This document shows positions 1 to 64,000 of a stretch of DNA of 64,000 bases, piece after piece. The notes below the pieces were generated by a model. The model had not been told where the DNA came from. It made no database searches and was given only the letters and a program-made list of their open reading frames with translations. Source of the stretch: Schmidtea nova (taxonomy: Eukaryota). How positions within the stretch are numbered: position 1 is the first letter of the stretch; each line of letters opens with the position of its first letter. The position numbers and the translations under genes were made by a program. The stretch covers positions 314,588,001 through 314,652,000 of the forward strand of contig CM097883.1 in NCBI GenBank assembly GCA_044892505.1. Reading direction: 5' to 3'.

Positions 1-1
1 G

Positions 2-112
2 CCAGGGTGAGCAACTAGGTTCGATGACCTCTGCATCTAACATCTTTTGTACCTCTTCTTCTGCTACTGCTTTTTGAGCTTCTGCCAGTTTATATGGTCT
101 TAATGCGATTGG
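2..112 (-). other. N-terminus of Ty3/gypsy reverse transcriptase
   Basis: ...LLMEYKDIFA...HTIPLTDETPIALRPYKLAEAQKAVAEEEVQKMLDAEVIEPSCSPW matches the canonical gypsy RT start (P...PY...L..G.I.PS.SPW). Confidence 0.9.
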
Positions 113-3100
113 CGTTTCGTCCGTCAACGGTATCGTGTGCAATGTTACATCACATGTTCCTAAATCCAAATCTGATGCTGCGAATATATCTTTATATTCC
201 ATCAACAGTTTCTGTAACTGTTCTTTTTGTCGTTCGTCTAACAACACACTGTCGATTTTCCATGGTAATTCGTCTTTGCTTTTCTCGTTCTTGTCTGGTA
301 TTTCGATTTCGGACATGGGTGTCAATTTACCCAATCTCTCATTCTCATATATTATCTTGTCCTCTTCGTCGAAGTTCACCAGATTGATCGGTATTTCTCC
401 TTCTTGGTTTATCGTGACCAATTCTCTTGCCATTGGTAATTCTTTCTTCACTTCGAACTTCTTACTTGGTTCGAATACCATATCTCCTTTTATTGTCGAA
501 TCGATCTTGACGTAGCACATCATTTCGTGTCTCGCTGGCACTACTATTTGTTCCGCACTTGCCACTTTAACTTTCATTCTGCAGATTTTTCCTGTTCTGT
601 CTTTTAGCTTCATTGCTCCTAGATCAATTACGATTTCCTTGAACAGGTCTGGCATCAGGTCAGTTCCAATAATACATGGTACACTCAGCGATGGTATTAC
701 AGCGATGTACGTGTTGATCTCTGCACCTCGATGCTTAATTTTTACAAACCATCTTCCGGCTACTTCTACTGTCTCCTGACTGCACGCGATTACATGTACA
801 TTCGTTTTCTCAATTTCTCCTTGGTTTTTCTCGGGTATATAGTTAATGTCGATTGCCGAAATATTCGCGCCTGTATCGATCATAGCTTCAATTTCTCTGC
901 CATTTATTTCTACGGTTGTTGTTAAGATCGGTCCCATATTTGTGGACATAACCGCTATCGTGTGCGTGTCTTCCAACGAGTTTACGCTTCCGCCTCGTTT
1001 TACTTTGCATCCTTCGGGAATTATCGGGTATATACTTGTCATCGGCATCATCTGCCTCATATTCGGCTTCGCTTTATATATCGGTTCGTTATACATTGAT
1101 TGGGGTGGAGCACTGTATCTCCAATTCTCAACCGCACTCTTTTCGGTATATTGTGGAATCTGGTTTATATTCGCTTGTCCTCCTCGATCGTCATCATCAT
1201 CTTCATCATTGCTTGAATCATCTTGCGTTCGATATCCTCTCACTCTTTCCCATAATCCTTTCCTTTCCTTCTTCAGTTGTCGCCTTGCTTGTTCGTCTTG
1301 TATTATCTTTTTGAATTTCCTTCCAACATCTTCATTTGTTCCTTTCATTTTCGCAAGTATCTTCAACAACCTCTTTATTCGATGTATGTCTTTTGAGTGT
1401 CCGTGTAACACCATCGTTTTCGCAAGGAATGGTAAAAACCCTACTACCATTTTCCAATTCACTTTCTTTTCTCTCTTGTAGATGTCGAAACACGCTAACA
1501 TTTGAGTTATTATCACTCTGACGATTTGTATTATCAGTATAACCCCCAGTATTCCAGCCATCATTTGTCCAAATATCAGGAATCTTCCCCACATTGCCTT
1601 CATCATATTTTCTGTGGCTTTCTTGAAATGTGCCGGTGACAACAACAGTTCGTAATTCGGTCCTTCTCGATAATTCGTTCCTCCCGTTATTGTTACGATA
1701 TTTGACAGTAATGCTTCTCTTCTTGCCGGGAATAATATATTCTGCCTTGCCGCTTCTAAATCTTTTGGACTATAGATTCCGTTGTTTGAGACATCTACGT
1801 CACTGAACTGTCTATCCTTTGACAACTGCATTAGCTCAAATTCTCTTGGTGCTAATACTTCAGTTCTTCCTGGGAACATAACCCATTTGCCATCTGGCTT
1901 CTGATAAAGCGGTCCGTACGCATTACTACAGTTGAATGGATTTGGTTCAAAACTTGGTGGATTGATGATTCTCGTCACCGGTTGAACGTATCGTACTTTT
2001 CCTTTATAATCGATTTCTAATTCATTTGTACATTGTCCAGGTTTCAACTGCGTTGTTGCTGCTAGCGATGCGTGTGTTTTTTCGCAAATGTATACGTACA
2101 TTGCTTCTCCGACCACTCTTCCGAAATGTCCTTCTCTCAGTGGTAATAACGGCATCGCGCTATCTGGATTCGTAATCGCTACGGCCAACTTTGTCTTCAA
2201 TATTTCTCGATTCAGTATACAATCGTTGTTTATCAGATCGTAGTACACTTTTTGTAATGAGGCTTGTCCTCTATGGAATAAGAAATCCATTTTATTATTC
2301 ACATATAAGTGTAGCTTGATATCCATTGTGTCGATCTTGGGTTTCGCATTCGGCACTTCTTGTTTCGACACGTATATTCCTGGATAGTTTGTTTCGTATA
2401 CTGTTGTACTGCACTTAAGGGTTGCTTTCCCTTTTATGAATCTCATTCCCACATCCTGATTTGTGGTTATCAACACTGTTGGTGTGGTTCTCATCTCTAT
2501 CCGTTTCTCTCTATGATCTGGTTTCAATTGTCTTTTGTTCTCTAAAGCCTCCTTGAGATGTTTTGCTCTAGCTTTGTCATCATCGTCTTCTTCTTGGAAG
2601 GTTTTTCCTTGAATTTCGTCGAACTTTGCTCCTTGTAGCAGTTGTAATTGACATTCGTTCACTTTTGGTTTATACACCAAAGTTGACATTCCCGTTTGAC
2701 ACATGCTTCTGTCAATTTTGCACATGGATAACGTTTTCATTTCTCCTGTTGTTGGTTCGAAGAATGCTTCGTAGCTTTTCAGTTCGACTATATACGTATC
2801 CATTACCACTAAGTTGGTTGCGGGTACTCCGAATATCGGATAGGTTTCTCCTTGACAATACCCTTCTCCTCCCGTAATTCGTCCTGCTACATAATACGTC
2901 TGCTGTAACATCATTCCTGGTTTTCCTTTTATCTTGATTTTATCTCTCGTTGTTACTTCTCCATGTTTAAATAATGCTTCGCAGTCTTCCCCTTGCAACA
3001 CGATTGGTTCTCTTTCGGTTCCTGGCATGACAATTGCTGAATAATGTCCTCTCCCACAATAGAATGCGAATCTCGTCTTCTGTACCTTGCATTCATTCAC

Positions 3101-4351
3101 CATTGTCTTTATTAGTTCTGCCTCTTGATACACGTGGTACCATTGTTCCTTTTTGATCTCTTTCAATTCTACTGGAGTTGCATCTTTGCATTGCTCCGTA
3201 CCTCTCAATGAGTACTTTTCTCCCAATTTCATTTGATCACAATCAAATACTTCAAATGTTGTTACACCTTCCGTGCTTAACAACCATACTAACATCATCA
3301 TGATTATCGAGTTTAAATTCAACGTCGATCTTCCGTTTCCTTGCATCGTTTGTCTATTCTCCATTTCTCTCAATACTCCTTCAAGTTTCTTTCTCATCAC
3401 GTTTGAACCCTCTTTTGTCTGGTTCTCTTTTATGAACTTTTCCCATCCTCCTTTCCTGAGGATATATGGTTCAATTTCTTTCTCGATAATCATCGCCGTA
3501 TTTTTAATATGTCTTCCCATCGGACTTGACTTCGGACTTCCTCGGCTTAGCGTTAACAAATTGTATATCGTATACGAGATTGCTACCATATATTTGCTGT
3601 CCGTTTCTGCTCCGTTAAGTAGCCTTTTTATTAACATCGTGGTTCCTTGCCAATCTAGATGATTCGATTTTGTTTTAGCTTTTATCAATTCTGGCATAAT
3701 CGGTGCTATTGCATTGTGTAGCATCCTTGCCTTTGTCCTAGGTTCGTTTATCCGCCACAAATTCTTTAATTCTGGGTCAATTATCGCTAACACATCCATT
3801 ATCGTTTTGGTGAGCCATTCCTCTCCTTGGCAGACTTGATTCTCCTCTTTGCCTCTGATTTCTGCGATTTTATCTAATTTCTTCAAGCAAATCTCCCATT
3901 GCTCTTGTCTCCTTTCTTCCCTTGATTTTGGGATTGTTGTTGCTGGATCTGTCTTTGGTCTTCCTCTTGGTCGTTTTTCCATTCCAGTTCCGGTTTCTAC
4001 AAATCTCGATGCTCTTCCGGTTTCTTCTGTAACGTCTCTTCCTTCGTTCGCTCGTTGTTCTAACCATCTTTCCATTTCTTGAGTAAACTGTGGTTGTTCT
4101 TGTTCGTCCTCCGAATCGTTTACCATTTCTATGACTACCTCCTGTTCCACTCCTTGATCGTCGATTTCTGCTGGTGACGTTATTGGCATCTCTATTATTC
4201 TGTCAAAAATATTCGCCGTTGGTTTTTGAGTTAACTTCGTTAGTTCTTCTATCGCCTCATCACTATCTGTTAGTATCTCATCGACGTCATACGCTTCTGG
4301 CGGTGTTCTCTCTCTCGTTTTTATTGGTGTTGTCCTTGCTTGTTCCTGGGG
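2..4351 (-). CDS. pol: Polyprotein part 2: acidic linker, Bcl-2-like domain, gB-like Env, protease, spacer, RT start (open to window edge)
   Basis: Manual translation gives a stop-free frame from 4351 (after TGA 4352-4354) to position 2; first ATG at 4189. It is absent from the ORF track because there is no stop in the window. Confidence 0.9.
653..934 (-). other. Retropepsin-type aspartic protease domain
   Basis: VEINGREIEAMIDTGANISAI (DTG at 869-877) ... CIIGTDLM. Confidence 0.93.
1409..3307 (-). other. env: Class III fusion glycoprotein (chuvirus-like / herpes gB-like Env) domain
   Basis: Hydrophobic signal, then FEVFDC, YCGRGHYSAIV, YVNNKMDFL, YYDLINNDCILNREIL, GEAMYVYIC, CTNELEI, PVTRII, NGIYSPKDLEAARQNILFP, and TM WGRFLIFGQMMAGILGVILIIQIVRVII. 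These blocks match recalled chuvirus-type G motifs in the same order. Confidence 0.85.
3422..3820 (-). other. Bcl-2-like helical domain
   Basis: BH2-like EPYILRKGGWEKF (GGW 3443-3451) and a degenerate BH1-like PELI...LDWQGTTMLI about 65 aa upstream, followed by a hydrophobic anchor. Confidence 0.55.
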
Positions 4352-4442
4352 TCATTGTTGACTTCATCGGACTTGGTGTACTCATGCTTCCTTTCGCTTT
4401 CTTTTCCTCTTTAAACTTCAGTGGTTGACCCACTATTTGTGC

Positions 4443-4643
4443 CACTGTTAGCGTATTCATTAGATCCAATTGCACTGGTGTCAGTCAGATTTCAAAATTG
4501 TTATCCAACGATCGTCCTTGATGTTGCAGGTGGAATGGTAGTTCGTACATCAGTTTCTCTTTAACACTTTTCACTTTCTCTGTTAGCATCACCCAAAACT
4601 CTTCTTTTCTTTGATTCGGATACATTATCCTCAAATGTATTTT
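4443..4643 (-). other. Ubiquitin-like domain 2 (spans the TGA at 4485-4487)
   Basis: KIHLRIMYPNQRKEEFWVMLTEKVKSVKEKL...FHLQHQGRSLDNNFEI*LTPVQLDLMNTLTV follows the beta-grasp pattern. Confidence 0.5.
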
Positions 4644-7600
4644 CTGTGGCGTTTCTTCCGCAGACTCTTTGTTTCTCCACTTTTTTATTACATCGTCTAG
4701 TTGCTCCGGACACCACTCATTTACTCTCTTGTATTCTGCTATCGCTTTAGCTACTTTTCTCAAGTTCGTTATGTCTTCCCCATTTGTGATTATGAATTGT
4801 GCTAAGCCTTTTATTGTTTGTCTTTTTCCCCGAGTATTTCCTCTCAATAGCTCGATCAATTCACTCGTTTTCTGTTTCTCCAATTCTGCCCATATTGCTG
4901 CAGTTTCTGGTCCGTCTAAGTCCGTTGGTAATAACCTCCTTGTTACCATACATATCCGTTTCGTATTCCGTTCATATCTGTCTTCTCCTTCCGGATCTTC
5001 TTCATACACGCCTCTTTTCACTTTCCAACATTTCTCTTTGTTATCCCATTGTTTCTCTACTGGCGTCAATCGTCGTCTGTTAAGATCCAATTCTCCCAAT
5101 ATTGTCTCCCATTCTGGCTTCATCTGCCAGTTCCGATAAATTTCTACTATCTGCCTCAGCTTACGCATAACGTCCTCTCGTCGTTTCTTTTTCCTTTCCT
5201 CATCTCTTGGTGTTGCTCTTTGCACATCATCCATTCTGATGACGTGTATTGTCTGATAATTATCCCATATGCCGATTTTATACGCTCGTCTTTCATCGCG
5301 TTCATTCAGTAGATGTTCTTTGTATTTTATCGCTATGTCATCCTCAAATTCGTCTTCCCGTTCTCGTTGTAGTATCGTCTCATTGATGACCTCTACTATT
5401 TCCCCCACTTTACTATCTGGTATTACCTCAATTTGTTTTGTCTCTTCGTTTGGTAATCTCACGGTAATCTTCAGATCTGATACTTCTCCTCTTTTAAACA
5501 TTTCTTTTCCCATCTTTGCGATTAGCTTGTCCGTTTTGAAATTTGAATGTCTCGTTTGACTTGTATCTCGTATGTTCTCGATACATTGCTTCAAATTCTC
5601 ATACTCGCTTTTCGTCAGTTCCTTTCGATGTTTCTTGATTTGTTGGATGATCTGTTCTATCATCGTATTCAAATTCTCCGCCAAGATTCTTTCTTTTGCC
5701 TCTACCAACTGAGGTTTTATTCTCATCTCATAACACGTATTCGCTTCTTTGACGATTCCTTGTAAGTTCTCTTCCTTTTTGGTGTTGCATATAGATAGCG
5801 TTGTTATTTCTCCTGGCCAGATGCCTGTGTCTATCATATGCGTTCCTTTTCTCACCAATCCGTTTTCCGAATATATGAATTTGTCTTTGTACGAGCTTCC
5901 CAATCTGTCCTCAACCCATCGGTAAATTCCGTCTGTCATTGGGTTCCTTATCCAGATTCTCGGTGAACACTCGTTTATCCATATCTGTATTATGTATTCG
6001 TTCAGTGGTTCTTTCAATAGCCTCTCTATGAATTCTTGTATTACCCTCACTTCTCTTTCTTGTAACCACTCTTTATACTTCATCTGCCATACTGCTCGTA
6101 TAAACTTTCGATATCGTTTCGTGTCGATAAACTCCTCGTTATGGATCACTTCCAACGCGTTATCCATCAGCTTCTGAATTTCGTCTTCCGTTACTGACAA
6201 TGTTTCTATTGTCTCGACTACTTCCATCTTTTTATCCTCGTTTTCCGGTTCCTTTAGCATGTCTCCTGCCAGACTGCTAACTTCGCTGTCGTCTTCTTCA
6301 TCTGACAACTCTTGTCTTGGGTGTCTCAGCATCCCAATATGCGCGGTTGGTCTCGCTTCTTTTTTGCTAACTTCCTGTGTTAGTTCATTCTCGTTTCCCG
6401 TTATTTCAGCTTTTCCCATTCTTTTTCCTAATTCATCTATTTCTTCCAACCGTCTTCGTCTTATTTTCCCTTTAAATATTCGACTGATCCGGGTTTGATG
6501 TTTCACTGGTGGTGGGATTTTCTCCGGTTCCACCTCTCTGATGATCATCACGTTTATTTTTGTCTCCGTTACTCCCATGTCTTCCCATGTGTCAGTCATC
6601 TTCAATTTTACTTCTGGCAAATCCTCTGTTTGTAGGAATGCTTCTCTGGGCAGTTTCGTTACTCCCGGAATCATCTCATTTACTTTATTGAACAATCTTC
6701 CCACTTCTTCTTTTACATCGTATTTGAATCGCCACACGTGATCATTCGGCATGATCACCAACATTCCTCTTTGTTTGATTCTTACTTCCTCTTCTTGATT
6801 CGTTTCTTTTTCTGTTTCTTTTTCTGTTTTTGTTTCTTTTCTCACTTCTTCATCTTTTTTATTCTGTTCTGCAGTTTCTACTTCCTGATTCGCTTCTTCT
6901 TGTTTCTGCTCTTCGTTTCTTTTCTCTTTAACTTCGAGTTCATTTGACTCATCTTGCTGCTTCTCTTCCATCATTGCTCGCATCATGTTGATCCTTGGAT
7001 TTCCCTTTTTTAACTGTTGTAATCGTTGTTGCCTGACTTGTTCTTCTTCTCGTCGTACTCTAGCCCATTCTTGATTATGTTTCTGTTGGCTTTCTCTATT
7101 CTCTCTTTCGGCCTCAGCTTCTATTAACTGGATCATGTTTATCTTTGGTTGAGCAGCTTGCTGGCTTCCCTTTGCCATGCTTTCGATTATCTCGTGTAAT
7201 CTGGATACCTCCTGTCTCAACTTAGCTTCTTTCATACTAGCTTCGTTTGCACTGCTGTTTGGGTTGTTCCGTTGTTGACCTTGATTCCCATAGCTTGGTC
7301 GATTCCCGTAATTCGGTCTATTTCCACTGTTTGCCCAACTTCTCTGTTGATTACAGTCTTTTGACATGTGTCCGGTTTTTCCACATGTGTAACACGTTTT
7401 CCCATAACATCGATTCTCTGAGTGACCTTTTTGTCCACACAGTTTGCAGGCTACATTCTGAAAACAATCTTGTTGCCAATGTCCGTTTTTTCCACACGTC
7501 TGACATTGCCTATTCTGCCTGTCATTGTAACTGTTTCCTCCATTCGTGTTTACTGTGATATATCCATTATTTTTCCTCGCTGGCGGTTCTTTGAACAATC

Positions 7601-8222
7601 TCTGCGAATGGGGGATACTTTGATTCATGTTTCTTTTTCCTTGTTCTTCATCTTCTGTCGTTTTTCCCATTACCGCCGTAATTCTCATGTCATTCATTGC
7701 CATATGCAATTCGAATAGGTTGGCTGCTTCCAACGCTTCATCTACTGTTTTACATCCTTTGCATCCCACTTGTGCTCTGATGTCAGGTCTCCTGAGACCT
7801 CGTACGAATAACGCTGTCATCAATTCTTCGTCTACTGGGCTTCCTCTATTGAATGCCAGTTTCGCCAACTTTCTTAATTCGCTTGCGTACACCGCATTTG
7901 ACTCGTTTCTCCTTTGTTTTCTTGCTGAGAACTCATCGAACGCTTCGTTCAACACTTTATTTATCCCAAACGTCTGTTGGAAGAACTCCTTGATTGCTTC
8001 CCACGTTCTGGGTGGATTACTTCCCGATCTCTTCTCAATATACAGATCCAATGCGCTATCTTTCAAGTATAGCGGGATTCGATTCGCTAACGTTTCTGCA
8101 CTCCATCCGCATATATCCACGAATATGCCAAATTCTTTCAGGAACGTGTCCAATCTACTGGCGTCTCCATTAAATGGTTCGCCCTTGAATTTTTCTCTTA
8201 GATCCTCTCTGTGATCACTCAT
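4485..8222 (-). CDS. gag: Polyprotein part 1: Gag capsid, 3 CCHC zinc knuckles, coiled coil and accessory domains
   Basis: 1245 aa ORF with retrotransposon gag motifs (FNGD...FLKEF, W...K..F...F, FVRGL) and three CX2CX4HX4C at 7353-7505. The frame stays open upstream to 8705 except for one TGA at 8586-8588. Confidence 0.95.
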   Translation of the reverse strand: MSDHREDLREKFKGEPFNGDASRLDTFLKEFGIFVDICGWSAETLANRIPLYLKDSALDLYIEKRSGSNPPRTWEAIKEFFQQTFGINKVLNEAFDEFSARKQRRNESNAVYASELRKLAKLAFNRGSPVDEELMTALFVRGLRRPDIRAQVGCKGCKTVDEALEAANLFELHMAMNDMRITAVMGKTTEDEEQGKRNMNQSIPHSQRLFKEPPARKNNGYITVNTNGGNSYNDRQNRQCQTCGKNGHWQQDCFQNVACKLCGQKGHSENRCYGKTCYTCGKTGHMSKDCNQQRSWANSGNRPNYGNRPSYGNQGQQRNNPNSSANEASMKEAKLRQEVSRLHEIIESMAKGSQQAAQPKINMIQLIEAEAERENRESQQKHNQEWARVRREEEQVRQQRLQQLKKGNPRINMMRAMMEEKQQDESNELEVKEKRNEEQKQEEANQEVETAEQNKKDEEVRKETKTEKETEKETNQEEEVRIKQRGMLVIMPNDHVWRFKYDVKEEVGRLFNKVNEMIPGVTKLPREAFLQTEDLPEVKLKMTDTWEDMGVTETKINVMIIREVEPEKIPPPVKHQTRISRIFKGKIRRRRLEEIDELGKRMGKAEITGNENELTQEVSKKEARPTAHIGMLRHPRQELSDEEDDSEVSSLAGDMLKEPENEDKKMEVVETIETLSVTEDEIQKLMDNALEVIHNEEFIDTKRYRKFIRAVWQMKYKEWLQEREVRVIQEFIERLLKEPLNEYIIQIWINECSPRIWIRNPMTDGIYRWVEDRLGSSYKDKFIYSENGLVRKGTHMIDTGIWPGEITTLSICNTKKEENLQGIVKEANTCYEMRIKPQLVEAKERILAENLNTMIEQIIQQIKKHRKELTKSEYENLKQCIENIRDTSQTRHSNFKTDKLIAKMGKEMFKRGEVSDLKITVRLPNEETKQIEVIPDSKVGEIVEVINETILQREREDEFEDDIAIKYKEHLLNERDERRAYKIGIWDNYQTIHVIRMDDVQRATPRDEERKKKRREDVMRKLRQIVEIYRNWQMKPEWETILGELDLNRRRLTPVEKQWDNKEKCWKVKRGVYEEDPEGEDRYERNTKRICMVTRRLLPTDLDGPETAAIWAELEKQKTSELIELLRGNTRGKRQTIKGLAQFIITNGEDITNLRKVAKAIAEYKRVNEWCPEQLDDVIKKWRNKESAEETPQKIHLRIMYPNQRKEEFWVMLTEKVKSVKEKLMYELPFHLQHQGRSLDNNFEI
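5232..5471 (-). other. Ubiquitin-like domain 1
   Basis: KITVRLPNEETKQIEVIPDSKVGEIVEVI...IAIKYKEHLLNERDERRAYKIGIWDNYQTIHV follows the ubiquitin-fold pattern. Confidence 0.55.
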
Positions 8223-8705
8223 CCCGATTCCACTATCTTGGAATACTGTACTAGTTTTCTTTACTTCTAGTTCACCACTTGTTTCTGGATTCGACTCTTC
8301 TTCTTCACTACTCTCTGTTTCGTTATCTCTTGATTCGCTTCTTGTTCTGTTTTCCCTGACTAGTTCACTGTCTATCGTCTCTACTTCGTTTTGTACTTCT
8401 AGATCTTCTGGGGTTTCTTCTTGATTCTCTTTATTACTCGAATTATCGCTGATCTCTACTTGTTTGTTCTTTTGTTGCTTAGGCTTGTTACCTGTTCTTG
8501 TCCTTTTCGCTGCTTTTCTTTCTGCTTCCGTTAAGATTGGTATTATACCTGATCTTGTTTCTCGTCCCTCAATTTTGTCTATTCCTCAACTGCTTATATT
8601 CTCAACTGCTTTTCTACTCCGCTTTTGCTTTGCTTCTTCTTTGATTTGTTTCTTTTGATTGCTCTGACTGCTAGATTGCTTTGAATTGCTTGATTGATTT
8701 GTTTC

Positions 8706-8766
8706 CTTAAAACAAATAATCACTTACACGATACGTCCCCGTTATCGTGTTTCTCGTCCCTCTCAC
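8706..8766 (-). other. Predicted 61 nt spliceosomal intron after a 4-codon gag first exon (ATG at 8778)
   Basis: ATG ACT ACA CCC|GTGAGA...TTATTTGTTTTAAG|GAA ACA joins in phase 0 to the gag frame. Confidence 0.6.
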
Positions 8767-9097
8767 GGGTGTAGTCATAATTCATGAAGATCCCCATTTT
8801 TCCCATTTCCCTTGATTTTAAGTCTATTTAAATTATCTATGCAGTCGCATCAATTATCTATTCTTTATCAAATACACCAATTACTTTTCCCCAGTTTCCC
8901 AATTACTTTGTCGCTCAGCGCTCTTATTATCCCCTTTACTTTTCTCAGGCTTCTCTGGCTCTGAGTTCAAATCCCCCTTATCTGTCTACTACTCTATTTC
9001 CCAACTATTCGCTTTATCTCCTATTCGCACTACGTTTACTACTTCATTTCAATTCTCATCTCTACTCACCTTTACTTCAACTGACATCTCTCGTTGG

Positions 9098-9476
9098 CCT
9101 GCTGGGTTTTCCAGTCAGCGCTTTTAATCTCACCTTTTATCTCGAACTCTGTTTCTCTCAACTTCACTCATTATCCCATTAGCCTGCTGGGTTTTCCAGT
9201 CAGCGCTTTTAATCTCACCTTTTACTTCTGCTTCATTATTCTCGACCTCAATTGTCGTTTCATTAGCCTGCTGGGTTTTCCAGTCAGCGCTCTTATTATC
9301 CACCCTTTATCTCTTCACTGTCGACTTTTACCTGTTCTTTGCTCCGATGATCATCACTTTTGACCTGCTGGGTCTTCCAGTCAGCGTCCTCAATTTCACT
9401 ACTTTATTATTACTCACTTTTATTCTCTCGATCTTTCCTGATCGTTATCATTGACCTGCTGGGTTTTCCAGTCAGC
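9098..9476. repeat. Five 22 bp hairpin-forming repeats (CCTGCTGGGTTTTCCAGTCAGC) with 62-75 bp spacers
   Basis: Copies start at 9098, 9183, 9267, 9364 and 9455. Confidence 0.9.
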
Positions 9477-9803
9477 ACCCTTCACTTACTCACTTTACTT
9501 TGCTACTCCTCCTTGTATGCATACTTTAACATCATTAGGCCACATAATCAGCTTTACTCGCATTTATCAATACCCCGGTGCGCACCTTCAACTCTCTCAT
9601 TATTAATTCGGTTTCTTTCAACCCTTATTCCTCATTATTCGCTATTCATTTTCACTATTCATCATTTATCCTCATTATCATTTATTCATCTCCATTATCG
9701 CTTGTTGATCTTCACTATCCGGATAGTTTTATACGTAATTTTGTCCTCATCTGCCTCACTTCGTCGTCTTTCTCGTGGGCTTTTACTCAATATTTTATTT
9801 CGA

Positions 9804-10445
9804 ACGAGAACTATGCTCACTGCTGAGAACTATGCTCACTAACGAGAACTATGCTCACTGACGAGAACTATGCTCAATGACGAGAACTATGCTTACTGAC
9901 GAGAACTATGCTCACTAACGAGAACTATGCTCACTGACGAGAACTATGCTCAATGACGAGAACTATGCTCAATGACGAGAACTATGCTCACTAACGAGAA
10001 CTATGCTCACTGACGAGAACTATGCTCAATGACGAGAACTATGCTCACTAACGAGAACTATGCTCACTGACGAGAACTATGCTCACTGGCAAAACATGGT
10101 TGTTATGAGGGTTTTGCTTACTGATGGAAACTCTTTGCTCCGGGGATTATGTTCCCCGATGAGAACTATGCTCACTGATGGTGACTACAGGAATTATGCT
10201 TCCTGATGAGAACTACGCTCACTACGATGACTATGTTTATTGATGAGAACTACGCTCACTGATGAGGACTATGTTCGCTGTTAGAACTTACGTTTATTGA
10301 TGAGAACTCTGCTCACTACAAGATTTATATTTACGGACGAGAACTATGCTCACTATGGTGTTGTGTTTTATGACGAGACCTACGCTCACTAGGATGTTAT
10401 GTTTTATGACGAGACCTATGCTCACTATGAGACCTATGCTCACGA
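9804..10445. repeat. 19 bp tandem array (ACGAGAACTATGCTCACTG), degenerating rightwards
   Basis: About 15 near-perfect units to ~10090, then degenerate copies. Confidence 0.95.
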
Positions 10446-10857
10446 ACGAAAACTCGAAATATCATCTCTCAGTGGTTGCATGTGTTGCTTCGGGATGTTC
10501 CTCCCAGTGGTCACTTATGCTTCTTCGGAGAATCTATTGTCGCGTTTCGTTAAGTTCTATCTTTCAAGAACTATGGGCAAATCCTTTCTCTTTAGGACCC
10601 CTCTTATCATTTCCTTTCTTTCAAGGAATTCATTTAACCTCGAGTTTTCCATTTACTCGGTTCATCTGTTATACCCCTTTATTCTATTATCGATTCGTCA
10701 ATCTTTCTACTTGACTTTACCTTATGCGAGCTGATTACGTGCCTTTCATCATATACCACATTTCTCTACTCCTCTTACTCATTTCATTGCTTTATCTCTC
10801 TCTTTACTGATCAGTTTAACATCCTATTTTTATAGTTTTTCTGCGCGCGCCTACACC

Positions 10858-11010
10858 TCATTGAGTTGTCCCTACCTTTCACCCCAACCAAAATATATAA
10901 AAAGATCGCATTGGTCCACTGATGCACGATGTGGTGATCAGTCACATCACAAGAGCTTTCCAATATCCGCGATTGGATCCCTTTCTACACATCTCGGGTG
11001 AGTTGATCAG
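10858..11010 (-). pseudogene. Frameshifted remnant of a small conserved leader ORF
   Basis: With one base removed it reads ERDPIADIGKLLCVTDHHIVHQWTNAIFLY, matching 59852-60109 ERLGTIAEAGKFLCVTDHHAILEWTSAIVSY. Confidence 0.6.
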
Positions 11011-11142
11011 TTGGTTCCCCCCAATGGGTGCTTATCGGACTACTCGTGAGTAGCTCATTATTACTTAGGTCATTTTTACCAAATCATTATTAAACCCTCA
11101 TAATTTCGGTAACAACTGCACTTGTTCAAAACTTTATTTCTA

Positions 11143-11601
11143 TTACAAGTACACTGTTATTTTCTCGGATACAGGTAGGTTGCACATAGGACATCGTTCA
11201 TTTATTTTACAGTCATTACAGAATCGAAAATGCCCACACGGCAACAACATTATCTGTATTTTGTTTATTTCACAGATGTAACACGTCAGATATTGTCTCG
11301 TATGTTCTGTTGTTATTCTTATCCACTCATCGTGTTTTGTTGCAATCTGTTGTTCTAGCCTGTGGCACTCGATATTCATCTCAGGGTTGTTTAATCGCTC
11401 TCTATACCACTGATATCGTGTTGCTGTATCCACTGTTATCTTATTCTCGCTTATGCTCATCATCATTTCGGCTCTTTCTGTGTTGTTTGTCGGTTCGTGG
11501 TATCCTCCTACCTCGAGTCGTTTTAACTTTCTCGTTATGGTCTCCACTGTTTCGTTGTTTGTCTCGAAAAACGTTTGCATTTCTTTTATTTTGTTCTCCA
11601 T
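11143..11601 (-). CDS. Coiled-coil + C-terminal RING-HC protein (IAP-type RING), putative E3 ligase
   Basis: CYICEINKIQIMLLPCGHFRFCNDCKINERCPMCNLPVSEKITVYL: C3HC4 with the LLPCGH signature at the extreme C-terminus. Confidence 0.85.
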   Translation of the reverse strand: MENKIKEMQTFFETNNETVETITRKLKRLEVGGYHEPTNNTERAEMMMSISENKITVDTATRYQWYRERLNNPEMNIECHRLEQQIATKHDEWIRITTEHTRQYLTCYICEINKIQIMLLPCGHFRFCNDCKINERCPMCNLPVSEKITVYL

Positions 11602-12135
11602 CCCCTGAATGAATTACCATTTATTTCTGTCGATTTTTATTTATTATTCCTTATTCTTATTCTATGGTAGTCCTACTGTTCGCTTTCTGTTGTTCTGTTT
11701 TGCGTCACTGCGTGTATATCCCCCCGTGTTCTTGAATGTCGCCCCGACATGATCATTGTTAGTTGCTCACACTCATACCATTTTCATACGCGCTTTTCAG
11801 CATACTTTTACCTTACGTCATGCATACTTTTCATCACTTTTCATACTGTTATTCCACATACTATTCCTCATACTTCATTCATCCCCATACTTACATTCCA
11901 TTGTCATTCATTCTTTCATTCTCATGTATACTTTTATCATGCTCATCACTCTCATTATTTTACACCCATACTTTATTTATTATTTTTCAACCCGATTCAT
12001 TCTTGCTTCAGGACCCTTAAACCCTCTGTTATCGTTTACTTTACTTTTCGTCGCTAATTTCGATTCCATCCCGGTTCATGCGCTCTAAACTTTCCGCAGA
12101 TATCGAATTCACTTTTTCCCACAAAGATCGATTTA

Positions 12136-12153
12136 ATCCCGGCTGAGCCCCCA
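12136..12153 (-). promoter_or_regulatory. Primer binding site complementary to tRNA-Pro
   Basis: TGGGGGCTCAGCCGGGAT is 16/18 identical to the MLV PBS-Pro TGGGGGCTCGTCCGGGAT and lies directly after the LTR end AATT. Confidence 0.88.
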
Positions 12154-12313
12154 AATTTATGCTGGTGTGTTGGTTGGATTGACAACTGAGATCCTTATGA
12201 TTTTATACGTTAGGGTGATCTCGCCAACATAAAAACATTCCCCCCGCTGACACCCATGATGTATCCCTAACTACTCATCATGTTGGTGCTGTGTCAACGT
12301 TGTGAAATGACAA

Positions 12314-12382
12314 GGCAGGTGAGCAACCTTTCGGCTACTATTCCCTTGTTTATTCACGGGTCCACCACTACCGATAGAAGGT
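12314..12382 (-). ncRNA. Conserved structured RNA motif with GNRA hairpin (copy 1)
   Basis: CCTTCTATCGGTAG...GGACCCGT...TAG-TAGCC GAAA GGTTG-CTCACCTGCC; covarying relatives at 42278, 46364 and 52281. Confidence 0.55.
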
Positions 12383-12545
12383 GTCTGTGGCTTTCTTTCG
12401 GTCCCACTTATGCTCTTTTCTATTGTCCTAGGGTGATTCAATTTTATTACATCTGCGGCTTTAAATGAATCCGGGTTTTAGTTATATTCAATTCTCAGTC
12501 ATTCCACAAACAAACAAGACAAGTCAAATCATTCGTTTTATACAT

Positions 12546-13166
12546 TTATTTATAGTTCAACAATACAGAGGGTCGTATTACATTTAGTAGTTCTTGCTCG
12601 GATAGACCACTGAGCAAGTCTACTTCGATTCCAAGGCGATCTGCATACGCGCGTCTCTCCCTACGCTTTTTCGCTCCCAAGCGCTTCCGTCTCTTTGTTC
12701 GTTTCGAGCCTTCCAGAATGATTGGGGATGTTGGGGTAGTTGTGATTGGGATGGTTTCTATCTCCGTTTGGGTACTTGTTGTCATCGATATTGTGTCCAC
12801 CCACCTATTAAAGGTGCTAGTCCTGATCACTGGGCGTAATTGCTCGGTGATAAACTCCTTGGTTGATGCCCTCAAGTAATTCGACAGCTCCATCTTTAGG
12901 GCTGCTACCTCCCTAGCTTGCTCGTCGATTGTTCGCTCCGCTCTGTATCGGGCTTGCAGGATAGTTTTAACCCTCTCTGGGTTGAACCACGTGGCTTTAA
13001 TTCGCTGGTGCTCTTCGTTTAGTTGACGCAAGCGGTTTTCTAGGACTCGCGATCGTGCTTTATGCTCTTTGGCCTCTTGTTTGTAGTCCCTAGTCGGATG
13101 TTCACTCATCTCTGTAAAATGTACAATTAATCGGGTTATGTATGGTTTGTCTGTTCTCTCAGTCAC
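12546..13166 (-). CDS. LTR-encoded accessory protein B (coiled coil, Arg-rich motif, Leu-rich C-terminus)
   Basis: Intact ORF with homologs at 42580-43167 and 45815-46153; AATAAA overlaps the stop. Confidence 0.75.
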   Translation of the reverse strand: MTERTDKPYITRLIVHFTEMSEHPTRDYKQEAKEHKARSRVLENRLRQLNEEHQRIKATWFNPERVKTILQARYRAERTIDEQAREVAALKMELSNYLRASTKEFITEQLRPVIRTSTFNRWVDTISMTTSTQTEIETIPITTTPTSPIILEGSKRTKRRKRLGAKKRRERRAYADRLGIEVDLLSGLSEQELLNVIRPSVLLNYK

Positions 13167-13300
13167 TATCTTTATTATTAAACCGGTGTTTCACTCTCAG
13201 ATCACTTCATGCATTCAAAGACATAACAAAACCCAAAAATTAATACATTTATTTTTAATACACCTCTCATCTTTCTTCGAATGATCGATTTCCTTGCGAT

Positions 13301-13936
13301 TTAGATGAAGGTTCGTAATTCCTGGTCGGCCGTGTTCTCGTCACGACGGATTCCACTTTCGTAGTAGAACTCCGGGGCGGGGCTCCAACTTAACTTGTCC
13401 CGAAAGATGAATACCTCCCAGAGACGAAGGTCTTTGGGCTCGGGTTGTTGGTCCAACGAAACGCTTCCCGGCGCGTTTGAGTAGGCGAAGACTTCCCCAG
13501 TGTCGCCACACCGAGGCCTGTCTAGCAGCAGGTAACCGAGTTGATGTAGCTCTTTTCCGGACATCATTCCAGTACTTAGTAGCCAGCGGGGCTGCTGTGC
13601 TTCATCCACGAATTGGTAGAACCATCGGGGATTCTCCGGTTTGCTATGATCCGAGGAGGGTACCCAATCAGTATCTCCTTCCCACCGCAACTGTAGTCCA
13701 AACGCGCAAGCTGGGGTGCTAGCGGCTGAGCTCATGTGAGCCCTCATCCATCGTCGTAGGTGGCGACGTGATACTTCTGCGACCTTTCGAGGTGCTTCGT
13801 TCTCTCCTCTGATGTTTATGATCGTATTGGGTCGGATGACGGAGCGGGTGCGCCGTTTCTTACGAAGGATGGTGTCCTCTATCTTTATCGGGTGCGCGGT
13901 CATCGGCTTCTCTTGGAAATTCTCTAGTTTCACCAT
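13301..13936 (-). CDS. LTR-encoded accessory protein A (unknown family)
   Basis: Intact 211 aa ORF with homologs at 34627-35229 and 43252-43761. A TATAAATA lies ~60 nt upstream and an AATAAA downstream. Confidence 0.75.
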   Translation of the reverse strand: MVKLENFQEKPMTAHPIKIEDTILRKKRRTRSVIRPNTIINIRGENEAPRKVAEVSRRHLRRWMRAHMSSAASTPACAFGLQLRWEGDTDWVPSSDHSKPENPRWFYQFVDEAQQPRWLLSTGMMSGKELHQLGYLLLDRPRCGDTGEVFAYSNAPGSVSLDQQPEPKDLRLWEVFIFRDKLSWSPAPEFYYESGIRRDENTADQELRTFI

Positions 13937-14871
13937 AGTATTTCTAAAGAAGATGGTTGTTTGTTAACTATGGATTCTATGGTATAACGGGCCTATTTAT
14001 ATTAGTCAACCCACCCGTTATACTTAATTTTCAACACTCATGTTCAACCACTCAGCTTTAACAGTTTTTATTTATCGATAATACTATTTAATCACATTCA
14101 ATCTCATCAGTCGTTTTCAATTACTTCCTCATCTAACCAGCAATGATCATACCATGTCGGGTAATTCTCGTAAGTACCTGTGATCCGTACACGCTGGGGT
14201 TCATCATTTTATCAGTTCTCAATGCCTGTGATTTATTTATCATCTCTCTTGGCGATTAAACGCGTCTGACAGAGGTTATCGATTACCCTTAACCCTTGAT
14301 ACTAGGTTCACTATTCCCGAACTCGTAAGCGCTAATGTTGACATATACCTACCCTCGTCGTCACCTAATTCATCGGCACTAATATTATTCACTACACGTC
14401 TATCCCTCGTCTAGACTTCACCGCGATATATGTCCTTCCTATAAAACGGGTTTCACTTTGCGCTCGTTTACGACTACTAGTTTATACTCGATACCCTATC
14501 ATCGTGATGTATAACGTTTACATTAGATCATCTCTACCTTGATTTCGTTCATGATCATTAGGTCTTACTCGATACCCTATGTGCATTTAACCCCTTCCGC
14601 TTTCCAAATATTTAATACACCTATGGTCCCGCCGCATCAGCACCTCACAACCGAAAGATTGTGTTGCGCTGAGAGGCCCCAAGAATCCGTCAGGCTGTTA
14701 GGCCTCCGGAAAACCTTATGGATTTTAATATGGTTATAAACAATTATGAGGGTTTAAATACATCAATAACATAACTCCAAATTACCTTTTATTTTCGCTT
14801 CGAAATCGGTATTACAACGTTTTCAGTAAGTCACAAGAGCTTACACTTGGTAAAAAATGACATATTCAAAT

Positions 14872-14922
14872 ACTGATTTTACTTCAGTATTTATACTGAA
14901 CCGGTGTTGTTGGTTAGCCAAT
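14872..14922 (-). promoter_or_regulatory. CCAAT + TATA (TATAAATA 14895-14888) + TCAGT initiator-like promoter
   Basis: The same CAGTATAAATAC and CCAAT spacing occur at 44698-44732. Related TATA boxes are at 33068-33075 (+) and 53161-53168 (-). Confidence 0.6.
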
Positions 14923-15684
14923 CAGCATCGAGTATGTGTGTTTGATCATTATTCTGTGTTGCCGGCTTTTTGCTGCCTAACTTAACTCGCCGATTTGTTT
15001 GGTTAATCATGCGGTAAGTTTATTTTTTGTACGATTTAATTTTTATTTGATTTTGCTTTAGGTCTTCGGTGACATCCGCCCACGCGCTGTCATATTCCAA
15101 TTTTTTCTGCTTCGCATGAGTGAGTTTTGAAGATTTTTGTTGTTTTGATTAATATGTTATTTCTTTTAGATGTTGCCGCCTATTTTGTTACGCTTTGGTG
15201 TTGGTAATTTATTTTGTTGTTATTCTGTATTTAATTTATTTTATTGATTGTACATTATTTTCAGATGCTGCTCGATTTGGCTGGCCCAACAGAAGCAAAG
15301 ATTGCTGAAAGAAAATTCAAGCCAATTTTATTTATACTGAAGCTTTATCAAAGTTTATATAGTTTTCTAACTTACAATCTCCCTCGTCGACGGCTGCTAA
15401 ATTGTAAAGAAGCTAAAAAAGAAAAACTTTTCAAGTAACCTTTCGTGGTTTTTTATTATTTTGTTATTAATAAATATTAGTAATTTAAAATAGTGCTGTT
15501 TATTTTATTGTATCTTATATACTTTTATATTTGATTGTTATTATATCATATCAGTAACCGCACTACACAGCACACACCCCGAGTGTCGACACATTGCTAA
15601 CGTCTGACTCTCTCGGGATCTACAACTCTTCTACACATCCACCCAATCAACAAATTAAAAACTCAAATTAGAACAGCTCAAACA

Positions 15685-15687
<3 letters not shown>

Positions 15688-15726
<39 letters not shown>
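15688..15726. repeat. (TA)n microsatellite at the element 1 boundary
   Basis: Direct reading. Confidence 0.95.
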
Positions 15727-15729
<3 letters not shown>

Positions 15730-16217
15730 AGGAGAACTAAAAGCAAATTGGATTTTATTAATAGAAATTGATCGCTAATTGATAAGTCGGTTTTTTGCAA
15801 CCGGAAATCTTGACCGATGATAACAAGAGTTGAAATGAGCAAGCTCCATGACAGACCGTATTGATTGATTTCTGGTGCTGGCGAATAATCCTTTAATCGA
15901 GATTGATTGTGATCCAATGTATTGATTTGTAGATTTTTTGAGTTAGTCATTTCAGATTTGTCTGGATAGTATATTAATATTGATCCAGTTGATGACAAGC
16001 ATCTTCCAGTTTGTACAGCTTCTTTACGCATTCCAGCAGCGAAACATTTCTGCAATCTACGGAACTGGCAATTGTTTCTTCTTTGAATATCGCCTACATA
16101 ATCTCCACTAGAGTAGAACTGATAATTGTTGTCATTTGATGAAAATGAGTCACTGTGAATGTCTTGGGTGAATGGGTATTTTACTCCATTTAATAATTAA
16201 TTAATTTATAAAATTGA

Positions 16218-16348
16218 NNNNNNNNNNNNNNNNNNNNNNNNNNNNNNNNNNNNNNNNNNNNNNNNNNNNNNNNNNNNNNNNNNNNNNNNNNNNNNNNNNN
16301 NNNNNNNNNNNNNNNNNNNNNNNNNNNNNNNNNNNNNNNNNNNNNNNN
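16218..16348. other. Assembly gap
   Basis: Run of N. Confidence 1.
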
Positions 16349-17168
16349 GCTATTTTTAAGGTTAGTGTATTTTATGTGCTGCCCATTATAATTAGTCTTC
16401 TTCCAATTTGGTCCAGGGAAACTAAAAGGTTGGACACCCCAGGTTTATAACATCAGGGACTAAAATTTAACAATATTTCTTTTTAGCAATTGTTTTGTTT
16501 TTTATATTGAATAATTAATAAATTAAAACGTACAAGTTCATTTAAATGTTTCTTCACTTAATATTTTCACAAAAGTTCACTATTTTGATTAATGAAACAC
16601 AGTTGTTTGCAGTGAATATGGGAGAAAAGTGAATAAAACGATCTCTTATACACGAGGGGGCGCAAGTATCTTACTGGAGAAGACCACAATTAAGGATTTT
16701 CTCCAGACTTATGGCCACATTAAATATTTTTAGATTTTAAAAGCACAAACTATGTTTGGTATCTTAATGTATTTTTGTTGAGTGTCTAACCAACATTTTA
16801 CCTTCTCAAAAGAAAAATGTTTTGTTTTTACATATCTTCATTTTAGATCTTATATTTATTACTTTCATGACGTAATGGTCAACAGGAAAGTTTTCTCTTA
16901 TCCTTTATAAGCATCTGCTTATTTAATTTTCAGCCATAAAATTATTATATATTTATTTTTAGTTAAATGAGTAATGATCCTGACGGCCGCAAATCTGCCT
17001 TCAAATGGTCTCAGTTTGATATATAATTTATATTAAGTAAGCATTTACTTATGTCGAAGATGAAAAGTACGACGGAACTTTTCGTCAATTATTTTATTGG
17101 ATTTATTATTGTTTTAATTGAGAAAATAATTTGAGTCTGAATCCATGTGCGTTGTAATTGTGACTTTA

Positions 17169-17800
17169 TGACTAGTAATTGTGACTAGTTATTGTGACTA
17201 GTATTGTGAATGACTAGTATTGTGACTAGTATTGTGAATGACTAGTATTGTGAATGACTAGTATTGTGAATGACTAGTATTGTGAATGACTAGTATTGTG
17301 AATGACTAGTATTGTGAATGACTAGTATTGTGACTAGTATTGTGAATGACTAGTATTGTGACTAGTATTGTGAATGACTAGTATTGTGAATGACTAGTAT
17401 TGTGACTAGTATTGTGAATGACTAGTATTGTGAATGACTAGTATTGTGAATGACTAGTATTGTGAATGACTAGTATTGTGACTAGTATTGTGAATGACTA
17501 GTATTGTGACTAGTATTGTGAATGACTAGTATTGTGAATGACTAGTATTGTGAATGACTAGTATTGTGAATGACTAGTATTGTGACTAGTAATTGTGAAT
17601 GACTAGTATTGTGAATGACTAGTATTGTGACTAGTATTGTGAATGACTAGTATTGTGAATGACTAGTATTGTGAATGACTAGTATTGTGACTAGTATTGT
17701 GAATGACTAGTATTGTGAATGACTAGTATTGTGAATGACTAGTATTGTGACTAGTATTGTGAATGACTAGTATTTTGAATGACTAGTAATTGTGACATTA
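17169..17800. repeat. Minisatellite of 16 bp (GACTAGTATTGTGAAT) and 12 bp (GACTAGTATTGT) units
   Basis: Direct reading; roughly 40 units. Confidence 0.97.
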
Positions 17801-18272
17801 TGACTATCAAGCCTTTTTTATTTTTACTATTGTTATATATTGAAAAATGTTTTTAAAACAGGGGTTCCTAACATGAGCTATATGGCTCTCAAGACGGCCA
17901 CAGAAACTACCAAACTGACCATGCTAATATTTCAAAATAAAATGAGCCCATTGTCGGCATAAATATGAATGATAGCCGATCTCAGTTTAAAATTTTAATA
18001 CATCCATGAATAGGCTTTTTAATAAATCTGCCCGCAATGTTTTGATTGGAAATATGCATTAAACCAAATATTCTTAAATTCAAATTTACATCCGGACTGC
18101 TGATAGTAAAACCGAACAGTCCGGGAGAACTTCAGCCAATTGGCAACCTTTCCCCTGGTCTACAGCTTGAAGATGATGGTAAACGAAACTATAAATAAAA
18201 ACAGATCAAAGGTGAATAATATCAAAATATTTAATGAAATTTCTATTCAATTGTAATACAAATTCAAAATGT

Positions 18273-18746
18273 TTATTCGTCATCATCATCACTCAAATGA
18301 ATTTTTATTAATATTTTGTCAACTATTTCTTCGCCAGTTTTCAAACAAAACAAATCCTTCACCTGTTCAATGTTCTCTTTGCTGCTGAACGTTTTCTTCA
18401 GTTGCTCAAGAGCTAATAGTGAAGCATTTTTGTAATAGATAAAACTTATATCGGCGTTCTTTCTCAATAAGTCGCAATACTCACACTTAGATTGGTCTGT
18501 CGGGATCTGCGTTGGGACATAAATCTCTTTAATATTCACTTTCGGAGGATTCGGATCATTTTCTTTTATCAACTGTAAACATCGTCTAATAGCTCCTCGA
18601 AGTATCATTTTTTCATCTGTGGTTCTTCTGTTTTTCAAATCGTCTATTTCGACATTCGGACTGTTTGCCTCTTGTTTGTGGGCAAATTCGTGCTCAAAAA
18701 GGATATCTAATAAATATTTTAAAATCTTTGCATTTTTCGAAGACAT
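18273..18746 (-). CDS. Orphan single-exon 157 aa protein with a CxxC motif and acidic tail
   Basis: Intact ATG-to-stop ORF with globular composition in AT-rich surroundings; no family recognised. Confidence 0.5.
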   Translation of the reverse strand: MSSKNAKILKYLLDILFEHEFAHKQEANSPNVEIDDLKNRRTTDEKMILRGAIRRCLQLIKENDPNPPKVNIKEIYVPTQIPTDQSKCEYCDLLRKNADISFIYYKNASLLALEQLKKTFSSKENIEQVKDLFCLKTGEEIVDKILIKIHLSDDDDE

Positions 18747-18947
18747 AAAGTTTGGAATTGAAAAGTAAACATAAGATTGAATATCAATAATGATTATATT
18801 TGAAAAGAAATAATTGTATCAAGAATTTAAACCAACAAGGTTTAAAGGCGGGAAGTTGATCTCTAATTACCGATGCATTTTTACTGAAAGCGATGGATAT
18901 GCTGATAATAATTTTTGAGATTTTTGTATCCATATTTTTCTAATTCA

Positions 18948-19262
18948 TTATCCAGTGCTTCTTTTATTATTTAAGTAATTTTTTATTTCTGTCAGATTTG
19001 CAAAGTAATTTTTTTCTACATAATTTAACAGTTTATTTCCATTTTCTTCGGAAATCTTTGATTTTCTGCCACCGATTTTTTCTTTTGATATAAAGCCAAA
19101 TTTTTTATACTTAAATATTATTGCTTTAATTGTGTTTTTTGTAATTCCTAACAGTCTGCCAAATTGTAAATAATCCACCGCATTTTCCATGGCATTCACG
19201 ATTTTGACTTTGTCAGCTTCTGAAATTCTATTACAATATAACATTTTTAAAATTGTAGCCAA
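18948..19262 (-). pseudogene. Tc1/IS630-type transposase N-terminal HTH fragment
   Basis: KVKIVNAMEN...GRLLGITKNTIKAIIFKYKKFG...GGRKSKIS...L paired-like HTH pattern; no DDE domain follows. Confidence 0.7.
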
Positions 19263-19849
19263 TAAAACCTACTTTTTTCTAGTTTTTCTTTCTAAACCAT
19301 GCCCTGCAGAACTTGATTGTTCTTCATTAAATGATATTCTATAAATATTTTGATTTAATTATATTAAAAATTAATTTTTACAAATTTGGCTGATCGTTTT
19401 CCCGAAAGCTTAAGGTTGAGCCTTAAAAAATATCGTAATTCCTATAAAAAATTTAATTAATTATTAAATGAAAAATAAATCTTACAATATGCTCTCTTGA
19501 AAAATATTTTTTTCAAATATTTTGCTTTTGATTTCATTTTAAAAATCGATAAAAAAAATAATTAACTGTTTATTCGTAATGTCAAGACAACAGCCATCAT
19601 GTTCGGCGAAGGATCGAGCTTTAGAAACTATTGAACATGTCGTAAGAAAGAAGATCACTATAAAAAATCAATACGACTTGTGCTGAACAACAACAGTAGT
19701 TCATCATTATTCATTTAGGCAACATGTCGATTTCAGTGAAGAAGTTGGAGATGAGACGGAAAATTTAGTCACCATTTTCCCTCCTCAGCTTTAAATTCCT
19801 GATGATCTTCCTCCTCCTCTAAACACTTTTCGATGGAGAAATCGCCCCT

Positions 19850-21240
19850 GCTCCTACGGATACCTCCTACCTGTGACCTACTATTACGAATCCCTTTCCA
19901 TATGTGGAAAACGTGAACTAATTCAAACATTTCATCAGTGACACATTATAAGAGGAAATTGTGATGCAGAACAATCTTTATTCTGTCGGGCAAAGTAGTG
20001 GTGTCACTTCCGTTGACACTTGCAAAGGAGATATAGAGGTATTCATAGGGGCCATTCTAAAGATGGTGGTTCTTAACCTAACTCAGCTTAAAATGTACTG
20101 GAGCCCATCGACGAGAATACCTTCCATTGCCGATGCATTCAAATGAGAAATAAACAGCTTTAAAAAATTGAAAAGCTGCCATCATTTCAATGACAACACA
20201 AAGAGATCTCCAATTTACTTGTAATTCTCTCCCCACTGAAGAAAAGAACAGCATCGATGAGCAAATTATACCAACCAAAGAAAGATATGTTATGCGGCAG
20301 TACCTTACAAAAAAAGCCCAATAAATGGGGTATATAAGATTTTGCTAGATGTGGAATAACCGGCATTCTATACGACTTCTACATTTACACGGGAAAATCT
20401 TCGGAGCCATCTTCGTTACTTGGAGTTAATGGTGACACAGTAATGTCAGTCTGTGCAATATTGTATTATGACAATTGGTTTTCATCCATCCCTTAATTTC
20501 CCTTTCAAACAGCAAGGGATACATTCCACCTGTACCATCTGCAATAACAGATTGAAAGGCTCTGTCAAATTTCTGAAAGAGGAGAAAGATCTTTGCAAAA
20601 CTGATCGCGGATCGATGGACTACTTGACTGAAGCGGATACAAATATATGTATGGTTCGTTGGCTGGACAGTTTCCCTGTACAACTGGCATCATCTTATTC
20701 GGGTTCCACCTTCGGTCCACCAGTGAATCGTTTCTCTGTTAAAGACAGAGTCTAAACAAATAGTCTATGTTTCCTGTCCCACAATAGTCCATGAATATAT
20801 TAAACAAACGGGAGGAGTTGATTTGTTGGACATGTATCTGAGCTTATACCATAGTCGACTCCATAGCAAGAAAAGTTATCACATCTTATATTGCGTACTT
20901 CAAGAAAGCGTTATAAACTACTACTCTATCGTCGATATTGCCAGCTACCCAATCTACAGCAGCTTTCTCTTCTGGACTCTACAATGTACGTAAGTGAGAG
21001 ACTTATGCGCGCTGGTAAAATTAATCAAGAAACACAAAATCCATCAGAGAGAATGAGGCCATCACGATTAAGCCAAGAAAGCTCCACAAGCCACCTCTAC
21101 CACGATTCACCAGGAGCCAACAAAAATTTGCTTACTACAGAGAGCTTGGTAATAAACCTGGTTACACATACATTGAATTCTCCAGATATGCCGTCTTAAT
21201 TTGCATGGTTAAGGATCGAAACTATTTTACTAATTTTCAT
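19850..21240 (+). mobile_element. Decayed piggyBac transposase
   Basis: Frameshifted blocks MYWS, SIDEQII, KKPNKWGYKIF, LYDFYIYTGK, YYDNWFSS, MVRWLDS, GGVDLLD, and a Cys-rich end ICMVKDRNYFTNFH. Confidence 0.88.
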
Positions 21241-21856
21241 ATTTATTAGATGTATTGCTTCTTACTCTTAAATCTATACCATTGAAGCACACAGTTGTTC
21301 TGGAGCAACAATTCACATCTCGCTTAGGTTTTCTTAATCTTAGCACACATTTTCGAAATGTGCGTTCAAAAAAATTCTCTTTCAGCAAATTTTTTTCAAA
21401 CCATTTTTTTTCAAAAAAAAATTAAAATCTTTTGAAATAAAAATGGCTTTAAAACTTTTACTAAATGTAAAATTGCAAAATCTACTGATGAATCTTTAAA
21501 CCAGTTTAAAAGAAAAGAAAAATATTATTTTCTTGGTATGTGTAAAAAATGTGCAAAAGTGGAAAATAAGAAAAGAGAAGAACAATATAAAGAAAACGAA
21601 AAAAATAATATAAGAACAAAAAACTCTAATATAGATGAGAAAACATGTTCAAAATGCAATTTAAATAAATCTATTTGTGGTGTAAAATAAATAAACTGTA
21701 AAATAAATAAACCAAACTTTAACTAATTAAATAAAATTAAGATTCTAATAAAATTTTTAAAAAATTAAAAATTAAATTAATAAAATAAAATAAAAAATAA
21801 AATAAATAAAATAATAATAATTAATAATAATGATAATTAATAATAATTAATAATAA

Positions 21857-22064
21857 NNNNNNNNNNNNNNNNNNNNNNNNNNNNNNNNNNNNNNNNNNNN
21901 NNNNNNNNNNNNNNNNNNNNNNNNNNNNNNNNNNNNNNNNNNNNNNNNNNNNNNNNNNNNNNNNNNNNNNNNNNNNNNNNNNNNNNNNNNNNNNNNNNNN
22001 NNNNNNNNNNNNNNNNNNNNNNNNNNNNNNNNNNNNNNNNNNNNNNNNNNNNNNNNNNNNNNNN
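21857..22064. other. Assembly gap
   Basis: Run of N. Confidence 1.
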
Positions 22065-22116
22065 TTTTCCGAAAATTTTGCAAAAATTTGACTTTTGTTA
22101 AACCATGCCGTACCAA

Positions 22117-22135
22117 GCCGGTCAAAATGACCGGC
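22117..22135. repeat. Perfect 8 bp palindromic hairpin GCCGGTCA-AAA-TGACCGGC, possibly a transposon subterminal motif
   Basis: Direct reading; function not established. Confidence 0.5.
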
Positions 22136-22344
22136 AAATCAATCAATCAATAAATAATAAATTTTGAATAATATAATCAAAATAATTATTTAAACTTTTT
22201 GATTCATGCTTGTGATGCTTGGTTTTGATGTATGTGTTTAATATCTGTATGTAACATGGCTTTTAGATTAAACCAAATATTTCAGTTCTCTACACATTAA
22301 TAGTGAAATTTATGTGCCTAAAAAGTTACAATAATATTTATATG

Positions 22345-22538
22345 TATTGGTTGGTTGTTGATCGTCAATATGACCTTGACGTTACTATGGCTCTCCTCAA
22401 CAACTCAACATACAAAACATTAGATTAACCATCTTGTTGCCCGTCACAATGTAACGTTGGTAATGCAACAAATGGGTGGGTATTCGCAATCAGTGAGCGT
22501 CGAAAATTTGAAACTATGATTGACCGAATATCTCCTGG
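22345..22538 (-). repeat. Dispersed ~300 bp repeat family R (left part; continues at 25253-25350)
   Basis: Aligns with 51815-52075 and, inverted, with 47535-47780. Confidence 0.85.
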
Positions 22539-25252
22539 TAGTGTTTCTTCTCGAGAATTCTTTCTCGAGAAATTCTCGAGAAAATCGATAAAGTTATTAA
22601 GTAGCAATTCTCGAGAAATTTAGATATTTCTCGAGAAATATGTAACAAATATAATTAAGTGTATTATTTGAATAAAACTTTGTTATTTTGTGTAATTTTG
22701 AAAGTTTTAATAATTTACCGTTCTGTTTCGTTTTCTTATTCATCAGTGTCATACAACTTTTTTACAACACCGTTAGTTTTCTATTTTCTTATTCATCATT
22801 CTCTCATCCTCATATCTCAGTTGTTGTACCATACTTAATAATTCGGGGAATTCCCGATAGTATATTTGAATAATAAATAAATTATCAGTTGAGCAATTAC
22901 TATATAACTAATTTCATTGTGAAATAACAACTTGAAGTCATAAGTCTTGTTTTAGCGAAGTAATAATTAGAGTTTTGTATGTAAAAATATTTTTAATTAA
23001 AAAAAGGAAACCATATAACTATATAATAAATTTAATGTAAGTAGTTGTTTTATTATAAATACTGTTTTTAAAATAAGTCTAATTAAAAAAATAGAAACCA
23101 TTTACGCAGAAAATGAGTAAAATTTACCGGGACTGTTGGGAACATTTTAAAAAAAGTGAAAGTAATAAAGATTTGGCAATATGTAAAATATGTCTTAAAC
23201 CACTTTCATGCAAAGGTTCGGCGACTATTGGTCTGCGTAGGCATCTTGAAGGTTTACATGAGTATAAAAGAGAAGAAGAAAACAATTATGGTCAGAGTAC
23301 CTCAAAAAATGCAAAAAAATACAGGTATGGAGACAATCCAATTGAATCTTTCTTGAAACGACCAACTATTGGTGAATTAGTTTCAAAGTTAGCAGCTGTT
23401 GATGGAATATCGTTTCACAGAATTTCTAAAAGTGAATTTATTAGAACATCTATGAGTGGCAAAGGATTTAATTTACCACAGAACTCGACCAAAGTGATGC
23501 AATTAATGCTGAACTTTTATGAAGAAGTAAAACAACAGCTAATAAAAAAAATAATTAAACACAAAGATAATGGTAAGAAATTCAGTATATCCATTGATGA
23601 ATGAACAAGCATGAAAAATAAAAGATATATGGATATACCTTTATTATAATAACAAAGATTCAGACAATTTGGGGATGGTTCCTGTTGTTGGTAGTTGATC
23701 TGCAGAAAAAGCATTGGAATTAGTGAAAGAAAAATAAATCGTTTAATATCATATTTAATGACAACGTCGTAGCTACGATGAGTGATGGTGCTGCTGTGAT
23801 GCAGAAATTTGGACGATTATCTTCTCAATTTCACCAACTTTGCTACAATCACGGGTTGCATTTGGCTGTTCTGAAAGTATTTTTTGTCAAGAAGGGCTAT
23901 CCTGATAACTTTGCTTGTATCGAGGAATCTGATAACGAATCTGAAATAGAATATTTAGAAAATGAAAATAATAACTGACGACTCCGATATAGAAGTTGTG
24001 GAAGACGTTGATGTTTATTTGCAACCCCAAATCGAAAAAGCAATTAAATTCATAAGAAAAATATCAAAAATGTTTAAAATCTCCCCCGTTAAAAATGCTA
24101 TATTACAAAAATATGTAATGGAAGAGGAAAAAAAGAGCTAATGGTAATTTTAGACTGTTGGAACGATGGAACACGATGGAGGCTATGGTAGAAAGATTTG
24201 TACGAATTAGTGGCTCAATCAAAAAAGCATTATTGATTGAATTAAATTTGGGTAGTTTGTGGAATATTAGCAACATTAGCAACATTAGCAACATTAGCAA
24301 CATTAGCAATATTAGCAACATTAAAACCACTCCGTATTACAATTGAAAATCTTAGCCGAGAAGATTCTACATTATTAACTGCTGAAGGAGCTTTCAGGTT
24401 TTTATTTACAACTTTGGAAAAATTAAATACTAATTTAAGTCGAGATCTCCTTAATGCAGTTAGGGAGGAAATGTCTAAAAGGAGGGATTATACTTTAGTA
24501 TCGGTTATTAGGCTCCTACAGAATCCTGATTGTATGTCACATAAAGAAAATGATAGTTTCTTTGACATGGCACCAAAAAAAGAGATATATAAATTGGCTA
24601 AATCTATATCATCTAGAATTTTTGAAATTACAAACAGTGATAACAATAATACCGAAGAAATTGGTGACACTGAAAATGTTGAAGAATATCCAGATCGAGA
24701 AGAAGAGGTAAGTCTACAACAACAAATAAATTTTGCAATTACAAAAAGTTTACAAGAGTATGAAAGTCCGAATGCTAACAAATTTCAATCATTAGATGAG
24801 GAATTTAAAATATTTGAAGCAAATGGGAAGAGAACCTCAAATTTGCAGAATCTTTTGGATGCACTTCTCACCATTAAATCAACTTCTACGCAAAATGAGC
24901 GGAATTTTTCTATTGCAACAGATTTTGTTACCAAAAAAGAACCAGAATGGGAGATTCAACTTTGGACGCTCTGTGTTTCTTAAAACATTATTTTAAATCA
25001 CAAAAATGATTTAATTTATTATATTTTTATAAAATCTTTTATGTATTTTTGTAAAACTTTAAGAAATTATTTTTACGTTATTATTTTTTATTTTGTTGTA
25101 TAATAAAAATGTGAATTTCAGTTTATATTATACTGCATTAGATTTTTATTTTAATAAAATATTTTCTCGAGAAATCTCGAGAGATCTCGAGAAAAAAAAT
25201 ATGTGTTTTCTTTTCTCTAGAAATTAAAAAGGGTGAGAAATGAGGAACACTA
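22539..25252 (+). mobile_element. Decayed hAT element with BED zinc finger transposase
   Basis: TIRs TAGTGTTYC, subterminal TCTCGAGA clusters, BED finger (CKIC...LRRHLEGLH), DE*TS, MSDGA, CYNHGLHL, RWN, ERNFS. Multiple stops and frameshifts; 9 bp ATTAGCAAC expansion at 24266-24323. Confidence 0.9.
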
Positions 25253-25641
25253 CTAATGGGTCCAAGGGATACCGATAGAAGGTTTATTGCTCATTTTGTC
25301 CCTTCTTCAACGATTTATCTATAAGCATTCAACAAAACTTTATCGGCAATTCAACATAAATATTCTACCTAACTATAACTTTATTATTGCATCCAAATAA
25401 ATCATTCTGAGCATCAAAACACTAACCAAACATTAAATTTTGCTAATAGTATAATTTATGTTAATACTTATATAATTTATTAAAAAAATTAATCTACATT
25501 TAAAATAAAATAAAAATAAAAAACTTTAATGTTTAATTTACCAACAATAATTTTATTCTTATTTTACATTCATATTAATTTTCTCGGTTTAAATTACCGA
25601 TTACCAAAATTACATTTGTTTTAAATTGGTATTTTAATTAA

Positions 25642-26135
25642 ATGGGAAATGAAAGGTCACTTCTAGTTGAAATGCGCTCAACTCCGATCAAGAAGGAAAT
25701 TAGAAGACTCGGCTAAGGATTCAAAAAAAATCAGACCCGGATGATTCTGTTTCGCCAAGTATTGACGAATTTATGAGTTTACCTCAACTCCAACAAAACT
25801 CTCTCGTACAAAGAGTTATTGAAATATTTGATTCCGACAACAATGGGAAGTGGATTTTAAAGAATTTATCGAAGGAATGTCACAGTTTTCTGTCAAAAGA
25901 AATGAACAATCGAAATTAAAATTTGTATTCAAAATTTTCGAAATCGATCGTGATGGATTTATTAGTAATGGTGAACTATTTCAGGCTTTAAAAATGATGG
26001 TCGGTAATAATCTCAAAGAAACTCAGTTGCAACAAATAGTTGATAAAACGCTTTTGTTTGCAGACAAAGATGGCGATGAATTTTGTGCAGTAGTTTTTAG
26101 AAGGGATGTTCATTCTAAAATGGTAGTTGACATGG
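25642..26135 (+). pseudogene. PPP3R1: Calcineurin B regulatory subunit pseudogene, intronless
   Basis: [82 protein letters not shown]...SKMVVD. Stops, frameshifts and a deletion in EF-hand 4. Confidence 0.93.
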
Positions 26136-27797
26136 TAGTTCGGCTAATTTTATATAATAAAAGTTACTTTGTCATTATCTTTTTGTTATGAAATTATATA
26201 TCCAATAATTAGAAAGAACCTAACAGTATTGATTTTAAATTTATAAAAACAAGTGAAAAGTATTATTTTTAATTGTTTTTTGAACAAATAGTGTTTTTTC
26301 TCTATCTGTTTATAGGTTTTAGTTTTGAGTTGCAATCAAGAAAAAAAATTCGTAAATAAAGATTAATTTTAAGTTGCAATTTAATGGGAGTATTGGGGGT
26401 GTTTAGAATGATATATGTAATTATTTATCGAAAAAGTATAATGCCTTTGAATTGAACCGTTATAAAATAAAAACGAAAATTGAATGACTACACCGTATTT
26501 CACTCAATAATCTCACCTAATCGATTTTTACTTTAGCTAACATTTTTGAATAAAAATAAATAACGTTGTTGTTTTTTGTGGTTGTTAATCCTCATTTTAC
26601 CGGAGGTTTTAGACTGGTTTTATAAAAAATAAATAAAATAAATATAATATTGTATTTTGGTTGAATGAAATGGATACTATAATAGTAAAAGAGTGAATGA
26701 AACTTTTGCACGGTTTTGTTGGAGGTATACTTTTTCTATGTTTGATGTGGGAACAATGATCGCGAGTTTGTGTGTTTATATACTTTTGTGTGTTGAGATG
26801 AATACACCTGTTTTCGTTCGATAAAAGTATATCTATAATATAAAAAATAAATAACCAATAGAAAATGATAACTTACGTTGATGTTAACAGTTAATTTTAC
26901 TTCGTTTAAAAGTTTTAGTATGTGGTAGACAAACTGTGAGAAAAATAAATTATGTACACAAACACAACACACAATGAAAATTGCATGCAAACTTTTAAGG
27001 ACACATTTTTTACGCGTTTAAAAGTCCTATAATTAATTTATTTATTTTTAAAATATGATTTTTAGGTAAATTTTTGGAATATTTTATAAGAGAGTTTTCT
27101 AGAAAATGGATAAATAACATCGTAAGTTTTATTTTAATATAAAATTTCATATATTTACAAAAATTATATGACAAAATTTTCCCCTTCTTCAGTAGCCAAA
27201 AAATAATTTCGTCTAATTATTTTCAAATTATAGACAATTAAGCATATTTACTCTGCAATTTGGATCATTTTGAAGTCTCATATAATACAGGACGATAAAA
27301 TTTGGCAATTCTTGAAATAAAAAATTAAGCTTAATTAAATTATTTCTTGGAATATCCAAAAAATATTTCAAAATTAGAAATAATTATAATAATTATTAAT
27401 TAAAAATTATTTTTTAACTTACGTTAAATGAAAATAATTCCCAAAAAAATCTTAAAAAAATCATGATTTTCTAGAAAGTATTTAATAATAAATAAAAATA
27501 AGTGAAGAACAAATATAATGGAATTTCATTAATAAACTATTGTTAAAAAATATTTTTACTTACGTTTAATGTAAAATACTTCCAAAATAATTCATAAAAA
27601 ATCATATTTTCCTAAAAGCTAATAAATTTAAAATAAAATAATATTGAAGAATATAGATAAACTTTCAAAGCTTCTATAGTGATCTTATATCATTGTAAAA
27701 TTAAAATAGAAACCTTAAAAGATATCTAAATAAATAAAATTACCTGATAGCCATTTTTAAAAAATGGCTTAATGAAAAATAAATGGCTAAATAAAAA

Positions 27798-28333
27798 TGT
27801 AACACAAAAATTAAACAAAGTAACTATGAGTAACAAGTAGATGTACACACCTACTTGTATCATAGTTACTTTTAAACAACGAAAACCGGTGTACGCTATT
27901 GTTATGATTTTGTGATTGTATGTTAAATAGATTGTTGGGTGAAATTGGTAGTGATAGATGTAAATGAGTGAATTTTTTGTATGAATTTTCTGGATGTGTG
28001 ATGCTAGTAGATAATAATGACTGAAATGATATAATGTGTGTGTTGGTAATTGAATGTAATTTTGTATTGTATTATAAATGGTTGTGACTAATGAGTGGTA
28101 TGGATGTTGTATTTTGCAAATATGGATGTATTATTATTTTCGGGATATCGTGAGGGTATTTATAATATAATATATAATATATATTTATAAAATATTTTTA
28201 GAATTAAAATGATAATAATAATTTTTATAATACAAATTTTGAATTTATAATTTTATAAAAATTATATAATAATATAATTTCTAATTTTTCTAATACGTTA
28301 ATGAAATTTTGGATTTTAATTTTTATAATTTAA

Positions 28334-28406
<73 letters not shown>

Positions 28407-29810
28407 AATCATTTTGATTGTAAATTTTTCTACAAAAGTTCAAATTTAGAATTTTATAAATTAATAAAATTTCCAATATAATAATAAAATTTCTGATTTT
28501 TACATTTTAATATAATAATAGAATATTTTAATTTATAATTTTACATTCTAATATAAGTTTTGATTTATAATTTTACATTTTAGGAAAATCTCGATTTATA
28601 ACTTTTATACTTTGAATTTTTACGTAATATAATATCTATAAAAGTAAATTTTTATCTTTATGACCAAACTTGAAATTCCATAAAATTCATACAATAATAA
28701 AATTTTATCCATAAATTTAGCAATCTAAATAAAAATTCAATCTAAAAAATTTTAAAAATTAAATTATCTTCAAAAATAAATTATGAATTTTTACAAAATT
28801 AATTTCCACATATGGGTTTCTAAAAATAAGACATATATAAAATTTCAAGCCGGTTCTTTCGCGATCATTAATATTCAAAATTCTTTATGCAATTCTTAGA
28901 AGTTTTCATCAATAAGGTTCACGATTTCGAGTAAAAATTCAACGATTGCTCTTTGAGTGGTCATTTACAAGTTTTTATAAGTTTCATAACATAAAATTCA
29001 TGGTTCTTACATATTCAAAAAGCTTCTCCGCTTGGTTCGGGTACGATTTCCAGAAATTTTTTGAGAAGTTCGCCTTCCGAGAATTTTCTCAAACGATTTT
29101 AAGCAAATTTATCTCTTTTAAAATTTCAGTGCTAAAAACGTTTCAAAATTTTTAGCAACAAAATTCCAGAAATTCTGCAAATTCTGATGAAATTGTAGAT
29201 TGAATCCATTTTGATGGCGGTATATATAGTTGCTCAAAAATTCATTTTCGTTGAGATATTAAAACAAATTGTTCTAGAAGGAATTTTCTGATTCTTGAAA
29301 ATTAATTTCAATTATTTTACGCAAAATTGAATTATTATTTTTGCATAAAATTTTAAATAAATTCTAAATAATTTATTTTTGATCTAAAATTTCATTTTTA
29401 AATCAAAGTTTTTTCCAATTTAATTAATTTATCATAATTTTTGACTAAAACAATTTTCTTTCATGTTATTCGAATTTTTACACTAAAATTTGAAAATTTC
29501 CTCCCGAAAAGATGTTTATTTTTTCTAGTGTACTATTCTATTACACAATTGATGTTCTCACGCTATACATGTGTTTTTCACGTATAAACTCAATGCGATT
29601 TTGTTCGTTTCAATTTTTCGACGTGTTTTGATTGACTATTTCGTGTGTTCTGTTGCTACTGAGCTGTACTTGGTGTTATAGGTTTGTAGAATTCCAAATC
29701 TACTTCTTGCGCGCTTTCTACATATTATAAATTTCAAGTCTACTTCTTCGCGCGCTCTCTACATTTTATAATACCGCGCTATTTAAACAAATCTCAGTTT
29801 TTGCCCAACA
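27798..29810 (-). repeat. LTR-like repeat family B, minus copy (TG...CA ends)
   Basis: Begins TGTTGGGCAAAAACTG at 29810 and is inverted-homologous to 35656-38237/41536-41600. No matching TSD. Confidence 0.65.
28327..28402. repeat. (TA)n microsatellite
   Basis: Direct reading. Confidence 0.95.
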
Positions 29811-29988
29811 GTATTAATAATCTTTATATTATATTTTGTTTAATTGTGGTATTTTATTACATTACGTGAATATTTAAATTAAATTCATATATCAAGCGTA
29901 TTAATTTTGATGTATAAATGGTTCTCGGAGAAAATGAAATACTAAATTTCGCCGTGATTAATATCATTGAGTTATAGATGTGCTAAAG

Positions 29989-31350
29989 CAGTGATACTCA
30001 ACCTGTGTGCCACGAAGGATTTACAGGTGTGCCGCGGAATTATTTCAAAATGTTTAAAATTTCTAACGTTTTAAAACTTTAATCTTAAAATGTTTTAACG
30101 GGTTTTTTGAAAATATTTTTAATTGACATCACTTTTAAATGCTTCTTTAGTTTTTAATATCACAATAATTTTTAAGAAGGAATTTATAAATTTTATAATC
30201 AAAGTAAGTTTATAATTTGTTGTTTAATAATTAAACTTAATGATTATCAATTGATTTTATCGGTTAGCCTCGAAAAGTCCGGAACAAAGCGAAAATTTAA
30301 AGACGAATATATTCAGTATGGCTTCATCACGTTGGAATCTTAAGGTACTTAATCATCATTCTGCCTCAACTGTAATAAAAAATTATCAAACGAGGCACTC
30401 GTTCCAAGCAAATTGAAGCTAAACATCCAGCTTTAAAAAACAAATCAAAACAATTTAAACTTTACAACAATCTAAACAAGCAAAGAAACTTTCAACGTAC
30501 ATGAAAATACCCGAAAAAGATTGATGGCAAGCTACAAGATCACTCAATTGCTGGCAAAACGAAAGAAAGCACATGCAAAAGCTGAAATGATTATTGCCCC
30601 AGCATTAGCAATCATCTATGAAACAATTTTAGGCACCGAAGCGGTCGCGAAAGTCAAAAAGTTTCCATTGTCAAATGACACAATTTCTCGCCAAATCGAA
30701 GATTTATCATCAAATCTGAAAGATCAGATTCAGGAACACTTTGAGGAAGATCCCTCAATGGATTGGTCCTTACAAGTTGATGAATCTACTGACATAAGTG
30801 AAAAAGCTCAGCTTATGGCACTCGTTTTTTAACAATGAAAAAAATAAACTAATTTCAATAATTCATAATTAGACATTGATATTTAAAATTTTTCCAACAA
30901 TTCGTCTAAGTCTGAAATAGTTTTTCTTTCATCAATATCTTTATCAAACATTAAAGTTTTGAGTTTAAGATTCTGTGATATCAATGTTTCGTCAATTCTG
31001 CCCATCTACACAGTTTCCTTAATGAGTGTATTTTCGTCATTTTCATCGATTGATTCTTTGGAAATCAACTGTTATAAAGATCATAAGAGAGTTTATAGTT
31101 TCCAAAGCGATCAGATTCCAATGCTTCTCTGAATGTTCCAACAAGACTAGATGATAATTGTTCAATCTGCTACAATTCAATCATTTCTTCATCCCACACT
31201 TTTCCGACATGTCCGTCGGACAAAATAAAACTCCCACCACATGAAGTTTTATTTATTTATAGATATTATAGTATGAAAATCATTTTTTTAGTCAAAAGTT
31301 TTGGCGCCTCCCTTAGCCATAGACCGCGCCTCCCGGGTTGGAAACCACTG
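29989..31350 (+). mobile_element. Internally deleted Charlie/Buster (ZBED5-like) hAT element
   Basis: Ends CAGTGATACTCAACCT / CAGTGGTTTCCAACCC; ORF 30521-30832 with ASYKI...PLSNDTISRQI...LQVDESTD. Confidence 0.8.
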
Positions 31351-31508
31351 CCTTAAGTTATCTAAAATTCCAAAACTCTCATTGATACAAAATTTATAAA
31401 TTTAATTTAATCATGATCATTTTGTAAAATTCATAAATTATAAATTTTATTTTATTTTATTATGATTATTTTATAAAATTCCAATGGAATCTTATTATGT
31501 ATGTAGTG

Positions 31509-31514
31509 CCTCCG

Positions 31515-31551
<37 letters not shown>
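31509..31551. repeat. (TA)n microsatellite
   Basis: Direct reading. Confidence 0.95.
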
Positions 31552-31558
<7 letters not shown>

Positions 31559-33799
31559 ATATTGATCTATTTACAAAAAAATGGCAGTTTGTTTTAATAA
31601 CATAACGCCTTGCAGAATTGTGAATTTGAATAATATAAAGCATTTTTGAATCAGAATTCGAATAATATAATGCATGTTAAGAAGATGAATTCAAATAAAG
31701 AAATGCAAGCTGCACCTATTAAAACCCAACGCAAACCCAGAAGTTTTTGGAGAGTTATAAAGAAAAAGAACCAGTTTATATCAATAATAAATATTTTACT
31801 GATATTTTATTTCGATTTAATTTTGTACCTAAATCAGTCAAACACAGAATTGGGTACCAAAATTACGAGCCCCACAATGTATATTATTTCATTAAAAAAC
31901 CTCATAAAAATGAGAAATGATCTATACATCCATATTTGCAATTAAGTTAATCATTTCAATCAATAACATCGCCTACATCAAATACTACATTTGGAAAATT
32001 TACATAAATATCTTTTCATCTATAGTTGCAATTAAATTAATCGTTTCAGTCAATAAATTCACCTATCAACTTACAAATTATATAGCATAAATTACTCTAC
32101 CTATAAAATTTGATATTTCACTCAATAAAACCATCAAGATTAGTTCGTAGGAAAAATCAATTAAATAAGATGTCTAGAATCCTATTAAATATTTTTACTC
32201 ATTAAGACATCGAGTAGTTTCAAAAATATTTGTTAAGATCCTATTTTGCGCTCATAAAGTTGAATTGTAAAATTGGTTTACCTGCATAGTTGTGAATAAA
32301 GTTTTCATAATACCTCCATTTCTAAAACTATTTTCAACAGTTCGGTTACTAAAATTACTTAAAAAATAAAAGTTATTACCTCAGACCATACCATTCCATT
32401 GACGGCCCTTATTAAAACGTCTAAAATGAACTGAACAAATCGATAAGAGTTTATGAAATTTAATAAAGTCAACTTACTAGTCAAGAATAAGTCTACCAAA
32501 TGCAAAATTCCCGATAATAATTTTATTATATTTTTGGACCAGCCAAATAGGGCTAAATACTGCAAATAAATAAGAAGAATAAATATGTAAATAAATTTAA
32601 TAGTAATAAATTACCCGGAACATCAGGAAATCTGAAATAAAAATAATTGTAGCAAAAGAGGTTAACAAGAAAAAGAAATACCTACCAAGATAATAATAAT
32701 AACCTACACAGAGTTGGCAGAGCCTAAACATAAAATAGAATTAATTACCTAAAATATAAATAAAAATTACAATTATAATAAATCACATGAAAGTCCAGAA
32801 AAGAACCTAAATTATATAAATAGGAATCAAATCGAAATAAAATAAGTAAACAAACAAACAGACCTGTTTATCCGGAGCAAACAAAGAAACCTAAAACAAT
32901 TAAATCAAATTTAAGTAAATATTAACAGCAAATAAAACTTACTTAAAAACCCGAATCCTGAAAAATGAGAATAATTAATAAACAAACAAACTGCCAACAA
33001 AATAAACACTTACCAATTATTGATGAATTGAAGTGTCCTGATTAACCGAGCCAGAAAGGCAAATTAGTATAAATACTGACTCAAAATTCAGTCAGTTACG
33101 TTACCATACCCTGACATTTTTACCAGTGTACTCTGTGAAATTGTTAGCATCAGCAACTTATATTATATTTCGAAATTGTAATATTTGGAACCATTGTAGA
33201 AAATAAAGGTATCATTTTGATATTGTTTTAGTTATTACTTATTTCGGTTAACCCCTCATAAATTTTTAATCCCTCGTAACCTTTTTGATACCATGCTAAA
33301 ATCTATAAAAGCACGTCCCGACGGTCTCACGACCCGAAGGGCGCTAAGCGGCCTCTCGACCCGACCGTCTATGGAGTGTAAGGTGATGTGACGTACTCGC
33401 GTCAAATATTGGTGGGAGTATTGTACAGGGGACATCCCGTGAATACAAGTGATTCAAATGTGAAATTCTAGTAATGAAAAATCTACCCGCGTGCATAGGG
33501 ATCGAAAATTTCCGACAAAAATATATGAAGCCATTTTAGGCAGATGTTTTAGTAAATAGCTACTACTGACCACATTTTATACGACTCACATATTTAACAG
33601 GATTTATGACATTTATCACACAGTAACCATTTGTGTAGTTCCATGCGGACAGCGATTATAACGAAACCTTGGGCATGGGGTATAAAGGATTCTACCATGA
33701 ATTTTCGATATAACAGAACACTCACCATAAATCATAAAAAATTAACAAAGCAAAATGCATTAATTGTGATTCAACAAAACAAATGAAATTTTTTTGTAT

Positions 33800-34400
33800 T
33801 TCATTCAAATTCGTATATCAGACCATCAAGACAGAAACCACATACAAGCATGATCCATTTCATTGAGTGAGAGATAGGCATAGGTGATTGCCACGTAGGT
33901 TGCACGTAGTTTTTCACTGATAGGGTAACAACGCAGAAATTGATCCGCGTCCACTAGTTTCATTTGATTGAGTGAGTATGATGGGAGAATGATGACAAGA
34001 TGAGATCTGAGTCCGCTGGTATTGGAAGGGCATGTTGGGTAAAATTTGGAATGATGAGACCAATTAAACATGATGAGTGAGACGTATCCAAGTACGATTA
34101 ATTAGATTGATGGGTTGTAGTTTCCATAAGCGAAAGTTCACTGGACAAGTGTAAAGCATAATGTCTGGATCATTAAATCAAATGGAGCAGTTATTTCTAA
34201 ATCGAATATTTGACTCAAAACGACTAAGCCAACACCCACTTGGAAAAGTTATTAACTGATCGTAAATAAAATTCCTAAATAAACCTCTGTGAAACCAGAA
34301 ATCGATTGTTGACAAATCAAGGAATGTCGATTCGAACGAGGAAATGTTGTCGTAATCAAATCTGATCAATAACTCAATATATCCATCTCGTTATTCATGA
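33800..34400 (-). pseudogene. Decayed unknown ORF inside the plus-oriented LTR relative
   Basis: Protein-like frames at 34178-34369 and 33826-34071, joined through a stop and a frameshift. Confidence 0.35.
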
Positions 34401-34626
34401 CTCCTAATAGCTGTTTTCAAATTAAACTTTTCAGACCTAATTGAACCACATTAAATATTTGTTTAGGGAAAATCCAATCGGAAAGTTTCGTCTTAAACAG
34501 AAGTCGACTGCTAAAAGATTCATTTTTCTGAAAATTCGATCGTAACTTAAACCCGAAACAATATCAAAGAATCCTAGAAAGATAAACGCACAACAGAACC
34601 CAAACAAGATATCGAGACAGCCTATA

Positions 34627-35229
34627 GTGTATTTTCGCAACGGGCTGGTAGATAAACCAGGAGTTTGGCCCCTCAAGGAGGCCCCTTCAACTGTTTTGAA
34701 TAATATATACAAGCAGATGCGAAAATGGAGGCGCGTATTCAAAACTCGAGCTCCATTCGGCATCTGGGAGAAGGAGAGTGAAACCCTATGGTACGAAGGA
34801 GGCTCCCTATGGCCATAGGATCATCACAATGCCTATACAAGAAAATGCTTTGTCGTTCTACACGACGGGGAACACGTTCTTAAATGAACAATATCCTTCT
34901 ACCGGATTCCCGCTCGCGAGCTACACAAACTAGGATATGTCTTACTAGATCGTCCTCGGCATCTGGGCACCGGCGAGTATCAGGAGTTTTCAAATCTCTC
35001 TTTTAAATTTCTCGGAGAATGGCGGCCAATCTCGGATTAAACCAAGCGGATTTGCACCAAGGGAACATTCTTATATAATTCTCGATTGTGCTGGGTACCC
35101 AATCCAGAGATTTATCACCCCAACAGTGTAGCCAAGGACGAGGCCGAGCAGGTCCAGGATTGGACCTGCGACGGAGCTTGCAGCGACTGGGAGTTAGGTG
35201 ACGAAGACAAACTGCTGTTAAAACTGTAA
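34627..35229 (+). pseudogene. Protein A homolog with three in-frame stops
   Basis: One frame reads QMRKWRR...GIW...LWYEGGSLWP*...RELHKLGYVLLDRPRHLGTGE...LCWVPNPEIY. Confidence 0.8.
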
Positions 35230-38200
35230 TTAAAATGGTTTACGTTTAGTGAATAGAAAAATATAAATCATAATTTGAAATTGTCGTTTTACTTTCATGT
35301 CTGTGGTATGCTGAATAATTTGTGCAGTGATTGAAAGGGAGATGAGATTGGAAACCCAAAGTAATGCGAGAATAATGAAAGGAAAGGTAGCAAAGGATAT
35401 GAAGTGATCAAGACTAATTGATAGTACGAGTATGATTGTGTGGGGATAGAATACGTGAAGGTTTGACTGAATGAATGCGCGTGATATGAGAATTATCATT
35501 TCTACACATTTCTACACCATTCGCTATATTGTCCACATAGCATAGATTCATCTGATAATGATTGAAGTGAAGATTCTGCTGCCTCTTCTGACACCATTTT
35601 AATAGTATTGTCCATAGTAATTTATTGTAATTGTAGAATTATTATTCTATTAAGGTGTTGGGCCAAAACTGCAAATTGTTTAAATAAAGCGGAAACACAA
35701 CAAGTAGAGAGCGCGCAAGATCCTAATTTAACCAAAACATCAAGTAAAACCGAGGTTGTTAAGTAAAAACACGCCTAACTATTAAAGTGGACCAAAGTGC
35801 ATTAACAAGTAGAGAGCGCGCAAGACTCTAGTCTAAAGTCCTTTAATCAAAACATCAAGGAAAAATCAAAATGGTTAAAAGAAGCACGTCTAGAAAGTTA
35901 GAATAGACAAAAAACACATCGAATATGCACGTAGAGAACGCATTTACGTTATAAAACCTTATTTGTGGAAATTTAGCATGCTTTTAGAAAGAAGGTTACG
36001 ATCTTATCTTAAAAATTCGTAAAAAGGTAAAAGAAAAACAATTTTGATCAAATTACAACAAATTAAATCAAATTAGAATAAACTTTAATTCAAAAGTAAA
36101 ATTTTGGATTAAAAAGAAATTATTTAAAGTTTTATGAAAATTTGATGTAAAATTATTAATTTAGTTTTGCGGAAAATTGTTGAAATTAACTTCAAGAAAA
36201 TTAAAATCTCCTTCCAGAACAATTTGTTTTAATACCTCAATGGAATTAAAAATGCAGAAAGTTTTATATATAAATACCGCCATCAAAATCTAGAAATTTA
36301 ATGCTATTTTGCAAAAGATTTGCGGGGGAATTTTGTTGCTAAAAATTTTGAGGTTTTTAGCAGGGAAATTTTTACAAAGAATCTCTTATTACTAATATAC
36401 CAGTGTGACTCTACCAGAATATTACGAAAGAAGATTATTTGTGATCGGGAATCGAATTATTCGTAAGAAACTTGATTTTGTTTCCTAATTATAAAGGCCC
36501 ACGAAATCATGCCCTCGCTACCCGGCCTAGGTATTTTTCCTTATTTTAACCTTTTCTACATGTGTACTATATGATATTTTATGTATTCTTTTATGAAAAT
36601 TATAATATTTTATATTCAAACTTTTATTAAATTTCGTCACATTTTCTCAGTTACTAATATCATTTTATTGTTATTTATCATATATATATATATATTTATA
36701 TTTTTTTATGTATTTCATTAAAACCACTTCCATACCCTCTGACATCTGTTCAGGCTTTGAGCCGTACTGGTAAAAGTAGTCTGAGCGGATCGCTGGTTCG
36801 ATTCGTAATCGATCAGTCCATTTTTCCGACTCAAGGTGACACGCCCAAACATCCATGATCACTTCATCCCAACTGGGGAACAGTGGCTTGGCCAAGGGCA
36901 AGGTTTTCATATTAATGATCATCAATTTATATTAATGTATTTTTATTTGAATTATATTTTACAACATATAATAAATTAAGATTTTATATCTTGATGCAAA
37001 TCAACGTTAATTCGTCCAGTGTTATCTTTATTTCCATAAAACTTATTAGTATAAAACATACAGCTCGTTATTCGCCTTCGCTTTCACAAAACCCTTTTTA
37101 TCTCCTCAGAACTTATGATCCAAATGGAAGTTGAAATTGTGAAAATTGTTAAAAACAAATGCTCAAAGATCAATATAGTTATTTAGATCATGACAGAAGA
37201 AGTGAATAATTGTCGATTTATAAAAAGTTAAACCTCATAGAATTATATAAAATTACAAAGATTTGCTCGAAAACAACAGCTCAATGATTATTAGAAATGC
37301 TTCGAACATGTGAATAAAGATTGATTCCATCTATTTGAACTTCATTAAACCGAAGACTTTTGTAAAAATTTATAATTTATTTTATTTTTTTTTAATATAT
37401 AAAATTTTTTAGGTTGAAATTTTATTTAGATTGCGAAATTTTTGGATAAAATTTTATTATTGTATGGATTTTATGGAATTTCAAATTGGATCATAAAAAT
37501 AAAAATTTACTTTTGTAGATACTATATTACAAAAAATTTATAATGAAAAAATTATAAATCAAAATTTTTCCTAGAAATTTTTAAATCAAAAATTATATTG
37601 GAACACATGAAAATTATAAATCAAAAATATTATTATTATATTAAAAATTTTATCATTTTATAAAATTCCAAATTTGAAATTTCGTAGAAAATTTACAATT
37701 GGTATATATATATCCTTAAAATATAAAAATTAGAATTCAAAAATTTATATTATAAAAATTAGAAATTTTATTATTATATAACTTTCATAAAATTATAAAT
37801 TTAAAATTTGTAGAAAGTATTATAAAATTATCATAATTATCTTTTTTCACCTTTGAAAAAAATTTTGAAAAAAATTTTGATCTATAGTCATTATGAGAAT
37901 TATTGATAATAATATTATAAAATTATTATTATTTTAATTCTAAAAATATTTTATATATAAATATATATTATTTTGTATAATACCCCCACAATATCACAAA
38001 AACCATAATACATCCATATTTGCAAATCACAACATCCATTTCATTCATTAGTAACATCCATATATAACACCACATAAAAATCCATTCATTCATCAACACA
38101 CATACTATATAGTTTCACTCAATAGTACCTATCTGCATCAAAACTCATAAAATACACACCAAAAATTCTTTTAATAACATGTGTCTGCATCATACATCCA

Positions 38201-38237
38201 GAATTCCTACAGGCACTCATTTAATGTCACCCATCAC

Positions 38238-41200
38238 CAGCCCTGGATTTACGAATAGGCACACTAGGCACCTGCCTAGGGCGGCAAATTTAGAGGGCGG
38301 CAAATTTAGAGGTCGGCAAAAAATTAGTATGTAACCGATAAGAAAAATTCAAATTTTCAAAAAATTAATTTTTCGTTTCTCTAGAATTGAATATGTAAAA
38401 ATTAATGTACAGAAAAAGTTTATATAATGTCATATTCATCGTTTTGTATGTATATGTATATAAAAATGTTTATGTTTAAATGAATACAACACCATATCAA
38501 ATTGAAAAAATAAATTCAAATTCAAATATTTTTTGTTCTAGTAGGCATAGACATTGGTATATTTGTTTTGTTATTGACAATTATTGACAATTATTGACAA
38601 CTTATTGTAGATACATAAGAAAAACATAATTTTATGCGTTTGTGTCCACTTGTGCCATTCATAAGTTGTTATTGGAGTCAAGCAGTCAAGAAATTCTTTT
38701 TGTTTGTAATTTATTAAGAAAGGCTACTGTTTTTTATTGCTGATTAATCTTAGTTTTCTCGCGGTTATATTTGCGTAAGTTTGCTTTCTCTGTTCAAATA
38801 TAAGTTTTCAAATTCATTTTGAAATTTTTTTTTAATCTTATTTAATTAAAATAAAGTTTTTATTCAGCTATTGAAATGAGTGACGGAAGGAAGAGATTAA
38901 GTGGTGCGAAGTATCGTCAGGAGGCCAAAGAGAAATTGGCAAAACAAAGAAAAATTATTGAACAATCTACGAAAATACAGTCGTACTTTAACATATGCTC
39001 AAGCTCAGGTGCTAATGGTAAAAATATTTCAGATCTAAATTTAATAGAAAATGTACCATCTTTGTCCACAGAAAATACCATTATTTTACCAGTTTCATCC
39101 ACAGAAAATACCGTTATTTCACCAGCTTTGTCCCCACAAAACATTAGTTCCAATTCTAGTTTAAATAAAACAACTGATGGTACTGAAATTGCCACAAACA
39201 TTGAAAATACGAACATCAGTACCATGATATCTATAAGTAATGATCCTGGTAATTGGAATATTGACGAATCCTTGATTGATTTTGTTGTAAAGTTTGGTTT
39301 CAAATCCAATAAGAATGTAGATTTCAGTACATCGAAAAAACTATTTGGTGACAAATATCGTTGTTTGAACGTGCAGAATTTTTCGAAAAAATTAAAAAAT
39401 GGAGAAACTCATGAAAGAGATTATTTATCGTATTCAGAGTCTGATAAGGCTCTATATCGTATTCCTTGTTATTTATTTAAAGATAATAGTTCTTTTTCTA
39501 AAAAGGGTGGATGCTCAGATTGGAAAAATATTTCACAATTATTAGAATCCCACGAAAATTCTTCTACACATCGCCGTTGTGCTATGATCATGATTGAAAG
39601 AAGTAACATGAGTGTAAGTGTGGAAACATTTTTGCTCAAAAATTTTAAAAACGAATTAGATTATTGGAAAAAGGTTTTAAATAGAGTTGTCTTTGTCATA
39701 AAGAAGCTATGTAGCCGAGGATTACCTCTCGAGGACACAGTGAAAAATTTTATGGCAATCACAATGGAAATTTTATGATGTCACTAGAAATGATTGCAGA
39801 ATATGATTCATTTTTGAAAGAGCACATACTAAAGTATGGAAACTGTGGTTCTGGAAAAACTTCATACATGTCAAAAAAAATATGTGATGAATTTATTAAT
39901 ATAATTGGAATAGAAGTGAGAAACAAAATAATCAGTGATATAAAAAAAGCAAATTATTTCTCTATAATTGTTGATTCGACACCCGATATTTCTCACACTG
40001 ACCAATTATCATTGATAATTCGATATGTTGATATTGCTAACGGCAAAACAGTGGAACGATTTTTAAATTTTTTCGACAATGTTGATCATAAAGCGGACGA
40101 AATGTTTGAAGTAATATTGAAGTTTTTGGATAAATTCAAATTAAATTTGGCAGATTGCAGGGGACAATCATATGATAATGCAAATAATATGTCCGGAATC
40201 TACAACGGCTTAAACGCTAAAATTTTAGGAATAAATTCACGTGCTATTTTTGTCCCATGTGCTTGCCATTCTATAAATTTAGTTGGTCAATGTGCTGCTG
40301 AGTGTTGCACAGAAGCTGTGCATTTTTTCATACTAATTCAAAAAATTTATAAATTCTTTAGTGTGTCAACAAAGCGGTGGGCTCTATTGAAAGCAAAATT
40401 AGGGCCAACCGAAAAACTACCGAAGTCCTTATCTGACACTCGTTGGTCAGCTAGATCAGATGCCTGCACAGCCTTGTTTCAAAATTATAAAGAGATAATT
40501 GATTTACTTAAAGAAATTGAAAGTGACAATTTGGAAAAAGTATTGACTCGTACTGAAGCTGGCGGATTATTAAGAAAAATGGAAAAAATGGAAATGGCAC
40601 TGCTCCTTACTATTTGGCAAACTATTTTAGAACGTTTTGATAGTGTAAATAAAAAATTACAAACCGCTAATACGAACCTGCTTACTGTTGTTCAGCTATA
40701 CGATTCGTTATTAGACTACTTTTTGGAAATGAAGCAAAAATTTTTTAGATTTCAAGAAAAAGCTTTGACAATTTCGGTTAGCTCTAGTTATGAACAGAAA
40801 AGAAATAGAAAAAGGAAAATGCATTTTGATGAATCCGAAGATGATGAGATTATAACAGATAGTCCAAATGAATTATTTAAAAAGAATGTATTTGATAAAA
40901 TTATATCAGTTTTGATAAAAGAATTACAAAAGCGTAAAAATTCATACAATTTTTTGAATGAAAAGTTTGGATATCTCGAAAATATATGTTCTATTGATAC
41001 CCATGTTATTATAAAAAAACAAAAGATCTGTACGAATTTTATGAAAGGGATTTGGACTGTAACGAACTAATGGAAGAAATTCTTCATTTTAAACAGCTTT
41101 TACAGAAAAGTGATTTATCCGACTCTGAAAGAAGTATCGCAAACCAGTTCAATTTTTTATTTAAAAAAAAATATAATAACGTGTTTCGAAATTTGGAAAT

Positions 41201-41527
41201 CATCTTCAGAATTTATCTGTCACTAGCAGTAACAAATTGTTCTGCTGAAAGATCGTTTTCTTGTTTAAAAAGAATAAAAACTTATCTTCGTTCACAAATG
41301 AAAGAAACCAAATTAAATGCCGTTTCAATTATGCACATCGAACACGACGTTTTAGAGAAAATTGAGTTTGAAGACATAATTAATAAATTTGTAAATCAAA
41401 AAATTAGAAAGAAAATATAAATAAATTTAACTCTTTAAATAATACAATGTGCTTTTTATTTCAATTCAAATTACACTAAAATTCATATAAAGTGCCTAGG
41501 GGCGGCAGATTCTTAAATCCGCCGCTG
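38238..41527 (+). mobile_element. Full-length hAT element (Tip100/ZMYM1-like transposase group)
   Basis: Imperfect TIRs CAGCCCTGGATTTA / CAGCGGCGGATTTA and a perfect 8 bp TSD CCCATCAC (38230-38237, 41528-41535). Confidence 0.95.
38876..41420 (+). pseudogene. hAT transposase split by two 1 nt frameshifts
   Basis: TTF-type zinc finger, GLPL(RGH), DSTPD, GQSYDNANNM, CACHSINL, TRWS, SAERSFS and dimerization domain; shifts near 39730 and 41015. Confidence 0.93.
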
Positions 41528-42277
41528 CCCATCACTAAATTACTTATTTCGCCCAACAATCCATTCAACATACAATCACATACAATCACCACAATAAAAA
41601 TTCATCACAAATCTATGATAACACAAACACACACAAACTTGCAATCACTCCATTTCACTCATTACTACACTCACCATAAATCCATGCAAAATCAGCTCAT
41701 CCAACAATCAACATCCATAGCAAACGCCCTACACAACAAATTCATTCCACTATAATTTCACATAACTTCGCTTGTCTCACTCAACAACACTATCTTCATA
41801 CTCAATCCCTCCACTTACTCACATCATCCATGCAGCATGGTGCATCTAGGAAATGTAATTCAAAAAGTTATTTAATTATAAACTCAAGCAAGCCAATTAT
41901 TTACCAATAACATTCTATACATCAGCCTAATCAGCCTATAGACAAATTATTACGGTTTATAAAACTCCCGTAAAACCCATTCGTCAACATCTCATACCCA
42001 TAACTAACCTTATGGTGAACCCTGTCCATGAAAAGTTCCTTTCGTAAATCCTCTTAATTCCGAAATGTAAATAAATAAATATTATAAATTTTATATATAA
42101 ATTTTATTCTTTATTTATGCTGCGTTCATGGAGGGGTTAGATAAAAATATTCTAACGATGACTAGGGATCCCTCATCCATGATCATGCATAAATATGCGT
42201 AACTTTACACTCGAGCGCCCTTGATTATTTCCCTTGATAACCAAGTTGGTGATGCGCAGGGTGGTTAAACAATGATG

Positions 42278-42347
42278 GGCAGGTGAGCACTATTACTAGG
42301 ACTACTCACCATTTATGTTTACGGGTTCATTGCTGCCGTTGGAAGGA
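42278..42347 (-). ncRNA. GNRA-hairpin structured motif (copy 2)
   Basis: GGCAG...GAACCCGT...GGTGAG TAG TCCTA GTAA TAGTG CTCACCTGCC. Confidence 0.55.
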
Positions 42348-42579
42348 CTTACGCTTTATTTGTGAATGATTTTATTCGTTCCATCTCGTAACATGTACTA
42401 TTCACTTTTATTTGAATATTTGAGGTTCAGTTATTTATTTGCGTCTATTCACTCTCTCGAGGATGAATCTCATGAAGTTTGGAAAATTTATGTCTCTTAT
42501 AGTTATTACATTATCTTTACTTTATTTAATCAACAAATTCATGGAATATCAAAAATGTCAACACGGTATGAAAACTAGT

Positions 42580-43167
42580 TTATTTTTCTAATACATGACT
42601 AAAAATTCCTTCTGGAGGGAAAACCTCATTCAGCAACTCTTCTTCAGATAGCTTGTTCAATGCTTCGATCTGATTCTGCAATTTCAGCGCGAAGAACTTT
42701 CTCTGTCTCCGTCGCTTTTGACCAATTCGTTTACGCCTTGGGTGGATTGATTACCGCCGCCTCGGTTAGGCCTTCGACGTAAGTGCCAATGGAAATTACC
42801 GCCTTCCTCTCGGCGATCCATCCTTGGTAGGCCTGATCAGTTCTTTGAGCTCTCGTTCGATGTACGAAGCCGTCACTGAGTGGAGGCGTTTGCGTAACTC
42901 GATCTTGGTGGCCTCCCACTCCATTCGATAGTCATCTGCCGTCCGCTGCGCTCGCTCGGTTTTCCCGATTTGCTCCTTCATTCGCGCCGGAGCAAACCAA
43001 CTCTTGCGCAAGTAAGCTACTTGTGCCTCGGCTTTAGCTAGTTTTTCATTGATAAGGCCCAACTCTTTATCCTGGGCTCTCCGGATCCTCCACATTTTTT
43101 CTATTTCTTTCTGTGCTGACTCTGCATTCATTTCTACAAATTGAATTAAGCGTAAACCTTCATCCAA
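42580..43167 (-). pseudogene. Protein B homolog with two frameshifts
   Basis: WFAPARMK...RAQRTAD...IRP, then AYQGWI, then RKRIGQKRRRQR...LSEEELLNEVFP. Confidence 0.8.
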
Positions 43168-43251
43168 CGTCTATGTTGATTAGTTTTTAAATTAAAGCAA
43201 ACATCCAAAAATTAATAATTCGAATCTAATTAAATTTCCTATTTATTAGTA

Positions 43252-43761
43252 TCACACAAAAACGTCGTTCTTGAACAAAATATGCAGTCCTCGATTAATG
43301 GCTGCTTTGTGTAGCCCGGTCCATGAAAACCTAGGTTGTTTGGCATCGCTCTCTTTTCTGAACGACCGGAGGGGAATGAAAGCACGAAATCCCAATCGTT
43401 TCAGTTCTCGTTGGGGAATGTGACCCCAATATATCAGCTGGCTGGGCCGTCCCTCTGCCTCGTTCACCAGTATGGTTATTCGTCCGAATTTGTTGGAATA
43501 TCGTCTTCTTGAGATTGGCCATCCCGGGCCTCCTCGGTATAATATGCGGTCCTCATTCCCTGCCCAAATCGAGACCGGACATCGCCGGTTGAAGCCTCGG
43601 CCCCATTTATACATTTGAGCGTTTATTGTACGCAAGATTTGAGGTGGTAGTTCCTTGCATTTGCCGGCTGTGTTCCTCCCATCGATCGTCTCAATAGATT
43701 TTCGGCAATCGTTTATCAACTGAGTTACTTCCGACGACATCTGTGTTATTCCATGAAGCAT
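43252..43761 (-). CDS. Protein A homolog (169 aa)
   Basis: QMYKWGRGF...SIW...LYRGGPGWP...IPQRELKRLGF aligns with 34627 and 13301. Confidence 0.7.
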   Translation of the reverse strand: MLHGITQMSSEVTQLINDCRKSIETIDGRNTAGKCKELPPQILRTINAQMYKWGRGFNRRCPVSIWAGNEDRILYRGGPGWPISRRRYSNKFGRITILVNEAEGRPSQLIYWGHIPQRELKRLGFRAFIPLRSFRKESDAKQPRFSWTGLHKAAINRGLHILFKNDVFV

Positions 43762-44396
43762 TTATCAATTTAGTATCAATAAAGTAATTTTTAAAAAAAA
43801 ACTATGTTCGAGCTATCTCCGCCGTTATGTACCACGGTCGGAATATATCGTTCGTCACTGGTTCCTGCGCTATGTACAGCGATCAGGATAATACTTAAAA
43901 CAAAAATCCCTTTCGAAATTCCTGCGCTATTTACAGCGATCAGGTTAATCTAATATTTTTAAATTGAAATTCCGTCGCTGTCTGGCGCGATCGGAATTCA
44001 ACTAAGTCAGTAGTAGGCGTGTTTTTCGATTTTAGTTCATATTAGATTTAGTCAGATCAATCTCTAGTAGTTTGATGAAATTGACAAATAATTTGTGAAA
44101 ATGGACTTTGGTCTCAGATGGAATTGACTATGTATGACGATCTGAATTCATATTCTAACTTTTGTTTACAACTACTCTATTCCCTAGCCCACGGCTGACT
44201 TGTTCCTCTAACGCTTCGGGTGGAGAGTACTTAGTATCTCCAGGATGACCCTTGCCGACGGGTAGCCCTCTAATTAATACCCTTCTCTTTCGCCGGCCTG
44301 CCCAATGTGCAACCGTAAAGTAGAAAATTATAATCGCAAATCCGTCAGTTAAATTCACTTGTATCATCGAACATTCTCTAAACTAAAAAGGTAAAA

Positions 44397-44467
44397 CCGC
44401 CATGTGAGACCGTGAAGCCCCACAACGACGACTTGGGCTCCCTCGCCGCGTGAGCAGTCGAGGAAGC
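44397..44467 (-). ncRNA. GC-rich structured motif downstream of the LTR TATA (also at 52837-52907)
   Basis: CUUCCU/AGGGAG and CUGC/GCGG stems are shared by both copies and need G-U pairs that exist only on the minus strand. Confidence 0.45.
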
Positions 44468-45814
44468 ATAACTATATGTATGCATTAATATGAATGAAAC
44501 GTAAATAAGAAATAAAGTAACATAAAAATATAATTTAAATGATAAAATCATAGGTACATATAAAATTCAAATAAACAAAATTTACTGTCCCATACCGTGA
44601 AAATAAAGTTTTCTTGGAGATTGATGTTTGAAAATTATCGTACTCAGAATGCAATTCTCAAAAATATAATAATGCTACTTAGTGATTTTTGGATCGGTAT
44701 TTATACTGATCCGGCTGGTCAGATTGACCAATCAGGATCAGACCGTCCATCAAAGTAATTCTGCTATTTTATTTAATTATAAATATTATTTTATTTCCGG
44801 TTCAGGTTTCTCGCTGGGTGGTCCTTATTTTCAAAGTAATTAATTAATTAATTGTACTATTATTTGATTTTATTTCTAATTTTCCTATTTCAGGCCCCCT
44901 TTGCTGCTTGTTCCAGTTTTATTTTTGAATTTTCCTTTTGCTGGAAATTTATTTAGTATTATTTATTATTTTATTCTTATTTTTAATTACCCTTTTCTTG
45001 ATGTTTTTGTATTTATTATTTTTATTCTTATTCAAATTTTTATATTATTTTTGTCATTTTAGGCCATTTGGCGGGCCCAACATTTATATCGATAAATAAC
45101 CATTCTCTGGATAATTTGCAAGTATAAGAACAATCGTAAAAAAGAAAACATGTAATTTATAGCGTCCATCCCAACTATACTGACTATGAAAGGTGGAATT
45201 TCGATGAGGTTTACTATTACATGAGGGAAACGGGCGACAAAACTAATGTGCTTGGTCTCCGTTTAAATATCTATTAAATCACTATTATCATTTAATAAAG
45301 AAAATTCATACGGAAATAATAGTTTTTTATTGTGTATAAAATCTCCAAAACAAAAATACATCAAGATCAATATCCACAGATTAATCCATATATTCCAAAA
45401 ATCCATGTAAGAGTCCTGCACGAAAGGACAGACTTGATTTTGCTGGTCACAATGATAATGACCTTCTTTCCATAGTCGTTGGCATATCGGGATTTGCCAG
45501 ATTTACTGCAGCCATTTGCGACGGAAACGCAATAAGAAGAAAATGCTGAGAAAGATTGGATTTTGTGACTAATTGACAATATTGAGGATTTCATTTCTGT
45601 TGGACGTATGACTTGAGATTTCTCCGGCAGTAATTGGGGCTATTAGGAATGATCATGTAATTTTAAAAAAAATAATGAAATTTTACCTCTATTTCCAGTT
45701 TGAAACGGAAACCTCTGTTGCTAAAAATACTTACCATAATAAAATTTAGCCAATAGGATCTTTGAATTTTTTGAAAGACGTTTATATAGTTATTCTTTTG
45801 TCAGTTTTTTGGTG

Positions 45815-46153
45815 ATGAAATCGACACTAGAACTAAACCGATGTTTAAGGACTGTGTCGGAAGATTTTGTAGAAAGATATCTGAAAGAGAAAATCCGAAC
45901 GAGCACATTCGATATATAGGTGCCAATAAAGGTCACCACCGTCGAAACGCAAACAGAGAACCTGAAAGTAGATGTATCCACGCACGTAGAAAAGGTAGTA
46001 GAAACTCCATCAGTGAGTCCAACGATTCTAGAACTAAAGAAATGAAATAGACTCGGCGCCAAGAGACGCAGGGAACAATGCGAATTCGCTGAACGGATGC
46101 ATATCCAAGTTGATTTGCTAAGCGTCTATCCGAGCGACAACCGATCAATTTGA
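45815..46153 (+). pseudogene. Protein B homolog C-terminal half (two stops), not in the ORF track
   Basis: LELNRCLR...KIRTSTFDI*V...SPTILELKK*NRLGAKRRRE...QVDLLS versus MELSNYLR...VIRTSTFNRWV...SPIILE...RLGAKKRRE...EVDLLS. Confidence 0.85.
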
Positions 46154-46363
46154 TTGACACTAGCGTGTTCATAGAATAATTGTGCTTTGATGGTTGTAAG
46201 ATTGCAGTTGCTAGTTAATTGATTGATAGTGGAAATGTATCGAATAAATTTATTCTATGTTTATGAGTTTTTAATGCATGAATAATTGGAATGCATGTAA
46301 AGTATGGTGAAAGACAAATTATAAACACTTAAAATAGAGGGACACAAAACGAAAACCAATAAG

Positions 46364-46433
46364 ACCTTCTATCGGTCAGAACGAACCCGTAGGGGCAATA
46401 GGAGAATAGTTATTGCGAAATAGTTCACCTGCC
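46364..46433 (+). ncRNA. GNRA-hairpin structured motif (copy 3)
   Basis: ACCTTCTATCGGT...GAACCCGT...GAA TAG TTATT GCGA AATAG TTCACCTGCC. Confidence 0.55.
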
Positions 46434-47534
46434 CTATTGACCTACACCGGCCAGTACACTACCAATGTGACTTGCAATTAGGAGCAAATCACGGGTACTA
46501 GCGCAGGGTTATAGCTTTTTATACTGGAAGGGTAAGTAAACCTCACGTTGAACATCAACCAACACACCAACAATATAAAATAGCGTACTATAGTATAAAG
46601 CAACCAATTAATTTGCAAGTTATATTTAGATAGGCGAAAAGCGTAAAATCTTTTATAGATATAATATTCTATATTGAATTTTAGTAGTTCTTTAATTTTA
46701 TATAAAAGGGGGGCGCCGAAGTTTATTTTGTCTAAACTAAATTAATTTAAAATGCTAATGCATTTTTGTGCATCTTTTATAGCCTAAGGGGTGAATTTAA
46801 AGTTCCAAAGCGAATAAAATCTTCAAACGCTAACCGTTGCCTTTGCTAAAGCCTCGGCAAGAATTTAAAACCTTAGAAAATTTTTAATTTTTAATTTTAA
46901 TTTTAATTTAATTTAACTTTTAACATGGTTTCATTGCTTTTTTTCCAAAGAGACTCATATTCAAATAACAATTTCCCGAATTAAAAAATAATAAATTTAA
47001 AATTTCATAAATAATGGAAGCAAACGCCACACAGTCTCAGTGTCTTCAGGAATCGATTATCGCCGGCCAGATAATATATTCTAACGTCAATAAACGTTCG
47101 GAGTTGGGTGGCTACGAAATGTTTAAGGATAAACTTTCTAGACATGAAGGCGTGAAAACATTCATGTTTCCTTTTGGAACTAATTTTGTTTTTCTCTAGG
47201 GATCAATGTTTCATCGGTCACGATTGAGGGTAACATTCGTTTTAGACGCTACTGATCGTTTCCAATCATCATCCTATCTGACTGAGAGTAGGTGAAATAA
47301 AAAAGGAAAAAGTCTTTCGATATCCGAAAATTTTTGACACTTTTGGGACAAATTATTTTAATAATTTTGCTTTGTTTATTGTTGTTTTATGAATATTTAA
47401 AATTAGTTCTTGAAAGAAATCAAGGATTATTGATGTGTTGATGCTTAAGAATGATCTAGTCTGATAAAAGTTAATTTGTCTTGATGTGATTATTTATCTG
47501 AAATATCGATTGAAAGTCTTATTGAATATTTATA

Positions 47535-47780
47535 GATTAATTGTTGAATATGGGACAAAATTAGAATTAAGCCTTCTATTGGTCGACATTAACCCCCTGT
47601 GATGTTCAGTCATTCATAGTTTCGATTTTTTCGACGTTAACAGTTTGTGAATATCCGCCCATTTGTTGGTTTACCAACGTTACTCTGTGGCGGCAACAAG
47701 ATAGTTTTAACTAATGTTTTATGTGTTGAGTTGTTGTCGTGAGCCATATAAATGTCATATTGACGATCAGCAACCCACCG
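47535..47780 (+). repeat. Repeat family R copy
   Basis: Inverted homolog of 51815-52075. Confidence 0.8.
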
Positions 47781-48349
47781 TAATTATGGCTAGATCAGTG
47801 AGGCCAGATGTCAGGAATCATAAAAGTATCGTGGGTATGATAACAGTAATCAAAGAACCATTCAAATTTAACAACTTACAGATCAAAAGATCTTACTGTA
47901 TTTCAATAGTTATGCATTCAAGTTAAAATAATCAGCCAAAACCTCACAAATAATTTTTTTCCGAAATAAACTAAATATTATTAATATTGAAAAAGATTTT
48001 TGACAAATACATTTTTTTAGAATCATTGAGATTAAAAAAATAATTTTAACTAAGAAAATTAACTTATATTACAAAAAGAAAAATTAATTAATTATTTTAA
48101 AAGTATAATTTGTATTTAATTAATGAAAATAAAAAAAAATTAGAAAAAATATTAATTCTAAATGAAATCTAATTCCACTATAAATTTAAAAATTACAATT
48201 ACGTCAATTATTTAAGACAACTTCCACATTAAGATTTGTTTAAATAAGATTCATAAATAAACATTGAATTCATTCTAAAACGGTTAGCATCTTGTTTTTT
48301 TTTGTTTTTTTAATTTTTAAAAAAAAATTTAATTCCATTTAACCTTTAG

Positions 48350-49472
48350 ATGCGTGGCAATATTGATGAACGTGGAAAAAAACTTTTCATAGGTGGACTT
48401 CACTTGAAAACCACCGAAGAAAGTCTAAAAGGATTTTATTCTCAATGGGGAGAAATAGTCGATGTCGTAGTAATGAGAGATCCTCAAACAGGCAAATCAC
48501 GTGGATTTGGATTCGTCACCTATTCCGATTCGTCATCAGTTGATGATGCTCAAAGCAATCGGCCCCATGAAGTAGATGGCATAAAAGTCGACTCAAAACG
48601 AGCAATGCCTAAAGAAGACACATCACCAGAATTCCATGCAACTGTTAACCGATTATTTGTCGGTAGACTCAAGCGAAATGTTGTTGCCGATGATTTGAGA
48701 CAATATTTCGGTGAATATGGGACTATTGCTGATGCAGTTATAATAAACAATTCTAATGGCGAATCACGGGGTTTTGGATTTGTTACTTTTGATGACACCG
48801 ACTCAGTTGATAAGATAATTGTCACTCGACCCCATCAATTGGATGGAAATCCCATAGAAGTTAAGAAAGCTCTACCGAGAGATGATAATAGTAGTAGTAA
48901 TAAATCTAACAGACAACAATCGAATCCAGGTAAAACTTTAATTTTTCATTTTTAAGAAATGAGATTTGATTAATCAAGTTATAATAGGAAATAGATCCAC
49001 ACCACGAGGAGGCTATAGCAATAGTGTTGCTTCAAATAACCGTTACTCACAAGACGACTATAGTTCTTCATACGGTAGCTATCCTACTGCTGCTAATAGT
49101 AGTAGCAGCACCTATAACAATAGGAACTATGGAACTACTACTGGTAGTGGTGGTTTTAATCAAGGATACTCACAAAACTATAGTAGCAGCAATAAGTTTA
49201 GCAACAACAATAGTAGATTAAGTGACAGTTTCGAAAATAACGAACTCAGTTATAGTCAACCAACATACGCTAATGAAACTAGTTACAACAGTTACGGACA
49301 ATATGATACACCTAACCCCCCTTCGAGTCGATATGGTTATCCTCCATACAATAGTATTGGTGGTGGTGGTATGGGTGGTGAGTATAATCAAAGACAAGGC
49401 GGTGGTCCAATGAGGGGAGCGCCAAGACCCAGTAGGGGTGGCGCTGGTGGATATGGAAATTATCCTTATTAA
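48350..49472 (+). CDS. hnRNP A/B-family RNA-binding protein (2 RRMs + low-complexity tail), 2 coding exons
   Basis: RNP2/RNP1 LFIGGL/RGFGFVTY and LFVGRL/RGFGFVTF. Phase-1 GT-AG intron 48930-48987 (58 nt); spliced product 354 aa; AATAAA at 49571. Confidence 0.93.
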
Positions 49473-51814
49473 GTATAAAAATTCTAAAATGTAGAAAAAC
49501 TTAATCATTTTTGCATTCATTTTTTTAGGTATTTATACTTGTTTCCTGCGTATATTATTACTGTATTGCTAATAAATGTGTGTATTAATGAATATATTTA
49601 CTTGTTTAATTGACTTAAGTTTTAAAAACAATTTTTATTATCCGCCATTTTAATTGTTTATATAAACAGCCGCCATTTTTAACATTACATAACGTCGTGC
49701 AAAATAAACTTTTCTGTGGATAAAAACTTAATAATTTGATAAGCATTTGAAATATTTATTTAATTTTTAGAGGAATTTATTTAAAATGGTAAAAAGTGGA
49801 TAATTAATTTGATTATGGAAATTTATTAAATAATTTAAGTGTTTTTATTTTGTTGTACTAATTTTAATTGTGTAGTGGTGATTTCATATTTATATGTCAT
49901 TCTTAAAGTTTGTTTTGAATTAAATTTTTCACAATAATTATACTGTAGCGTGGATATTTATAATGAACCAGTTTTACCTATCTAACAATGCATACTTTTT
50001 AAATTATTTTAACAACGAAAATTATATTAATTGACACTAAATCAGAAAATCTGTGTATATAAATTTTAAAACTAAAATAATCTTACTGGTTTGATCTGTT
50101 GAATTTAATAATACGAAATACTTTCAGTTATAATAAAAAATAGATAATTTAAATTTATAAATCTTACAATGTTCCAATATTTGATTTATTACTTAATTTA
50201 CTGTTTGCATTGTTGTGTTGAATATAATTGCAGAGATTAATCTTATTCAATATTAAAATGTTGAATTATTAATTTTAGATCTATCATTGAATTAACTTTT
50301 AGATATTTAACAAATTATCCGTTATATTAATTATGATAAATATTTGTCTGGAAAAGTTTGAGTTTCCACTTTATGATGAATATTTTGAAATTAATTTTAA
50401 CTATCATCCAAATTGATATTCTGATTTACAAAACTGAATTATTATTTCTTGTTCTGTGTCATCCTTAAATTTTTAGAACAGACAGCACTAATAACGCGAT
50501 TAATTATTCCCGCATTATATGGAAGTCACACTCTAAGAAATTCCGAATTTATACAAATCAGATTAATAGAAATATATACATTTAATTTTCTTGTAATGGG
50601 AAACAGCCTTATCAATATTCAACAAAACTTTGAAATCAAAATAGATTTCAATTATAAAGCTTTCTACTTGTCGGAGAAACACATTTTAAAAATAATATTA
50701 AATATAAACAGCAATGCTTTATGTTTTGTTCACTACGAAAGTGAATTTCAATCGTAAAAATTTAATACAGAAATTTTTAACTTCCATGAAAATGAATTAG
50801 CGATATTATTATTTTCAAAACCGTGTTAATGTAATACTTCCATCCATCGCTTTATACAGTCCCCGAAATAAAACCAGTTTCTTTTTACGTAATACAATTT
50901 TGATTTGCATGGTTAAAGACTTAAGACAAGGATTATTTTCATATATTTTTAAAAGGAACATTCGTTACTTTAGCGTTTATAGAACCAAGTAATGTTTAAA
51001 TGTAATATTTGATGCTATTTGTAGTAACAGGCGCGTTTCAAACTTATTTGAATTTCATCACTACCATTTAAGAAAGTCGATTCCATCCAGAATCGAACCC
51101 ATGGATTTCATAATCAGACCAACGACCCTTATTTGACTACCAAATTACTTTGAAAACCTGATCAAATTTGCGTAAATATATTAATATTTTACAGATTAAA
51201 TGTATATACAACTCATATAACCACTTATTTTAATTATTAAGTCATTCCAAAACCAACCATGTGCATGATACGAAATTTAAAAAAATATTCACGTAACAAT
51301 TTCCAGGAACGCGGCAACTATATAAAGCGAGGAATGGCAGTATATTAAATAGTATTCTATGCAATGAGTTTTAGTACATGTAGTAATGGTAATTGTAAAA
51401 TTAATACAAAATAGAATTTATAGGAACTTGAAAGATAAATAAAGTTATTATTTTAAAACTACTATAATGCCTATTTTATATTTAGTTCAAGTTCAATTCG
51501 AGGATTAGAGAGAAAATATTCCATTGGAAATTAAGGATGAATTGAAGTAATGATTTTCAATTAAGAACGTATCATGCAGATGGACGGAGTTGTCATAAAA
51601 AGAAAAATTTTAAAGGACATGATGAGTAAGATGAGCCAAATGTCCATTATATAAATGAAGACAGCATTAATGATTCATTAAAATAATGGTCATAATATCT
51701 GCAAAATTCTTCACGATTAATTATGTTATTCATTACATAGTACATGTTTTAGTTTCAATGGTTATTCTTTCGAAATTTTATTTCTGCAACGCATTATTCC
51801 AAAAACCAATTGTT

Positions 51815-52075
51815 GCTGCTGGTGGGTCGTTGATCGTGAATATGACCTTGACGTTGCTATGGGTCACATCAACAACTCAACATATAAAACATTAGATTAA
51901 CCATTTTGTTATCCGTCACATTGTAACGTTGGTAATGCAACTAATGGGTGGGTAATCGCAATCAGTGAGCGTCGAGAATTCGAAGCTATGATTGACCGAA
52001 TATCTCCTGGGTCCAAGGGCTACCGATAGAAGGTTTAATGCCCATTTTTGTCCCTTCTTCAACGATTTATCAATA
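51815..52075 (-). repeat. Repeat family R copy, uninterrupted (empty site for the 22539 hAT)
   Basis: TATCTCCTGG|GTCCAAGG is contiguous here and split at 22538/25253. Confidence 0.85.
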
Positions 52076-52094
52076 ATATTTTAATCGGAATTTC

Positions 52095-53830
52095 AAAATA
52101 AATGCTGGGTTTATGGGTGGTTTTAAATAATTAATAATAATTAAACAAATAATCATAAATAAGTATACTAGGGATGCCTCACCCATAACCATACATAACA
52201 ACAAATCGTCTCACTCGCACACCCCTACCTATTCCCTATCTAGTTAGGTTGGAACTGCGCGCGGTGGTTGAAAAATGATGGGCAGGTGAGCTCCATCGCT
52301 GGAACTACTCCCCATTTATTTTCACGGGTTCCCGCTGCCGCTAGAAGGTCTTACGCGTTATTCTCTCAATGTCTACGTTCAACTTCCTTAAAATATTAAC
52401 AAACGTCTTTTAAATAGAGATTTGATTAAGCTACCAACTCTTTACGCTATATAAAACACAAAGTAATGCGCTGCACCTTAAAATTATATTTATTTATAAA
52501 AACTCTCGAAAATCTCCTTTACTCAAAATCACCGCTATGTCGTTGCATCGCTATGCGTAAAAAATCTATTGATCAAGTTCGTCTTGCTAACATTTTAATT
52601 CTGAAATTTAATCGCTGCATAAGATGTAAAATTCCTGTAAAACTCCAAAATTATCGCTGAAAAATGCGCAAACCTCAAAGCCTATCGTTCAACACTCAAA
52701 AGTCCTATCACTATATGAAACCCTCAAAATCTATCGCAATTACAAAAAAAAAATTCTCTATGTGTAACGATTCATTATGTGCAACCTCAAAAATATCCGA
52801 AAAATCCCAGAATACATAATTTATAAAAAGGTACAACCGCCGTGTGAAGCTACGAGGCTCCACGACGACGACTATGTCTCCCTCACCGCGTTAGCAGCAT
52901 AGGAAGCATATCTATATAACAATTTTATATAATGACTACAATAATACTCATCATCGAATATTTATTTTTGGAAAAATTAGCCTCAAAACTTTACTATGAC
53001 CACTACATAACAAATTACCCAACACATCTCACACAAAAATACTCAAATTACACAAAAATACCCGTTCGAAATCGATCCACACGACTGGCGAAATCAAAAC
53101 CAAATTTTTGCTCTCAGTAAATTAATGCCAAGTAAGTTTAGATTGTGATTTTTCAGCATCTATTTATACTAATTTTACTGACGCTTAGATATTTTGTTAT
53201 TTACATAATTTATTAACAATTTAAACTTACTTATTAGTTTTAATAAGTGAGCATTTATTTATCTTTCATAAATTTAACTTTATAATTTGATTTATTTATT
53301 TCGAAAATATTTGTTTTTAATTCTATTAAATTAGGTGTGTATCTATTGTTTTATTGTGCATTTATTGATTAAAACAATTTAATTTTAAATCTATTTTCAT
53401 TCCTATCTCTGTTAATTTTTGCGATATTTCAATGGGGATTTATTCTATAATTTTTAATAAATTATTTTCTTTATTCTGATACCGATTCATAACTTTTTCA
53501 TAATCACTTTACAAGCACCGATCTTCCCCATTCAATTCTCATGCGGCCCTTCGTGTGTAAATCCGACCTGCACTCAAATTGTGTGCTCTCCTATGAGATG
53601 CCTCTTTTTATCGCTTCAACCTTATCTCGACAGACTTATAAGATGCAGTTCGTATGACTACTATTGTACTTAACTGTTTTTATTTTCCCTTGCGTTATTT
53701 TACTGCTTAACGTCTTGTCGTTCGTTTCTCTTTGTTTCTCTTTGTATGTATTTATTTTTTAATAAATTTTAATAAAATTTTATTTTTGATTTCACCAGCC
53801 CAACAACACTCCGGGGCCCGTTTAAATTGC
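52095..53830 (-). mobile_element. Short LTR relative lacking ORFs A and B
   Basis: TATA at 53161-53168, structured island at 52837-52907, GNRA motif at 52281-52349; boundaries approximate. Confidence 0.6.
52281..52349 (-). ncRNA. GNRA-hairpin structured motif (copy 4)
   Basis: GGCAG...GAACCCGT...GGGGAG TAG TTCCA GCGA TGGAG CTCACCTGCC. Confidence 0.55.
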
Positions 53831-55366
53831 GTCCCGCAATGTGATTAATTATACAACATAAAATCTATTTCATCATTCTGTCATTACTCTTTACATTGAA
53901 GGAAAATAAATTAGATTACACCAATAAATATCAAAATTATAAGCATACAAAAATCATTCAAGGTGTTTGGTTTATACATATAATCACAATAATTGTTATT
54001 GTTTAATGCAACTGTTAGTTCATTTGTTGGATCCTTTGACTCGTTGTGGGTTTGTTTTCATCTAATGGGTTTATTTCGTTGATGGTTTCCAATTTGAATT
54101 TCGGCGTTTTTACTATTAATTCTATATTAAGGATTGTTGGGATAACGAGTCGATTCTCCTTGATTCTCTATGATACATATACCTTGATACTTTGTCCGTT
54201 CATTTACCATTACGGTTTTATTCACATAAGCAATTTTCCATTATTTTATACAGATGTTCCTGAACCCAGTCTTTCTCCCTGCATTCCTCTGTTAAAATTC
54301 ACATTCTTGTTTGATTTTCTCAAGGTGGTTAATTATTGCTTTCGTTCTTTCGTTCTTTGACGCATTTCTGTCTATTCTGACCCCATTTCCTGGCTGAAGC
54401 TTCTTGTCGATTCTTTCTTCTTTTTGTTTTCTTTTCTCAATTTTGTTTCTGTCATGTTCATCAGGTTCTTGTAGGTTTCGGTAGTTTTCTGGTCTCTTGA
54501 TGTACTCTTTCTGTCTTTCTTTATTTCTTTAAAGTTCTATAATATACATACCCCTGGAGGTAATAATATGGTTATGCATTTGATTTTCACTATCTACATA
54601 TAGTCATATCCCAACCTCGATACCACGACTGTTCTTTTTACTTCGTATTGACTAGCGTTTTTTAATTCCTTTCATTTCTTTTCGTATCAAATTTCGTTTG
54701 GCTTCATTTTCAATTAGCTCAATTGATCCACCATTTCAAATACTTTCGTTTTGTCTGTCATATTGGTTTTTTTTTGCCTTACTCTTATCGCGTCTGATGA
54801 GGTTTAATCTACCTTCGTATTCCGTTGTATTGATTAGTTTAATATAGTCTAATTTTAGGTTTTCTTTTCTAGATCTCTTTTCTGGCCTGATTTAGCCATT
54901 TTCCTTTCTGATTTTCTTTGTGAACTTGTTTTTTTTTTTAATTTTTGTGGTTTGGGTTTACAGTGGACTAGCTTGATGATTTCTTGATTTTTTGCTTATT
55001 GATTTTTGAAATACATATACATTGGGTTTACAAAAATCTGTTTCATTACTGGCATTTAAATTTCTTTGATTTCTACAAATAGTAATACCATATTGATACG
55101 TATACATTGAATTTGCAATTTACAATTTATCCACTTTATTTCTTTCTACACTTCCCTCTTCACCACCTCATTGTTTGCGGTGAGAGCTTTTACGGTTTCT
55201 ACATTTTTTGCAATTTCGACGTATTCTGATGCCGACTCTTGATAGTTTCGATTTTCCTTCTCTTCTAATCGAGTTATTACTGACATTAGTTGGTTTTTGA
55301 GATCTGTTTATTATTTCTTTTTGTATAATAATTTCTTGTTTATAAATGAGAGCTAATCGCATCATA

Positions 55367-58360
55367 TTAGTAAATTGTGTCTCTTTGACTTTTATTTTCT
55401 TCCATCAAGATTTTTTGTATTCTACTGAGATTGTTTACTTGCTTTTCCAACATGTGGACTCTATTATTTTCCCATTTGTTTATGTTCCTCAACTGCTTTT
55501 GGTTTCCTTGATTTGCGTATTCCTTGTTGTTTTGATTAATTTTCGCCTGATTCCTTGCTATGGTACACTGGAATGCTAAATGTCCTCTTTGTCTGCATTG
55601 GTAACATATTTGTACATACTCGTGAGTCACTTTGTTTCGTTCCTTCTTGTGATCGTTTTGAACAATTCAATTTTCGTAATACCCTTCTACATGTTTGTTA
55701 TTATTATTTATGAATTCGTATTGCTTCGTTTCCTTTGTTGTCTTTCACATAATTTCGTTACTGATTTTGTCCAGCTGATTTTGGTTTTCCTGTTGTTTCT
55801 TGCGATTCCGGAAATTTCTTGAAATGTGCCCTTTTTTCCCACAGTTGTAACATCCTTGAATACCACAAACTTTCTTTCCATGTCCTTTCCTTCCACATTT
55901 AATACATATTTTGTTCTTGAAACAGCTGCTTTCTAAGTGTCCTTGTCTTTGGCAGCATTTACACCATTTGTCCTTTTTGTATAGATACTCTTCTTTTAGT
56001 TCTTGTTGGCCTTTCTTTTCCTTCTTTTCATTTTTGTTTCCTTCTTCTGCGTTTCTGGTTTGTTCTTTTCTCTTTTCGGCTTCTGTCATATCGTTTATTA
56101 CTGACTGCTTGCTGTGTTTATTTCCCGTAACAAGTTGATCTATTATTATCTTTCCCATTTCTTCGATTATTTCGCTTTCAATTATGGTTTTTCTGTCCTG
56201 TTCTGTTTGGTTCCTCGTCTCTATTTTTCTAAGCATATTGATTCTTGGTTTATTCTTTTCTTGTTGTCCCCATAGTTCTTCTATCTTTTGTGCACTATTA
56301 CTTCTATTCGCCATTTTCAACATATCTGCTTTTAGTAGTTCTTCCTTTATCTTCCTCCAATGTTCCTCGTTGCCACACGCCTGCAATCCTCATATTTTAC
56401 TCCACCTGAATTCTTCTTGACGGGCTTCTTTGATTGTTGGCTTTTGTAGTTCTGATTGACAACTTGTCATCATGTTGATTCTCTCTGTTATTCTTGCTAG
56501 TTCTTTTCCATTCTCTTTGAATTTCGCGGTTTCGTCCTTTTTACTTGTGACTGCTATTTGTTTGAGTACTTCTTCAAATTGTTCTTTTTGTTCCTGGAAT
56601 CTTCCTTGTAATATACGAGCTTCATCTCCATTTAGTTTGCTACTACGTTCTTCTCCTATTCTTGCCTCATCTAATTGCAGCTCTAGCCATTCTCGACGTT
56701 GTTTCTGTTGTGGTGTTTCTTCTGTTAATGTTGGTTCGATGAATGTAAGTTTGTTGATTTTTGGTTGTTGCTCTATCCTTGTTATCCTTTTGATCACCTC
56801 GTTTAGTCTAGAGATTTCTTCCAATTGTCTTATTTCTCTGTCATTTGCGTTGTTGCTCAGACTGTTGTTTTGATTATAGCTGTTTATTTCATTTCCATTT
56901 GTCTGCGGGTTTCTGTGTAGATTATTTTTGGTCCCACATTTTCGTGCTATATGTCCTAATTCGCCACAACTATAGCATCCCGGTACTCCAAATATTTTCT
57001 CAGAATGTCCCCACATCTTGCACTTCTCACAAAATTGATTTTTATAACACTCACTCCTCGAATATCCGGGTTTTCAACATGTTTGGCATTGTTTGGTGTT
57101 GTTCAGGGTGTTATTGTTTCTGGGTTTATTCTCGATGTTGCCTCTATCGTCGTTATTTTCTTTTCTTGTTTGTCTGTTCCCAGTTTTTTGGTTTGTATTC
57201 GTTGGCTAACTTGATTTCCTTCATCTTTCGATTCGTTTGATGTTGCTGTTAGGACTCTGCTGTCGTTTACCCCTATATGTAACTCATATCTATTTGCAAT
57301 TTCTAGTGCATCGTCAATTGTTATGCATCCTTTACAACCCACTTGAGCTCGAATATCTGGTCTTCTCAATCCTCGTACAAATATTGCTGTCATCAATTCT
57401 TCTTTCATTGGGTTTTCCATGTTGAATGCTAGTTTGGCTAATTTCCTTAGTTCGCTTGCGTATACTGCATTTGATTCGTTCTTCCTCTGCCTTCTTGCTG
57501 AAAAATCATCGAATGCCTGGCTTTATACTTTGTTTATTCCGAATGTTTGGTGGAAAAATTCTTTTATTCCGTCCCAACTTTTAAATGGTTTGGTTCCTCC
57601 TTTCGCTTCTAGGTACAAATCTAACGCACTGTCTCTAAGGTATAGTGGGATTCGACCGATTATTGTTTCTGGATCCCATCTATAATCCTCGACGAATACA
57701 CCAAATTCCTTTAAAAACGTTTCTAATCTACTGGCGTCTCCGTTGAATGGTTCGCCTTGAAATCTTTCTCGATATTCTTTTCTCTTTTGTGTTATTGACG
57801 ATGGTGGTGTATCTAACTCATTTCCGTTTCTTTCAATATTCATTTTCCTGTTTCTTGTTTCCGTATTTGTTGTTTTATTCTCCGTATACTTTTCTGGTTG
57901 TTCAATTTGTGCTTGGCTTTTCCTAGAGTTATCTTCGATGCTTGTTCTTGCTGTCTTTTGATAGAATTGGGTGTTTATTGAAATTTCTCTGTTTTCTTTG
58001 ATGTTTGATTCACTGTTTGTATTCTGGGTGTATTTATCGTTTGTTATTTGATAGGTTCTTTTTATTGATACTGATCGTGCTCTTTTAATTTTTTCCACTA
58101 CGGATTTGTCTAATAATTGGTTAAATTTAGAACTGGGTCTGAATTTCTTTCTGTAAAGATTCTCAATGATGGCGAATTTCTTTCCTGATTTGGATTCCGA
58201 TTTTTGTACGATTACTCAATTTACCGCTGACTTCTTTTTAACTTGGGTTTGTCCTCTTGAATTATGTTTTACTTGTTCTGTATCTGTAGCTTTCTGTTCG
58301 TTTGACTTGTTGGTTGTTGTTGACTTGAATTGGTTGCTTGGTTCGTTTTTTGATTGAAAT
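55367..58360 (-). pseudogene. gag: Frameshifted gag of element 2 with an expanded zinc-knuckle region
   Basis: FQGEPFNGDASRLETFLKEFGVF...IPLYLRDSALDLY, FVRGLRRPDIRAQVGCKGC; near-identical to element 1 capsid; ORFs 57523-58098, 57103-57420, 56390-57016, 55745-56386, 55367-55630. Confidence 0.92.
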
Positions 58361-58410
58361 CTACAAAATAAAATACACTTTTAACCATTTGGGTGGCTGT
58401 CACCGCTCAC
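58361..58410 (-). other. Predicted 50 nt intron upstream of element 2 gag
   Basis: CTGG|GTGAGC...TATTTTATTTTGTAG|ATTTC restores a DFNQKTNQATNSSQ N-terminus homologous to element 1. Confidence 0.55.
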
Positions 58411-59184
58411 CCAGTTCCTTCAAATAATTATTATTAAATAAATTCTGCTCTTTAGTTTTTTCAAATATTTATGGGTATTTTATGGCTCGGTTATCTTTCT
58501 CCCTTGATTTTAGTCTATTCTATCTGTATTGCAATATTAATTGTACTTTACCTCGTCGTAATTCATCTTAGACAATTCTTTTATTAACTTCATCACTTTG
58601 TATTTTTCAGTGTTTTGTTGCTTTTATTATTTTGGTAATTATGTTTCTTGTCACTTACTTCTCTAAATCGATGTAATTCTTTTTAATTATTCTATATCCT
58701 TGCTTCTTGTGGTCTTTATGTCCTTTCTTATGATATCTCGAATTCTCTCGAATTTAGTTGTTTTACTCTTGTTGTCTTCACTATTTTCTCTAGACGATGA
58801 TTCTTAGTTTATTTGTCTTAGGTTTTATTTCACACAATTATTATCTATTCGTTCCTACAACTTTTACTTGATCGTACAACTATTGTTTTAATTGTTTATA
58901 ACACTTTTATTTTACTTGTTCGATTTTTACTCCGTTCTATCCTTTGTTATTTTACTTTAACTATGTATGCTGGTTTTTTTCCAGTCAGTATTTAGACTAC
59001 ATCATCAGCTTGTCTCTCGTATCCTTTTAATCCTCTGGTGCGCACCTTTTAACTCTATGAAACTCTAATCGTCGACGACTTTATTTTCCTCAATCGCTAT
59101 TACTATTTCTACTATTCGGATAGTTTTTAATATGACTCTCTTTAATCTAATAATTTCTATAATAAACCCTTGACCTCTTTCAAA

Positions 59185-59470
59185 TTATTTTATGCCCCTT
59201 TTAATATATTGACGGCTCTATATGTCCCTTGGCCTCAATTTTATTTTATGTCCCTTTTAATATATTCAAGGCTCTATATGTCCCTTGGCCTCAATTTTAT
59301 TTTATGTCCCTTTTAATATATTCATGGCTCTATATGTCCCTTGGCCTCAATTTTATTTTATGTTCCTTTTAATATATTCATGGCTCTATATGTCCCTTGG
59401 CCTCAATTTTATTGTATGTCCCTTTTAATATATTCATGGCTCTATATGTCCTTTGGCCTCAATTTTATTT
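59185..59470. repeat. 56 bp tandem array (~5 copies)
   Basis: TTGGCCTCAA recurs at 59285, 59341 and 59397. Confidence 0.93.
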
Positions 59471-59851
59471 TATGTTTCTCACATGGCACACTGGCCCTAT
59501 TTATCCTATTCTGAGTTGATTTTCCATTTATTTTATTCTAGACCGGTCTATTCATGGCTGTTAATTATCGGCAACTATATTTACTAATCTCAGTTGATTA
59601 ATTCCTACTACCTCTATTCATTCTTACTTCTACAACGTCGTTTTATTCTGATTTTTGGGTATTCTCGTTTTTATGCTATAGTCTTTTATCGTTACTTAAT
59701 TGTTATTCATGCAGCTAGCTTTTATTTCACTTTCCTTATTCGCTATATTTACCTGGTTAGTTTCAATTGTTACTTTTCCTTTGCTTTCTTGGTTCTGACA
59801 GCGATGTTTCTACTATGTTTCAAATTCTCGTGATGTTTTATTAGTTTAATT

Positions 59852-60109
59852 TTATTCCTTGTAAGCGTACAGATTTTCTCTCTTGCTTTTATAATTTAAC
59901 CATTCACGGTGTATTTTTATATTACCTATTCTTATTGCGCACTTTTTATAATTTATATTCGTTATGGGATTTCCTTCACTTCCTGACTCTAGATAAGAGA
60001 CAATCGCACTAGTCCATTCCAGAATCGCGTGGTGATCAGTCACACACAAGAATTTTCCAGCCTCTGCGATGGTACCCAGTCTCTCATCCTTCATCGAGGT
60101 AATTTCCAA
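59852..60109 (-). CDS. Small conserved leader ORF (CVTDHH...WT.AI)
   Basis: 85 aa ORF with a homolog at 10858-11010. Confidence 0.55.
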   Translation of the reverse strand: MEITSMKDERLGTIAEAGKFLCVTDHHAILEWTSAIVSYLESGSEGNPITNINYKKCAIRIGNIKIHREWLNYKSKRENLYAYKE

Positions 60110-61149
60110 ATTATTATATCGTACTACCTTTGTGGTAGCTCAAAAATTTGTTTTACTATTACCTAACAAGGTATTCAACATACACTAAATTGAAAATAAT
60201 TGGTTCTATTCAAATGATTTGGTTCTAAATCTTTTCCTTTTTAATTTACCCATCTTTTAGTTTGATTTCCCTACCAGCCAGTCTTTATTCGGTTACTTTG
60301 TGATCTACTATCGTCTATCTTAATTTTGTTACCCCTCTTTTTACTTTATTTTGTCTCTACCCCGTTATTTCTGGGTTCTGTTTTGAGTTTAGCTCATTTG
60401 TTTTAATTGTCCTTTTACACGATTTTACTTTTGCTTCCGTTCATTTCGTTTAATTTTTATTATTCGTCTCTGTTCATAATGTTTACTGTTGTTTGTTTCC
60501 CCCGATTCCCCGGTCTTACTTTATTAGACCTGCTTTCCTTCTCGTCGAATTTATCTTTTAAGTAGGCATGTCATTCGTTTTTGATAGTTTTAATTTCCGG
60601 TTAGTGTTTTCTTTTAATATTTTCTGTGGTGTTCTCTCCGCGGTTTCCTCCAAATGTCGTCCTCGACATAATGTTCGTTTTGTATTTGTTAACGTCGTAT
60701 ATGTTGTTTGCAATTTATCTTTGATCTTGACTTTTTCTCTTTGAGTAACGTAGTTCTCGTCCGATAAGTTTTCAGTTTGTGTATTTTCACTGGTTATTTA
60801 CTACTTTTTGTGCTTTTACTTTTACTTTTGATTGGTTCGACTTTTGCCCATCATCCTTTCTGATACCAACTCGGATTGTCTTTTAGTTACCTCTTGATTC
60901 ACTACTAACTTCCTTATAACTTTCATATCTTTCGCAAAAATGTTTTTATTCATTTACATTAGTTGTTTTTACATTTCTTTTACTTTCGGCTTTAAAGTGG
61001 TTATTTCTTTTGTTTTATTCAATCATACTTCCTTTCCCACCTTTATTGAAACGTTCCTCTATGCAAATTTTCCGACAGATTCTAAGTACTTGTCCTTTAT
61101 TCCCTCACATTTTACTATCTGCTCATGATATTTCTCACTAAAGCCACAT

Positions 61150-62620
61150 CAAAACATAATACTTTGTACTAATTGTATTCCATTTGTTAATTTCGACATA
61201 GTTTCTGTAAAGACGCTGTATTTCTTTTTCCCATATTTGCTCTTGCAACTACTAAATTTGATGTATTCCTTGTTTTTCGTTTCATTATGGCTTTAGACGT
61301 TAATCATTGTCTTTTCGCTTAAATTTTCTGCGGGTGCTATTCATTGTAACAAAATGAGTATTTTCCATTTTCGGGCATTATTCATTGTTAGTCAATGCAT
61401 ATTTTCACTTTTGACGTTAATTACTGCAATATTTCCGATTTTGGTGTTATTCACTGTACTGCAATACATACTTTTAATTTTGATGTTGTTCACTGAAATA
61501 TTGCATATACTTTCGCCTTAAATGTTATTCGCTGATATGTCACATATCTTTTCGATTTTGATGATATTCATTGACGCAATATACATTTTCGCCTTTGGTG
61601 TTATTTGTTGAAGCTCCTCATTAAATTTCGATTTTATTGGTTGATTTACAATCCTTTTCCAACTTTTGATGTTAATCAGTGAAATATGTTCGTTCTCATT
61701 ACTTTCGATGCAGTACAATTTTGTTTCGTCAGTTTTGATGTTATTCATTGAATCACGACAACTTTTCCCGCTTTGGTATGTATTCACCGATTTACAATTT
61801 ATTTTACTGCTATTGATGTTATTTACTGAAATGCAGCTTATTTTATCACTATTGCTCTTATTCATTGGAATAAAACTTATTTTAATGCTATAGATCTTAT
61901 TCATTAAACACAACATATTTTAACTCTATTGCTCTTATTCAGCGAAATACAACTTATTTTAACGCTGTTGATCTTATTCACTGAAATATGATTTATTTCT
62001 ACGCTATTGATGTGGTTTGTTGAAATATAACATATTTTTACGTTATTTGTGTTATTTACTGAAATACCACTTAATTTAACCTTATTGTTATGATTTATTG
62101 AAAACTACTTATCTCAACACTATTGATGTTATTGACTGCGACCCAGCTTATTACGTCCACTTTGATGTTGTTCACGGCCATTCGACATATCTTTCTTATT
62201 TTGATGTTAATCATTGTCTTACAACACATTTTTAACTATTCCGGAGTTATTCATTGTCCTATAGCATATTTACCCTATTTTGATGTTATTCACTGTCATA
62301 TTACGCATATTAAATATTTTGATATTATTCATTGTCACATTTTACCTATTTTTATGTTATTCATCGTCATATCAACTATTTTATCTATTTTGATGTTATT
62401 CATTGTCACATAACCTATTTTATCTATTGTGATATTAATCATTGTACTACTATTTATTTTACAGAATTTGCTGTTATTCAATGCAATCTAACCATCCGTT
62501 TTTAGGTGTAATTCAATGTCCGCTTGTTCTACCATTACTTTAGGTGCTATTCACTGTAATACGACTCATCCTACCGAATTCGACGCTATTCATTGCCATA
62601 CAGCTCTTAATATTTGTTTT
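61150..62620. repeat. Degenerate ~33 bp repeat region (TGATGTTATTCA core)
   Basis: The core recurs throughout; the minus strand reads as MNNIK-type 11 aa repeats. Confidence 0.7.
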
Positions 62621-62924
62621 GTACTGAATTTTACTGCTAACTTATTCAACTATCAATCTGAATGCCATTCATTGTCCTTACGATGCTATCACTTGCCTAT
62701 TATAATTTTTTACCTTTATAATTTTTGAATTCAATGAGTTTCGATTTTAATAAATCAATAATTATTCACATCTTCGGTCATGATCTAAATGATTATATTG
62801 ATTGTTGAGCATCTGTTTTAACGAATTTCATAAATTCTATTTCTATTTGGCTTACAAGATCTGATGAGATAAAAGGTTGTTTATGAGAGCGAAGGCGAAT
62901 AACGAGCTGTGTGTTTTATGCTAA

Positions 62925-63600
62925 TGTTGGGCCAAAACTGCAAATTATTTGAATGAAGTGATAACCCCACAAGTAGAGAGCTCGCAAAATTCTACTTTAA
63001 TCAAAAACATCAATTAAAACCCAAGTAGTTGAGCAAAAACACGCCCAAAATTTAAGGTGGACAAAAGCACATTAATAGGTAGAGAACGCGCAGGAGTCTA
63101 ATTCAAAGTCCTTTAACCAAAACATCAAGTAAAAACCAAAAGTGATTAAAAAAAGCACGACTAAATAGCTATAATAGTCAAAAAACACATCGAAAATGCA
63201 CGTAGAGAACGCATTCATGATATAAAACCTCAGTGGTGGAGATTTGGCGTATTTTCAGAAGGAGGATTAAGATTTTATCTTAAAAAGTCATAAAAAATAA
63301 AAGATAAACAATTTTATTCGAAAATGTAACAAATTTAGTCAAATTTGAATAAATTCAATTCAAAAATGGAATTTTGGATCGAAAATAAATTATTTAAAAT
63401 TTTATGAGAATTTTATGTAAAATTATTAATTTGGTTTTGCGGAAAATTGTTGAAATTAATTTCGAGAAAATTAGAAACTCCTTCTAGAACAATTTGTTTT
63501 AATACACCACTGAAAATAATAGGCGAAGACAACTATATATACCGCCATCAAAATGGATTTCGTCACTTCTTATACTTATTTTTCGACAGAATTTTGCTAC
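62925..63600 (+). repeat. LTR-like family B, third copy, inserted into an inverted piece of the same family
   Basis: Starts TGTTGGGCCAAAACTG and is colinear with 35656-36300. The flank 62700-62924 is the reverse complement of ~37045-37240. Confidence 0.75.
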
Positions 63601-64000
63601 TGCCATTTTGAAATTTTCCTTACAAGGCAGACCCTACAAATTGTTCAGAACGACAAAGAAACTCTGCCAGAATTTTTCCTCAAGAATTTCCAAAAATAAA
63701 AATTTTTGAAATATTATAGAAGTGCTTAACTGCCAACCGGGAGAGCCGTGCAAGAAAATCCACTGATAATCCGCATACAGTTTGGTAACCGAATTTGAAT
63801 CTCTCATTAGAGGAAAGATTCCGAAGGGAAAATAAAAAGAATTTGCATATTGCCAACTGAACCCTCAAAGAGAATTTTGCAGTTGCCATACCAAAACTTC
63901 ACAACAGGCGAAATCCCAAAAAGTTTTTTAAGGAAAACTCGGACTAGTAAATTAGGTATTTTACTTTTTGATTATTATAATCGATAAATAATTTTTTTTG

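Follow-up and report, generated by a model that had tools for sequence, protein, structure and literature searches.

A Burro-type giant Ty3/gypsy element of Schmidtea nova with a predicted class III fusogen in frame between Gag and Pol

The giant Ty3/gypsy elements known as Burro or GYPSM1 were reportedly described by Jurka in 2007 and by Grohme in 2018. The account of planarian Burro given by Arkhipova and Yushenova in 2019 (PMC6431247), in the parts of it available to us, puts env between gag and pol in the same frame, with an ORF1 of 4,873 and 5,140 aa, and reports that the Burro Env matches mononegavirus glycoproteins and is also likened to the F-type Env of gypsy. BURRO1 is characterized, in the available part of another paper (PMC8532177), as abundant, active and PIWI-controlled. 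On a broader scale, Chary and Hayashi (eLife, PMC13524379) find, in the passages available, that gB-type Envs are widespread in Ty3/gypsy elements, where they are as common as the F-type ones, that a GAG-ENV-POL order with a gB-type Env exists in Nematoda, Bryozoa and Platyhelminthes, and that the elements with this order do not form one clade on Pol. Their search tolerated gaps of up to 2 kb between domains, and those same passages do not state that ENV and POL share a frame (PMC13524379); they also refer to NERV (Sacco et al. 2022) as a metavirus with env before pol. The hosts of NERV are nematodes, unlike that of the element studied here. In the work of Sacco et al. in 2022, its gag, env, pro and pol reportedly make up one continuous ORF that includes an RNA-virus glycoprotein, and it is not known to carry Bcl-2, TRAF or ankyrin cargo. 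Elements with a chuvirus-like glycoprotein were also reportedly found in BEL/Pao by Dezordi in 2020, Anakin being a name used for them; they share the Pfam fusogen family of our element but belong to another retrotransposon superfamily.

We analysed a stretch of 64,000 nucleotides of the S. nova genome (contig CM097883.1, positions 314,588,001 to 314,652,000 of the forward strand), termed here the window. Its minus strand carries a multi-copy Ty3/gypsy retrotransposon of 29,126 bp (Table 1), which extends past the window start, the twin of its 5' LTR being found 10.7-13.8 kb beyond that point (L032:5566-8697). The two LTRs show 4 differences over 3,132 bp (99.87% alike), and the same 4 bases are found on each flank of the element as a target-site duplication; the insertion of this element is recent. 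Several of the 40 matches scored in the copy search described below also show LTR pairs, 24-26 kb apart. We take the primer-binding-site-like 18-mer to resemble a tRNA-Pro site. The Pfam domains of Pol come in the order RVP, RVT_1, RT_RNaseH, Integrase_H2C2 and rve, which is of the Ty3/gypsy type, and no Pao-type family was found by Pfam in the element ORFs scanned. The gypsy-type host element of the original prediction is well supported by this Pol order together with the LTRs and the target-site duplication. Two other assignments were considered and rejected: a BEL/Pao element with a chuvirus-like env (there are no Pao-type domains, and Env does not come after the integrase) and a classical insect errantivirus such as gypsy or ZAM, with its F-type env 3' of pol (Env is here gB-type and precedes PR).

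Table 1. Features of the element within the window, with the basis of each call.
Feature	Position	Strand	Basis
5' LTR, 3,132 bp, TG...CA	12160..15291	(-)	repeat comparison
Primer-binding-site-like 18-mer, six bases inside the 5' LTR	12136..12153	(-)	position from sequence
Accessory ORF, 156 aa, with C-terminal C3HC4 RING finger	11143..11613	(-)	PF13920 E 5e-9
Gag: Retrotrans_gag and three CCHC knuckles	4485..8585	(-)	PF03732 E 9e-6; PF00098 E 8e-10
Premature stop and frame change splitting gag from env-pol	4352..4487	(-)	two ORFs, different frames
Candidate Bcl-2-like domain, helical, with a BH2-like GGW motif at its end; directly precedes the Env signal	3434..3871	(-)	
Internal signal sequence, followed by a predicted signal-peptidase site	3266..3310	(-)	hydropathy
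Class III fusogen ectodomain, 561 aa, predicted gB-like fold	1583..3265	(-)	Pfam, profile, model
Transmembrane anchor (TM), predicted stop-transfer	1496..1582	(-)	hydropathy
Short second hydrophobic stretch after TM	1406..1456	(-)	
Retroviral aspartyl protease (PR), DTG at 877-869	647..919	(-)	PF00077 E 3.5e-9
PR-RT spacer, site of a dUTPase-like domain in Burro (available parts of PMC6431247)	149..631	(-)	
RT lead-in; RVT_1 core starts just beyond the window edge	2..103	(-)	

The central feature of this locus is a stop-free frame of 1,450 codons, which runs on the minus strand from position 4351 to the first bases of the window. It is open at its 3' end, and this is likely why the ORF track missed it. 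When the neighbouring genome stretch (L031) is included, the Env-Pol frame of the window copy reaches 3,674 aa: past the window edge, the same frame continues through the RT core, RNase H, the integrase, ankyrin repeats and a membrane-type tail. The original prediction had put signal, ectodomain, TM, DTG protease and RT in one frame; this stands, except that only the lead-in of RT lies inside the window. Its further point, a Pol placed behind a membrane-spanning segment, agrees with the TM at 1582-1496, which precedes PR in frame and is the only stretch of 19 residues that exceeds the hydropathy threshold. The layout of the signal recurs in 13 of the 13 Env homologues shown, and the positions of both signal and TM are kept in Env homologues that are 28-41% identical. 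As for the PR-RT spacer, no dUTPase was found there by Pfam, the only match being DUF3945 (E 0.37).

This organization is that of a whole family. With the env-PR junction as query, 796 candidates were found at first look; 40 of them were scored, with 96-97% nucleotide identity. Signal, TM and DTG are in one frame in 28 of the 29 other copies fetched, so that Env is in frame with PR there too, in accordance with the original prediction, and the alignment is unbroken to the RT start in 25 of the 29; the copies fetched are the best env-PR junction matches, which favours intact ones. Among the 20 copies that were extended upstream, 19 are continuous in a single frame between the zinc knuckles and PR, the remaining one having no upstream part, and 16 are open over all of the 3,022-3,032 codons fetched. 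At least 67 copies were scored at the far end, and 17 of 67 have an open frame of 5,079-5,090 aa in which no stop was flagged, a length near those published for the Burro ORF1. All of these samples lean towards copies in a good state of preservation. As reconstructed from these copies, the family polyprotein is of about 5,085 aa, in the order Gag-Bcl-2-like-Env-PR-RT-RH-IN-ankyrin. The place of Gag in the Env-Pol frame of the family had escaped the original prediction. About 900 aa of the Gag ORF, after the knuckles, gave no family match above the cut-off. Pooled dN/dS values, in pairs which all share the window copy and are therefore not independent, are 0.017 for the ectodomain and 0.010 for the protease, both against 29 copies, 0.012 for the signal (which is identical in 25 of the 28 copies where it was recovered) and 0.053 for the Bcl-2-like domain. 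As judged by such ratios, the single frame is under purifying selection.

The nature of the Env could be approached by several routes. Its ectodomain, which contains 14 Cys and a single N-glycosylation sequon (few for a viral glycoprotein), matches the Pfam family PF24664, Monjiviricetes_fusion, with an E of 3e-72. A HMMER search with Env among 1.84 billion representatives gave 880 matches at E<=0.001, the best of which are long polyproteins; one of the 20 proteins looked up is a named viral match, the glycoprotein of Wufeng shrew chuvirus 2 (26% identity, E 3.6e-32). In an alignment of 103 Env sequences, 13 Cys are conserved at 90% or more. Compared with the PDB, the Env profile ranks herpesvirus gB first (E 0.0025). 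The Env model (pLDDT 90.3, pTM 0.73) has a central helix of 48 residues (residues 315-362), and the 37 Foldseek matches listed for it are all herpesvirus gB (best E 3.2e-14), with TM-scores to gB of only 0.24-0.43 over the whole chain. The chuvirus/gB-like identity that was originally proposed is thus supported by family, profile and model alike: Env is a class III fusogen, gB/chuvirus-like, as far as sequence and predicted fold can tell. This differs from the F-type likeness given for the Burro Env in the available parts of PMC6431247.

Just upstream of the Env signal, a helical domain may belong to the Bcl-2 group. Pfam gave no Bcl-2 match in the domain of the window family itself, and gave matches in sister families (E 2e-4 and 1e-3). 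A profile search with the domain ranks Bcl-xL first (E 0.0014), and for its model, which has a pLDDT of 66, all of the 36 Foldseek matches listed are of the Bcl-2 family (best E 8.7e-3). We regard this domain as Bcl-2-like on weak but concordant grounds: it falls below every curated cut-off, and three methods agree.

The likeness to Burro extends to the element as a whole. It is found in its size (about 30 kb), in the long LTRs, the one ORF of about 5,000 aa and the many copies, in the succession of a Gag with three CCHC motifs, a Bcl-2-like domain, an in-frame Env, PR and a PR-RT spacer, and in the ankyrin repeats, the TRAF/MATH and RING cargo and the Env matches of mononegavirus type. By its sequence, the window element has the Burro architecture, which is matched by the published description of Burro. 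The layout is real, but it was published for planarian Burro in 2019, and we are dealing with one more family of a described group, which by itself changes little. What is firmed up is that a Burro-type Env is predicted to be of class III, and that this Env, in a family of very recent insertion, is selected as strongly as the protease. With the GAG-ENV-POL errantiviruses, the element shares a Ty3/gypsy Pol, a gB-type Env before pol and its multi-copy state; the window family was not identified among the supplement rows of PMC13524379 available to us, and the passages available mention neither Burro nor the cargo domains.

There are also differences from Burro. The ankyrin repeats follow the integrase (Ank_2 E 6e-19), and 3' of pol there are a complete, separate TRAF-like ORF (RING, zf-TRAF, MATH_2 E 4e-27) and also coiled-coil-like ORFs. 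TRAF/MATH is thus in a separate ORF 3' of pol here, whereas it lies inside ORF1 in S. mediterranea and upstream in D. tigrina. The BIR, SUMO-like and dUTPase-like domains of Burro were not detected here, with no Pfam match in the scanned ORFs, among which the small ones were partly covered, the published calls having been made by HHpred. After the ankyrin repeats, the polyprotein carries two signal-like stretches, at least three related repeats of about 85 aa and a TM, in a region under weaker purifying selection (dN/dS 0.14-0.47). Two language-model searches hint at fibronectin type III (FN3) for these repeats, at 0.83 and 0.87, under the threshold of 0.9, and Pfam and PDB profile searches did not confirm this. 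The FN3-like membrane module, which ends the polyprotein here, is absent from the domain list in the available parts of PMC6431247. It is likewise absent from the titles and the beginnings of abstracts of the papers found on Burro and Schmidtea, whose supplements may mention it; such a module after the integrase is possibly unreported.

Two questions date from 2019: how capsid, envelope and enzymes arise from one chain that crosses membranes, and whether the element spreads between cells in animals that have adult stem cells. Our main reading, to which we give a probability of about 0.8, is that of a Burro-type giant Ty3/gypsy element with one frame of about 5,085 codons, in which Gag is followed by a Bcl-2-like domain, then by a class III fusogen and Pol, the polyprotein being likely threaded into the ER co-translationally and cut by both its own protease and the host signal peptidase. 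Synthesis would begin in the cytosol with Gag and the Bcl-2-like domain; the ribosome would then be brought to the ER by the internal signal, and the ectodomain would pass into the lumen. Signal peptidase would free the N-terminus of Env, and the signal would remain at the C-terminus of the Gag-Bcl-2 part to anchor it in the membrane, much as in HCV core-E1, where an internal signal is cut by signal peptidase (available part of PMC5402940). This leftover signal would serve the Bcl-2-like domain as the tail anchor that is usual for such domains. The TM would halt transfer, so that PR, RT, RH, IN and the ankyrin repeats would be cytosolic and tethered to Env. Env trimers and Gag would then cluster at the membrane, allowing protease monomers to meet and Pol to be cut free, and enveloped particles would carry the element between cells. 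The presumed likeness to HCV and the flaviviruses would consist of a capsid, an internal signal, an envelope, a TM and enzymes in one chain, processed by signal peptidase and a viral protease; there is no homology, and these RNA viruses have fusogens of other classes and do not reverse-transcribe. With flavivirus-like threading and two proteases, a Pol behind a TM would need no new machinery. Judging by titles and beginnings of abstracts, none of the papers found on gag-env-pol retrotransposon polyproteins and signal peptidase deals with these elements.

A bolder version is possible, though in our view less likely than not. These elements would be infectious retrovirus-like agents that follow a flavivirus logic, with one chain of 5,000 residues crossing the ER membrane several times, and with Pol as a loop in the cytosol, held by the TM of Env before it and by a second signal after it. 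Three products would be released by the host signal peptidase: a Bcl-2 mimic with a tail anchor, the class III fusogen and a receptor-like surface protein of FN3 type. The separate TRAF gene would interfere with innate signalling; the FN3-like module would be a captured gene that was not found in our searches.

Among the other readings, the one that survives best, while being improbable in our view, is that Env serves in cell-cell fusion or anchors assembly to a membrane within the cell, with no infectious extracellular particle. The literature covered here describes no particles, the ectodomain has only one sequon, and adult stem cells may let an element be inherited without leaving the cell. 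However, the whole ectodomain, with its conserved Cys, is selected about as strongly as the protease, whereas an anchor would need the TM only.

Slightly less probable still is that the long frame is real in the DNA, but that the main source of Pol (or Gag) is RNA in which splicing or truncation leaves out the membrane part. In foamy viruses, Pol is translated from a spliced RNA, and retroviruses make Gag in excess. A single frame implies an equal output of Gag, Env and Pol, which is awkward, so that a spliced or truncated RNA may exist; judging from retroviral biology, it would solve this 1:1:1 stoichiometry. Against this, both junctions are open in most copies, and the linkers are themselves under purifying selection, as expected if they are translated through, with dN/dS values in the same pooled comparison of 0.069 for the TM-to-PR linker and 0.10 for the acidic linker.

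It is very improbable that this gypsy lineage recently and independently acquired a chuvirus glycoprotein, at a position not seen before. The named viral match to Wufeng shrew chuvirus 2 would be in favor of it, as would the separation of the window Env from that of P0058, the one example checked in which Env follows a DUF5641 domain as in BEL/Pao, and which falls outside the window Env clade. However, both the position and the Env type are published, for Burro and for the GAG-ENV-POL elements, in the available parts of PMC6431247 and PMC13524379. A tree rooted at its midpoint was built from 121 Env regions (of 157, 36 had been dropped by length); in it, the window Env belongs to a clade of 15 Envs with a support of 0.999, which includes families 28-46% identical to it: other families of the same genome are at 36-38%, and unnamed polyproteins go down to 28%. 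The sister of this clade is made of five unnamed glycoproteins of 647-716 aa. A protease follows Env in 10 of the 17 homologues scanned, which were long or top-ranked, and the six Schmidtea Envs seen in the eLife supplement (Smed_errantivirus_1-6) resemble the window Env by eye, numbers 5 and 6 the most. This tree and these homologues indicate that the capture is old and shared, and not peculiar to the window element. The independent capture at an unusual position of the original prediction is not upheld as new or element-specific, and a "recent" and "unseen" capture is largely refuted.

To the idea of two ORFs, one for Gag and one for Env-Pol, with programmed frameshifting or read-through between them, which the separate gag (8585-4485) and env-pol (4351 onward) of the window copy, in different frames, would suggest, we give next to no credence: it is refuted for the family by the 19 of 20 other copies that are continuous at the gag-env junction, and the window version of the break is in none of the other 39 scored matches.

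With the single-frame polyprotein as the state of the family, the break at 4352..4487 is private to the window copy, none of the other scored matches being more than 95% identical there, and Gag lies in the Env-Pol frame elsewhere. The window copy would thus not make the full polyprotein, and was likely either mobilised by the proteins of other copies or damaged after its insertion. As for the genomic setting, the window also contains a host hnRNP gene, whose top named identities, of 58-63% with flatworms versus 56-59% with arthropods, make a flatworm host likely, and the GC content of the flanks is of 22-41%.

The Env search of the same genome, in which 68 out of 3,411 first-look candidates were scored, returned at least two further families (loci L054-L083), whose Env is 36-38% identical to that of the window element, and which repeat the succession of a Bcl-2-like domain, a signal and Env. 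Further features of the element and of the window are collected in the table.

Features of the element and of its surroundings (L031 and L032, neighbouring stretches beyond the window start)
Feature	Position	Strand	Remarks
Receptor-like membrane module	L031:2830-4803	-	Polyprotein end, fused after integrase and ankyrins
TRAF-like ORF, full	L031:848-2278	-	RING, zf-TRAF, MATH; within the element, 3' of pol
Long coiled-coil-like ORF	L031:3-788 + L032:9501-9998	-	Smc-like by look
176-aa ORF	L032:8903-9430	-	Signal-like start, TM; immediately upstream of 3' LTR
LTR ORFs, 214 and 220 codons	window 12549-13190, 13304-13963	-	Inside LTR
Short degenerate tandem repeat arrays, spaced repeats	window about 9810-10450, 9090-9480		By eye
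Decayed, related gag	window about 55745-58215	-	CCHC knuckles; stops and frame changes
hnRNP A1-like host gene	window 48350-49472	+	Two RRMs, Gly/Tyr-rich tail
Two hAT-like transposase remnants	window 23095-24983, 38855-41420	+	By look
Nuclear-receptor zinc-finger-like exon	window 15678-16196	-	By look; adjoins 5' LTR

The receptor-like module holds two signal-like stretches and at least three related Cys/Trp repeats, followed by a TM and a short tail, and a language-model search weakly links these repeats to fibronectin type III. Further downstream, the scanned parts of the coiled-coil-like and 176-aa ORFs gave no family match above the cut-off. Both LTR ORFs are present in each LTR and, read in the 3' copy, had no confident match in Pfam. 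The repeat arrays lie within the leader that separates the RING ORF from gag.

The decayed gag is a second, older relative within the window. The hnRNP A1-like gene, which is split over two adjacent ORFs, served solely for host placement.

Among the database proteins found with Env, the related polyproteins P0152, P0004 and P0006 carry several aspartyl-protease-like domains C-terminal to Env (up to six such stretches in P0152), and they additionally bear C2H2 fingers and ankyrins. Another polyprotein of the same kind, P0008 (Env-PR-RT-IN), is labelled by NCBI as a Flavobacteriaceae MAG protein; its source is likely animal DNA that was binned into a bacterial assembly.

Follow-up and report, generated by a model that had tools for sequence, protein, structure and literature searches.

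A conserved Bcl-2-like domain ahead of a likely internal Env signal sequence in a Burro-type retroelement of Schmidtea nova

The closest described systems to the locus analyzed here are the Burro/GYPSM1 retroelements of dugesiid planarians. In the account of Arkhipova and Yushenova (2019; PMC6431247), these elements exceed 30 kb and encode a polyprotein of 4,873 amino acids, in which a ubiquitin-like segment precedes a BCL2-like motif credited to Grohme et al. (2018), with Jurka (2007) also cited, and env lies in frame between BCL2 and the protease. The domain and its place before env are already known for Burro elements, having been in print since 2018-2019. That paper discusses neither a signal sequence, nor the topology of the product, the state of BH1 or the fold. 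The present analysis adds structural confirmation, a conserved cleavage register, the finding of a degenerate BH1 and evidence of selection.

A gB-type env between gag and a Gypsy pol is also shared with the HSV/gB-type GAG-ENV-POL errantiviruses of Platyhelminthes, in which, in the portion of PMC13524379 available, a signal peptide or a second transmembrane helix borders the ectodomain. By eye, the Smed_errantivirus_1 env row given there is a close match to one of the lineages described below (lineage C), and 'bcl' occurs nowhere in the available text and seven supplements of that paper. Other precedents concern what is cut from the front of Env: the available parts of two papers present Fsp, the signal peptide of FIV Env, as an autonomous accessory protein (PMC10128041) and the HERV-K Env signal peptide as released to the cytosol (PMC2649029). 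As far as these partial accounts go, the present case would be like FIV Fsp, HERV-K SP and MMTV SP in that, once signal peptidase has cut (a step that is here predicted), what precedes Env has a second role as an accessory protein. The FIV, MMTV and HERV-K leaders, however, are described as N-terminal and encoded in a separate env ORF (98-175 amino acids for MMTV and FIV), whereas here an apparently captured host fold is joined to Gag. With pro-survival and viral Bcl-2 proteins (Bfl-1/A1, Bcl-xL, BHRF1, A179L), the domain shares the whole-domain fold, BH2 and a hydrophobic helix on the C-terminal side; it differs from them in its degenerate BH1, in being embedded in a polyprotein and in having an internal helix followed by a 564-aa ectodomain, and its BH3 binding is putative.

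The stretch of DNA analyzed (hereafter, the window) covers 64,000 nucleotides of the Schmidtea nova assembly GCA_044892505.1 (contig CM097883.1, positions 314,588,001 to 314,652,000) and contains the 5′ half of a Gypsy LTR element of the Burro type. The element lies on the minus strand, as do all of its features listed below by window coordinates. The 5′ LTR (12160..15291; 3,132 bp, TG...CA) has its 3′ counterpart 25,994 bp away, with four mismatches and a 4-bp target-site duplication (CTTC). The spacing of the LTR pair, the four mismatches and the duplication therefore define an element of 29.1 kb (25,994 plus the LTR length of 3,132, or 29,126 bp) that is very young. Just inside the LTR is a primer-binding-site-like sequence (12135..12154), putatively of tRNA-Pro type. 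Two LTR-internal ORFs of 214 and 220 codons (12549-13190 and 13304-13963, minus strand) are present in both LTRs and matched no convincing Pfam family. Upstream of gag, an accessory ORF (11146..11613) encodes a C3HC4 RING finger (PF13920, E 5e-9), with no BIR domain detected in this ORF by a Pfam scan; the leader between it and gag contains a 19-bp tandem array of 15 copies with related 36-38-bp units (9804-10430), as well as an 84-bp repeat (9097-9313). Four sequencing runs of unrecorded kind yielded no informative joint for the element.

The gag frame (4488..8585) encodes three CCHC knuckles (7505-7353) followed by a long charged region. Two segments of this frame, near 5477 and 4643, look ubiquitin-like on weak evidence: the window element gives an RA-like match at E 0.046, and lineage C a ubiquitin-like one at E 0.0034. 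In this copy, gag is cut off from the Bcl-2-Env-Pol frame by a stop codon (4485-4487) and a frameshift within 4310..4490, the site of the latter being placed where translation begins to match sibling copies. The downstream frame (4351-2; 1,450 codons) encodes the Bcl-2-like domain, Env and, in frame after Env, a retroviral aspartyl protease (647..919), and runs off the window edge. Past the edge (L021), RT, RNase H, integrase and ankyrin repeats follow in the same frame. The 633 codons upstream of the GGW motif of the domain are open in 18 of the 20 best-ranked copies, the window copy included, with this copy and L014 as the exceptions, and in sibling copies the domain is in frame with Gag within frames of ~5,090 amino acids. 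Searching the genome with the domain gave 1,193 candidates, of which 150 were scored and all 150 matched. Stop-free frames of 5,076-5,114 amino acids hold 26 of these 150 matches, and frames of 5,647-5,687 amino acids hold five of the 11 matches at 65% identity. The family thus encodes a single giant polyprotein of ~5,000 amino acids.

The sequence past the window edge holds further coding material. Three more hydrophobic segments lie in the polyprotein beyond the integrase and ankyrin repeats (L021:2330-4270, minus strand), the first of them followed by a small-residue motif that resembles a second internal signal site; the same region ends in a transmembrane helix at the C terminus, has repeated segments containing Cys in between, and may form a second lumenal or surface module. 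Downstream of the polyprotein, a separate and complete ORF (L021:351-1778, minus strand) encodes a TRAF-like protein with RING, zinc fingers and MATH (E 4e-27). Two more accessory ORFs lie ahead of the 3′ LTR (L085:4504-5031 and 5102-6100, minus strand); one, of 176 amino acids, has N- and C-terminal hydrophobic stretches, and the other is coiled-coil-like and at least 333 amino acids long. Elsewhere in the window are a decayed relative of the same gag (55800-57800, minus strand; 66% identity over 193 amino acids), beside which no Bcl-2-like or env remnant was detected in the window, and, by eye, two long frames resembling a hAT-type DNA transposase (38855-41067, plus strand) and a 201-codon frame resembling an hnRNP A1/Musashi-type RRM protein (48350-48952, plus strand).

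The element thus described is like Burro/GYPSM1 in its length of ~30 kb, its ~5,000-aa polyprotein, a Gag with three CCHC knuckles, a putative ubiquitin-like segment, the BCL2-like motif, an in-frame env before the protease, the RT-RH-IN order, the ankyrin repeats and the TRAF/MATH and RING cargo, a likeness to Burro1-4/GYPSM1 that is drawn from published descriptions as opposed to sequence comparison. It is unlike them in that TRAF/MATH occupies a separate downstream ORF and in that the RING ORF shows no detectable BIR.

A preliminary description of the window had proposed a Bcl-2-like domain ahead of Env. The domain (3416..3826) lies inside the Env-Pol frame and is predicted to form eight helices. 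An AlphaFold model computed from a 14-row alignment of retroelement sequences only was all-helical, with pLDDT 82.6 and pTM 0.80. The comparison of this model with known structures, a check that the preliminary description had put forward, pointed to a Bcl-2 helical bundle. Every row listed by Foldseek against the PDB belonged to the Bcl-2 family (TM up to 0.74), and the top named rows among viral structures were v-Bcl-2s. When Foldseek's matches were realigned with VIA-align, all 50 listed rows were again Bcl-2 family, headed by Bfl-1 (Z 14.6, rmsd 2.5, 132 residues aligned over model positions 1-137), a score near the level of Z 13 that helical bundles can reach by chance; the sequence evidence is independent of it. 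Identity to most of the top structural matches was 13-17%. A six-sequence family profile retrieved Bcl-xL from the PDB sequences at E 9e-8, in an alignment spanning BH1-BH2, and hhalign paired the family with a cellular Bcl-2 protein at probability 96. Five domains were scanned against PF00452 (cut-off 31.4): two from lineage B passed, at 34.9 and 34.6, two from lineage C fell below, and that of subfamily A2 gave no match.

It could be argued that the resemblance is a matter of chance, the segment being a generic helical stretch that happens to contain GGW. The window domain on its own matched no Pfam family at E up to 10 and nothing relevant among PDB sequences, and in the ESM Atlas it found only low-score leads (best 0.76); in addition, helical bundles may obtain middling structural scores. 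A word-index homologue search with a 6-row alignment, among longer proteins of up to 2,000 amino acids, found none at E 0.001 or better, which counts as weak evidence. Against this, the profile, the Pfam matches of sister lineages, the fold and the literature all agree, and a chance resemblance is effectively refuted. Taken together, the model and the profile comparisons establish the Bcl-2 fold and homology of the domain, as the preliminary description had supposed.

The domain is not peculiar to this copy. A PF00452 search of the genome returned host Bcl-2 genes together with many matches in frames of ~3,000 amino acids; those inspected proved to be other env-bearing elements with the domain at the same place. 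A third lineage, reached through its env, carries the domain as well. In this genome, the three env-bearing lineages examined all have the domain ahead of env, as do six distant relatives, and its distance from the env [YF]DC motif is 53-82 residues in six subfamilies here and six outside proteins. When 1.84 billion representatives were searched with a profile, there were 24 matches, consisting of more retroelement domains, cellular Bcl-2 proteins and two repeat-driven false positives, P0002 (saposin) and P0016 (ankyrin), which were dropped; in six of the 24, the same env follows. A tree was built of 30 sequences (14 retroelement and 16 cellular; the fragments P0006, P0014 and P0022, as well as P0019 and P0020, were left out), and in it a 98/94 branch separates the 14 retroelement domains from the 16 cellular sequences. 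A single capture of a cellular Bcl-2 gene, in an ancestor of the elements, is the probable origin of the domain, a reading that the tree, with its long branches and midpoint root, favors without proving. Among the sequences collected, L026-L029, L031-L034 and L084 are genes or exons of the host's own Bcl-2 family; in the tree, L027 and L029 join Bok-like-looking proteins, and several host genes also depart from the NWGR motif of BH1.

In three subfamily pairs, the dN/dS ratio of the domain was 0.06, 0.16 and 0.17, values that are rough since dS is near saturation. By this measure, the domain is under purifying selection. The linker that follows it appears weakly constrained, with a ratio of ~0.65 in pair A.

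Two motifs of the family can be located within the domain. BH2 reads YILRKGGWEKF (3434..3466); the pattern [WY][ILV]xxxGGW occurs once in the two window ORFs of the element and in none of 2000 shuffles, and GGW is invariant in all 14 retroelement rows of the alignment. Upstream of the domain is an AT-hook-like motif, KRPRGRPK (3953..3976), for which Pfam AT_hook gives a weak match in lineage B (E 0.15). The BH1 region (3572..3622) is degenerate, with TDSK in place of the cellular NWGR. Its poor conservation, suspected from the outset, extends to the family: across the 14 retroelement domains, the tryptophan is kept in none, the glycine in one and a basic residue (R/K) at the arginine position in 12. 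One lineage-B copy outside this set of 14 (L036) reads NWDR. For BH3 binding, the glycine and arginine of BH1 are important. With the tryptophan missing from 14 of 14 domains and the glycine from 13, both BH3 binding and anti-apoptotic activity are therefore putative properties of the domain.

These features bear on the possibility that the fold was kept while BH3 binding was lost. The domain would then serve as a signalling scaffold, in the way of A46, A52 and B14 among the Bcl-2-like proteins of poxviruses, and would work alongside the TRAF, RING and ankyrin cargo. The loss of the BH1 tryptophan and glycine across the 14 domains would fit a scaffold, as would the presence of the TRAF/MATH ORF, the ankyrin repeats and the RING ORF in the same element and the persistence of purifying selection despite a degenerate BH1. 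On the other hand, a basic residue is retained at the BH1 arginine position in 12 of the 14 domains, the proteins that it matches best in structure are pro-survival and bind BH3, and A46, A52 and B14 are named in none of the 50 viral rows listed, several of which are unnamed. We regard a scaffold as rather unlikely.

The arrangement downstream of the domain agrees with the preliminary description, which had noted a helical domain ending in YILRKGGWEKF, then a hydrophobic stretch. From the motif (3466-3434), some 42 residues lead to the hydrophobic core SIIMMMLVWLL (3310-3278), which is likely an internal Env signal sequence; the interval includes a charged linker (3350..3406) predicted, at low confidence, to be helical. 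In a fold prediction that included the linker and the hydrophobic helix, confidence was low (pLDDT 58), and only the helix boundaries were used. The core is followed by STEGVTT and then, at 3256, by FEVFDC. The order of elements previously reported was correct, except that the hydrophobic segment does not directly precede FEVFDC (3256-3239): VTT stands between STEG and this motif. The polar c-region (3257..3277) thus ends in V-T-T, with a predicted signal peptidase site between 3257 and 3256.

The (-3,-1) rule for signal peptidase sites provided the criteria for examining this register. Twelve lineages were used, six from this genome and six from outside; P0003, P0007, P0006, P0014 and P0022 have no env junction and were left out. 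All 12 share a fixed register three residues ahead of [YF]DC, and their hydrophobic cores end 5-9 residues before it. A small residue at -1 and an allowed residue at -3 are found at this register in 11 of the 12 lineages; the seven other registers tried gave 0-7 of 12 (register +3 gives 7). Since the lineages share ancestry and the choice of register followed a look at the data, this makes for good as opposed to formal evidence of a signal peptidase site, and a binomial P value would overstate it. The core starts 34-61 residues after GGW in the retroelements, compared with 21-32 in seven cellular Bcl-2 proteins. Its best 19-residue hydropathy is 1.52 and 1.45 in the window lineage; lineages B and C have 2.1-2.45, and the tails of the seven cellular proteins span an overlapping range of 1.6 to 2.3. 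Together, these features suggest that the segment is likely a signal sequence, internal and cleavable, as opposed to a tail anchor of the classical kind, and the short core of the window lineage would suit a disposable signal better than a lasting anchor.

The earlier proposal had been that the tail anchor of the domain doubles as the Env signal peptide. The second half of this idea gains from the signal-peptidase-type site seen in 11 of 12 lineages; the first half must be modified, the segment being internal and its core lying farther from GGW than in the cellular proteins. Because the segment is internal to a ~5,000-aa polyprotein and would come to lie at a C terminus only once cut, the product would be inserted in the ER and fused to Gag until cut. 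Furthermore, the signal must act at the ER for Env translocation, so that the product would be ER-tethered, and Gag-linked at first, rather than a free mitochondrial tail-anchored protein. On the sequence evidence, a membrane-tethered Bcl-2-like product is plausible.

How long any tether would last is another matter. The segment may act only as a transient signal, removed after cleavage, leaving a domain that is soluble or part of Gag and that could have either function. The short core, the polar c-region and the long, weakly constrained linker lean this way, and the released, active Env signal peptides of HERV-K (in the available part of PMC2649029) and MMTV offer a precedent. A lasting anchor is better suited to lineages B and C, whose hydropathy is within or above the range of the cellular tails, and to the order of domain, linker and helix, which mirrors that of cellular Bcl-2 proteins. 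A purely transient role strikes us as possible and on balance doubtful. The tether might also be structural, with the domain and the signal helix holding Gag at the ER beside Env for assembly, in the manner of a matrix-like adaptor. The domain is indeed in frame with Gag in sibling copies and always adjoins the Env signal, and its BH1 is degenerate. Yet its BH2 surface is invariant, and other GAG-ENV-POL errantiviruses are not reported to have such a domain in the available part of PMC13524379, where accessory domains are not annotated. An assembly role of this kind is distinctly unlikely.

The region downstream of the presumed site encodes a Monjiviricetes/chuvirus-type fusion glycoprotein (Pfam PF24664, E 3e-72). 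This gB/chuvirus-type ectodomain (1565..3256) comprises 564 amino acids, with 14 cysteines, a furin-like REKR site and one N-glycan sequon, and is followed by a C-terminal transmembrane helix (1508..1564). Comparison of two subfamilies, A1 (that of the window) and A2 (L022), revealed 71% identity in the Bcl-2-like domain (dS ~3); for the env ectodomain the figure was 98% (dS 0.37), and at the predicted cleavage site (window position 3256) nucleotide identity jumps from 0.72 to ~0.9. The pattern suggests an exchange of env between A1 and A2 with a boundary near the signal site.

We were able to show the fold, homology, position, conservation and selection of the domain. The best explanation for them, to which we give slightly less than an even chance, is that a conserved Bcl-2 domain of a Burro-type polyprotein is left tethered to the ER by a cleaved Env signal and is likely pro-survival. 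According to this ER-tether explanation, the polyprotein would thread the ER membrane at the hydrophobic helix and return at the C-terminal helix of Env, a topology read from the sequence that would place Gag, the ubiquitin-like segment and the Bcl-2-like domain in the cytosol, Env in the lumen, and the protease and Pol in the cytosol again. Once cut by signal peptidase, the Env ectodomain would be released into the ER lumen, and the Bcl-2-like domain would stay tethered on the cytosolic face of the ER. There it might dampen host cell death, a role suggested by what is known of the fold and family, by the RING, TRAF and ankyrin cargo and by a report on the Burro1 cargo B-IAP, described at second hand, in the available part of PMC13465017, as anti-apoptotic and protecting planarian stem cells. 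A bolder form of the explanation is somewhat unlikely: an ER-anchored pro-survival Bcl-2 protein would be made with the Env signal, each maturation of Env would release a death inhibitor, its BH1, lacking NWGR, would bind planarian Bak/Bok-type proteins non-canonically, and the whole would constitute a second anti-apoptotic arm beside B-IAP in stem-cell survival. The idea of a tail anchor for this domain was not found stated in the literature searched, in which coverage of subscription journals was thin.

Large DNA viruses are well known for Bcl-2 mimics; to find one in a retrotransposon is unusual. If the domain inhibits death and the signal anchors it, these high-copy elements would carry two anti-death modules, one IAP-like and one Bcl-2-like, with a bearing on the part reported for Burro1 in the survival of planarian stem cells. 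If true, the locus would also provide a further case of an Env leader doubling as an accessory protein.

Follow-up and report, generated by a model that had tools for sequence, protein, structure and literature searches.

The locus described here raises the question of how the Gag protein of a giant retroelement obtains its start codon and, with it, the old question of how retroelement RNA is divided between translation and copying. The window, by which we mean the whole stretch of 64,000 nucleotides of Schmidtea nova DNA that was analysed, contains two related elements. A sequence-only reading had placed the Gag start codon of the first (element 1) on an exon of four codons, MTTP, joined to Gag by removal of a 61-nt intron, had proposed a comparable 50-nt intron in the second (element 2), and had concluded that separate RNA pools are translated and copied.

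Element 1 is an LTR retroelement of ~29.1 kb on the minus strand, as are all of its features given below, and most of its pol lies beyond the window. Its 5' LTR (12160-15291; 3,132 bp, TG..CA) is 99.87% identical to the 3' LTR, found outside the window (L175), and a 4-bp target duplication is present. The LTR carries two genes, LTR gene 1 (13301-13943; 211 aa) and LTR gene 2 (12546-13111; 187 aa), with acceptors 7 nt and 2 nt ahead of their respective ATGs. Further along are a primer-binding site (PBS; 12136-12153), identical in 8/9 relatives fetched and presumably of the tRNA-Pro type, a RING-finger accessory gene (11143-11601; 152 aa) with an acceptor-like AG 3 nt ahead of its ATG, Gag with capsid, CCHC knuckles and a long tail (4485-8222), and a fusion glycoprotein, protease and the start of RT (2-4351). 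In the window copy the gag-env frame is interrupted at 4487-4351, where the DNA runs differ from the window. The fusion glycoprotein (PF24664, E 3e-72) lies ahead of the protease, that is, between gag and pol, and RVP (protease), RVT_1, RT_RNaseH, Integrase_H2C2 and rve occur in that order, which is the Ty3/gypsy order PR-RT-RNase H-integrase. An ankyrin region is found downstream of the integrase, outside the window. After pol, L061 (1351-2778 / 101-1288, minus strand) holds a TRAF-like gene with RING, zinc finger and MATH domains, as well as a second frame of 396 codons without a Pfam match. Ankyrin, MATH/TRAF and RING cargo of the Burro type are therefore all present in element 1; BIR and BCL2-like domains were absent from the 19 ORFs scanned, a set that stops 4 kb before the end of the internal region. 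A search for homologous proteins with Gag gave no match among 4,056 candidates, and a search of representative sequences gave distant Gags only, none at E 1e-30. Judged by its sequence, element 1 is a Burro-like giant Ty3/gypsy element.

Several other observations were made in and around the two elements. An invariant GCTCACCTGCC is present near the LTR end (12313-12323) and at the matching place in nine relatives; on the opposite strand it reads as a perfect donor, and pairing with sequence upstream may occur. The leaders of both elements are packed with tandem and dispersed repeats (9747-10365, 9071-9497, 59129-59531 and 61430-62484), with units of 19, about 85, 56 and about 39 nt whose sequences vary by family. 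Run X2, labelled organism B, carries both elements (8143-9091 and 57614-58684) at a depth of 3-4 and >95% identity, which would reflect either contamination or a shared recent element. Frames with a BED zinc finger and DUF4371 at 23095-23604 and 38855-41070 are probably DNA-transposon remnants.

The letters of the proposed short exon are as claimed, with an ATG at 8778, an exon of 12 nt (8767-8778), GT at 8766 and AG at 8706, giving 61 nt. The intron would be similar in size to a host intron, whose predicted length of 58 nt was also correctly read (GT-AG, 48930-48987, matching phases). This intron lies in a gene with two RRMs (48350-49472) that we take to be hnRNP A1-like, and the runs X1-X4 behave as DNA, with a contig that spans the host intron without a gap and flat depth outside repeats; none of the joints listed for these runs falls at either proposed intron, a result that speaks neither for nor against splicing. 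Sixty loci were supplied for element 1, and after 5 were dropped as duplicate or partial, 55 distinct copies were left, with the ATG in 54/55 and both GTGAGA and the AG in 55/55. However, the Gag frame past the acceptor meets a TGA (8586-8588) at codon 40, so that the 61-nt splice does not open Gag as had been claimed. This TGA was considered as a mutation private to the window copy, and this was rejected since it is present in 55/55 distinct copies. Among the best 30 matches it is the first stop after the acceptor in 29, with an earlier stop in one.

For comparison beyond element 1, a capsid-motif pattern with 687 matches was used, the first 30 of which fall into six families that are 69-87% identical in the core; the family alignment comprises 22 of these 30, one of them mis-anchored. 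One other family shares the ATG, the three codons, the GT and phase 0. Conservation of the splice sites had been put forward as a check, and here the acceptor stood (6/6 families) but the donor did not, GT being present in three of the five alignable families, replaced by GA in one and deleted in one, with element 2 not alignable at this place. The ATG is found in 2/6 families and is missing in 3 of the 5 alignable ones. Stop read-through after the acceptor was also rejected, as the families carry TGA, TAA or TAG at the same place, which makes read-through implausible. Neither the layout nor the donor is distinctive, because an ATG, a short exon and a GT at intron distance are found at 26% of arbitrary 3' points in the leader (chance level) and 32% of 228 GT sites score at least as high as the 3.8 bits of the 8766 donor (hand-set weights). 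A perfect GTAAGT at 8727 was rejected as a donor because other families lack it. The finding that a short exon opens Gag is thus not supported: the stop is fixed, the donor and ATG are missing in some families and the acceptor phase is variable.

Conservation in this region is not limited to the splice sites and spans an entire block of 160 nt (8700-8860), which is non-coding and contains both the proposed exon and the 61-nt intron. Almost no variants in the block are shared between copies (0 in 61 nt, 14.5 expected). Inside the proposed intron is an 8-bp hairpin (8726-8750) in which 93% of cells are paired and two pairs are changed on both sides, as seen in 11 related sequences that represent few independent events. 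Folds of the whole region showed no clear excess over shuffles (z -1.15 and -1.27). We infer that the block is a candidate packaging or splice-control RNA element, confined to the RNA that keeps the intron.

Element 2 (53800-62700), a Gag-only derivative, carries several CCHC clusters together with a 3' LTR, and its capsid core DNA is 74% identical to that of element 1. No primer site was found at the 5' end of this copy; its relatives L140 and L141 have one. The proposed intron (58361-58410, minus strand) is correct as to its letters (GT at 58410, AG at 58361, 50 nt); in the alignment its acceptor corresponds to 8706, and the GT is part of a hairpin stem. Splicing here would not restore the Gag N-terminus: in 30/30 copies the 30 nt ahead of the GT lack an ATG, and in 30/30 the joined sequence continues in a frame other than that of Gag and meets a stop about 30 codons later. 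The Gag frame of element 2 has its own stop about 48 codons past the acceptor, again in 30/30 copies (in the window a TGA at 58216-58218, minus strand), and the next ATG after the acceptor is at 57843. The homology that had been seen between the N/Q/S-rich N-termini of the two elements disappeared on alignment, with a score of 35 against a shuffle mean of 36 (p 0.62).

The feature that all families do share is a T-rich tract ending in AG, a 3' splice acceptor ahead of gag (8706-8721), as found in 6/6 families in the alignment of 22. On 12.1 kb of the element 1 minus strand, 8706 is the sole AG with at least 8 T in the preceding 12 nt, and it is intact in all 100 listed of 115 exact matches. 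Its phase relative to Gag is by family 0, 0, 0, 1 or 2, 0 and 2, and an in-frame stop follows it in every family. Since the phase is variable and the stop is universal, 8706 is best read as a leader acceptor and not as a coding junction. Consistent with this, the 480-650 nt between the acceptor and the conserved Met (8222) contain no ATG in any frame in 20/23 copies outside element 2, with one ATG in each of the other 3, and are ATG-free in 3/4 element 2 copies, 3 of the 30 loci being unscorable. Stretches of the same length upstream, or out of frame downstream, contain about 10 ATGs (about 5 in element 2), and shuffles 3-7. The depletion begins at the acceptor; the stretch between it and the PBS has 91 ATGs, of which the last 500 nt hold ten. 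Since a 61-nt intron would leave all 91 in the message, either a donor near the cap or another route of entry is needed. A donor just behind the PBS was rejected because it is not conserved, and a second acceptor at the AG after the ATT described below because this AG is missing in several copies.

A donor near the cap can be found in the LTR. A TATA box (14888-14895) with a CCAAT-type motif ahead of it is followed by a probable leader exon (14786-14858), which is ATG-free and whose 5' end is placed from the TATA box, and by the leader donor AAG/GTAATT (14780-14785), the top-scoring donor in the LTR (hand-set weights). An ATG at 14863, at the presumed cap, meets a stop within 10 codons. The CCAAT/TATA layout is present in 8/10 related 5' regions, and two regions of the element 2 family share the TATA motif only; among the related 5' regions examined, L135 and L139 had no promoter motif. 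A donor-like GT recurs across families 103-221 nt past the TATA box, the candidate in L137 being weak (5.2-5.4 bits, hand-set weights).

A screen for spliced copies, in which the leader end had to be followed by something other than GT, had a single match, the solo LTR L176. This LTR follows the window sequence from 15291, leaves it precisely at 14786 and resumes 9 nt upstream of the start codon of LTR gene 1. At the junction TCAG is present in 24/24 nearest relatives fetched, and 19/24 have AAATAAAAG/GT 887-1,115 nt upstream. L176 therefore represents the exact loss of a GT-AG intron extending from the leader donor to the acceptor of LTR gene 1, not to that of gag, which points to donor 14785 being used. 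It is the one copy that bears on the use of this donor, at an acceptor other than gag's, and, this being a single copy, a deletion between two AG dinucleotides could mimic intron loss. The splice to LTR gene 1 keeps the PBS. The locus itself (L176/L202, at G000:C2:354422004-354424290) is a solo LTR with a 4-bp target duplication, 89% alike to the window LTR in the leader and 74-77% in the gene part; it may be a subfamily recombinant, and it implies a very long R region.

We propose that the acceptor at 8706 is joined to this same donor. Transcription would start near 14860, and the leader donor would be spliced to an acceptor ahead of each gene, the splice to 8706 yielding the Gag-Env-Pol message. 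The junction itself, 14785 to 8706 (14786/8705), we consider likely. The 6,080-nt intron would take out both LTR genes, the PBS, the RING gene, the ATGs between PBS and acceptor, and the hairpin block. This would mean that the Gag message, with its PBS spliced out, could neither be reverse-transcribed nor serve as genome. Ribosomes would scan the ATG-free leader, start weakly at an AUU at 8573 and otherwise start at AUG 8222. The RNA that keeps the intron would alone be packaged, perhaps through block 8860-8700, and copied, with the proteins supplied in trans, and replication in trans would suit Gag-only derivatives such as element 2. The proposal as a whole, a Gag(-Env-Pol) message that lacks the PBS and on which translation starts at AUG 8222 and in part at AUU 8573, is in our judgement probable, if slightly less so than the junction. 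Separate pools of translated and copied RNA, as had been suggested, fit this evidence; they would arise through a far longer leader intron and not through the four-codon exon. A more sweeping version, in which the retroviral rule is inverted so that Gag, Env and Pol come solely from RNA without primer site and packaging block and always act in trans, with Gag made in two lengths (AUU and AUG) in two distant clades, is offered tentatively and may well be wrong.

As to the start codon, the first ATG past the acceptor (8220-8222) lies 13 codons before the capsid motif GEPF, and a Met at this distance is kept in 5/6 families and in 55/55 element 1 copies. Upstream of it, in frame, is an ATT in the context AAA-ATT-G (8571-8573), a candidate non-AUG start, which would add an extension of 117 codons (8223-8573), basic then acidic, ATG-free and with a weak coding signature. 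In-frame AAATTG is found in 21/23 copies, 4-6 codons past a stop, and the extension is 117-194 codons long across families. Shared variants in the extension are synonymous in 30/71 cases (0.27 expected, p 0.004), the corresponding shares being 4/20 between acceptor and TGA, 24/97 upstream and 51/56 in the core, and between families the synonymous changes number 115/263. Indels shared by copies, and the length differences between families, stay in frame. DSGI(E/G)M, usually followed by S, is found just before and at the conserved Met (8220-8237), with DSGI kept through silent changes; we take this motif to resemble a beta-TrCP degron.

These data have to be weighed against an alternative in which splicing occurs as we propose but Gag starts from AUG 8222 alone and the upstream frame is untranslated or a relic. 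The conserved Met favours it, as does the lack of coding signal between families in the first 25 codons past the ATT (11 synonymous and 32 non-synonymous changes, from 6 non-independent pairs), so that the exact start cannot be placed. In element 2, furthermore, AAATTG is out of frame in 3/4 copies and a coding signal is lacking from the extension (8/25). Against it stand the synonymous excess within and between families, the in-frame length variants and the silent changes in the DSGI motif. By the features that mark a start of the glyco-Gag type, a near-cognate context and ATG depletion are present; a coding signal is seen for the extension as a whole, but its first 25 codons show none in comparisons between families. 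A distant fusion-protein family (L122-L132), with frames of about 3,400 codons, has a comparable arrangement: in 10/11 loci the frame opens with a stop, ATA-ATT-GAT, TTTAG and a Y-x-L-R-S motif, with the first Met at codon 34-38. There 546-692 ATG-free nt lie ahead of the ATT, and of the changes past it 5 are synonymous and 3 non-synonymous, compared with 0 and 6 on its upstream side; the letters at this ATT could, however, be an acceptor instead of a start. Overall we consider the chances about evenly balanced that Gag starts partly at AUU 8573 besides AUG 8222, and a start at AUG 8222 alone as somewhat less probable than that; this last estimate concerns the start codon only.

Two further explanations dispense with the splice from donor 14785 to 8706, and we consider both unlikely, to the same degree. 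In one, a host spliced leader would be trans-spliced onto 8706 and so resolve a polycistronic transcript, as at the SL1 site of the Caenorhabditis elegans element Cer1 (PMC3315495, available in part). This would account for a conserved acceptor without a conserved donor nearby and for acceptors ahead of each accessory ATG, and flatworm leaders end in AUG according to the accessible portion of PMC9851317. Yet the LTR offers a donor in cis, which is precisely joined in L176, and translation from a leader AUG placed at 8705 would end at the fixed stop, in a phase that varies by family. In the other, there would be no splicing at all: the T-rich AG would belong to a structured element for packaging or internal entry, and full-length RNA would serve as the Gag message through internal initiation or shunting. 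The block is indeed conserved beyond what splice sites need and contains a covarying hairpin, and an internal entry site would also give ATG depletion. The search for intron-less gag copies bears on this explanation. For element 1 there were 0/116 matches, the sole pattern match (at the place of L084) being a 1-nt insertion variant; none was found by pattern for element 2, and a third family gave one point variant only, as did the RING acceptor, with no other match. A junction with T at the position tested would escape the patterns used at the gag and RING acceptors. Such a result is expected without splicing, but also if gag is spliced as proposed, since a message that has lost its PBS could not be copied. 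Speaking against the absence of splicing, the tract ends in AG in 6/6 families, it resembles the acceptor joined in L176 and those ahead of other genes, and the ATG depletion begins at this AG.

Least probable is the explanation with which we began, that a 61-nt intron joins MTTP to Gag and so provides its start codon: in spite of the kept motifs, the second family with phase 0 and the host-like size, it would require read-through of a stop that is fixed in all copies and differs in type among families, or else produce an upstream ORF of 43 codons, on an exon with ten ATGs close upstream and in a stretch where variants up to the stop show no synonymous bias.

If the proposed leader splice is true, an unprimable Gag-Pol message would remove cis preference, and this could explain both the kilobases of cargo genes ahead of gag and the spread of Gag-only derivatives such as element 2. 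It also carries the warning that first-ATG and stop-to-stop frames misplace the Gag start.

Most of the papers compared below were available in part, and our statements about them extend to those parts. Burro/GYPSM1 of planarians (PMC6431247) is, like element 1, about 30 kb in length, with long LTRs and a CCHC Gag, and shares with it a mononegavirus-like fusion protein between gag and pol and ankyrin, MATH/TRAF and RING cargo; the likeness is one of description, and the accessible description is silent on splicing and start codons. Errantiviruses of the GAG-ENV-POL type with an HSV/gB-type env, found in Platyhelminthes, Nematoda and Bryozoa (PMC13524379), have the same gene order and class of fusion protein, and the part of the main text available makes no mention of splicing or read-through. 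Within limited coverage that lacked the original Burro papers, no paper was found that deals with how Burro-type gag is spliced or which start codon it uses, or with a Gag-Pol splice that removes the PBS, and the available parts of PMC2911113, PMC8532177 and PMC13465017 contain nothing on these points. Cer1 is a gypsy element with consensus splice sites, an SL1 acceptor and both spliced and unspliced RNAs, but its GAG-POL is encoded by an apparently unspliced 8-kb RNA (PMC3315495), whereas in element 1 a spliced RNA would encode it.

BARE and the Ty1/copia elements of Arabidopsis (PMC3735527, PMC5580714) resemble the proposal in that translated and packaged RNA form separate pools, a Gag message is spliced and a parasitic subfamily exists. 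Their splice, however, produces a Gag-only subgenomic RNA, while that of element 1 would trim the leader and PBS from the message for the whole polyprotein. Foamy viruses (PMC7828637) and complex retroviruses similarly use one major 5' donor with several acceptors. In foamy viruses it is Pol and Env that are spliced (PMC7828637), and retroviruses generally make Gag from unspliced RNA (PMC5035971), whereas in element 1 the Gag message would be the spliced one. The glyco-Gag of MLV (PMC5778647) is likewise an N-terminally extended Gag with a non-AUG start and a generally AUG-free extension, but it uses CUG and a signal peptide, where element 1 has a candidate AUU and a basic and acidic extension. 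Separate RNA pools, spliced Gag RNAs, donors with multiple acceptors and extended Gag from a non-AUG start are thus already known, and in the compared systems, so far as these sources go, Gag-Pol is unspliced or the splice shortens the coding region. What element 1 would add is a splice that removes the primer site from the Gag-Pol message.

Follow-up and report, generated by a model that had tools for sequence, protein, structure and literature searches.

Protein-coding genes lying wholly inside long terminal repeats (LTRs) are, to our knowledge, rare, with the known cases sitting in U3. A 64,000-nucleotide stretch of Schmidtea nova DNA (hereafter the window, whose coordinates are used throughout) raises the question of whether two open reading frames, ORF A (13301-13936, 211 aa) and ORF B (12546-13109, 187 aa), are functional genes carried by an LTR, and how and to what end they might be expressed. 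Both are on the minus strand, as are all element features below unless stated otherwise.

The ORFs lie inside the LTR of a Burro-type element

Comparison of paired LTRs placed the 5′ LTR at 12160-15291 (3,132 bp, TG...CA) of a 29,126-bp element. The 3′ partner (G000:C2:314574166-314577297), 26 kb from the 5′ LTR, differs by four mismatches; as originally predicted, both ORFs are intact inside the 5′ LTR, and the partner holds both as well. A 4-bp target-site duplication at 15292-15295 has a matching copy beyond the 3′ LTR, and thus both the paired LTR and the duplication were found. Outside the LTR, 15292-15726 (no strand assigned) comprises a degenerate tandem repeat followed by AGTT and (TA)n; its first 121 nt (15292-15412) are 95% identical to sequence flanking the 3′ LTR on the other side, and the element is inserted into this repeat. 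Paired LTRs were 99.5-99.97% identical in six pairs, as in young copies; the pair L011/L027, at 82%, was excluded from this range, and the L011 sequence is cut short. Region 12160-15291 thus belongs, as 5′ LTR, to a Burro-type Ty3/gypsy element of recent insertion.

Errantivirus LTRs end in AGT...ATT, and the original prediction of a 3.5-kb LTR with errantivirus-type AGTT...AATT ends in a TA target drew on an AATT abutting the primer-binding site (PBS) and an AGTT adjoining (TA)n. This reading is practically untenable, as the paired LTR already refutes it: identity stops exactly at 12160 and 15291, 15292-15412 matches the opposite flank, the AGTT and (TA)n are in the flank, some 400 bp beyond the LTR, and in 60 family-1 copies (61 loci minus the truncated L149, with L011, L021 and most 3′ partners left out) the LTR starts with TGTTG in 59 and ends with CAGCA in 58. 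Furthermore, duplications of at least 4 bp and of varied sequence accompany 20 of 23 solo LTRs, and a few LTR copies are inserted in (TA)n or (TAA)n, which leaves at most an AT-rich insertion bias.

The 18-nt PBS for tRNA-Pro (12136-12153) was confirmed: it pairs without mismatch to the final 15 nt encoded by the tRNA-Pro(TGG) genes of this genome, followed by CCA. The tRNA-end pattern gave 899 genome matches and the reversed control none; four of the five tRNA genes in L033 are tRNA-Pro(tgg). Between LTR end and PBS lies a 6-nt spacer (12154-12159), found after the LTR only where a PBS follows (25/60 LTRs). It contains the AATT, which does adjoin the PBS but is not the LTR end.

Within the internal region, a gag-like ORF (4485-8585) with three CCHC knuckles is accompanied by a fusion glycoprotein (2-4351; PF24664, E 3e-72) that shares its reading frame with the protease (RVP) and the start of reverse transcriptase; RT, RNase H, integrase and ankyrins continue beyond the window. 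The polyprotein is broken in this copy between gag (4485) and the glycoprotein part (4351). A 152-aa accessory ORF with a C3HC4 RING (11143-11601) is likewise preceded closely by an AG and followed by an AATAAA, and a TRAF module is also present. A candidate BCL2-like motif before env showed only a resemblance by eye, with no Bcl-2 hit in Pfam and no PDB hit by phmmer. The length (Burro elements, ~30 kb), the multi-kb LTRs, the gag knuckles (two to three in Burro), the PR-RT-RH-IN order, a mononegavirus-like env in frame between gag and protease, and the ankyrin, MATH/TRAF and RING cargo all place the element, on its architecture, with the Burro-type giant Ty3/gypsy elements.

The errantivirus-like label itself did not hold. 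According to PMC3383448, Drosophila errantiviruses share with this element the Ty3/gypsy superfamily, an envelope-like gene and priming from a PBS, but they use tRNA-Lys or tRNA-Ser and carry a baculovirus-related env as a separate third ORF, whereas here we found tRNA-Pro, TG...CA ends and a PF24664 glycoprotein in frame before the protease.

ORF A and ORF B evolve as protein-coding genes

Several features of variation indicate that ORF A and ORF B are under purifying selection. Across 23 copies, dN/dS was 0.18 for ORF A and 0.08 for ORF B, against 1.2-2.0 in shifted and antisense frames. Variation was in excess at third positions of the ORFs; among 30 LTRs, no indel fell in ORF A and one in ORF B, compared with many in the flanking parts of the LTR. 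In the 60 LTRs, shared nonsynonymous and synonymous variants numbered 117/134 for ORF A and 94/214 for ORF B (site ratios 3.4 and 3.2), and stop codons occurred as private changes only. Each ORF has its own AATAAA, as predicted: that of ORF A (13248-13253) is present in 59/60 copies, and that of ORF B (12545-12550), which overlaps the stop codon, in 60/60.

ORF B homologues are 26-32% identical. For ORF A, a protein of the third family provided the bridge to family 2 (hhalign 99.0% and 98.8%; direct comparison, 30.8%), and the order A then B is kept in three LTR families, namely family 1 and two others. It is accordingly very improbable that the ORFs are non-functional and open by chance or through recent duplication, an explanation that the youth of the six LTR pairs and the lack of a homologue in public protein sets would favor, but that conflicts with the frame-specific dN/dS, the third-position excess, the scarcity of indels and the presence, in the same order, of homologues 15-30% identical in other families.

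Relatives had been noted that share these landmarks and then stop, with no PBS; those in the window proved to be a solo LTR and a 3′ LTR. The solo LTR, of the second family (42118-45082; 2,965 bp, 4-bp duplication), has an intact A homologue and a B homologue broken by a stop. The 3′ LTR belongs to a related element (52103-53805; 1,703 bp) and shares the TATA and terminal motif, with no ORF of at least 50 aa on the element strand, which implies that some families can do without the genes in cis. In line with the predicted spread of mini-genes by solo LTRs, these carry the whole cassette, with ORF A intact in 23/23 and ORF B in 18/23.

Conserved signals for transcription, splicing and polyadenylation point to a probable spliced unit

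The predicted main promoter (14888-14925), with a TATA box at 14888-14895 and a CCAAT box at 14918-14922, was found in all 60 family-1 LTRs, and the same motifs occur in family 2 about 374 nt from the LTR start. The predicted start site would lie at ~14858-14864, near LTR position 430. It is followed by a predicted leader exon (14784-14862) ending at a donor GT (14784-14785) in 59/60 family-1 LTRs, with an AATAAA directly before the donor (14788-14793) in 58/60; a donor-like site was present in 22/27 family-2 loci. Acceptor-like trinucleotides precede ORF A (TAG, 13944-13946) and ORF B (CAG, 13112-13114). A YAG within the 9 nt before the ATG occurs for A and B, respectively, in 26/28 and 27/28 family-1 loci and in 27/27 and 25/26 family-2 loci, against 24% of other ATGs. 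From these sites we infer leader splicing, and the promoter, leader donor, acceptors and separate AATAAA signals together suggest a spliced unit, with the caveat that conservation of signals among related LTR copies is non-independent evidence. Exact-pattern searches for spliced retro-copies, a weak test, gave no match joining the leader to B and four joining it to A, none of them LTR-like; contigs from four sequencing runs, their kind unrecorded, yielded nothing usable on starts, ends or splicing. A second TATA-like box (13994-14001), ~65 nt before ORF A, was present in 54/60 family-1 LTRs and is not conserved in family 2, and ORF A could thus have its own promoter.

On the plus strand, three mini-intron-like GT...AG segments (15014-15061, 15120-15169 and 15204-15264) lie antisense in U3, pointing out of the LTR. 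They are kept in 48, 53 and 56 of the 60 family-1 LTRs, and two analogous segments occur in 15 and 23 of the 27 family-2 loci. At the opposite end, a near-invariant terminal element (12160-12390), with a core motif common to four LTR families, is likely a cis-acting signal. Its fold z-score was only -1.5, and a search of Rfam returned one sub-threshold chance hit and no credible match, arguing against a known ribozyme.

The genes are likely in R/U5

The original prediction left it unsettled whether the ORFs lie in U3 or R/U5. A transcription start near LTR 430 would place both genes in R or U5. Where two LTR copies share an identical tract, the tract ends are enriched at LTR 411-443 (6/74 versus 1.0 expected, P ~6e-4), with three left ends at 429, 430 and 431; the three other sites tested showed no significant clustering. 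Strand transfer at the cap site would be expected to leave such a breakpoint cluster at the predicted start. The LTR region after 430 is hypervariable, and breakpoints there are possibly inflated for this reason. Window-by-window tree correlation and haplotype painting indicated recombination throughout the LTR, neither fixing the R/U5 border. A further cluster of recombinant pairs was observed near LTR 1250-1300.

We also weighed an arrangement of the MMTV sag or HIV nef type, with the genes in U3, the upstream TATA boxes driving only accessory mRNAs, and the genomic RNA starting at an unrecognized promoter near the LTR 3′ end. It would avoid two awkward demands, a strong-stop DNA of 2.7 kb and transcription past both poly(A) sites of the 5′ LTR, and it draws further on the almost invariant last 230 nt, which in families 1 and 2 contain an A-rich hexamer ~33 nt before a CTCA. 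However, the hexamer is missing in family 3, the upstream CCAAT and TATA boxes are the sole pair conserved across families, and the breakpoints cluster at 411-443, away from the other sites tested; we therefore regard a U3 location as unlikely. Promoter position and recombination breakpoints together indicate that ORFs A and B are likely in R/U5.

Expression model and candidate functions

Collectively, the best explanation, which we consider probable, is that both LTRs carry two conserved accessory genes, likely expressed from the LTR promoter by splicing. Transcription would start near LTR position 430; an exon of ~75 nt would be spliced to one of the acceptors that closely precede ORF A, ORF B and an internal accessory ORF; each mRNA would terminate at its own AATAAA; and unspliced read-through would yield the genomic RNA. 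Minus-strand strong-stop DNA would be ~2.7 kb. The least certain part of the explanation is that the A and B proteins likely serve the element's own cycle.

The predicted ORF B model comprises long helices, a Thr/Ser linker and an Arg/Lys-rich helix. Its basic motif (K/R at 13/22 residues), helical in the model, is present in 27/29 aligned B proteins; by itself, such a motif is a common feature and a weak pointer. The ORF A model, of low confidence (pLDDT 51), has a helix and a small beta-sheet core. Searches of ORF A, ORF B and the B alignment against 5.8 billion proteins, limited to near lengths, found no homologue, and those of ORF A and ORF B against Pfam and PDB sequences found no match. 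The ORF A alignment against 1.84 billion representatives gave two hits, both tandem-repeat artefacts; ORF A had no usable hit in the ESM Atlas. Fold searches gave a best Z of 3.4 and no viral match for the ORF A model, and no match for that of ORF B. These blank searches prove neither a new fold nor the absence of relatives.

Judged by composition and architecture, ORF B would best fit the role of a Rev/Rex-like RNA-binding regulator, one that would let unspliced RNA escape the splice and poly(A) sites, an assignment that is tentative and, as no sequence or fold match was found, rather doubtful. ORF A may be a promoter regulator or an anti-silencing factor.

Somewhat unlikely is the view that A and B are translated host-manipulating cargo with no role in RNA processing, their LTR site merely doubling the dose and keeping the genes in solo LTRs. 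Several signaling and ubiquitin modules in the element (TRAF, RING and ankyrin are also named in section 7 of PMC6431247) and one related LTR lacking the cassette are consistent with cargo; against it, neither protein showed a host homologue or signal peptide-like feature in the same sequence searches, and B has a conserved basic helix, a feature suggestive of the nucleus or of nucleic acid. The anatomy is the same under cargo and under the accessory-gene explanation that we prefer; only the function differs.

Comparison with known systems

In MMTV (sag), HIV/SIV (nef) and foamy viruses (bel2), accessory genes are located in U3 or extend into it, and it is the 3′ LTR copy from which they are expressed; complex retroviruses express LTR genes by splicing from a 5′ leader and encode the regulators Rev, Rex, Rem and Rec. 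The present element resembles them in LTR accessory genes, predicted leader splicing, a possible internal promoter and a basic helical regulator candidate. It differs in that A and B are both complete units, each with a predicted acceptor and poly(A) signal, and probably follow the LTR promoter, an arrangement in which each LTR, solo or not, would be self-sufficient. We found no sequence similarity.

Plant Ogre, Retand and Grande elements share multi-kb LTRs, conserved extra ORFs of unknown function and antisense promoters, but PMC7264820 and PMC6431247 describe those ORFs in the internal region; the phrases 'in/within/inside the LTR' are absent from PMC7264820. The closest counterpart, the planarian giant Ty3/gypsy Burro/GYPSM1, as described in section 7 of PMC6431247, shares the ~29-kb length, three-CCHC gag, fusion glycoprotein in frame before PR-RT, ankyrins, and MATH/TRAF and RING-type accessory ORFs; the polyprotein interruption between gag and glycoprotein distinguishes the present copy. 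The section 7 text mentions no LTR genes, spliced leader or antisense unit, although Figure 2A may show such ORFs. Likewise, our literature search returned no description of ORFs inside Burro LTRs, which the figures and supplements of PMC6431247, Grohme 2018 or the Repbase entry may nevertheless show.

Implications for the Burro family

With at least 150 copies of each gene scored in the genome, A and B can confound host gene annotation. In S. mediterranea, piwi knock-down increases Burro RNA (PMC8532177). The layout also poses the puzzle of how a 29-kb genomic RNA evades the pair of poly(A) sites and the several acceptors that its 5′ LTR contains. An extended version of the model, which we judge improbable as a whole, would make each LTR an alternatively spliced two-gene unit in R/U5, with the 2.7-kb strong-stop DNA, a Rev-like B whose target is the invariant element at the LTR end, and a spliced antisense leader that points outward in U3. 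If this were true, solo LTRs would by the hundreds act as functional mini-genes, controlling all of the Burro family in trans and splicing into adjacent host sequence, and complex-retrovirus regulation would have arisen independently in an invertebrate gypsy element. With two orphan genes kept in order across diverged families, likely downstream of the promoter and with their own predicted splice and poly(A) signals, a solo LTR would be no inert scar but a gene unit in its own right.

The gene-bearing LTR has conventional ends

The element is on the minus strand, and a search of its own genome with window 12100-15720 as the query paired the LTR at window 12160-15291 with a partner at G000:C2:314574166-314577297. 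The two LTRs, each 3,132 bp long and running from TG to CA, differ at 4 positions and delimit an element of 29,126 bp with a 4-bp duplication at both sides. Window 15292-15412 matched the flank past the partner LTR at 95%, indicating that the element landed in a degenerate tandem repeat; the AGTT and (TA)n lie ~400 bp farther outside the LTR. Across 60 LTRs of the same family (family 1; 25 followed by a primer-binding site (PBS), 12 preceded by a 3′ internal end and 23 solo), TGTTG opened 59 and CAGCA closed 58, while duplications of at least 4 bp, varied in sequence, flanked 20 of 23 solo copies. The LTR pairing, the ends of the 60 copies and the varied duplications thus overturn the errantivirus-like AGTT...AATT ends and TA target of the original prediction, while its gene-bearing LTR proved real. 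One LTR (L005, G000:C1:497809957-497813149) follows a 3′ internal end and precedes a PBS, and so is a shared LTR of a tandem element.

The proposed tRNA-Pro PBS was confirmed: window 12136-12153 pairs without a mismatch with the 3′-terminal 15 nt of the host tRNA-Pro(TGG) genes followed by CCA. The AATT reported beside it is present, but falls inside a constant 6-nt spacer (window 12154-12159) between the LTR end and the PBS and is not the LTR end. Genes for tRNA-Pro form a long tandem array with a 308-bp period (G000:C1:459609706-459656576), and 899 pattern matches occur genome-wide. Ahead of the 3′ LTR (L031:8298-8330), no purine tract abuts the TG; a short G run lies ~10 nt upstream. A hairpin accompanies the G run 10-30 nt upstream of this 3′ LTR, with a similar arrangement at window 53806-53840. 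The spacer and the lack of an abutting purine tract may mean cDNA with unusually long terminal extensions that would need trimming by integrase.

The internal region contains a RING ORF, a gag-like ORF carrying three CCHC knuckles, and a fusion glycoprotein (PF24664) that shares its frame with protease and reverse transcriptase (RT), beyond which lie RNase H, integrase and ankyrins; a TRAF-like accessory ORF is also present. Such an architecture has been reported for planarian Burro/GYPSM1 elements (PMC6431247), and from this architectural likeness alone we infer a Burro-type host group. Section 7 of that source makes no mention of LTR genes, whereas the studied LTR carries two. A stop and a frame change at window 4351-4487 split the polyprotein between its gag and glycoprotein parts in this otherwise young copy, and the 3.9-kb PBS-to-gag leader holds ~60-nt dispersed repeats and a 19-nt tandem array (window 9070-9500 and 9790-10370).

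ORF A and ORF B are conserved genes

Of 30 LTRs, 29 had an intact ORF A (window 13301-13936) and 28 an intact ORF B (window 12546-13109); ORF A had no indels and ORF B one, against many elsewhere in the LTR. In a larger set, 58/60 and 51/60 were intact. Averaged over 23 copies, dN/dS was 0.18 for A and 0.08 for B, against 1.2-2.0 in control frames. Variants shared between copies showed a strong silent bias, and stops were restricted to private changes, a pattern that would fit selection during element replication and decay after insertion. Judged by these sequence comparisons, ORF A and ORF B are genes. Protein searches of the genome scored at least 150 of 3,064, at least 151 of 3,828 and at least 150 of 9,291 first-look candidates as matches, figures that are not copy numbers.

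Outside this genome, no relatives of A or B were found in protein sequence sets, Pfam or PDB, nor of A in the ESM Atlas. The ORF B model (pLDDT 74, pTM 0.29) consists of successive long helices, a Thr/Ser linker predicted to be disordered, and a basic helix; the basic motif is retained in 27 of 29 aligned proteins. ORF A is modelled, at low confidence (pLDDT 51), as a core of a helix and a small sheet, and fold searches with this low-confidence model gave no meaningful match.

Related LTR families differ in gene content

A diverged family (family 2) has 3.0-3.2-kb LTRs with both genes in the same order; both LTR ends were visible at 18 of 28 loci, including window 42118-45082, and 16 of the 18 had a 4-bp duplication. 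B homologues share 26-32% identity. Direct comparison of A with its family-2 counterpart was weak (30.8%), and the connection through a third-family protein was firm (99.0% and 98.8%). A related 1,703-bp LTR at window 52103-53805 retains the TATA box and terminal motif and has no ORF of at least 50 aa, so that the two-gene cassette is optional across families. This LTR belongs to a second, decayed Burro-like element (window 52103-~62500, minus strand), whose gag remnants lie only ~2 kb from the short ORF-less 3′ LTR; it may be a non-autonomous form produced by deletion.

One core motif recurs close to the LTR end in four LTR families that are otherwise dissimilar (window 12285-12385, 42238-42342, 52241-52345 and 46372-46475); it reads as a splice-donor consensus on the opposite strand, contains an E-box and had no Rfam match. 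Decayed third-family pieces with A/B homologues lie at window 34546-35260 and 45743-46572 (plus strand), with nested insertions between them. The window also holds what we take to be a hAT-like DNA transposon (38876-41530), its transposase split over three ORFs, and an ORF, presumably of hnRNP A/B type with two RRM domains (48350-48955), that is probably a host gene or retro-copy.

Transcript signals and the position of the genes

In 60/60 family-1 LTRs, CCAAT and TATA boxes occur ~395 nt into the LTR (~374 nt in family 2), so that transcription is predicted to begin around LTR position 430 (window ~14860). In 59/60, a donor-like site lies ~105 nt past the TATA box. YAG lies within 9 nt ahead of the A and B ATGs at 26/28 and 27/28 family-1 loci and at 27/27 and 25/26 family-2 loci, compared with 24% of the remaining ATGs in these regions, and AATAAA stands at or just past each ORF's stop (59/60 and 60/60; 23/28 for family-2 ORF A). 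Among five internal accessory ORFs inspected, AG closely preceded the ATG in three, was missing in one, and one was clipped by the locus edge. These motifs suggest a single short leader exon spliced onto alternative terminal exons; no spliced retro-copy was found.

Where two LTR copies share an identical tract, the tract ends cluster at LTR 411-443: of 74 distinct ends, 6 fall there, where variable-site density predicts 1.0 (P ~6e-4); for longer tracts, 5 of 32 do so, with 0.43 predicted. Left ends fall at 429, 430 and 431, and loci L014 and L115, which have 19 differences up to position 430, show none from there to 840. No significant excess was seen at the second TATA or either poly(A) site. 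Such ends are the expected trace of cap-site strand transfer, which would place A and B downstream of U3. Against this reading, recombination is frequent all along the LTR, a further set of pairs has its breaks near 1250-1300, the stretch past 430 is hypervariable, and copy pairs are not wholly independent. Within family 1, AATAAA overlaps the leader donor in 58/60, which would mean a short R; in family 2, AATAAA is absent from the whole interval between the TATA box and ORF A at 4 of 27 loci, which would place ORF A in R. On this sequence evidence, both genes likely lie downstream of U3.

Possible functions of the two-gene LTR

Genomic RNA begun at 430 would have to pass a donor, several acceptors and two poly(A) sites of its own 5′ LTR. 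Complex retroviruses get past such sites by means of Rev/Rex-type proteins, and the modelled ORF B has the outline expected of one. Its candidate target would be the terminal 230 nt of the LTR, which are nearly invariant and have a fold z-score of only -1.5. By this analogy, we tentatively consider ORF B a Rev/Rex-like regulator acting on element RNA, a role that is rather improbable; the main rival is that A and B are host-manipulating cargo.

On the opposite strand, U3 contains three mini-intron-like segments (window 15014-15264, plus strand; 48/60, 53/60 and 56/60), with analogous family-2 segments at 15/27 and 23/27 loci (e.g., window ~44755-45065, plus strand). They suggest a spliced antisense RNA pointing out of the LTR; no substantial antisense ORF was found past the 3′ LTR. 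Antisense LTR promoters are known from HTLV and several retrotransposons (PMC7264820). We found no published description of a two-gene Burro LTR in the literature covered, which lay outside the primary Burro papers. Collectively, these results describe a Burro-type element whose ends are conventional and whose conserved two-gene LTR is not; through the putative antisense segments, solo LTRs could become spliced to the host sequence flanking them.

Follow-up and report, generated by a model that had tools for sequence, protein, structure and literature searches.

A conserved block with covarying stems and a predicted four-domain RNA fold at the 3' end of Burro-type gypsy LTRs in Schmidtea nova

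A giant gypsy element and its LTR

The window, meaning the whole stretch of DNA that was analysed, comprises 64,000 nt of Schmidtea nova (GCA_044892505.1, CM097883.1:314,588,001-314,652,000), and the genome searched with motifs from it measures 1.25 Gb. The window holds the 5' LTR of a Burro-type gypsy element of 29.1 kb which is bordered at both flanks by a 4-bp target duplication (CTTC), and whose partner LTR lies upstream of the window and is 99.87% identical to the one described here. The LTR and the two signals that frame the following account are:

12160..15291, minus strand: 5' LTR of the Burro-type gypsy element, 3,132 bp, TGTTGG...CCAGCA
12136..12153, minus strand: primer binding site (PBS) for tRNA-Pro(UGG)
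12545..12550, minus strand: candidate poly(A) signal AATAAA at the stop of an LTR ORF, followed by a GU-rich stretch

A 122-bp flanking repeat adjoins the start of the LTR (up to 15412) and lies outside it. According to Pfam, the domains of the element follow one another in the order gag-CCHC, fusion glycoprotein, protease, RT, RNase H, integrase, ankyrin and then TRAF/MATH. Burro/GYPSM1 are giant gypsy-like LTR elements of dugesiid planarians. They share with the present element a total length near 29 kb, a polyprotein of some 5,000 residues in which an env-like fusion protein separates the CCHC gag from the protease and RT, RNase H, integrase and ankyrin repeats follow, and accessory ORFs of the MATH/TRAF, BIR and RING types (PMC6431247). 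The section concerned treats the proteins and describes no RNA structure of the LTR (PMC6431247). The assignment to the Burro type is based on the giant size, the TG...CA LTRs, the target duplication and the PBS together with the env-like domain between gag and protease, the RT-RNase H-integrase order, the ankyrin repeats and the MATH/TRAF accessory ORF, while none of the named Burro-1 to -4 sequences is found among the 120 RT-RNase H matches listed, which name no planarian element and of which the best reaches 54% identity.

The LTR itself contains two ORFs of 220 and 214 aa (12546-13963, minus strand) which lack a Pfam match and are uninterrupted in the partner LTR as well; the second has its stop at AATAAA. 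Between the PBS and gag lie a RING-finger ORF (11143-11613, minus strand) and two sets of leader repeats. The first set (9098-9475) consists of five copies of a 21-nt hairpin-like unit, starting on the plus strand at 9098, 9183, 9267, 9364 and 9455, and its sense strand includes a stretch resembling the LTR end of the B families (AAACCCAGCA); these units are possible packaging hairpins or decoy ends. The second (9747-10365) is a tandem array of a 19-nt unit with CTGAYGAG, half of a hammerhead core, in each unit and no match in Rfam. A piece of a nuclear-receptor-type C4 zinc finger (15678-16196, minus strand) is located about 400 bp from the 5' end of the element.

Copies and families of the conserved block

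The first-pass annotation had described a hairpin with a GNRA loop near the 3' end of this LTR. This hairpin is one domain of a block of 214-269 nt, measured in five elements from the start of its first hairpin (hairpin 1) to the last base of the LTR, which ends Burro-type gypsy LTRs directly before the tRNA-Pro(UGG) PBS. The RNA element is thus about three times longer than first described, and its placement was right since the block ends the LTR that runs from 15291 to 12160. The LTRs of the five measured elements range from 0.76 to 4.2 kb. The window contains further copies of the block, several of which belong to a repeat (R) that is itself the LTR of another family:

42118..42346, minus strand: second whole-block copy, at the LTR 3' end of another family
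46365..46572, plus strand: third whole-block copy, ending at an LTR-type CCAACA
52103..52348, minus strand: fourth block copy, 3' end of a solo LTR (53807 to 52103) within an R-type LTR
51820..52033, minus strand: intact repeat R with all domains, a non-GNRA cap and a short domain 3 loop
47573..47779, plus strand: decayed whole copy of repeat R
22348..25282, minus strand: copy of repeat R split after ACCC by an insertion (22539-25256)

The four hairpins on which the first description was based (12314, 42278 and 52281 on the minus strand, 46364 on the plus strand) were found where it had placed them, with their five-pair stems and their GAAA, GTAA, GCGA and GCGA loops, and the G(G/A)ACCC block that they were said to share is likewise present. 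The shared 5' hairpin, given as CC-TTCTATC-GG, holds as CC-N7-GG only, as the loop TTCTATC occurs in two of the four copies and the others have TTCCAAC and TTCTAGC. Repeat R had been credited with the 5' part alone, which proved mistaken because intact R copies carry all domains; the copy at 25258 seems partial because the insertion at 22539-25256 divides it. This insertion, which interrupts an R-type LTR, has short inverted ends and an ORF with a BED zinc finger. Three further features of the window are a stretch with DUF4371 and hAT dimerisation domains (38855-41420), a broken gag of a related element (55745-58215, minus strand) that is 74% like 7735-8197, and an intronless reading frame with two RRMs (48350-49472, plus strand), presumably of the hnRNP A1 or Musashi type, which decays after about 200 codons and is probably a retrocopy.

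The pattern CCTTCYANYGG-N5-9-RRACCC, which spans hairpin 1 and the conserved block behind it, has six matches in the window compared to none in 100 shuffles, and 16,887 matches in the genome compared to none for the reversed pattern. R-type LTRs make up a large share of the genome matches listed. A downstream pattern that ignores the 5' part gave 6,269 genome matches and none in its control. Among 30 loci collected with this downstream pattern, the 5' hairpin is present within one mismatch in 22 and an exact GAACCC or GGACCC in 21. A total of 186 copies was gathered, of which 163 could be parsed, and these form 50 clusters at 85% identity. Within the family of the window's element the block is 98-99% identical compared to 75-84% for the sequence upstream, a comparison that is biased by the loci having been collected via this region. 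Outside the genome the motif pattern matched 8 metagenome contigs and 22 viral contigs, none of which shows domains 2-4 when inspected by eye; ARAGORN on nine and Rfam on 20 of these metagenome and viral matches returned nothing, and they are treated as chance.

Four complete young elements, whose LTR pairs are 99.8-100% identical, retain the block and have no match to RT, RNase H or integrase, either in a search where the positive control matched or in Pfam. Retention of the block in elements without RT is as expected of a signal that is required in cis. One of these elements encodes a 4,113-aa ORF with gag, fusion protein, protease and ankyrin, two have kept gag only, and the R-type one has kept protease, ankyrin, TRAF/MATH and BIR-RING. 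In the window, Rfam reports nothing at the gathering score, and the matches seen at 11900-12800 and in ten diverse loci are weak and unrelated. A depth peak at 12166-12513 was not used as transcript evidence because more copies pass the 90% filter there, and a loose end recovered from four contig sets turned out to be a tagmentation adapter, with no usable ends or splice joints in these sets.

Covariation and the predicted fold

The block is predicted to fold into four domains that are preceded by a loosely conserved anchor, all on the minus strand of the window:

12400..12405, minus strand: upstream GGGACC/RGACC, loosely conserved, complementary to the tRNA-Pro variable loop
12370..12382, minus strand: hairpin 1, CC/GG stem (2-4 bp) with a 7-nt loop UUCUAUC
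12357..12363, minus strand: RRACCC(G), predicted to be unpaired; complement of the T arm of tRNA-Pro at about nt 50-56
12302..12357, minus strand: domain 2, long stem X, conserved G.G/A.G mismatch, 1x3 loop and 7-bp GNRA hairpin
12340 and 12321-12319, minus strand: 1x3 loop of domain 2, U opposite CAC, C-loop-like
12339-12322, minus strand: GNRA hairpin of domain 2 with a conserved U.G pair, where the hairpin described first lies
12245..12299, minus strand: domain 3, stem Z, asymmetric ANNWCCAA opposite one G, stem W and apical loop
12282-12255, minus strand: stem W, with the UAGGG apical loop at 12271-12265
12160..12235, minus strand: domain 4, U-rich linker UUUAUG and a terminal stem able to pair with the LTR end
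12215-12209, minus strand: loop of the terminal stem with CCCUA(A/G), complementary both to the loop of domain 3 and to the D arm of the tRNA

Stems X, Z and W and the helix of the GNRA hairpin (H2) covary across families. In an alignment made with MAFFT by sequence alone (29 of 80 looser clusters, no R copy), a model of 34 pairs has 86.9% of its cells paired compared to 73.0% after shuffling, and 159 cells with a double change compared to 56, a number that none of 500 shuffles reached, while slid controls gave 32-39%; most of the model pairs derive from the RNAalifold consensus of the same alignment, so that this shuffle control favours the model. A second line of evidence comes from swapping strands between families. 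Among 40 clusters, a set that excludes eight of the R type and two with deletions, this singled out X, Z, W and H2 from 210 segment pairs, with cognate energies of -11.9 compared to -6.4 kcal/mol when swapped for X, -8.3 compared to -5.3 for Z, -2.8 compared to -1.0 for W and -0.9 compared to -0.2 for H2. The terminal stem and an upstream-linker helix come next, weakly. A tree-aware simulation on the anchored 40-cluster alignment placed model pairs at nine of the top 11 ranks among 8,778 column pairs, with one anchor having been chosen partly by pairing, which favours W and Z, and on the MAFFT alignment at six of the top ten. Against this tree-aware null the outcome is more modest, as only one of 37 model pairs in the anchored alignment and none of 34 in the MAFFT alignment reaches E<0.05.

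The first description also held that G-U pairs work only on the sense strand of the element, and for its own hairpin this is borne out, with G-U outnumbering A-C by 64 to 9. The same asymmetry is seen in W (18:6) and is absent in X (15:14) and Z (8:12), and is thus a property of two of the four helices. The sense strand folds lower than the antisense strand in 32 of the 50 clusters, and mean folding z-scores are modest at -1.09 for sense and -0.59 for antisense, with -1.64 and -2.20 in further runs. Taken at the level of prediction, the fold is very probably a selected RNA structure of the sense strand. The broader proposal of a cis-acting RNA is supported by the covariation, the strand asymmetry of these two helices and the retention in RT-less elements.

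Two parts of the structure as first drawn had to be replaced. The GGYAG/CTGCC closing stem has no double change in any of its five pairs, two of which are unpaired in 23 and 20 of 29 sequences and pair in 10 and 16 of the 40 clusters compared to 10.8 and 15.7 expected. In its place, the bases after CTCACCTG pair with the strand directly before TAG to form stem X. The TAG that had been drawn as an invariant bulge is not simply unpaired, as pairs are possible between its A and G and the C-U of CUCAC (39 and 33 of 40 clusters), which leaves one U opposite CAC; this pairing is invariant and hence without covariation. Three other candidate pairings were set aside. ACCC had been considered as a partner for the GGGU of domain 3 and was rejected since that U changes together with its stem Z partner, pairing of an upstream GUGAG/GUAAG with CUCAC falls outside the top 25 segment pairs, and an apparent P2 at the 25258 copy involves the end of the inserted transposon.

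Several small modules recur within the fold. The loop of hairpin 1 has U at position 1 and A at position 5 in all 30 loci collected without this motif, in which the hairpin was placed by best match, whereas positions 6 and 7 vary and one of them is deleted in three loci. A U and an A thus close a 5-nt loop on a Watson-Crick pair, followed by bulged 3' bases, and the predicted hairpin resembles a T-loop or UA-handle more closely than the L3 loop of HDV. It agrees with the T-loop/UA-handle as defined in the relevant parts of PMC2175325 and PMC3664808 in its U at 1, A at 5 and one or two 3' bases. The U-turn signature (g/u)NR of T-loops is absent since position 4 is a pyrimidine in 30 of 30 loci, and in this respect the module differs from a T-loop and would correspond to the UA-handle half only (PMC2175325). 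In domain 2, the capping loop is a GNRA tetraloop in 28 of the 50 clusters and CAC is found in 38 of 50, a count that is partly forced as the anchor allowed one mismatch. In the predicted fold, U lies opposite CAC and the long strand of this 1x3 loop begins with C and is placed within a hairpin, which is the outline of a C-loop. The putative loop is shaped like the C-loops of PSTVd and rRNA, the former of which binds VIRP1 (as far as the cited part of PMC9516175 describes them), and differs in that 12 of 40 clusters have A.C as the lower flanking pair.

Domain 3 often presents UAGGG in its apical loop. Its complement CCCUA in the loop of the terminal stem is exact in 29 of 40 clusters compared to only 17 for UAGGG, and this better conservation of CCCUA would fit the existence of another partner, for instance the D arm of the tRNA. 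The loop-loop pairing between the two is plausible on the present model; its core is nearly invariant, and the flanks covary to a modest degree, forming Watson-Crick pairs 11 times compared to 5.4 and 13 times compared to 9.2 (n=27, the 13 of 40 clusters without the anchor being left out). Pairing of the terminal stem with the LTR end is weakly supported (-7.15 kcal/mol compared to -6.46 swapped, sd 0.31). Finally, the linker between hairpin 1 and RRACCC measures 5-9 nt, a U-rich and then a GU-rich stretch follow domain 3 in 48 of 50 clusters, and the upstream GGGACC/RGACC anchor occurs in 29 of 50 with no enrichment found.

A possible role at the primer binding site

In 32 of 167 copies, which represent seven clusters including R, a tRNA-Pro PBS follows hairpin 1 at a distance of 225-277 nt, and all seven clusters with a visible PBS use tRNA-Pro, in a search that was limited to this PBS. 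The gene that matches the PBS is tRNA-Pro(UGG), with 1,027 pattern matches genome-wide. Genes for it lie in a 308-bp tandem array (G000:C1:459609706 onward), and a recurring variant carries the anticodon TAT on a Pro body. RRACCC is complementary to GGGUUC of the primer (linear tRNA positions 50-55) in 47 of the 50 clusters, where it should be kept in mind that most copies had been gathered with a pattern that includes RRACCC. The next base adds a seventh pair with the T arm in 39 of 50 clusters and is A in 11 of 50, including R; all seven pairs together are possible in 36 of 50. Both flanks of RRACCC vary, so that conservation falls away on each side. The block is located upstream of the PBS within the LTR and would belong to U5, as judged from the enrichment of AATAAA, which 24 of 50 clusters carry at 100-170 nt before hairpin 1, compared to 7-12 for its five permutations.

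How much weight the complementarity can bear depends on the null. Against dinucleotide-shuffled tRNA with the window left open, it is not significant for RRACCC (P of 0.16 and 0.05), and the values for CCCUAG (0.14 and 0.06) and for both jointly (0.13-0.33) are similar; with the T-arm window fixed to the published anti-PAS range of nt 48-55 (PMC3675109), P is 0.048 for 6-mers and 0.023 for 7-mers, the window having been fixed after the match was seen. The six-base match is not specific to the primer because tRNA-Lys of this genome has the same GGGUUC, control tRNAs being Lys and Arg only. Of the 49 clusters that have the CCCUAG anchor, 24 match the D arm. One of the complementarity counts used a tRNA copy with a mutated anticodon, which is identical in the T and D arms, and the statistics used the main copy.

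It is proposed that the block is a structured U5 leader which acts in cis in primer activation and packaging, a reading of the predicted fold that has about even prospects of being correct; that RRACCC specifically pairs with the T arm is a tentative part of it, judged somewhat less probable. As part of U5, the block would occur at the 5' end alone in mature RNA. Once the 3' end of the tRNA has annealed to the PBS, the T stem would be open, and the freed strand of the T arm could then pair with the unpaired RRACCC(G) in the manner of the HIV-1 primer activation signal (PAS), with the folding of domains 2-4 shortening the roughly 205 nt between RRACCC and the PBS. CCCUAG may either pair with the domain 3 loop or take the D arm of the tRNA as in Ty1, and the T-loop-like, C-loop-like and GNRA modules may pack the domains together or bind Gag or a host protein. 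The invariant CCAAC loop is unexplained by this primer-activation model.

Known systems offer partial parallels. In HIV-1 the anti-PAS corresponds to tRNA nt 48-55 (PMC3675109, in the section concerned), which the RRACCC site overlaps, being complementary to the 5' strand of the T arm of the primer. A PAS has also been predicted for HTLV-1, which uses the same tRNA-Pro(UGG) (PMC11251516), and the PAS/PBS segment of HIV-1 is treated further in PMC11181671; the PAS model of HIV has been challenged (PMC3185550). The HIV PAS comprises 8 nt that are masked in a stem, whereas the candidate signal here has 6-7 nt facing about nt 50-56, is predicted to be unpaired and, as part of a larger four-domain fold, would be separated from the PBS by about 205 nt. 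Ty1 and Ty3 are LTR retrotransposons whose RNA contains segments complementary to the T and D arms of the primer, and the structured 5' region of Ty1, with its pseudoknot, is needed for priming and packaging, as set out in the relevant portion of PMC4974528. In Ty1 these segments are located 3' of the PBS in the gag frame and in Ty3 they are split between the genome ends, in both cases with tRNA-iMet as primer, while in the present elements the segments precede the PBS, inside the LTR, and the primer is tRNA-Pro (PMC4974528). The Ty1 stretch which is complementary both to the D stem and to a genomic partner pairs with the genomic partner (PMC4974528), a precedent that was counted against contact between CCCUAG and the primer.

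A stronger form of interaction would be a T-box-like clamp, in which the RNA structure alone selects and loads the primer. Such a clamp might grip tRNA-Pro at the acceptor end through the PBS, at the T arm through RRACCC and at the D arm through CCCUAG, with the invariant CCAA loop pairing with U33-U34-G35-G36 of the anticodon loop and the T-loop hairpin and the UAGGG loop mimicking parts of a tRNA. Matches of CCAA to the anticodon are absent among the 6-bp matches, and this modelled variant is considered rather improbable.

Two functions outside reverse transcription were already suggested in the first-pass annotation, namely export and 3' processing, and both are ranked below a role at the PBS. 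Protein-binding elements typically consist of invariant loops on variable stems, a description that also fits a signal moving unspliced genomic RNA across the nuclear envelope or to assembly sites, either like a CTE or like the viroid C-loop, with the tRNA match being due to chance. RT-less elements would retain such a signal, the elements have several 3' accessory ORFs, and the U/CAC loop is shaped like the PSTVd C-loop that binds VIRP1 (PMC9516175). However, a block in U5 would be on every LTR transcript and the fixed spacing of 225-277 nt to the PBS is not required for transport, which makes this reading unlikely; known transport elements sit in introns or 3' regions, where they mark unspliced RNA. 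In the case of 3'-end formation, the fold would bring the upstream AATAAA to a distant cleavage site before UUUAUG and the GU-rich stretch, comparable to the R region of HTLV-1 which folds its AATAAA near a distant cleavage site, or would act as a terminator behind the poly(A) site. The U-rich and GU-rich stretches in 48 of 50 clusters and the enriched AATAAA about 270 nt from the latter are consistent with such a role. Yet the AATAAA of the window's element has a GU-rich stretch of its own 20-40 nt downstream, the 100 nt between AATAAA and hairpin 1 contain no sequence common across families, and the GU-rich strand is explicable, weakly, by pairing with the LTR end, so that 3' processing appears fairly improbable.

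Part of the conservation could alternatively stem from a splice donor on the antisense strand or from a promoter element acting at the DNA level, the stems then being secondary, since 19 of 50 clusters have CAGGTGAGC on the antisense strand and one has CAGGTAAGC. This is very unlikely because the exon-side bases change in R yet stay complementary within stem X, because four clusters have GTGAAC and three have GC for GT, and because the compensatory changes, the GNRA loops and the conserved U.G are all on the sense strand. An undescribed self-cleaving or catalytic RNA which trims the 5' leader or releases the polymerase behind the poly(A) site would account for a fold of several domains that is compact and rich in invariant unpaired bases, for the conserved U.G and G.G, for a possible loop-loop pairing and for the lack of any matching Rfam family. 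Cleavage inside U5 would, however, part R from the primer site and block first-strand transfer, and no known ribozyme consensus fits, all of which renders a new ribozyme highly improbable. Inspection by eye showed no fit to twister-sister, pistol, hatchet, twister, hammerhead, group II domain 5, K-turn or Pol III B-box.

An HDV-like ribozyme, to which the first-pass annotation had loosely compared the 5' hairpin, was tested as a fold in which CC-UUCUAUC-GG represents P3/L3 and the following GA or GG P1.1, and failed. Locally, a 3-bp hairpin, a 7-nt pyrimidine-rich loop and GR after 5-9 nt do recall the order P3-L3-P1'-P1.1 of the HDV-like ribozymes carried by R2 and further non-LTR elements, and in a few families a short helix could form upstream. 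Of the features described for these ribozymes (PMC3774820), the L3 G, P1, P2, P1.1 and the strand with the catalytic C are not kept. The L3 G, whose importance is stated in PMC3774820, is present in one of 50 clusters. P1 (~7 bp after P3) is possible in 5 of 50 compared to 6.7 when swapped, and within 700 nt in 9 of the 20 clusters with enough flank and linker compared to 11.9; P2 after C-N-A is possible in 18 of 50 compared to 15.8 swapped with a maximum of 23, and no cluster combines the L3 G with P1 and P2. P1.1 could form in most families and is broken in an amplified family, where the loop UCCUAAC is followed by GA (40 of 100 matches listed, compared to 3 with GG). The chance that the block is an HDV-like ribozyme is therefore close to nil.

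The proposed leader for primer activation and packaging would join a small group, since structured 5' leaders that control these steps have been mapped for a few retroviruses and yeast Ty1. The literature search found no structured-leader map for an animal gypsy element and no account of this structure, where the original Burro description might cover LTR features. The kind of element is known, and a structured element is expected at this position, which limits the surprise, whereas this fold and its modules appear to be undescribed. Many families supply covariation, with more than 16,000 copies of which 50 clusters were sampled. In practical terms, the motif is a marker for Burro-type LTRs including the solo and RT-less copies which are missed by protein searches, and the system of a 250-nt RNA and one tRNA is amenable to in vitro probing. 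If the contact with the T arm is true, it would extend the disputed primer activation model past retroviruses to a gypsy lineage.
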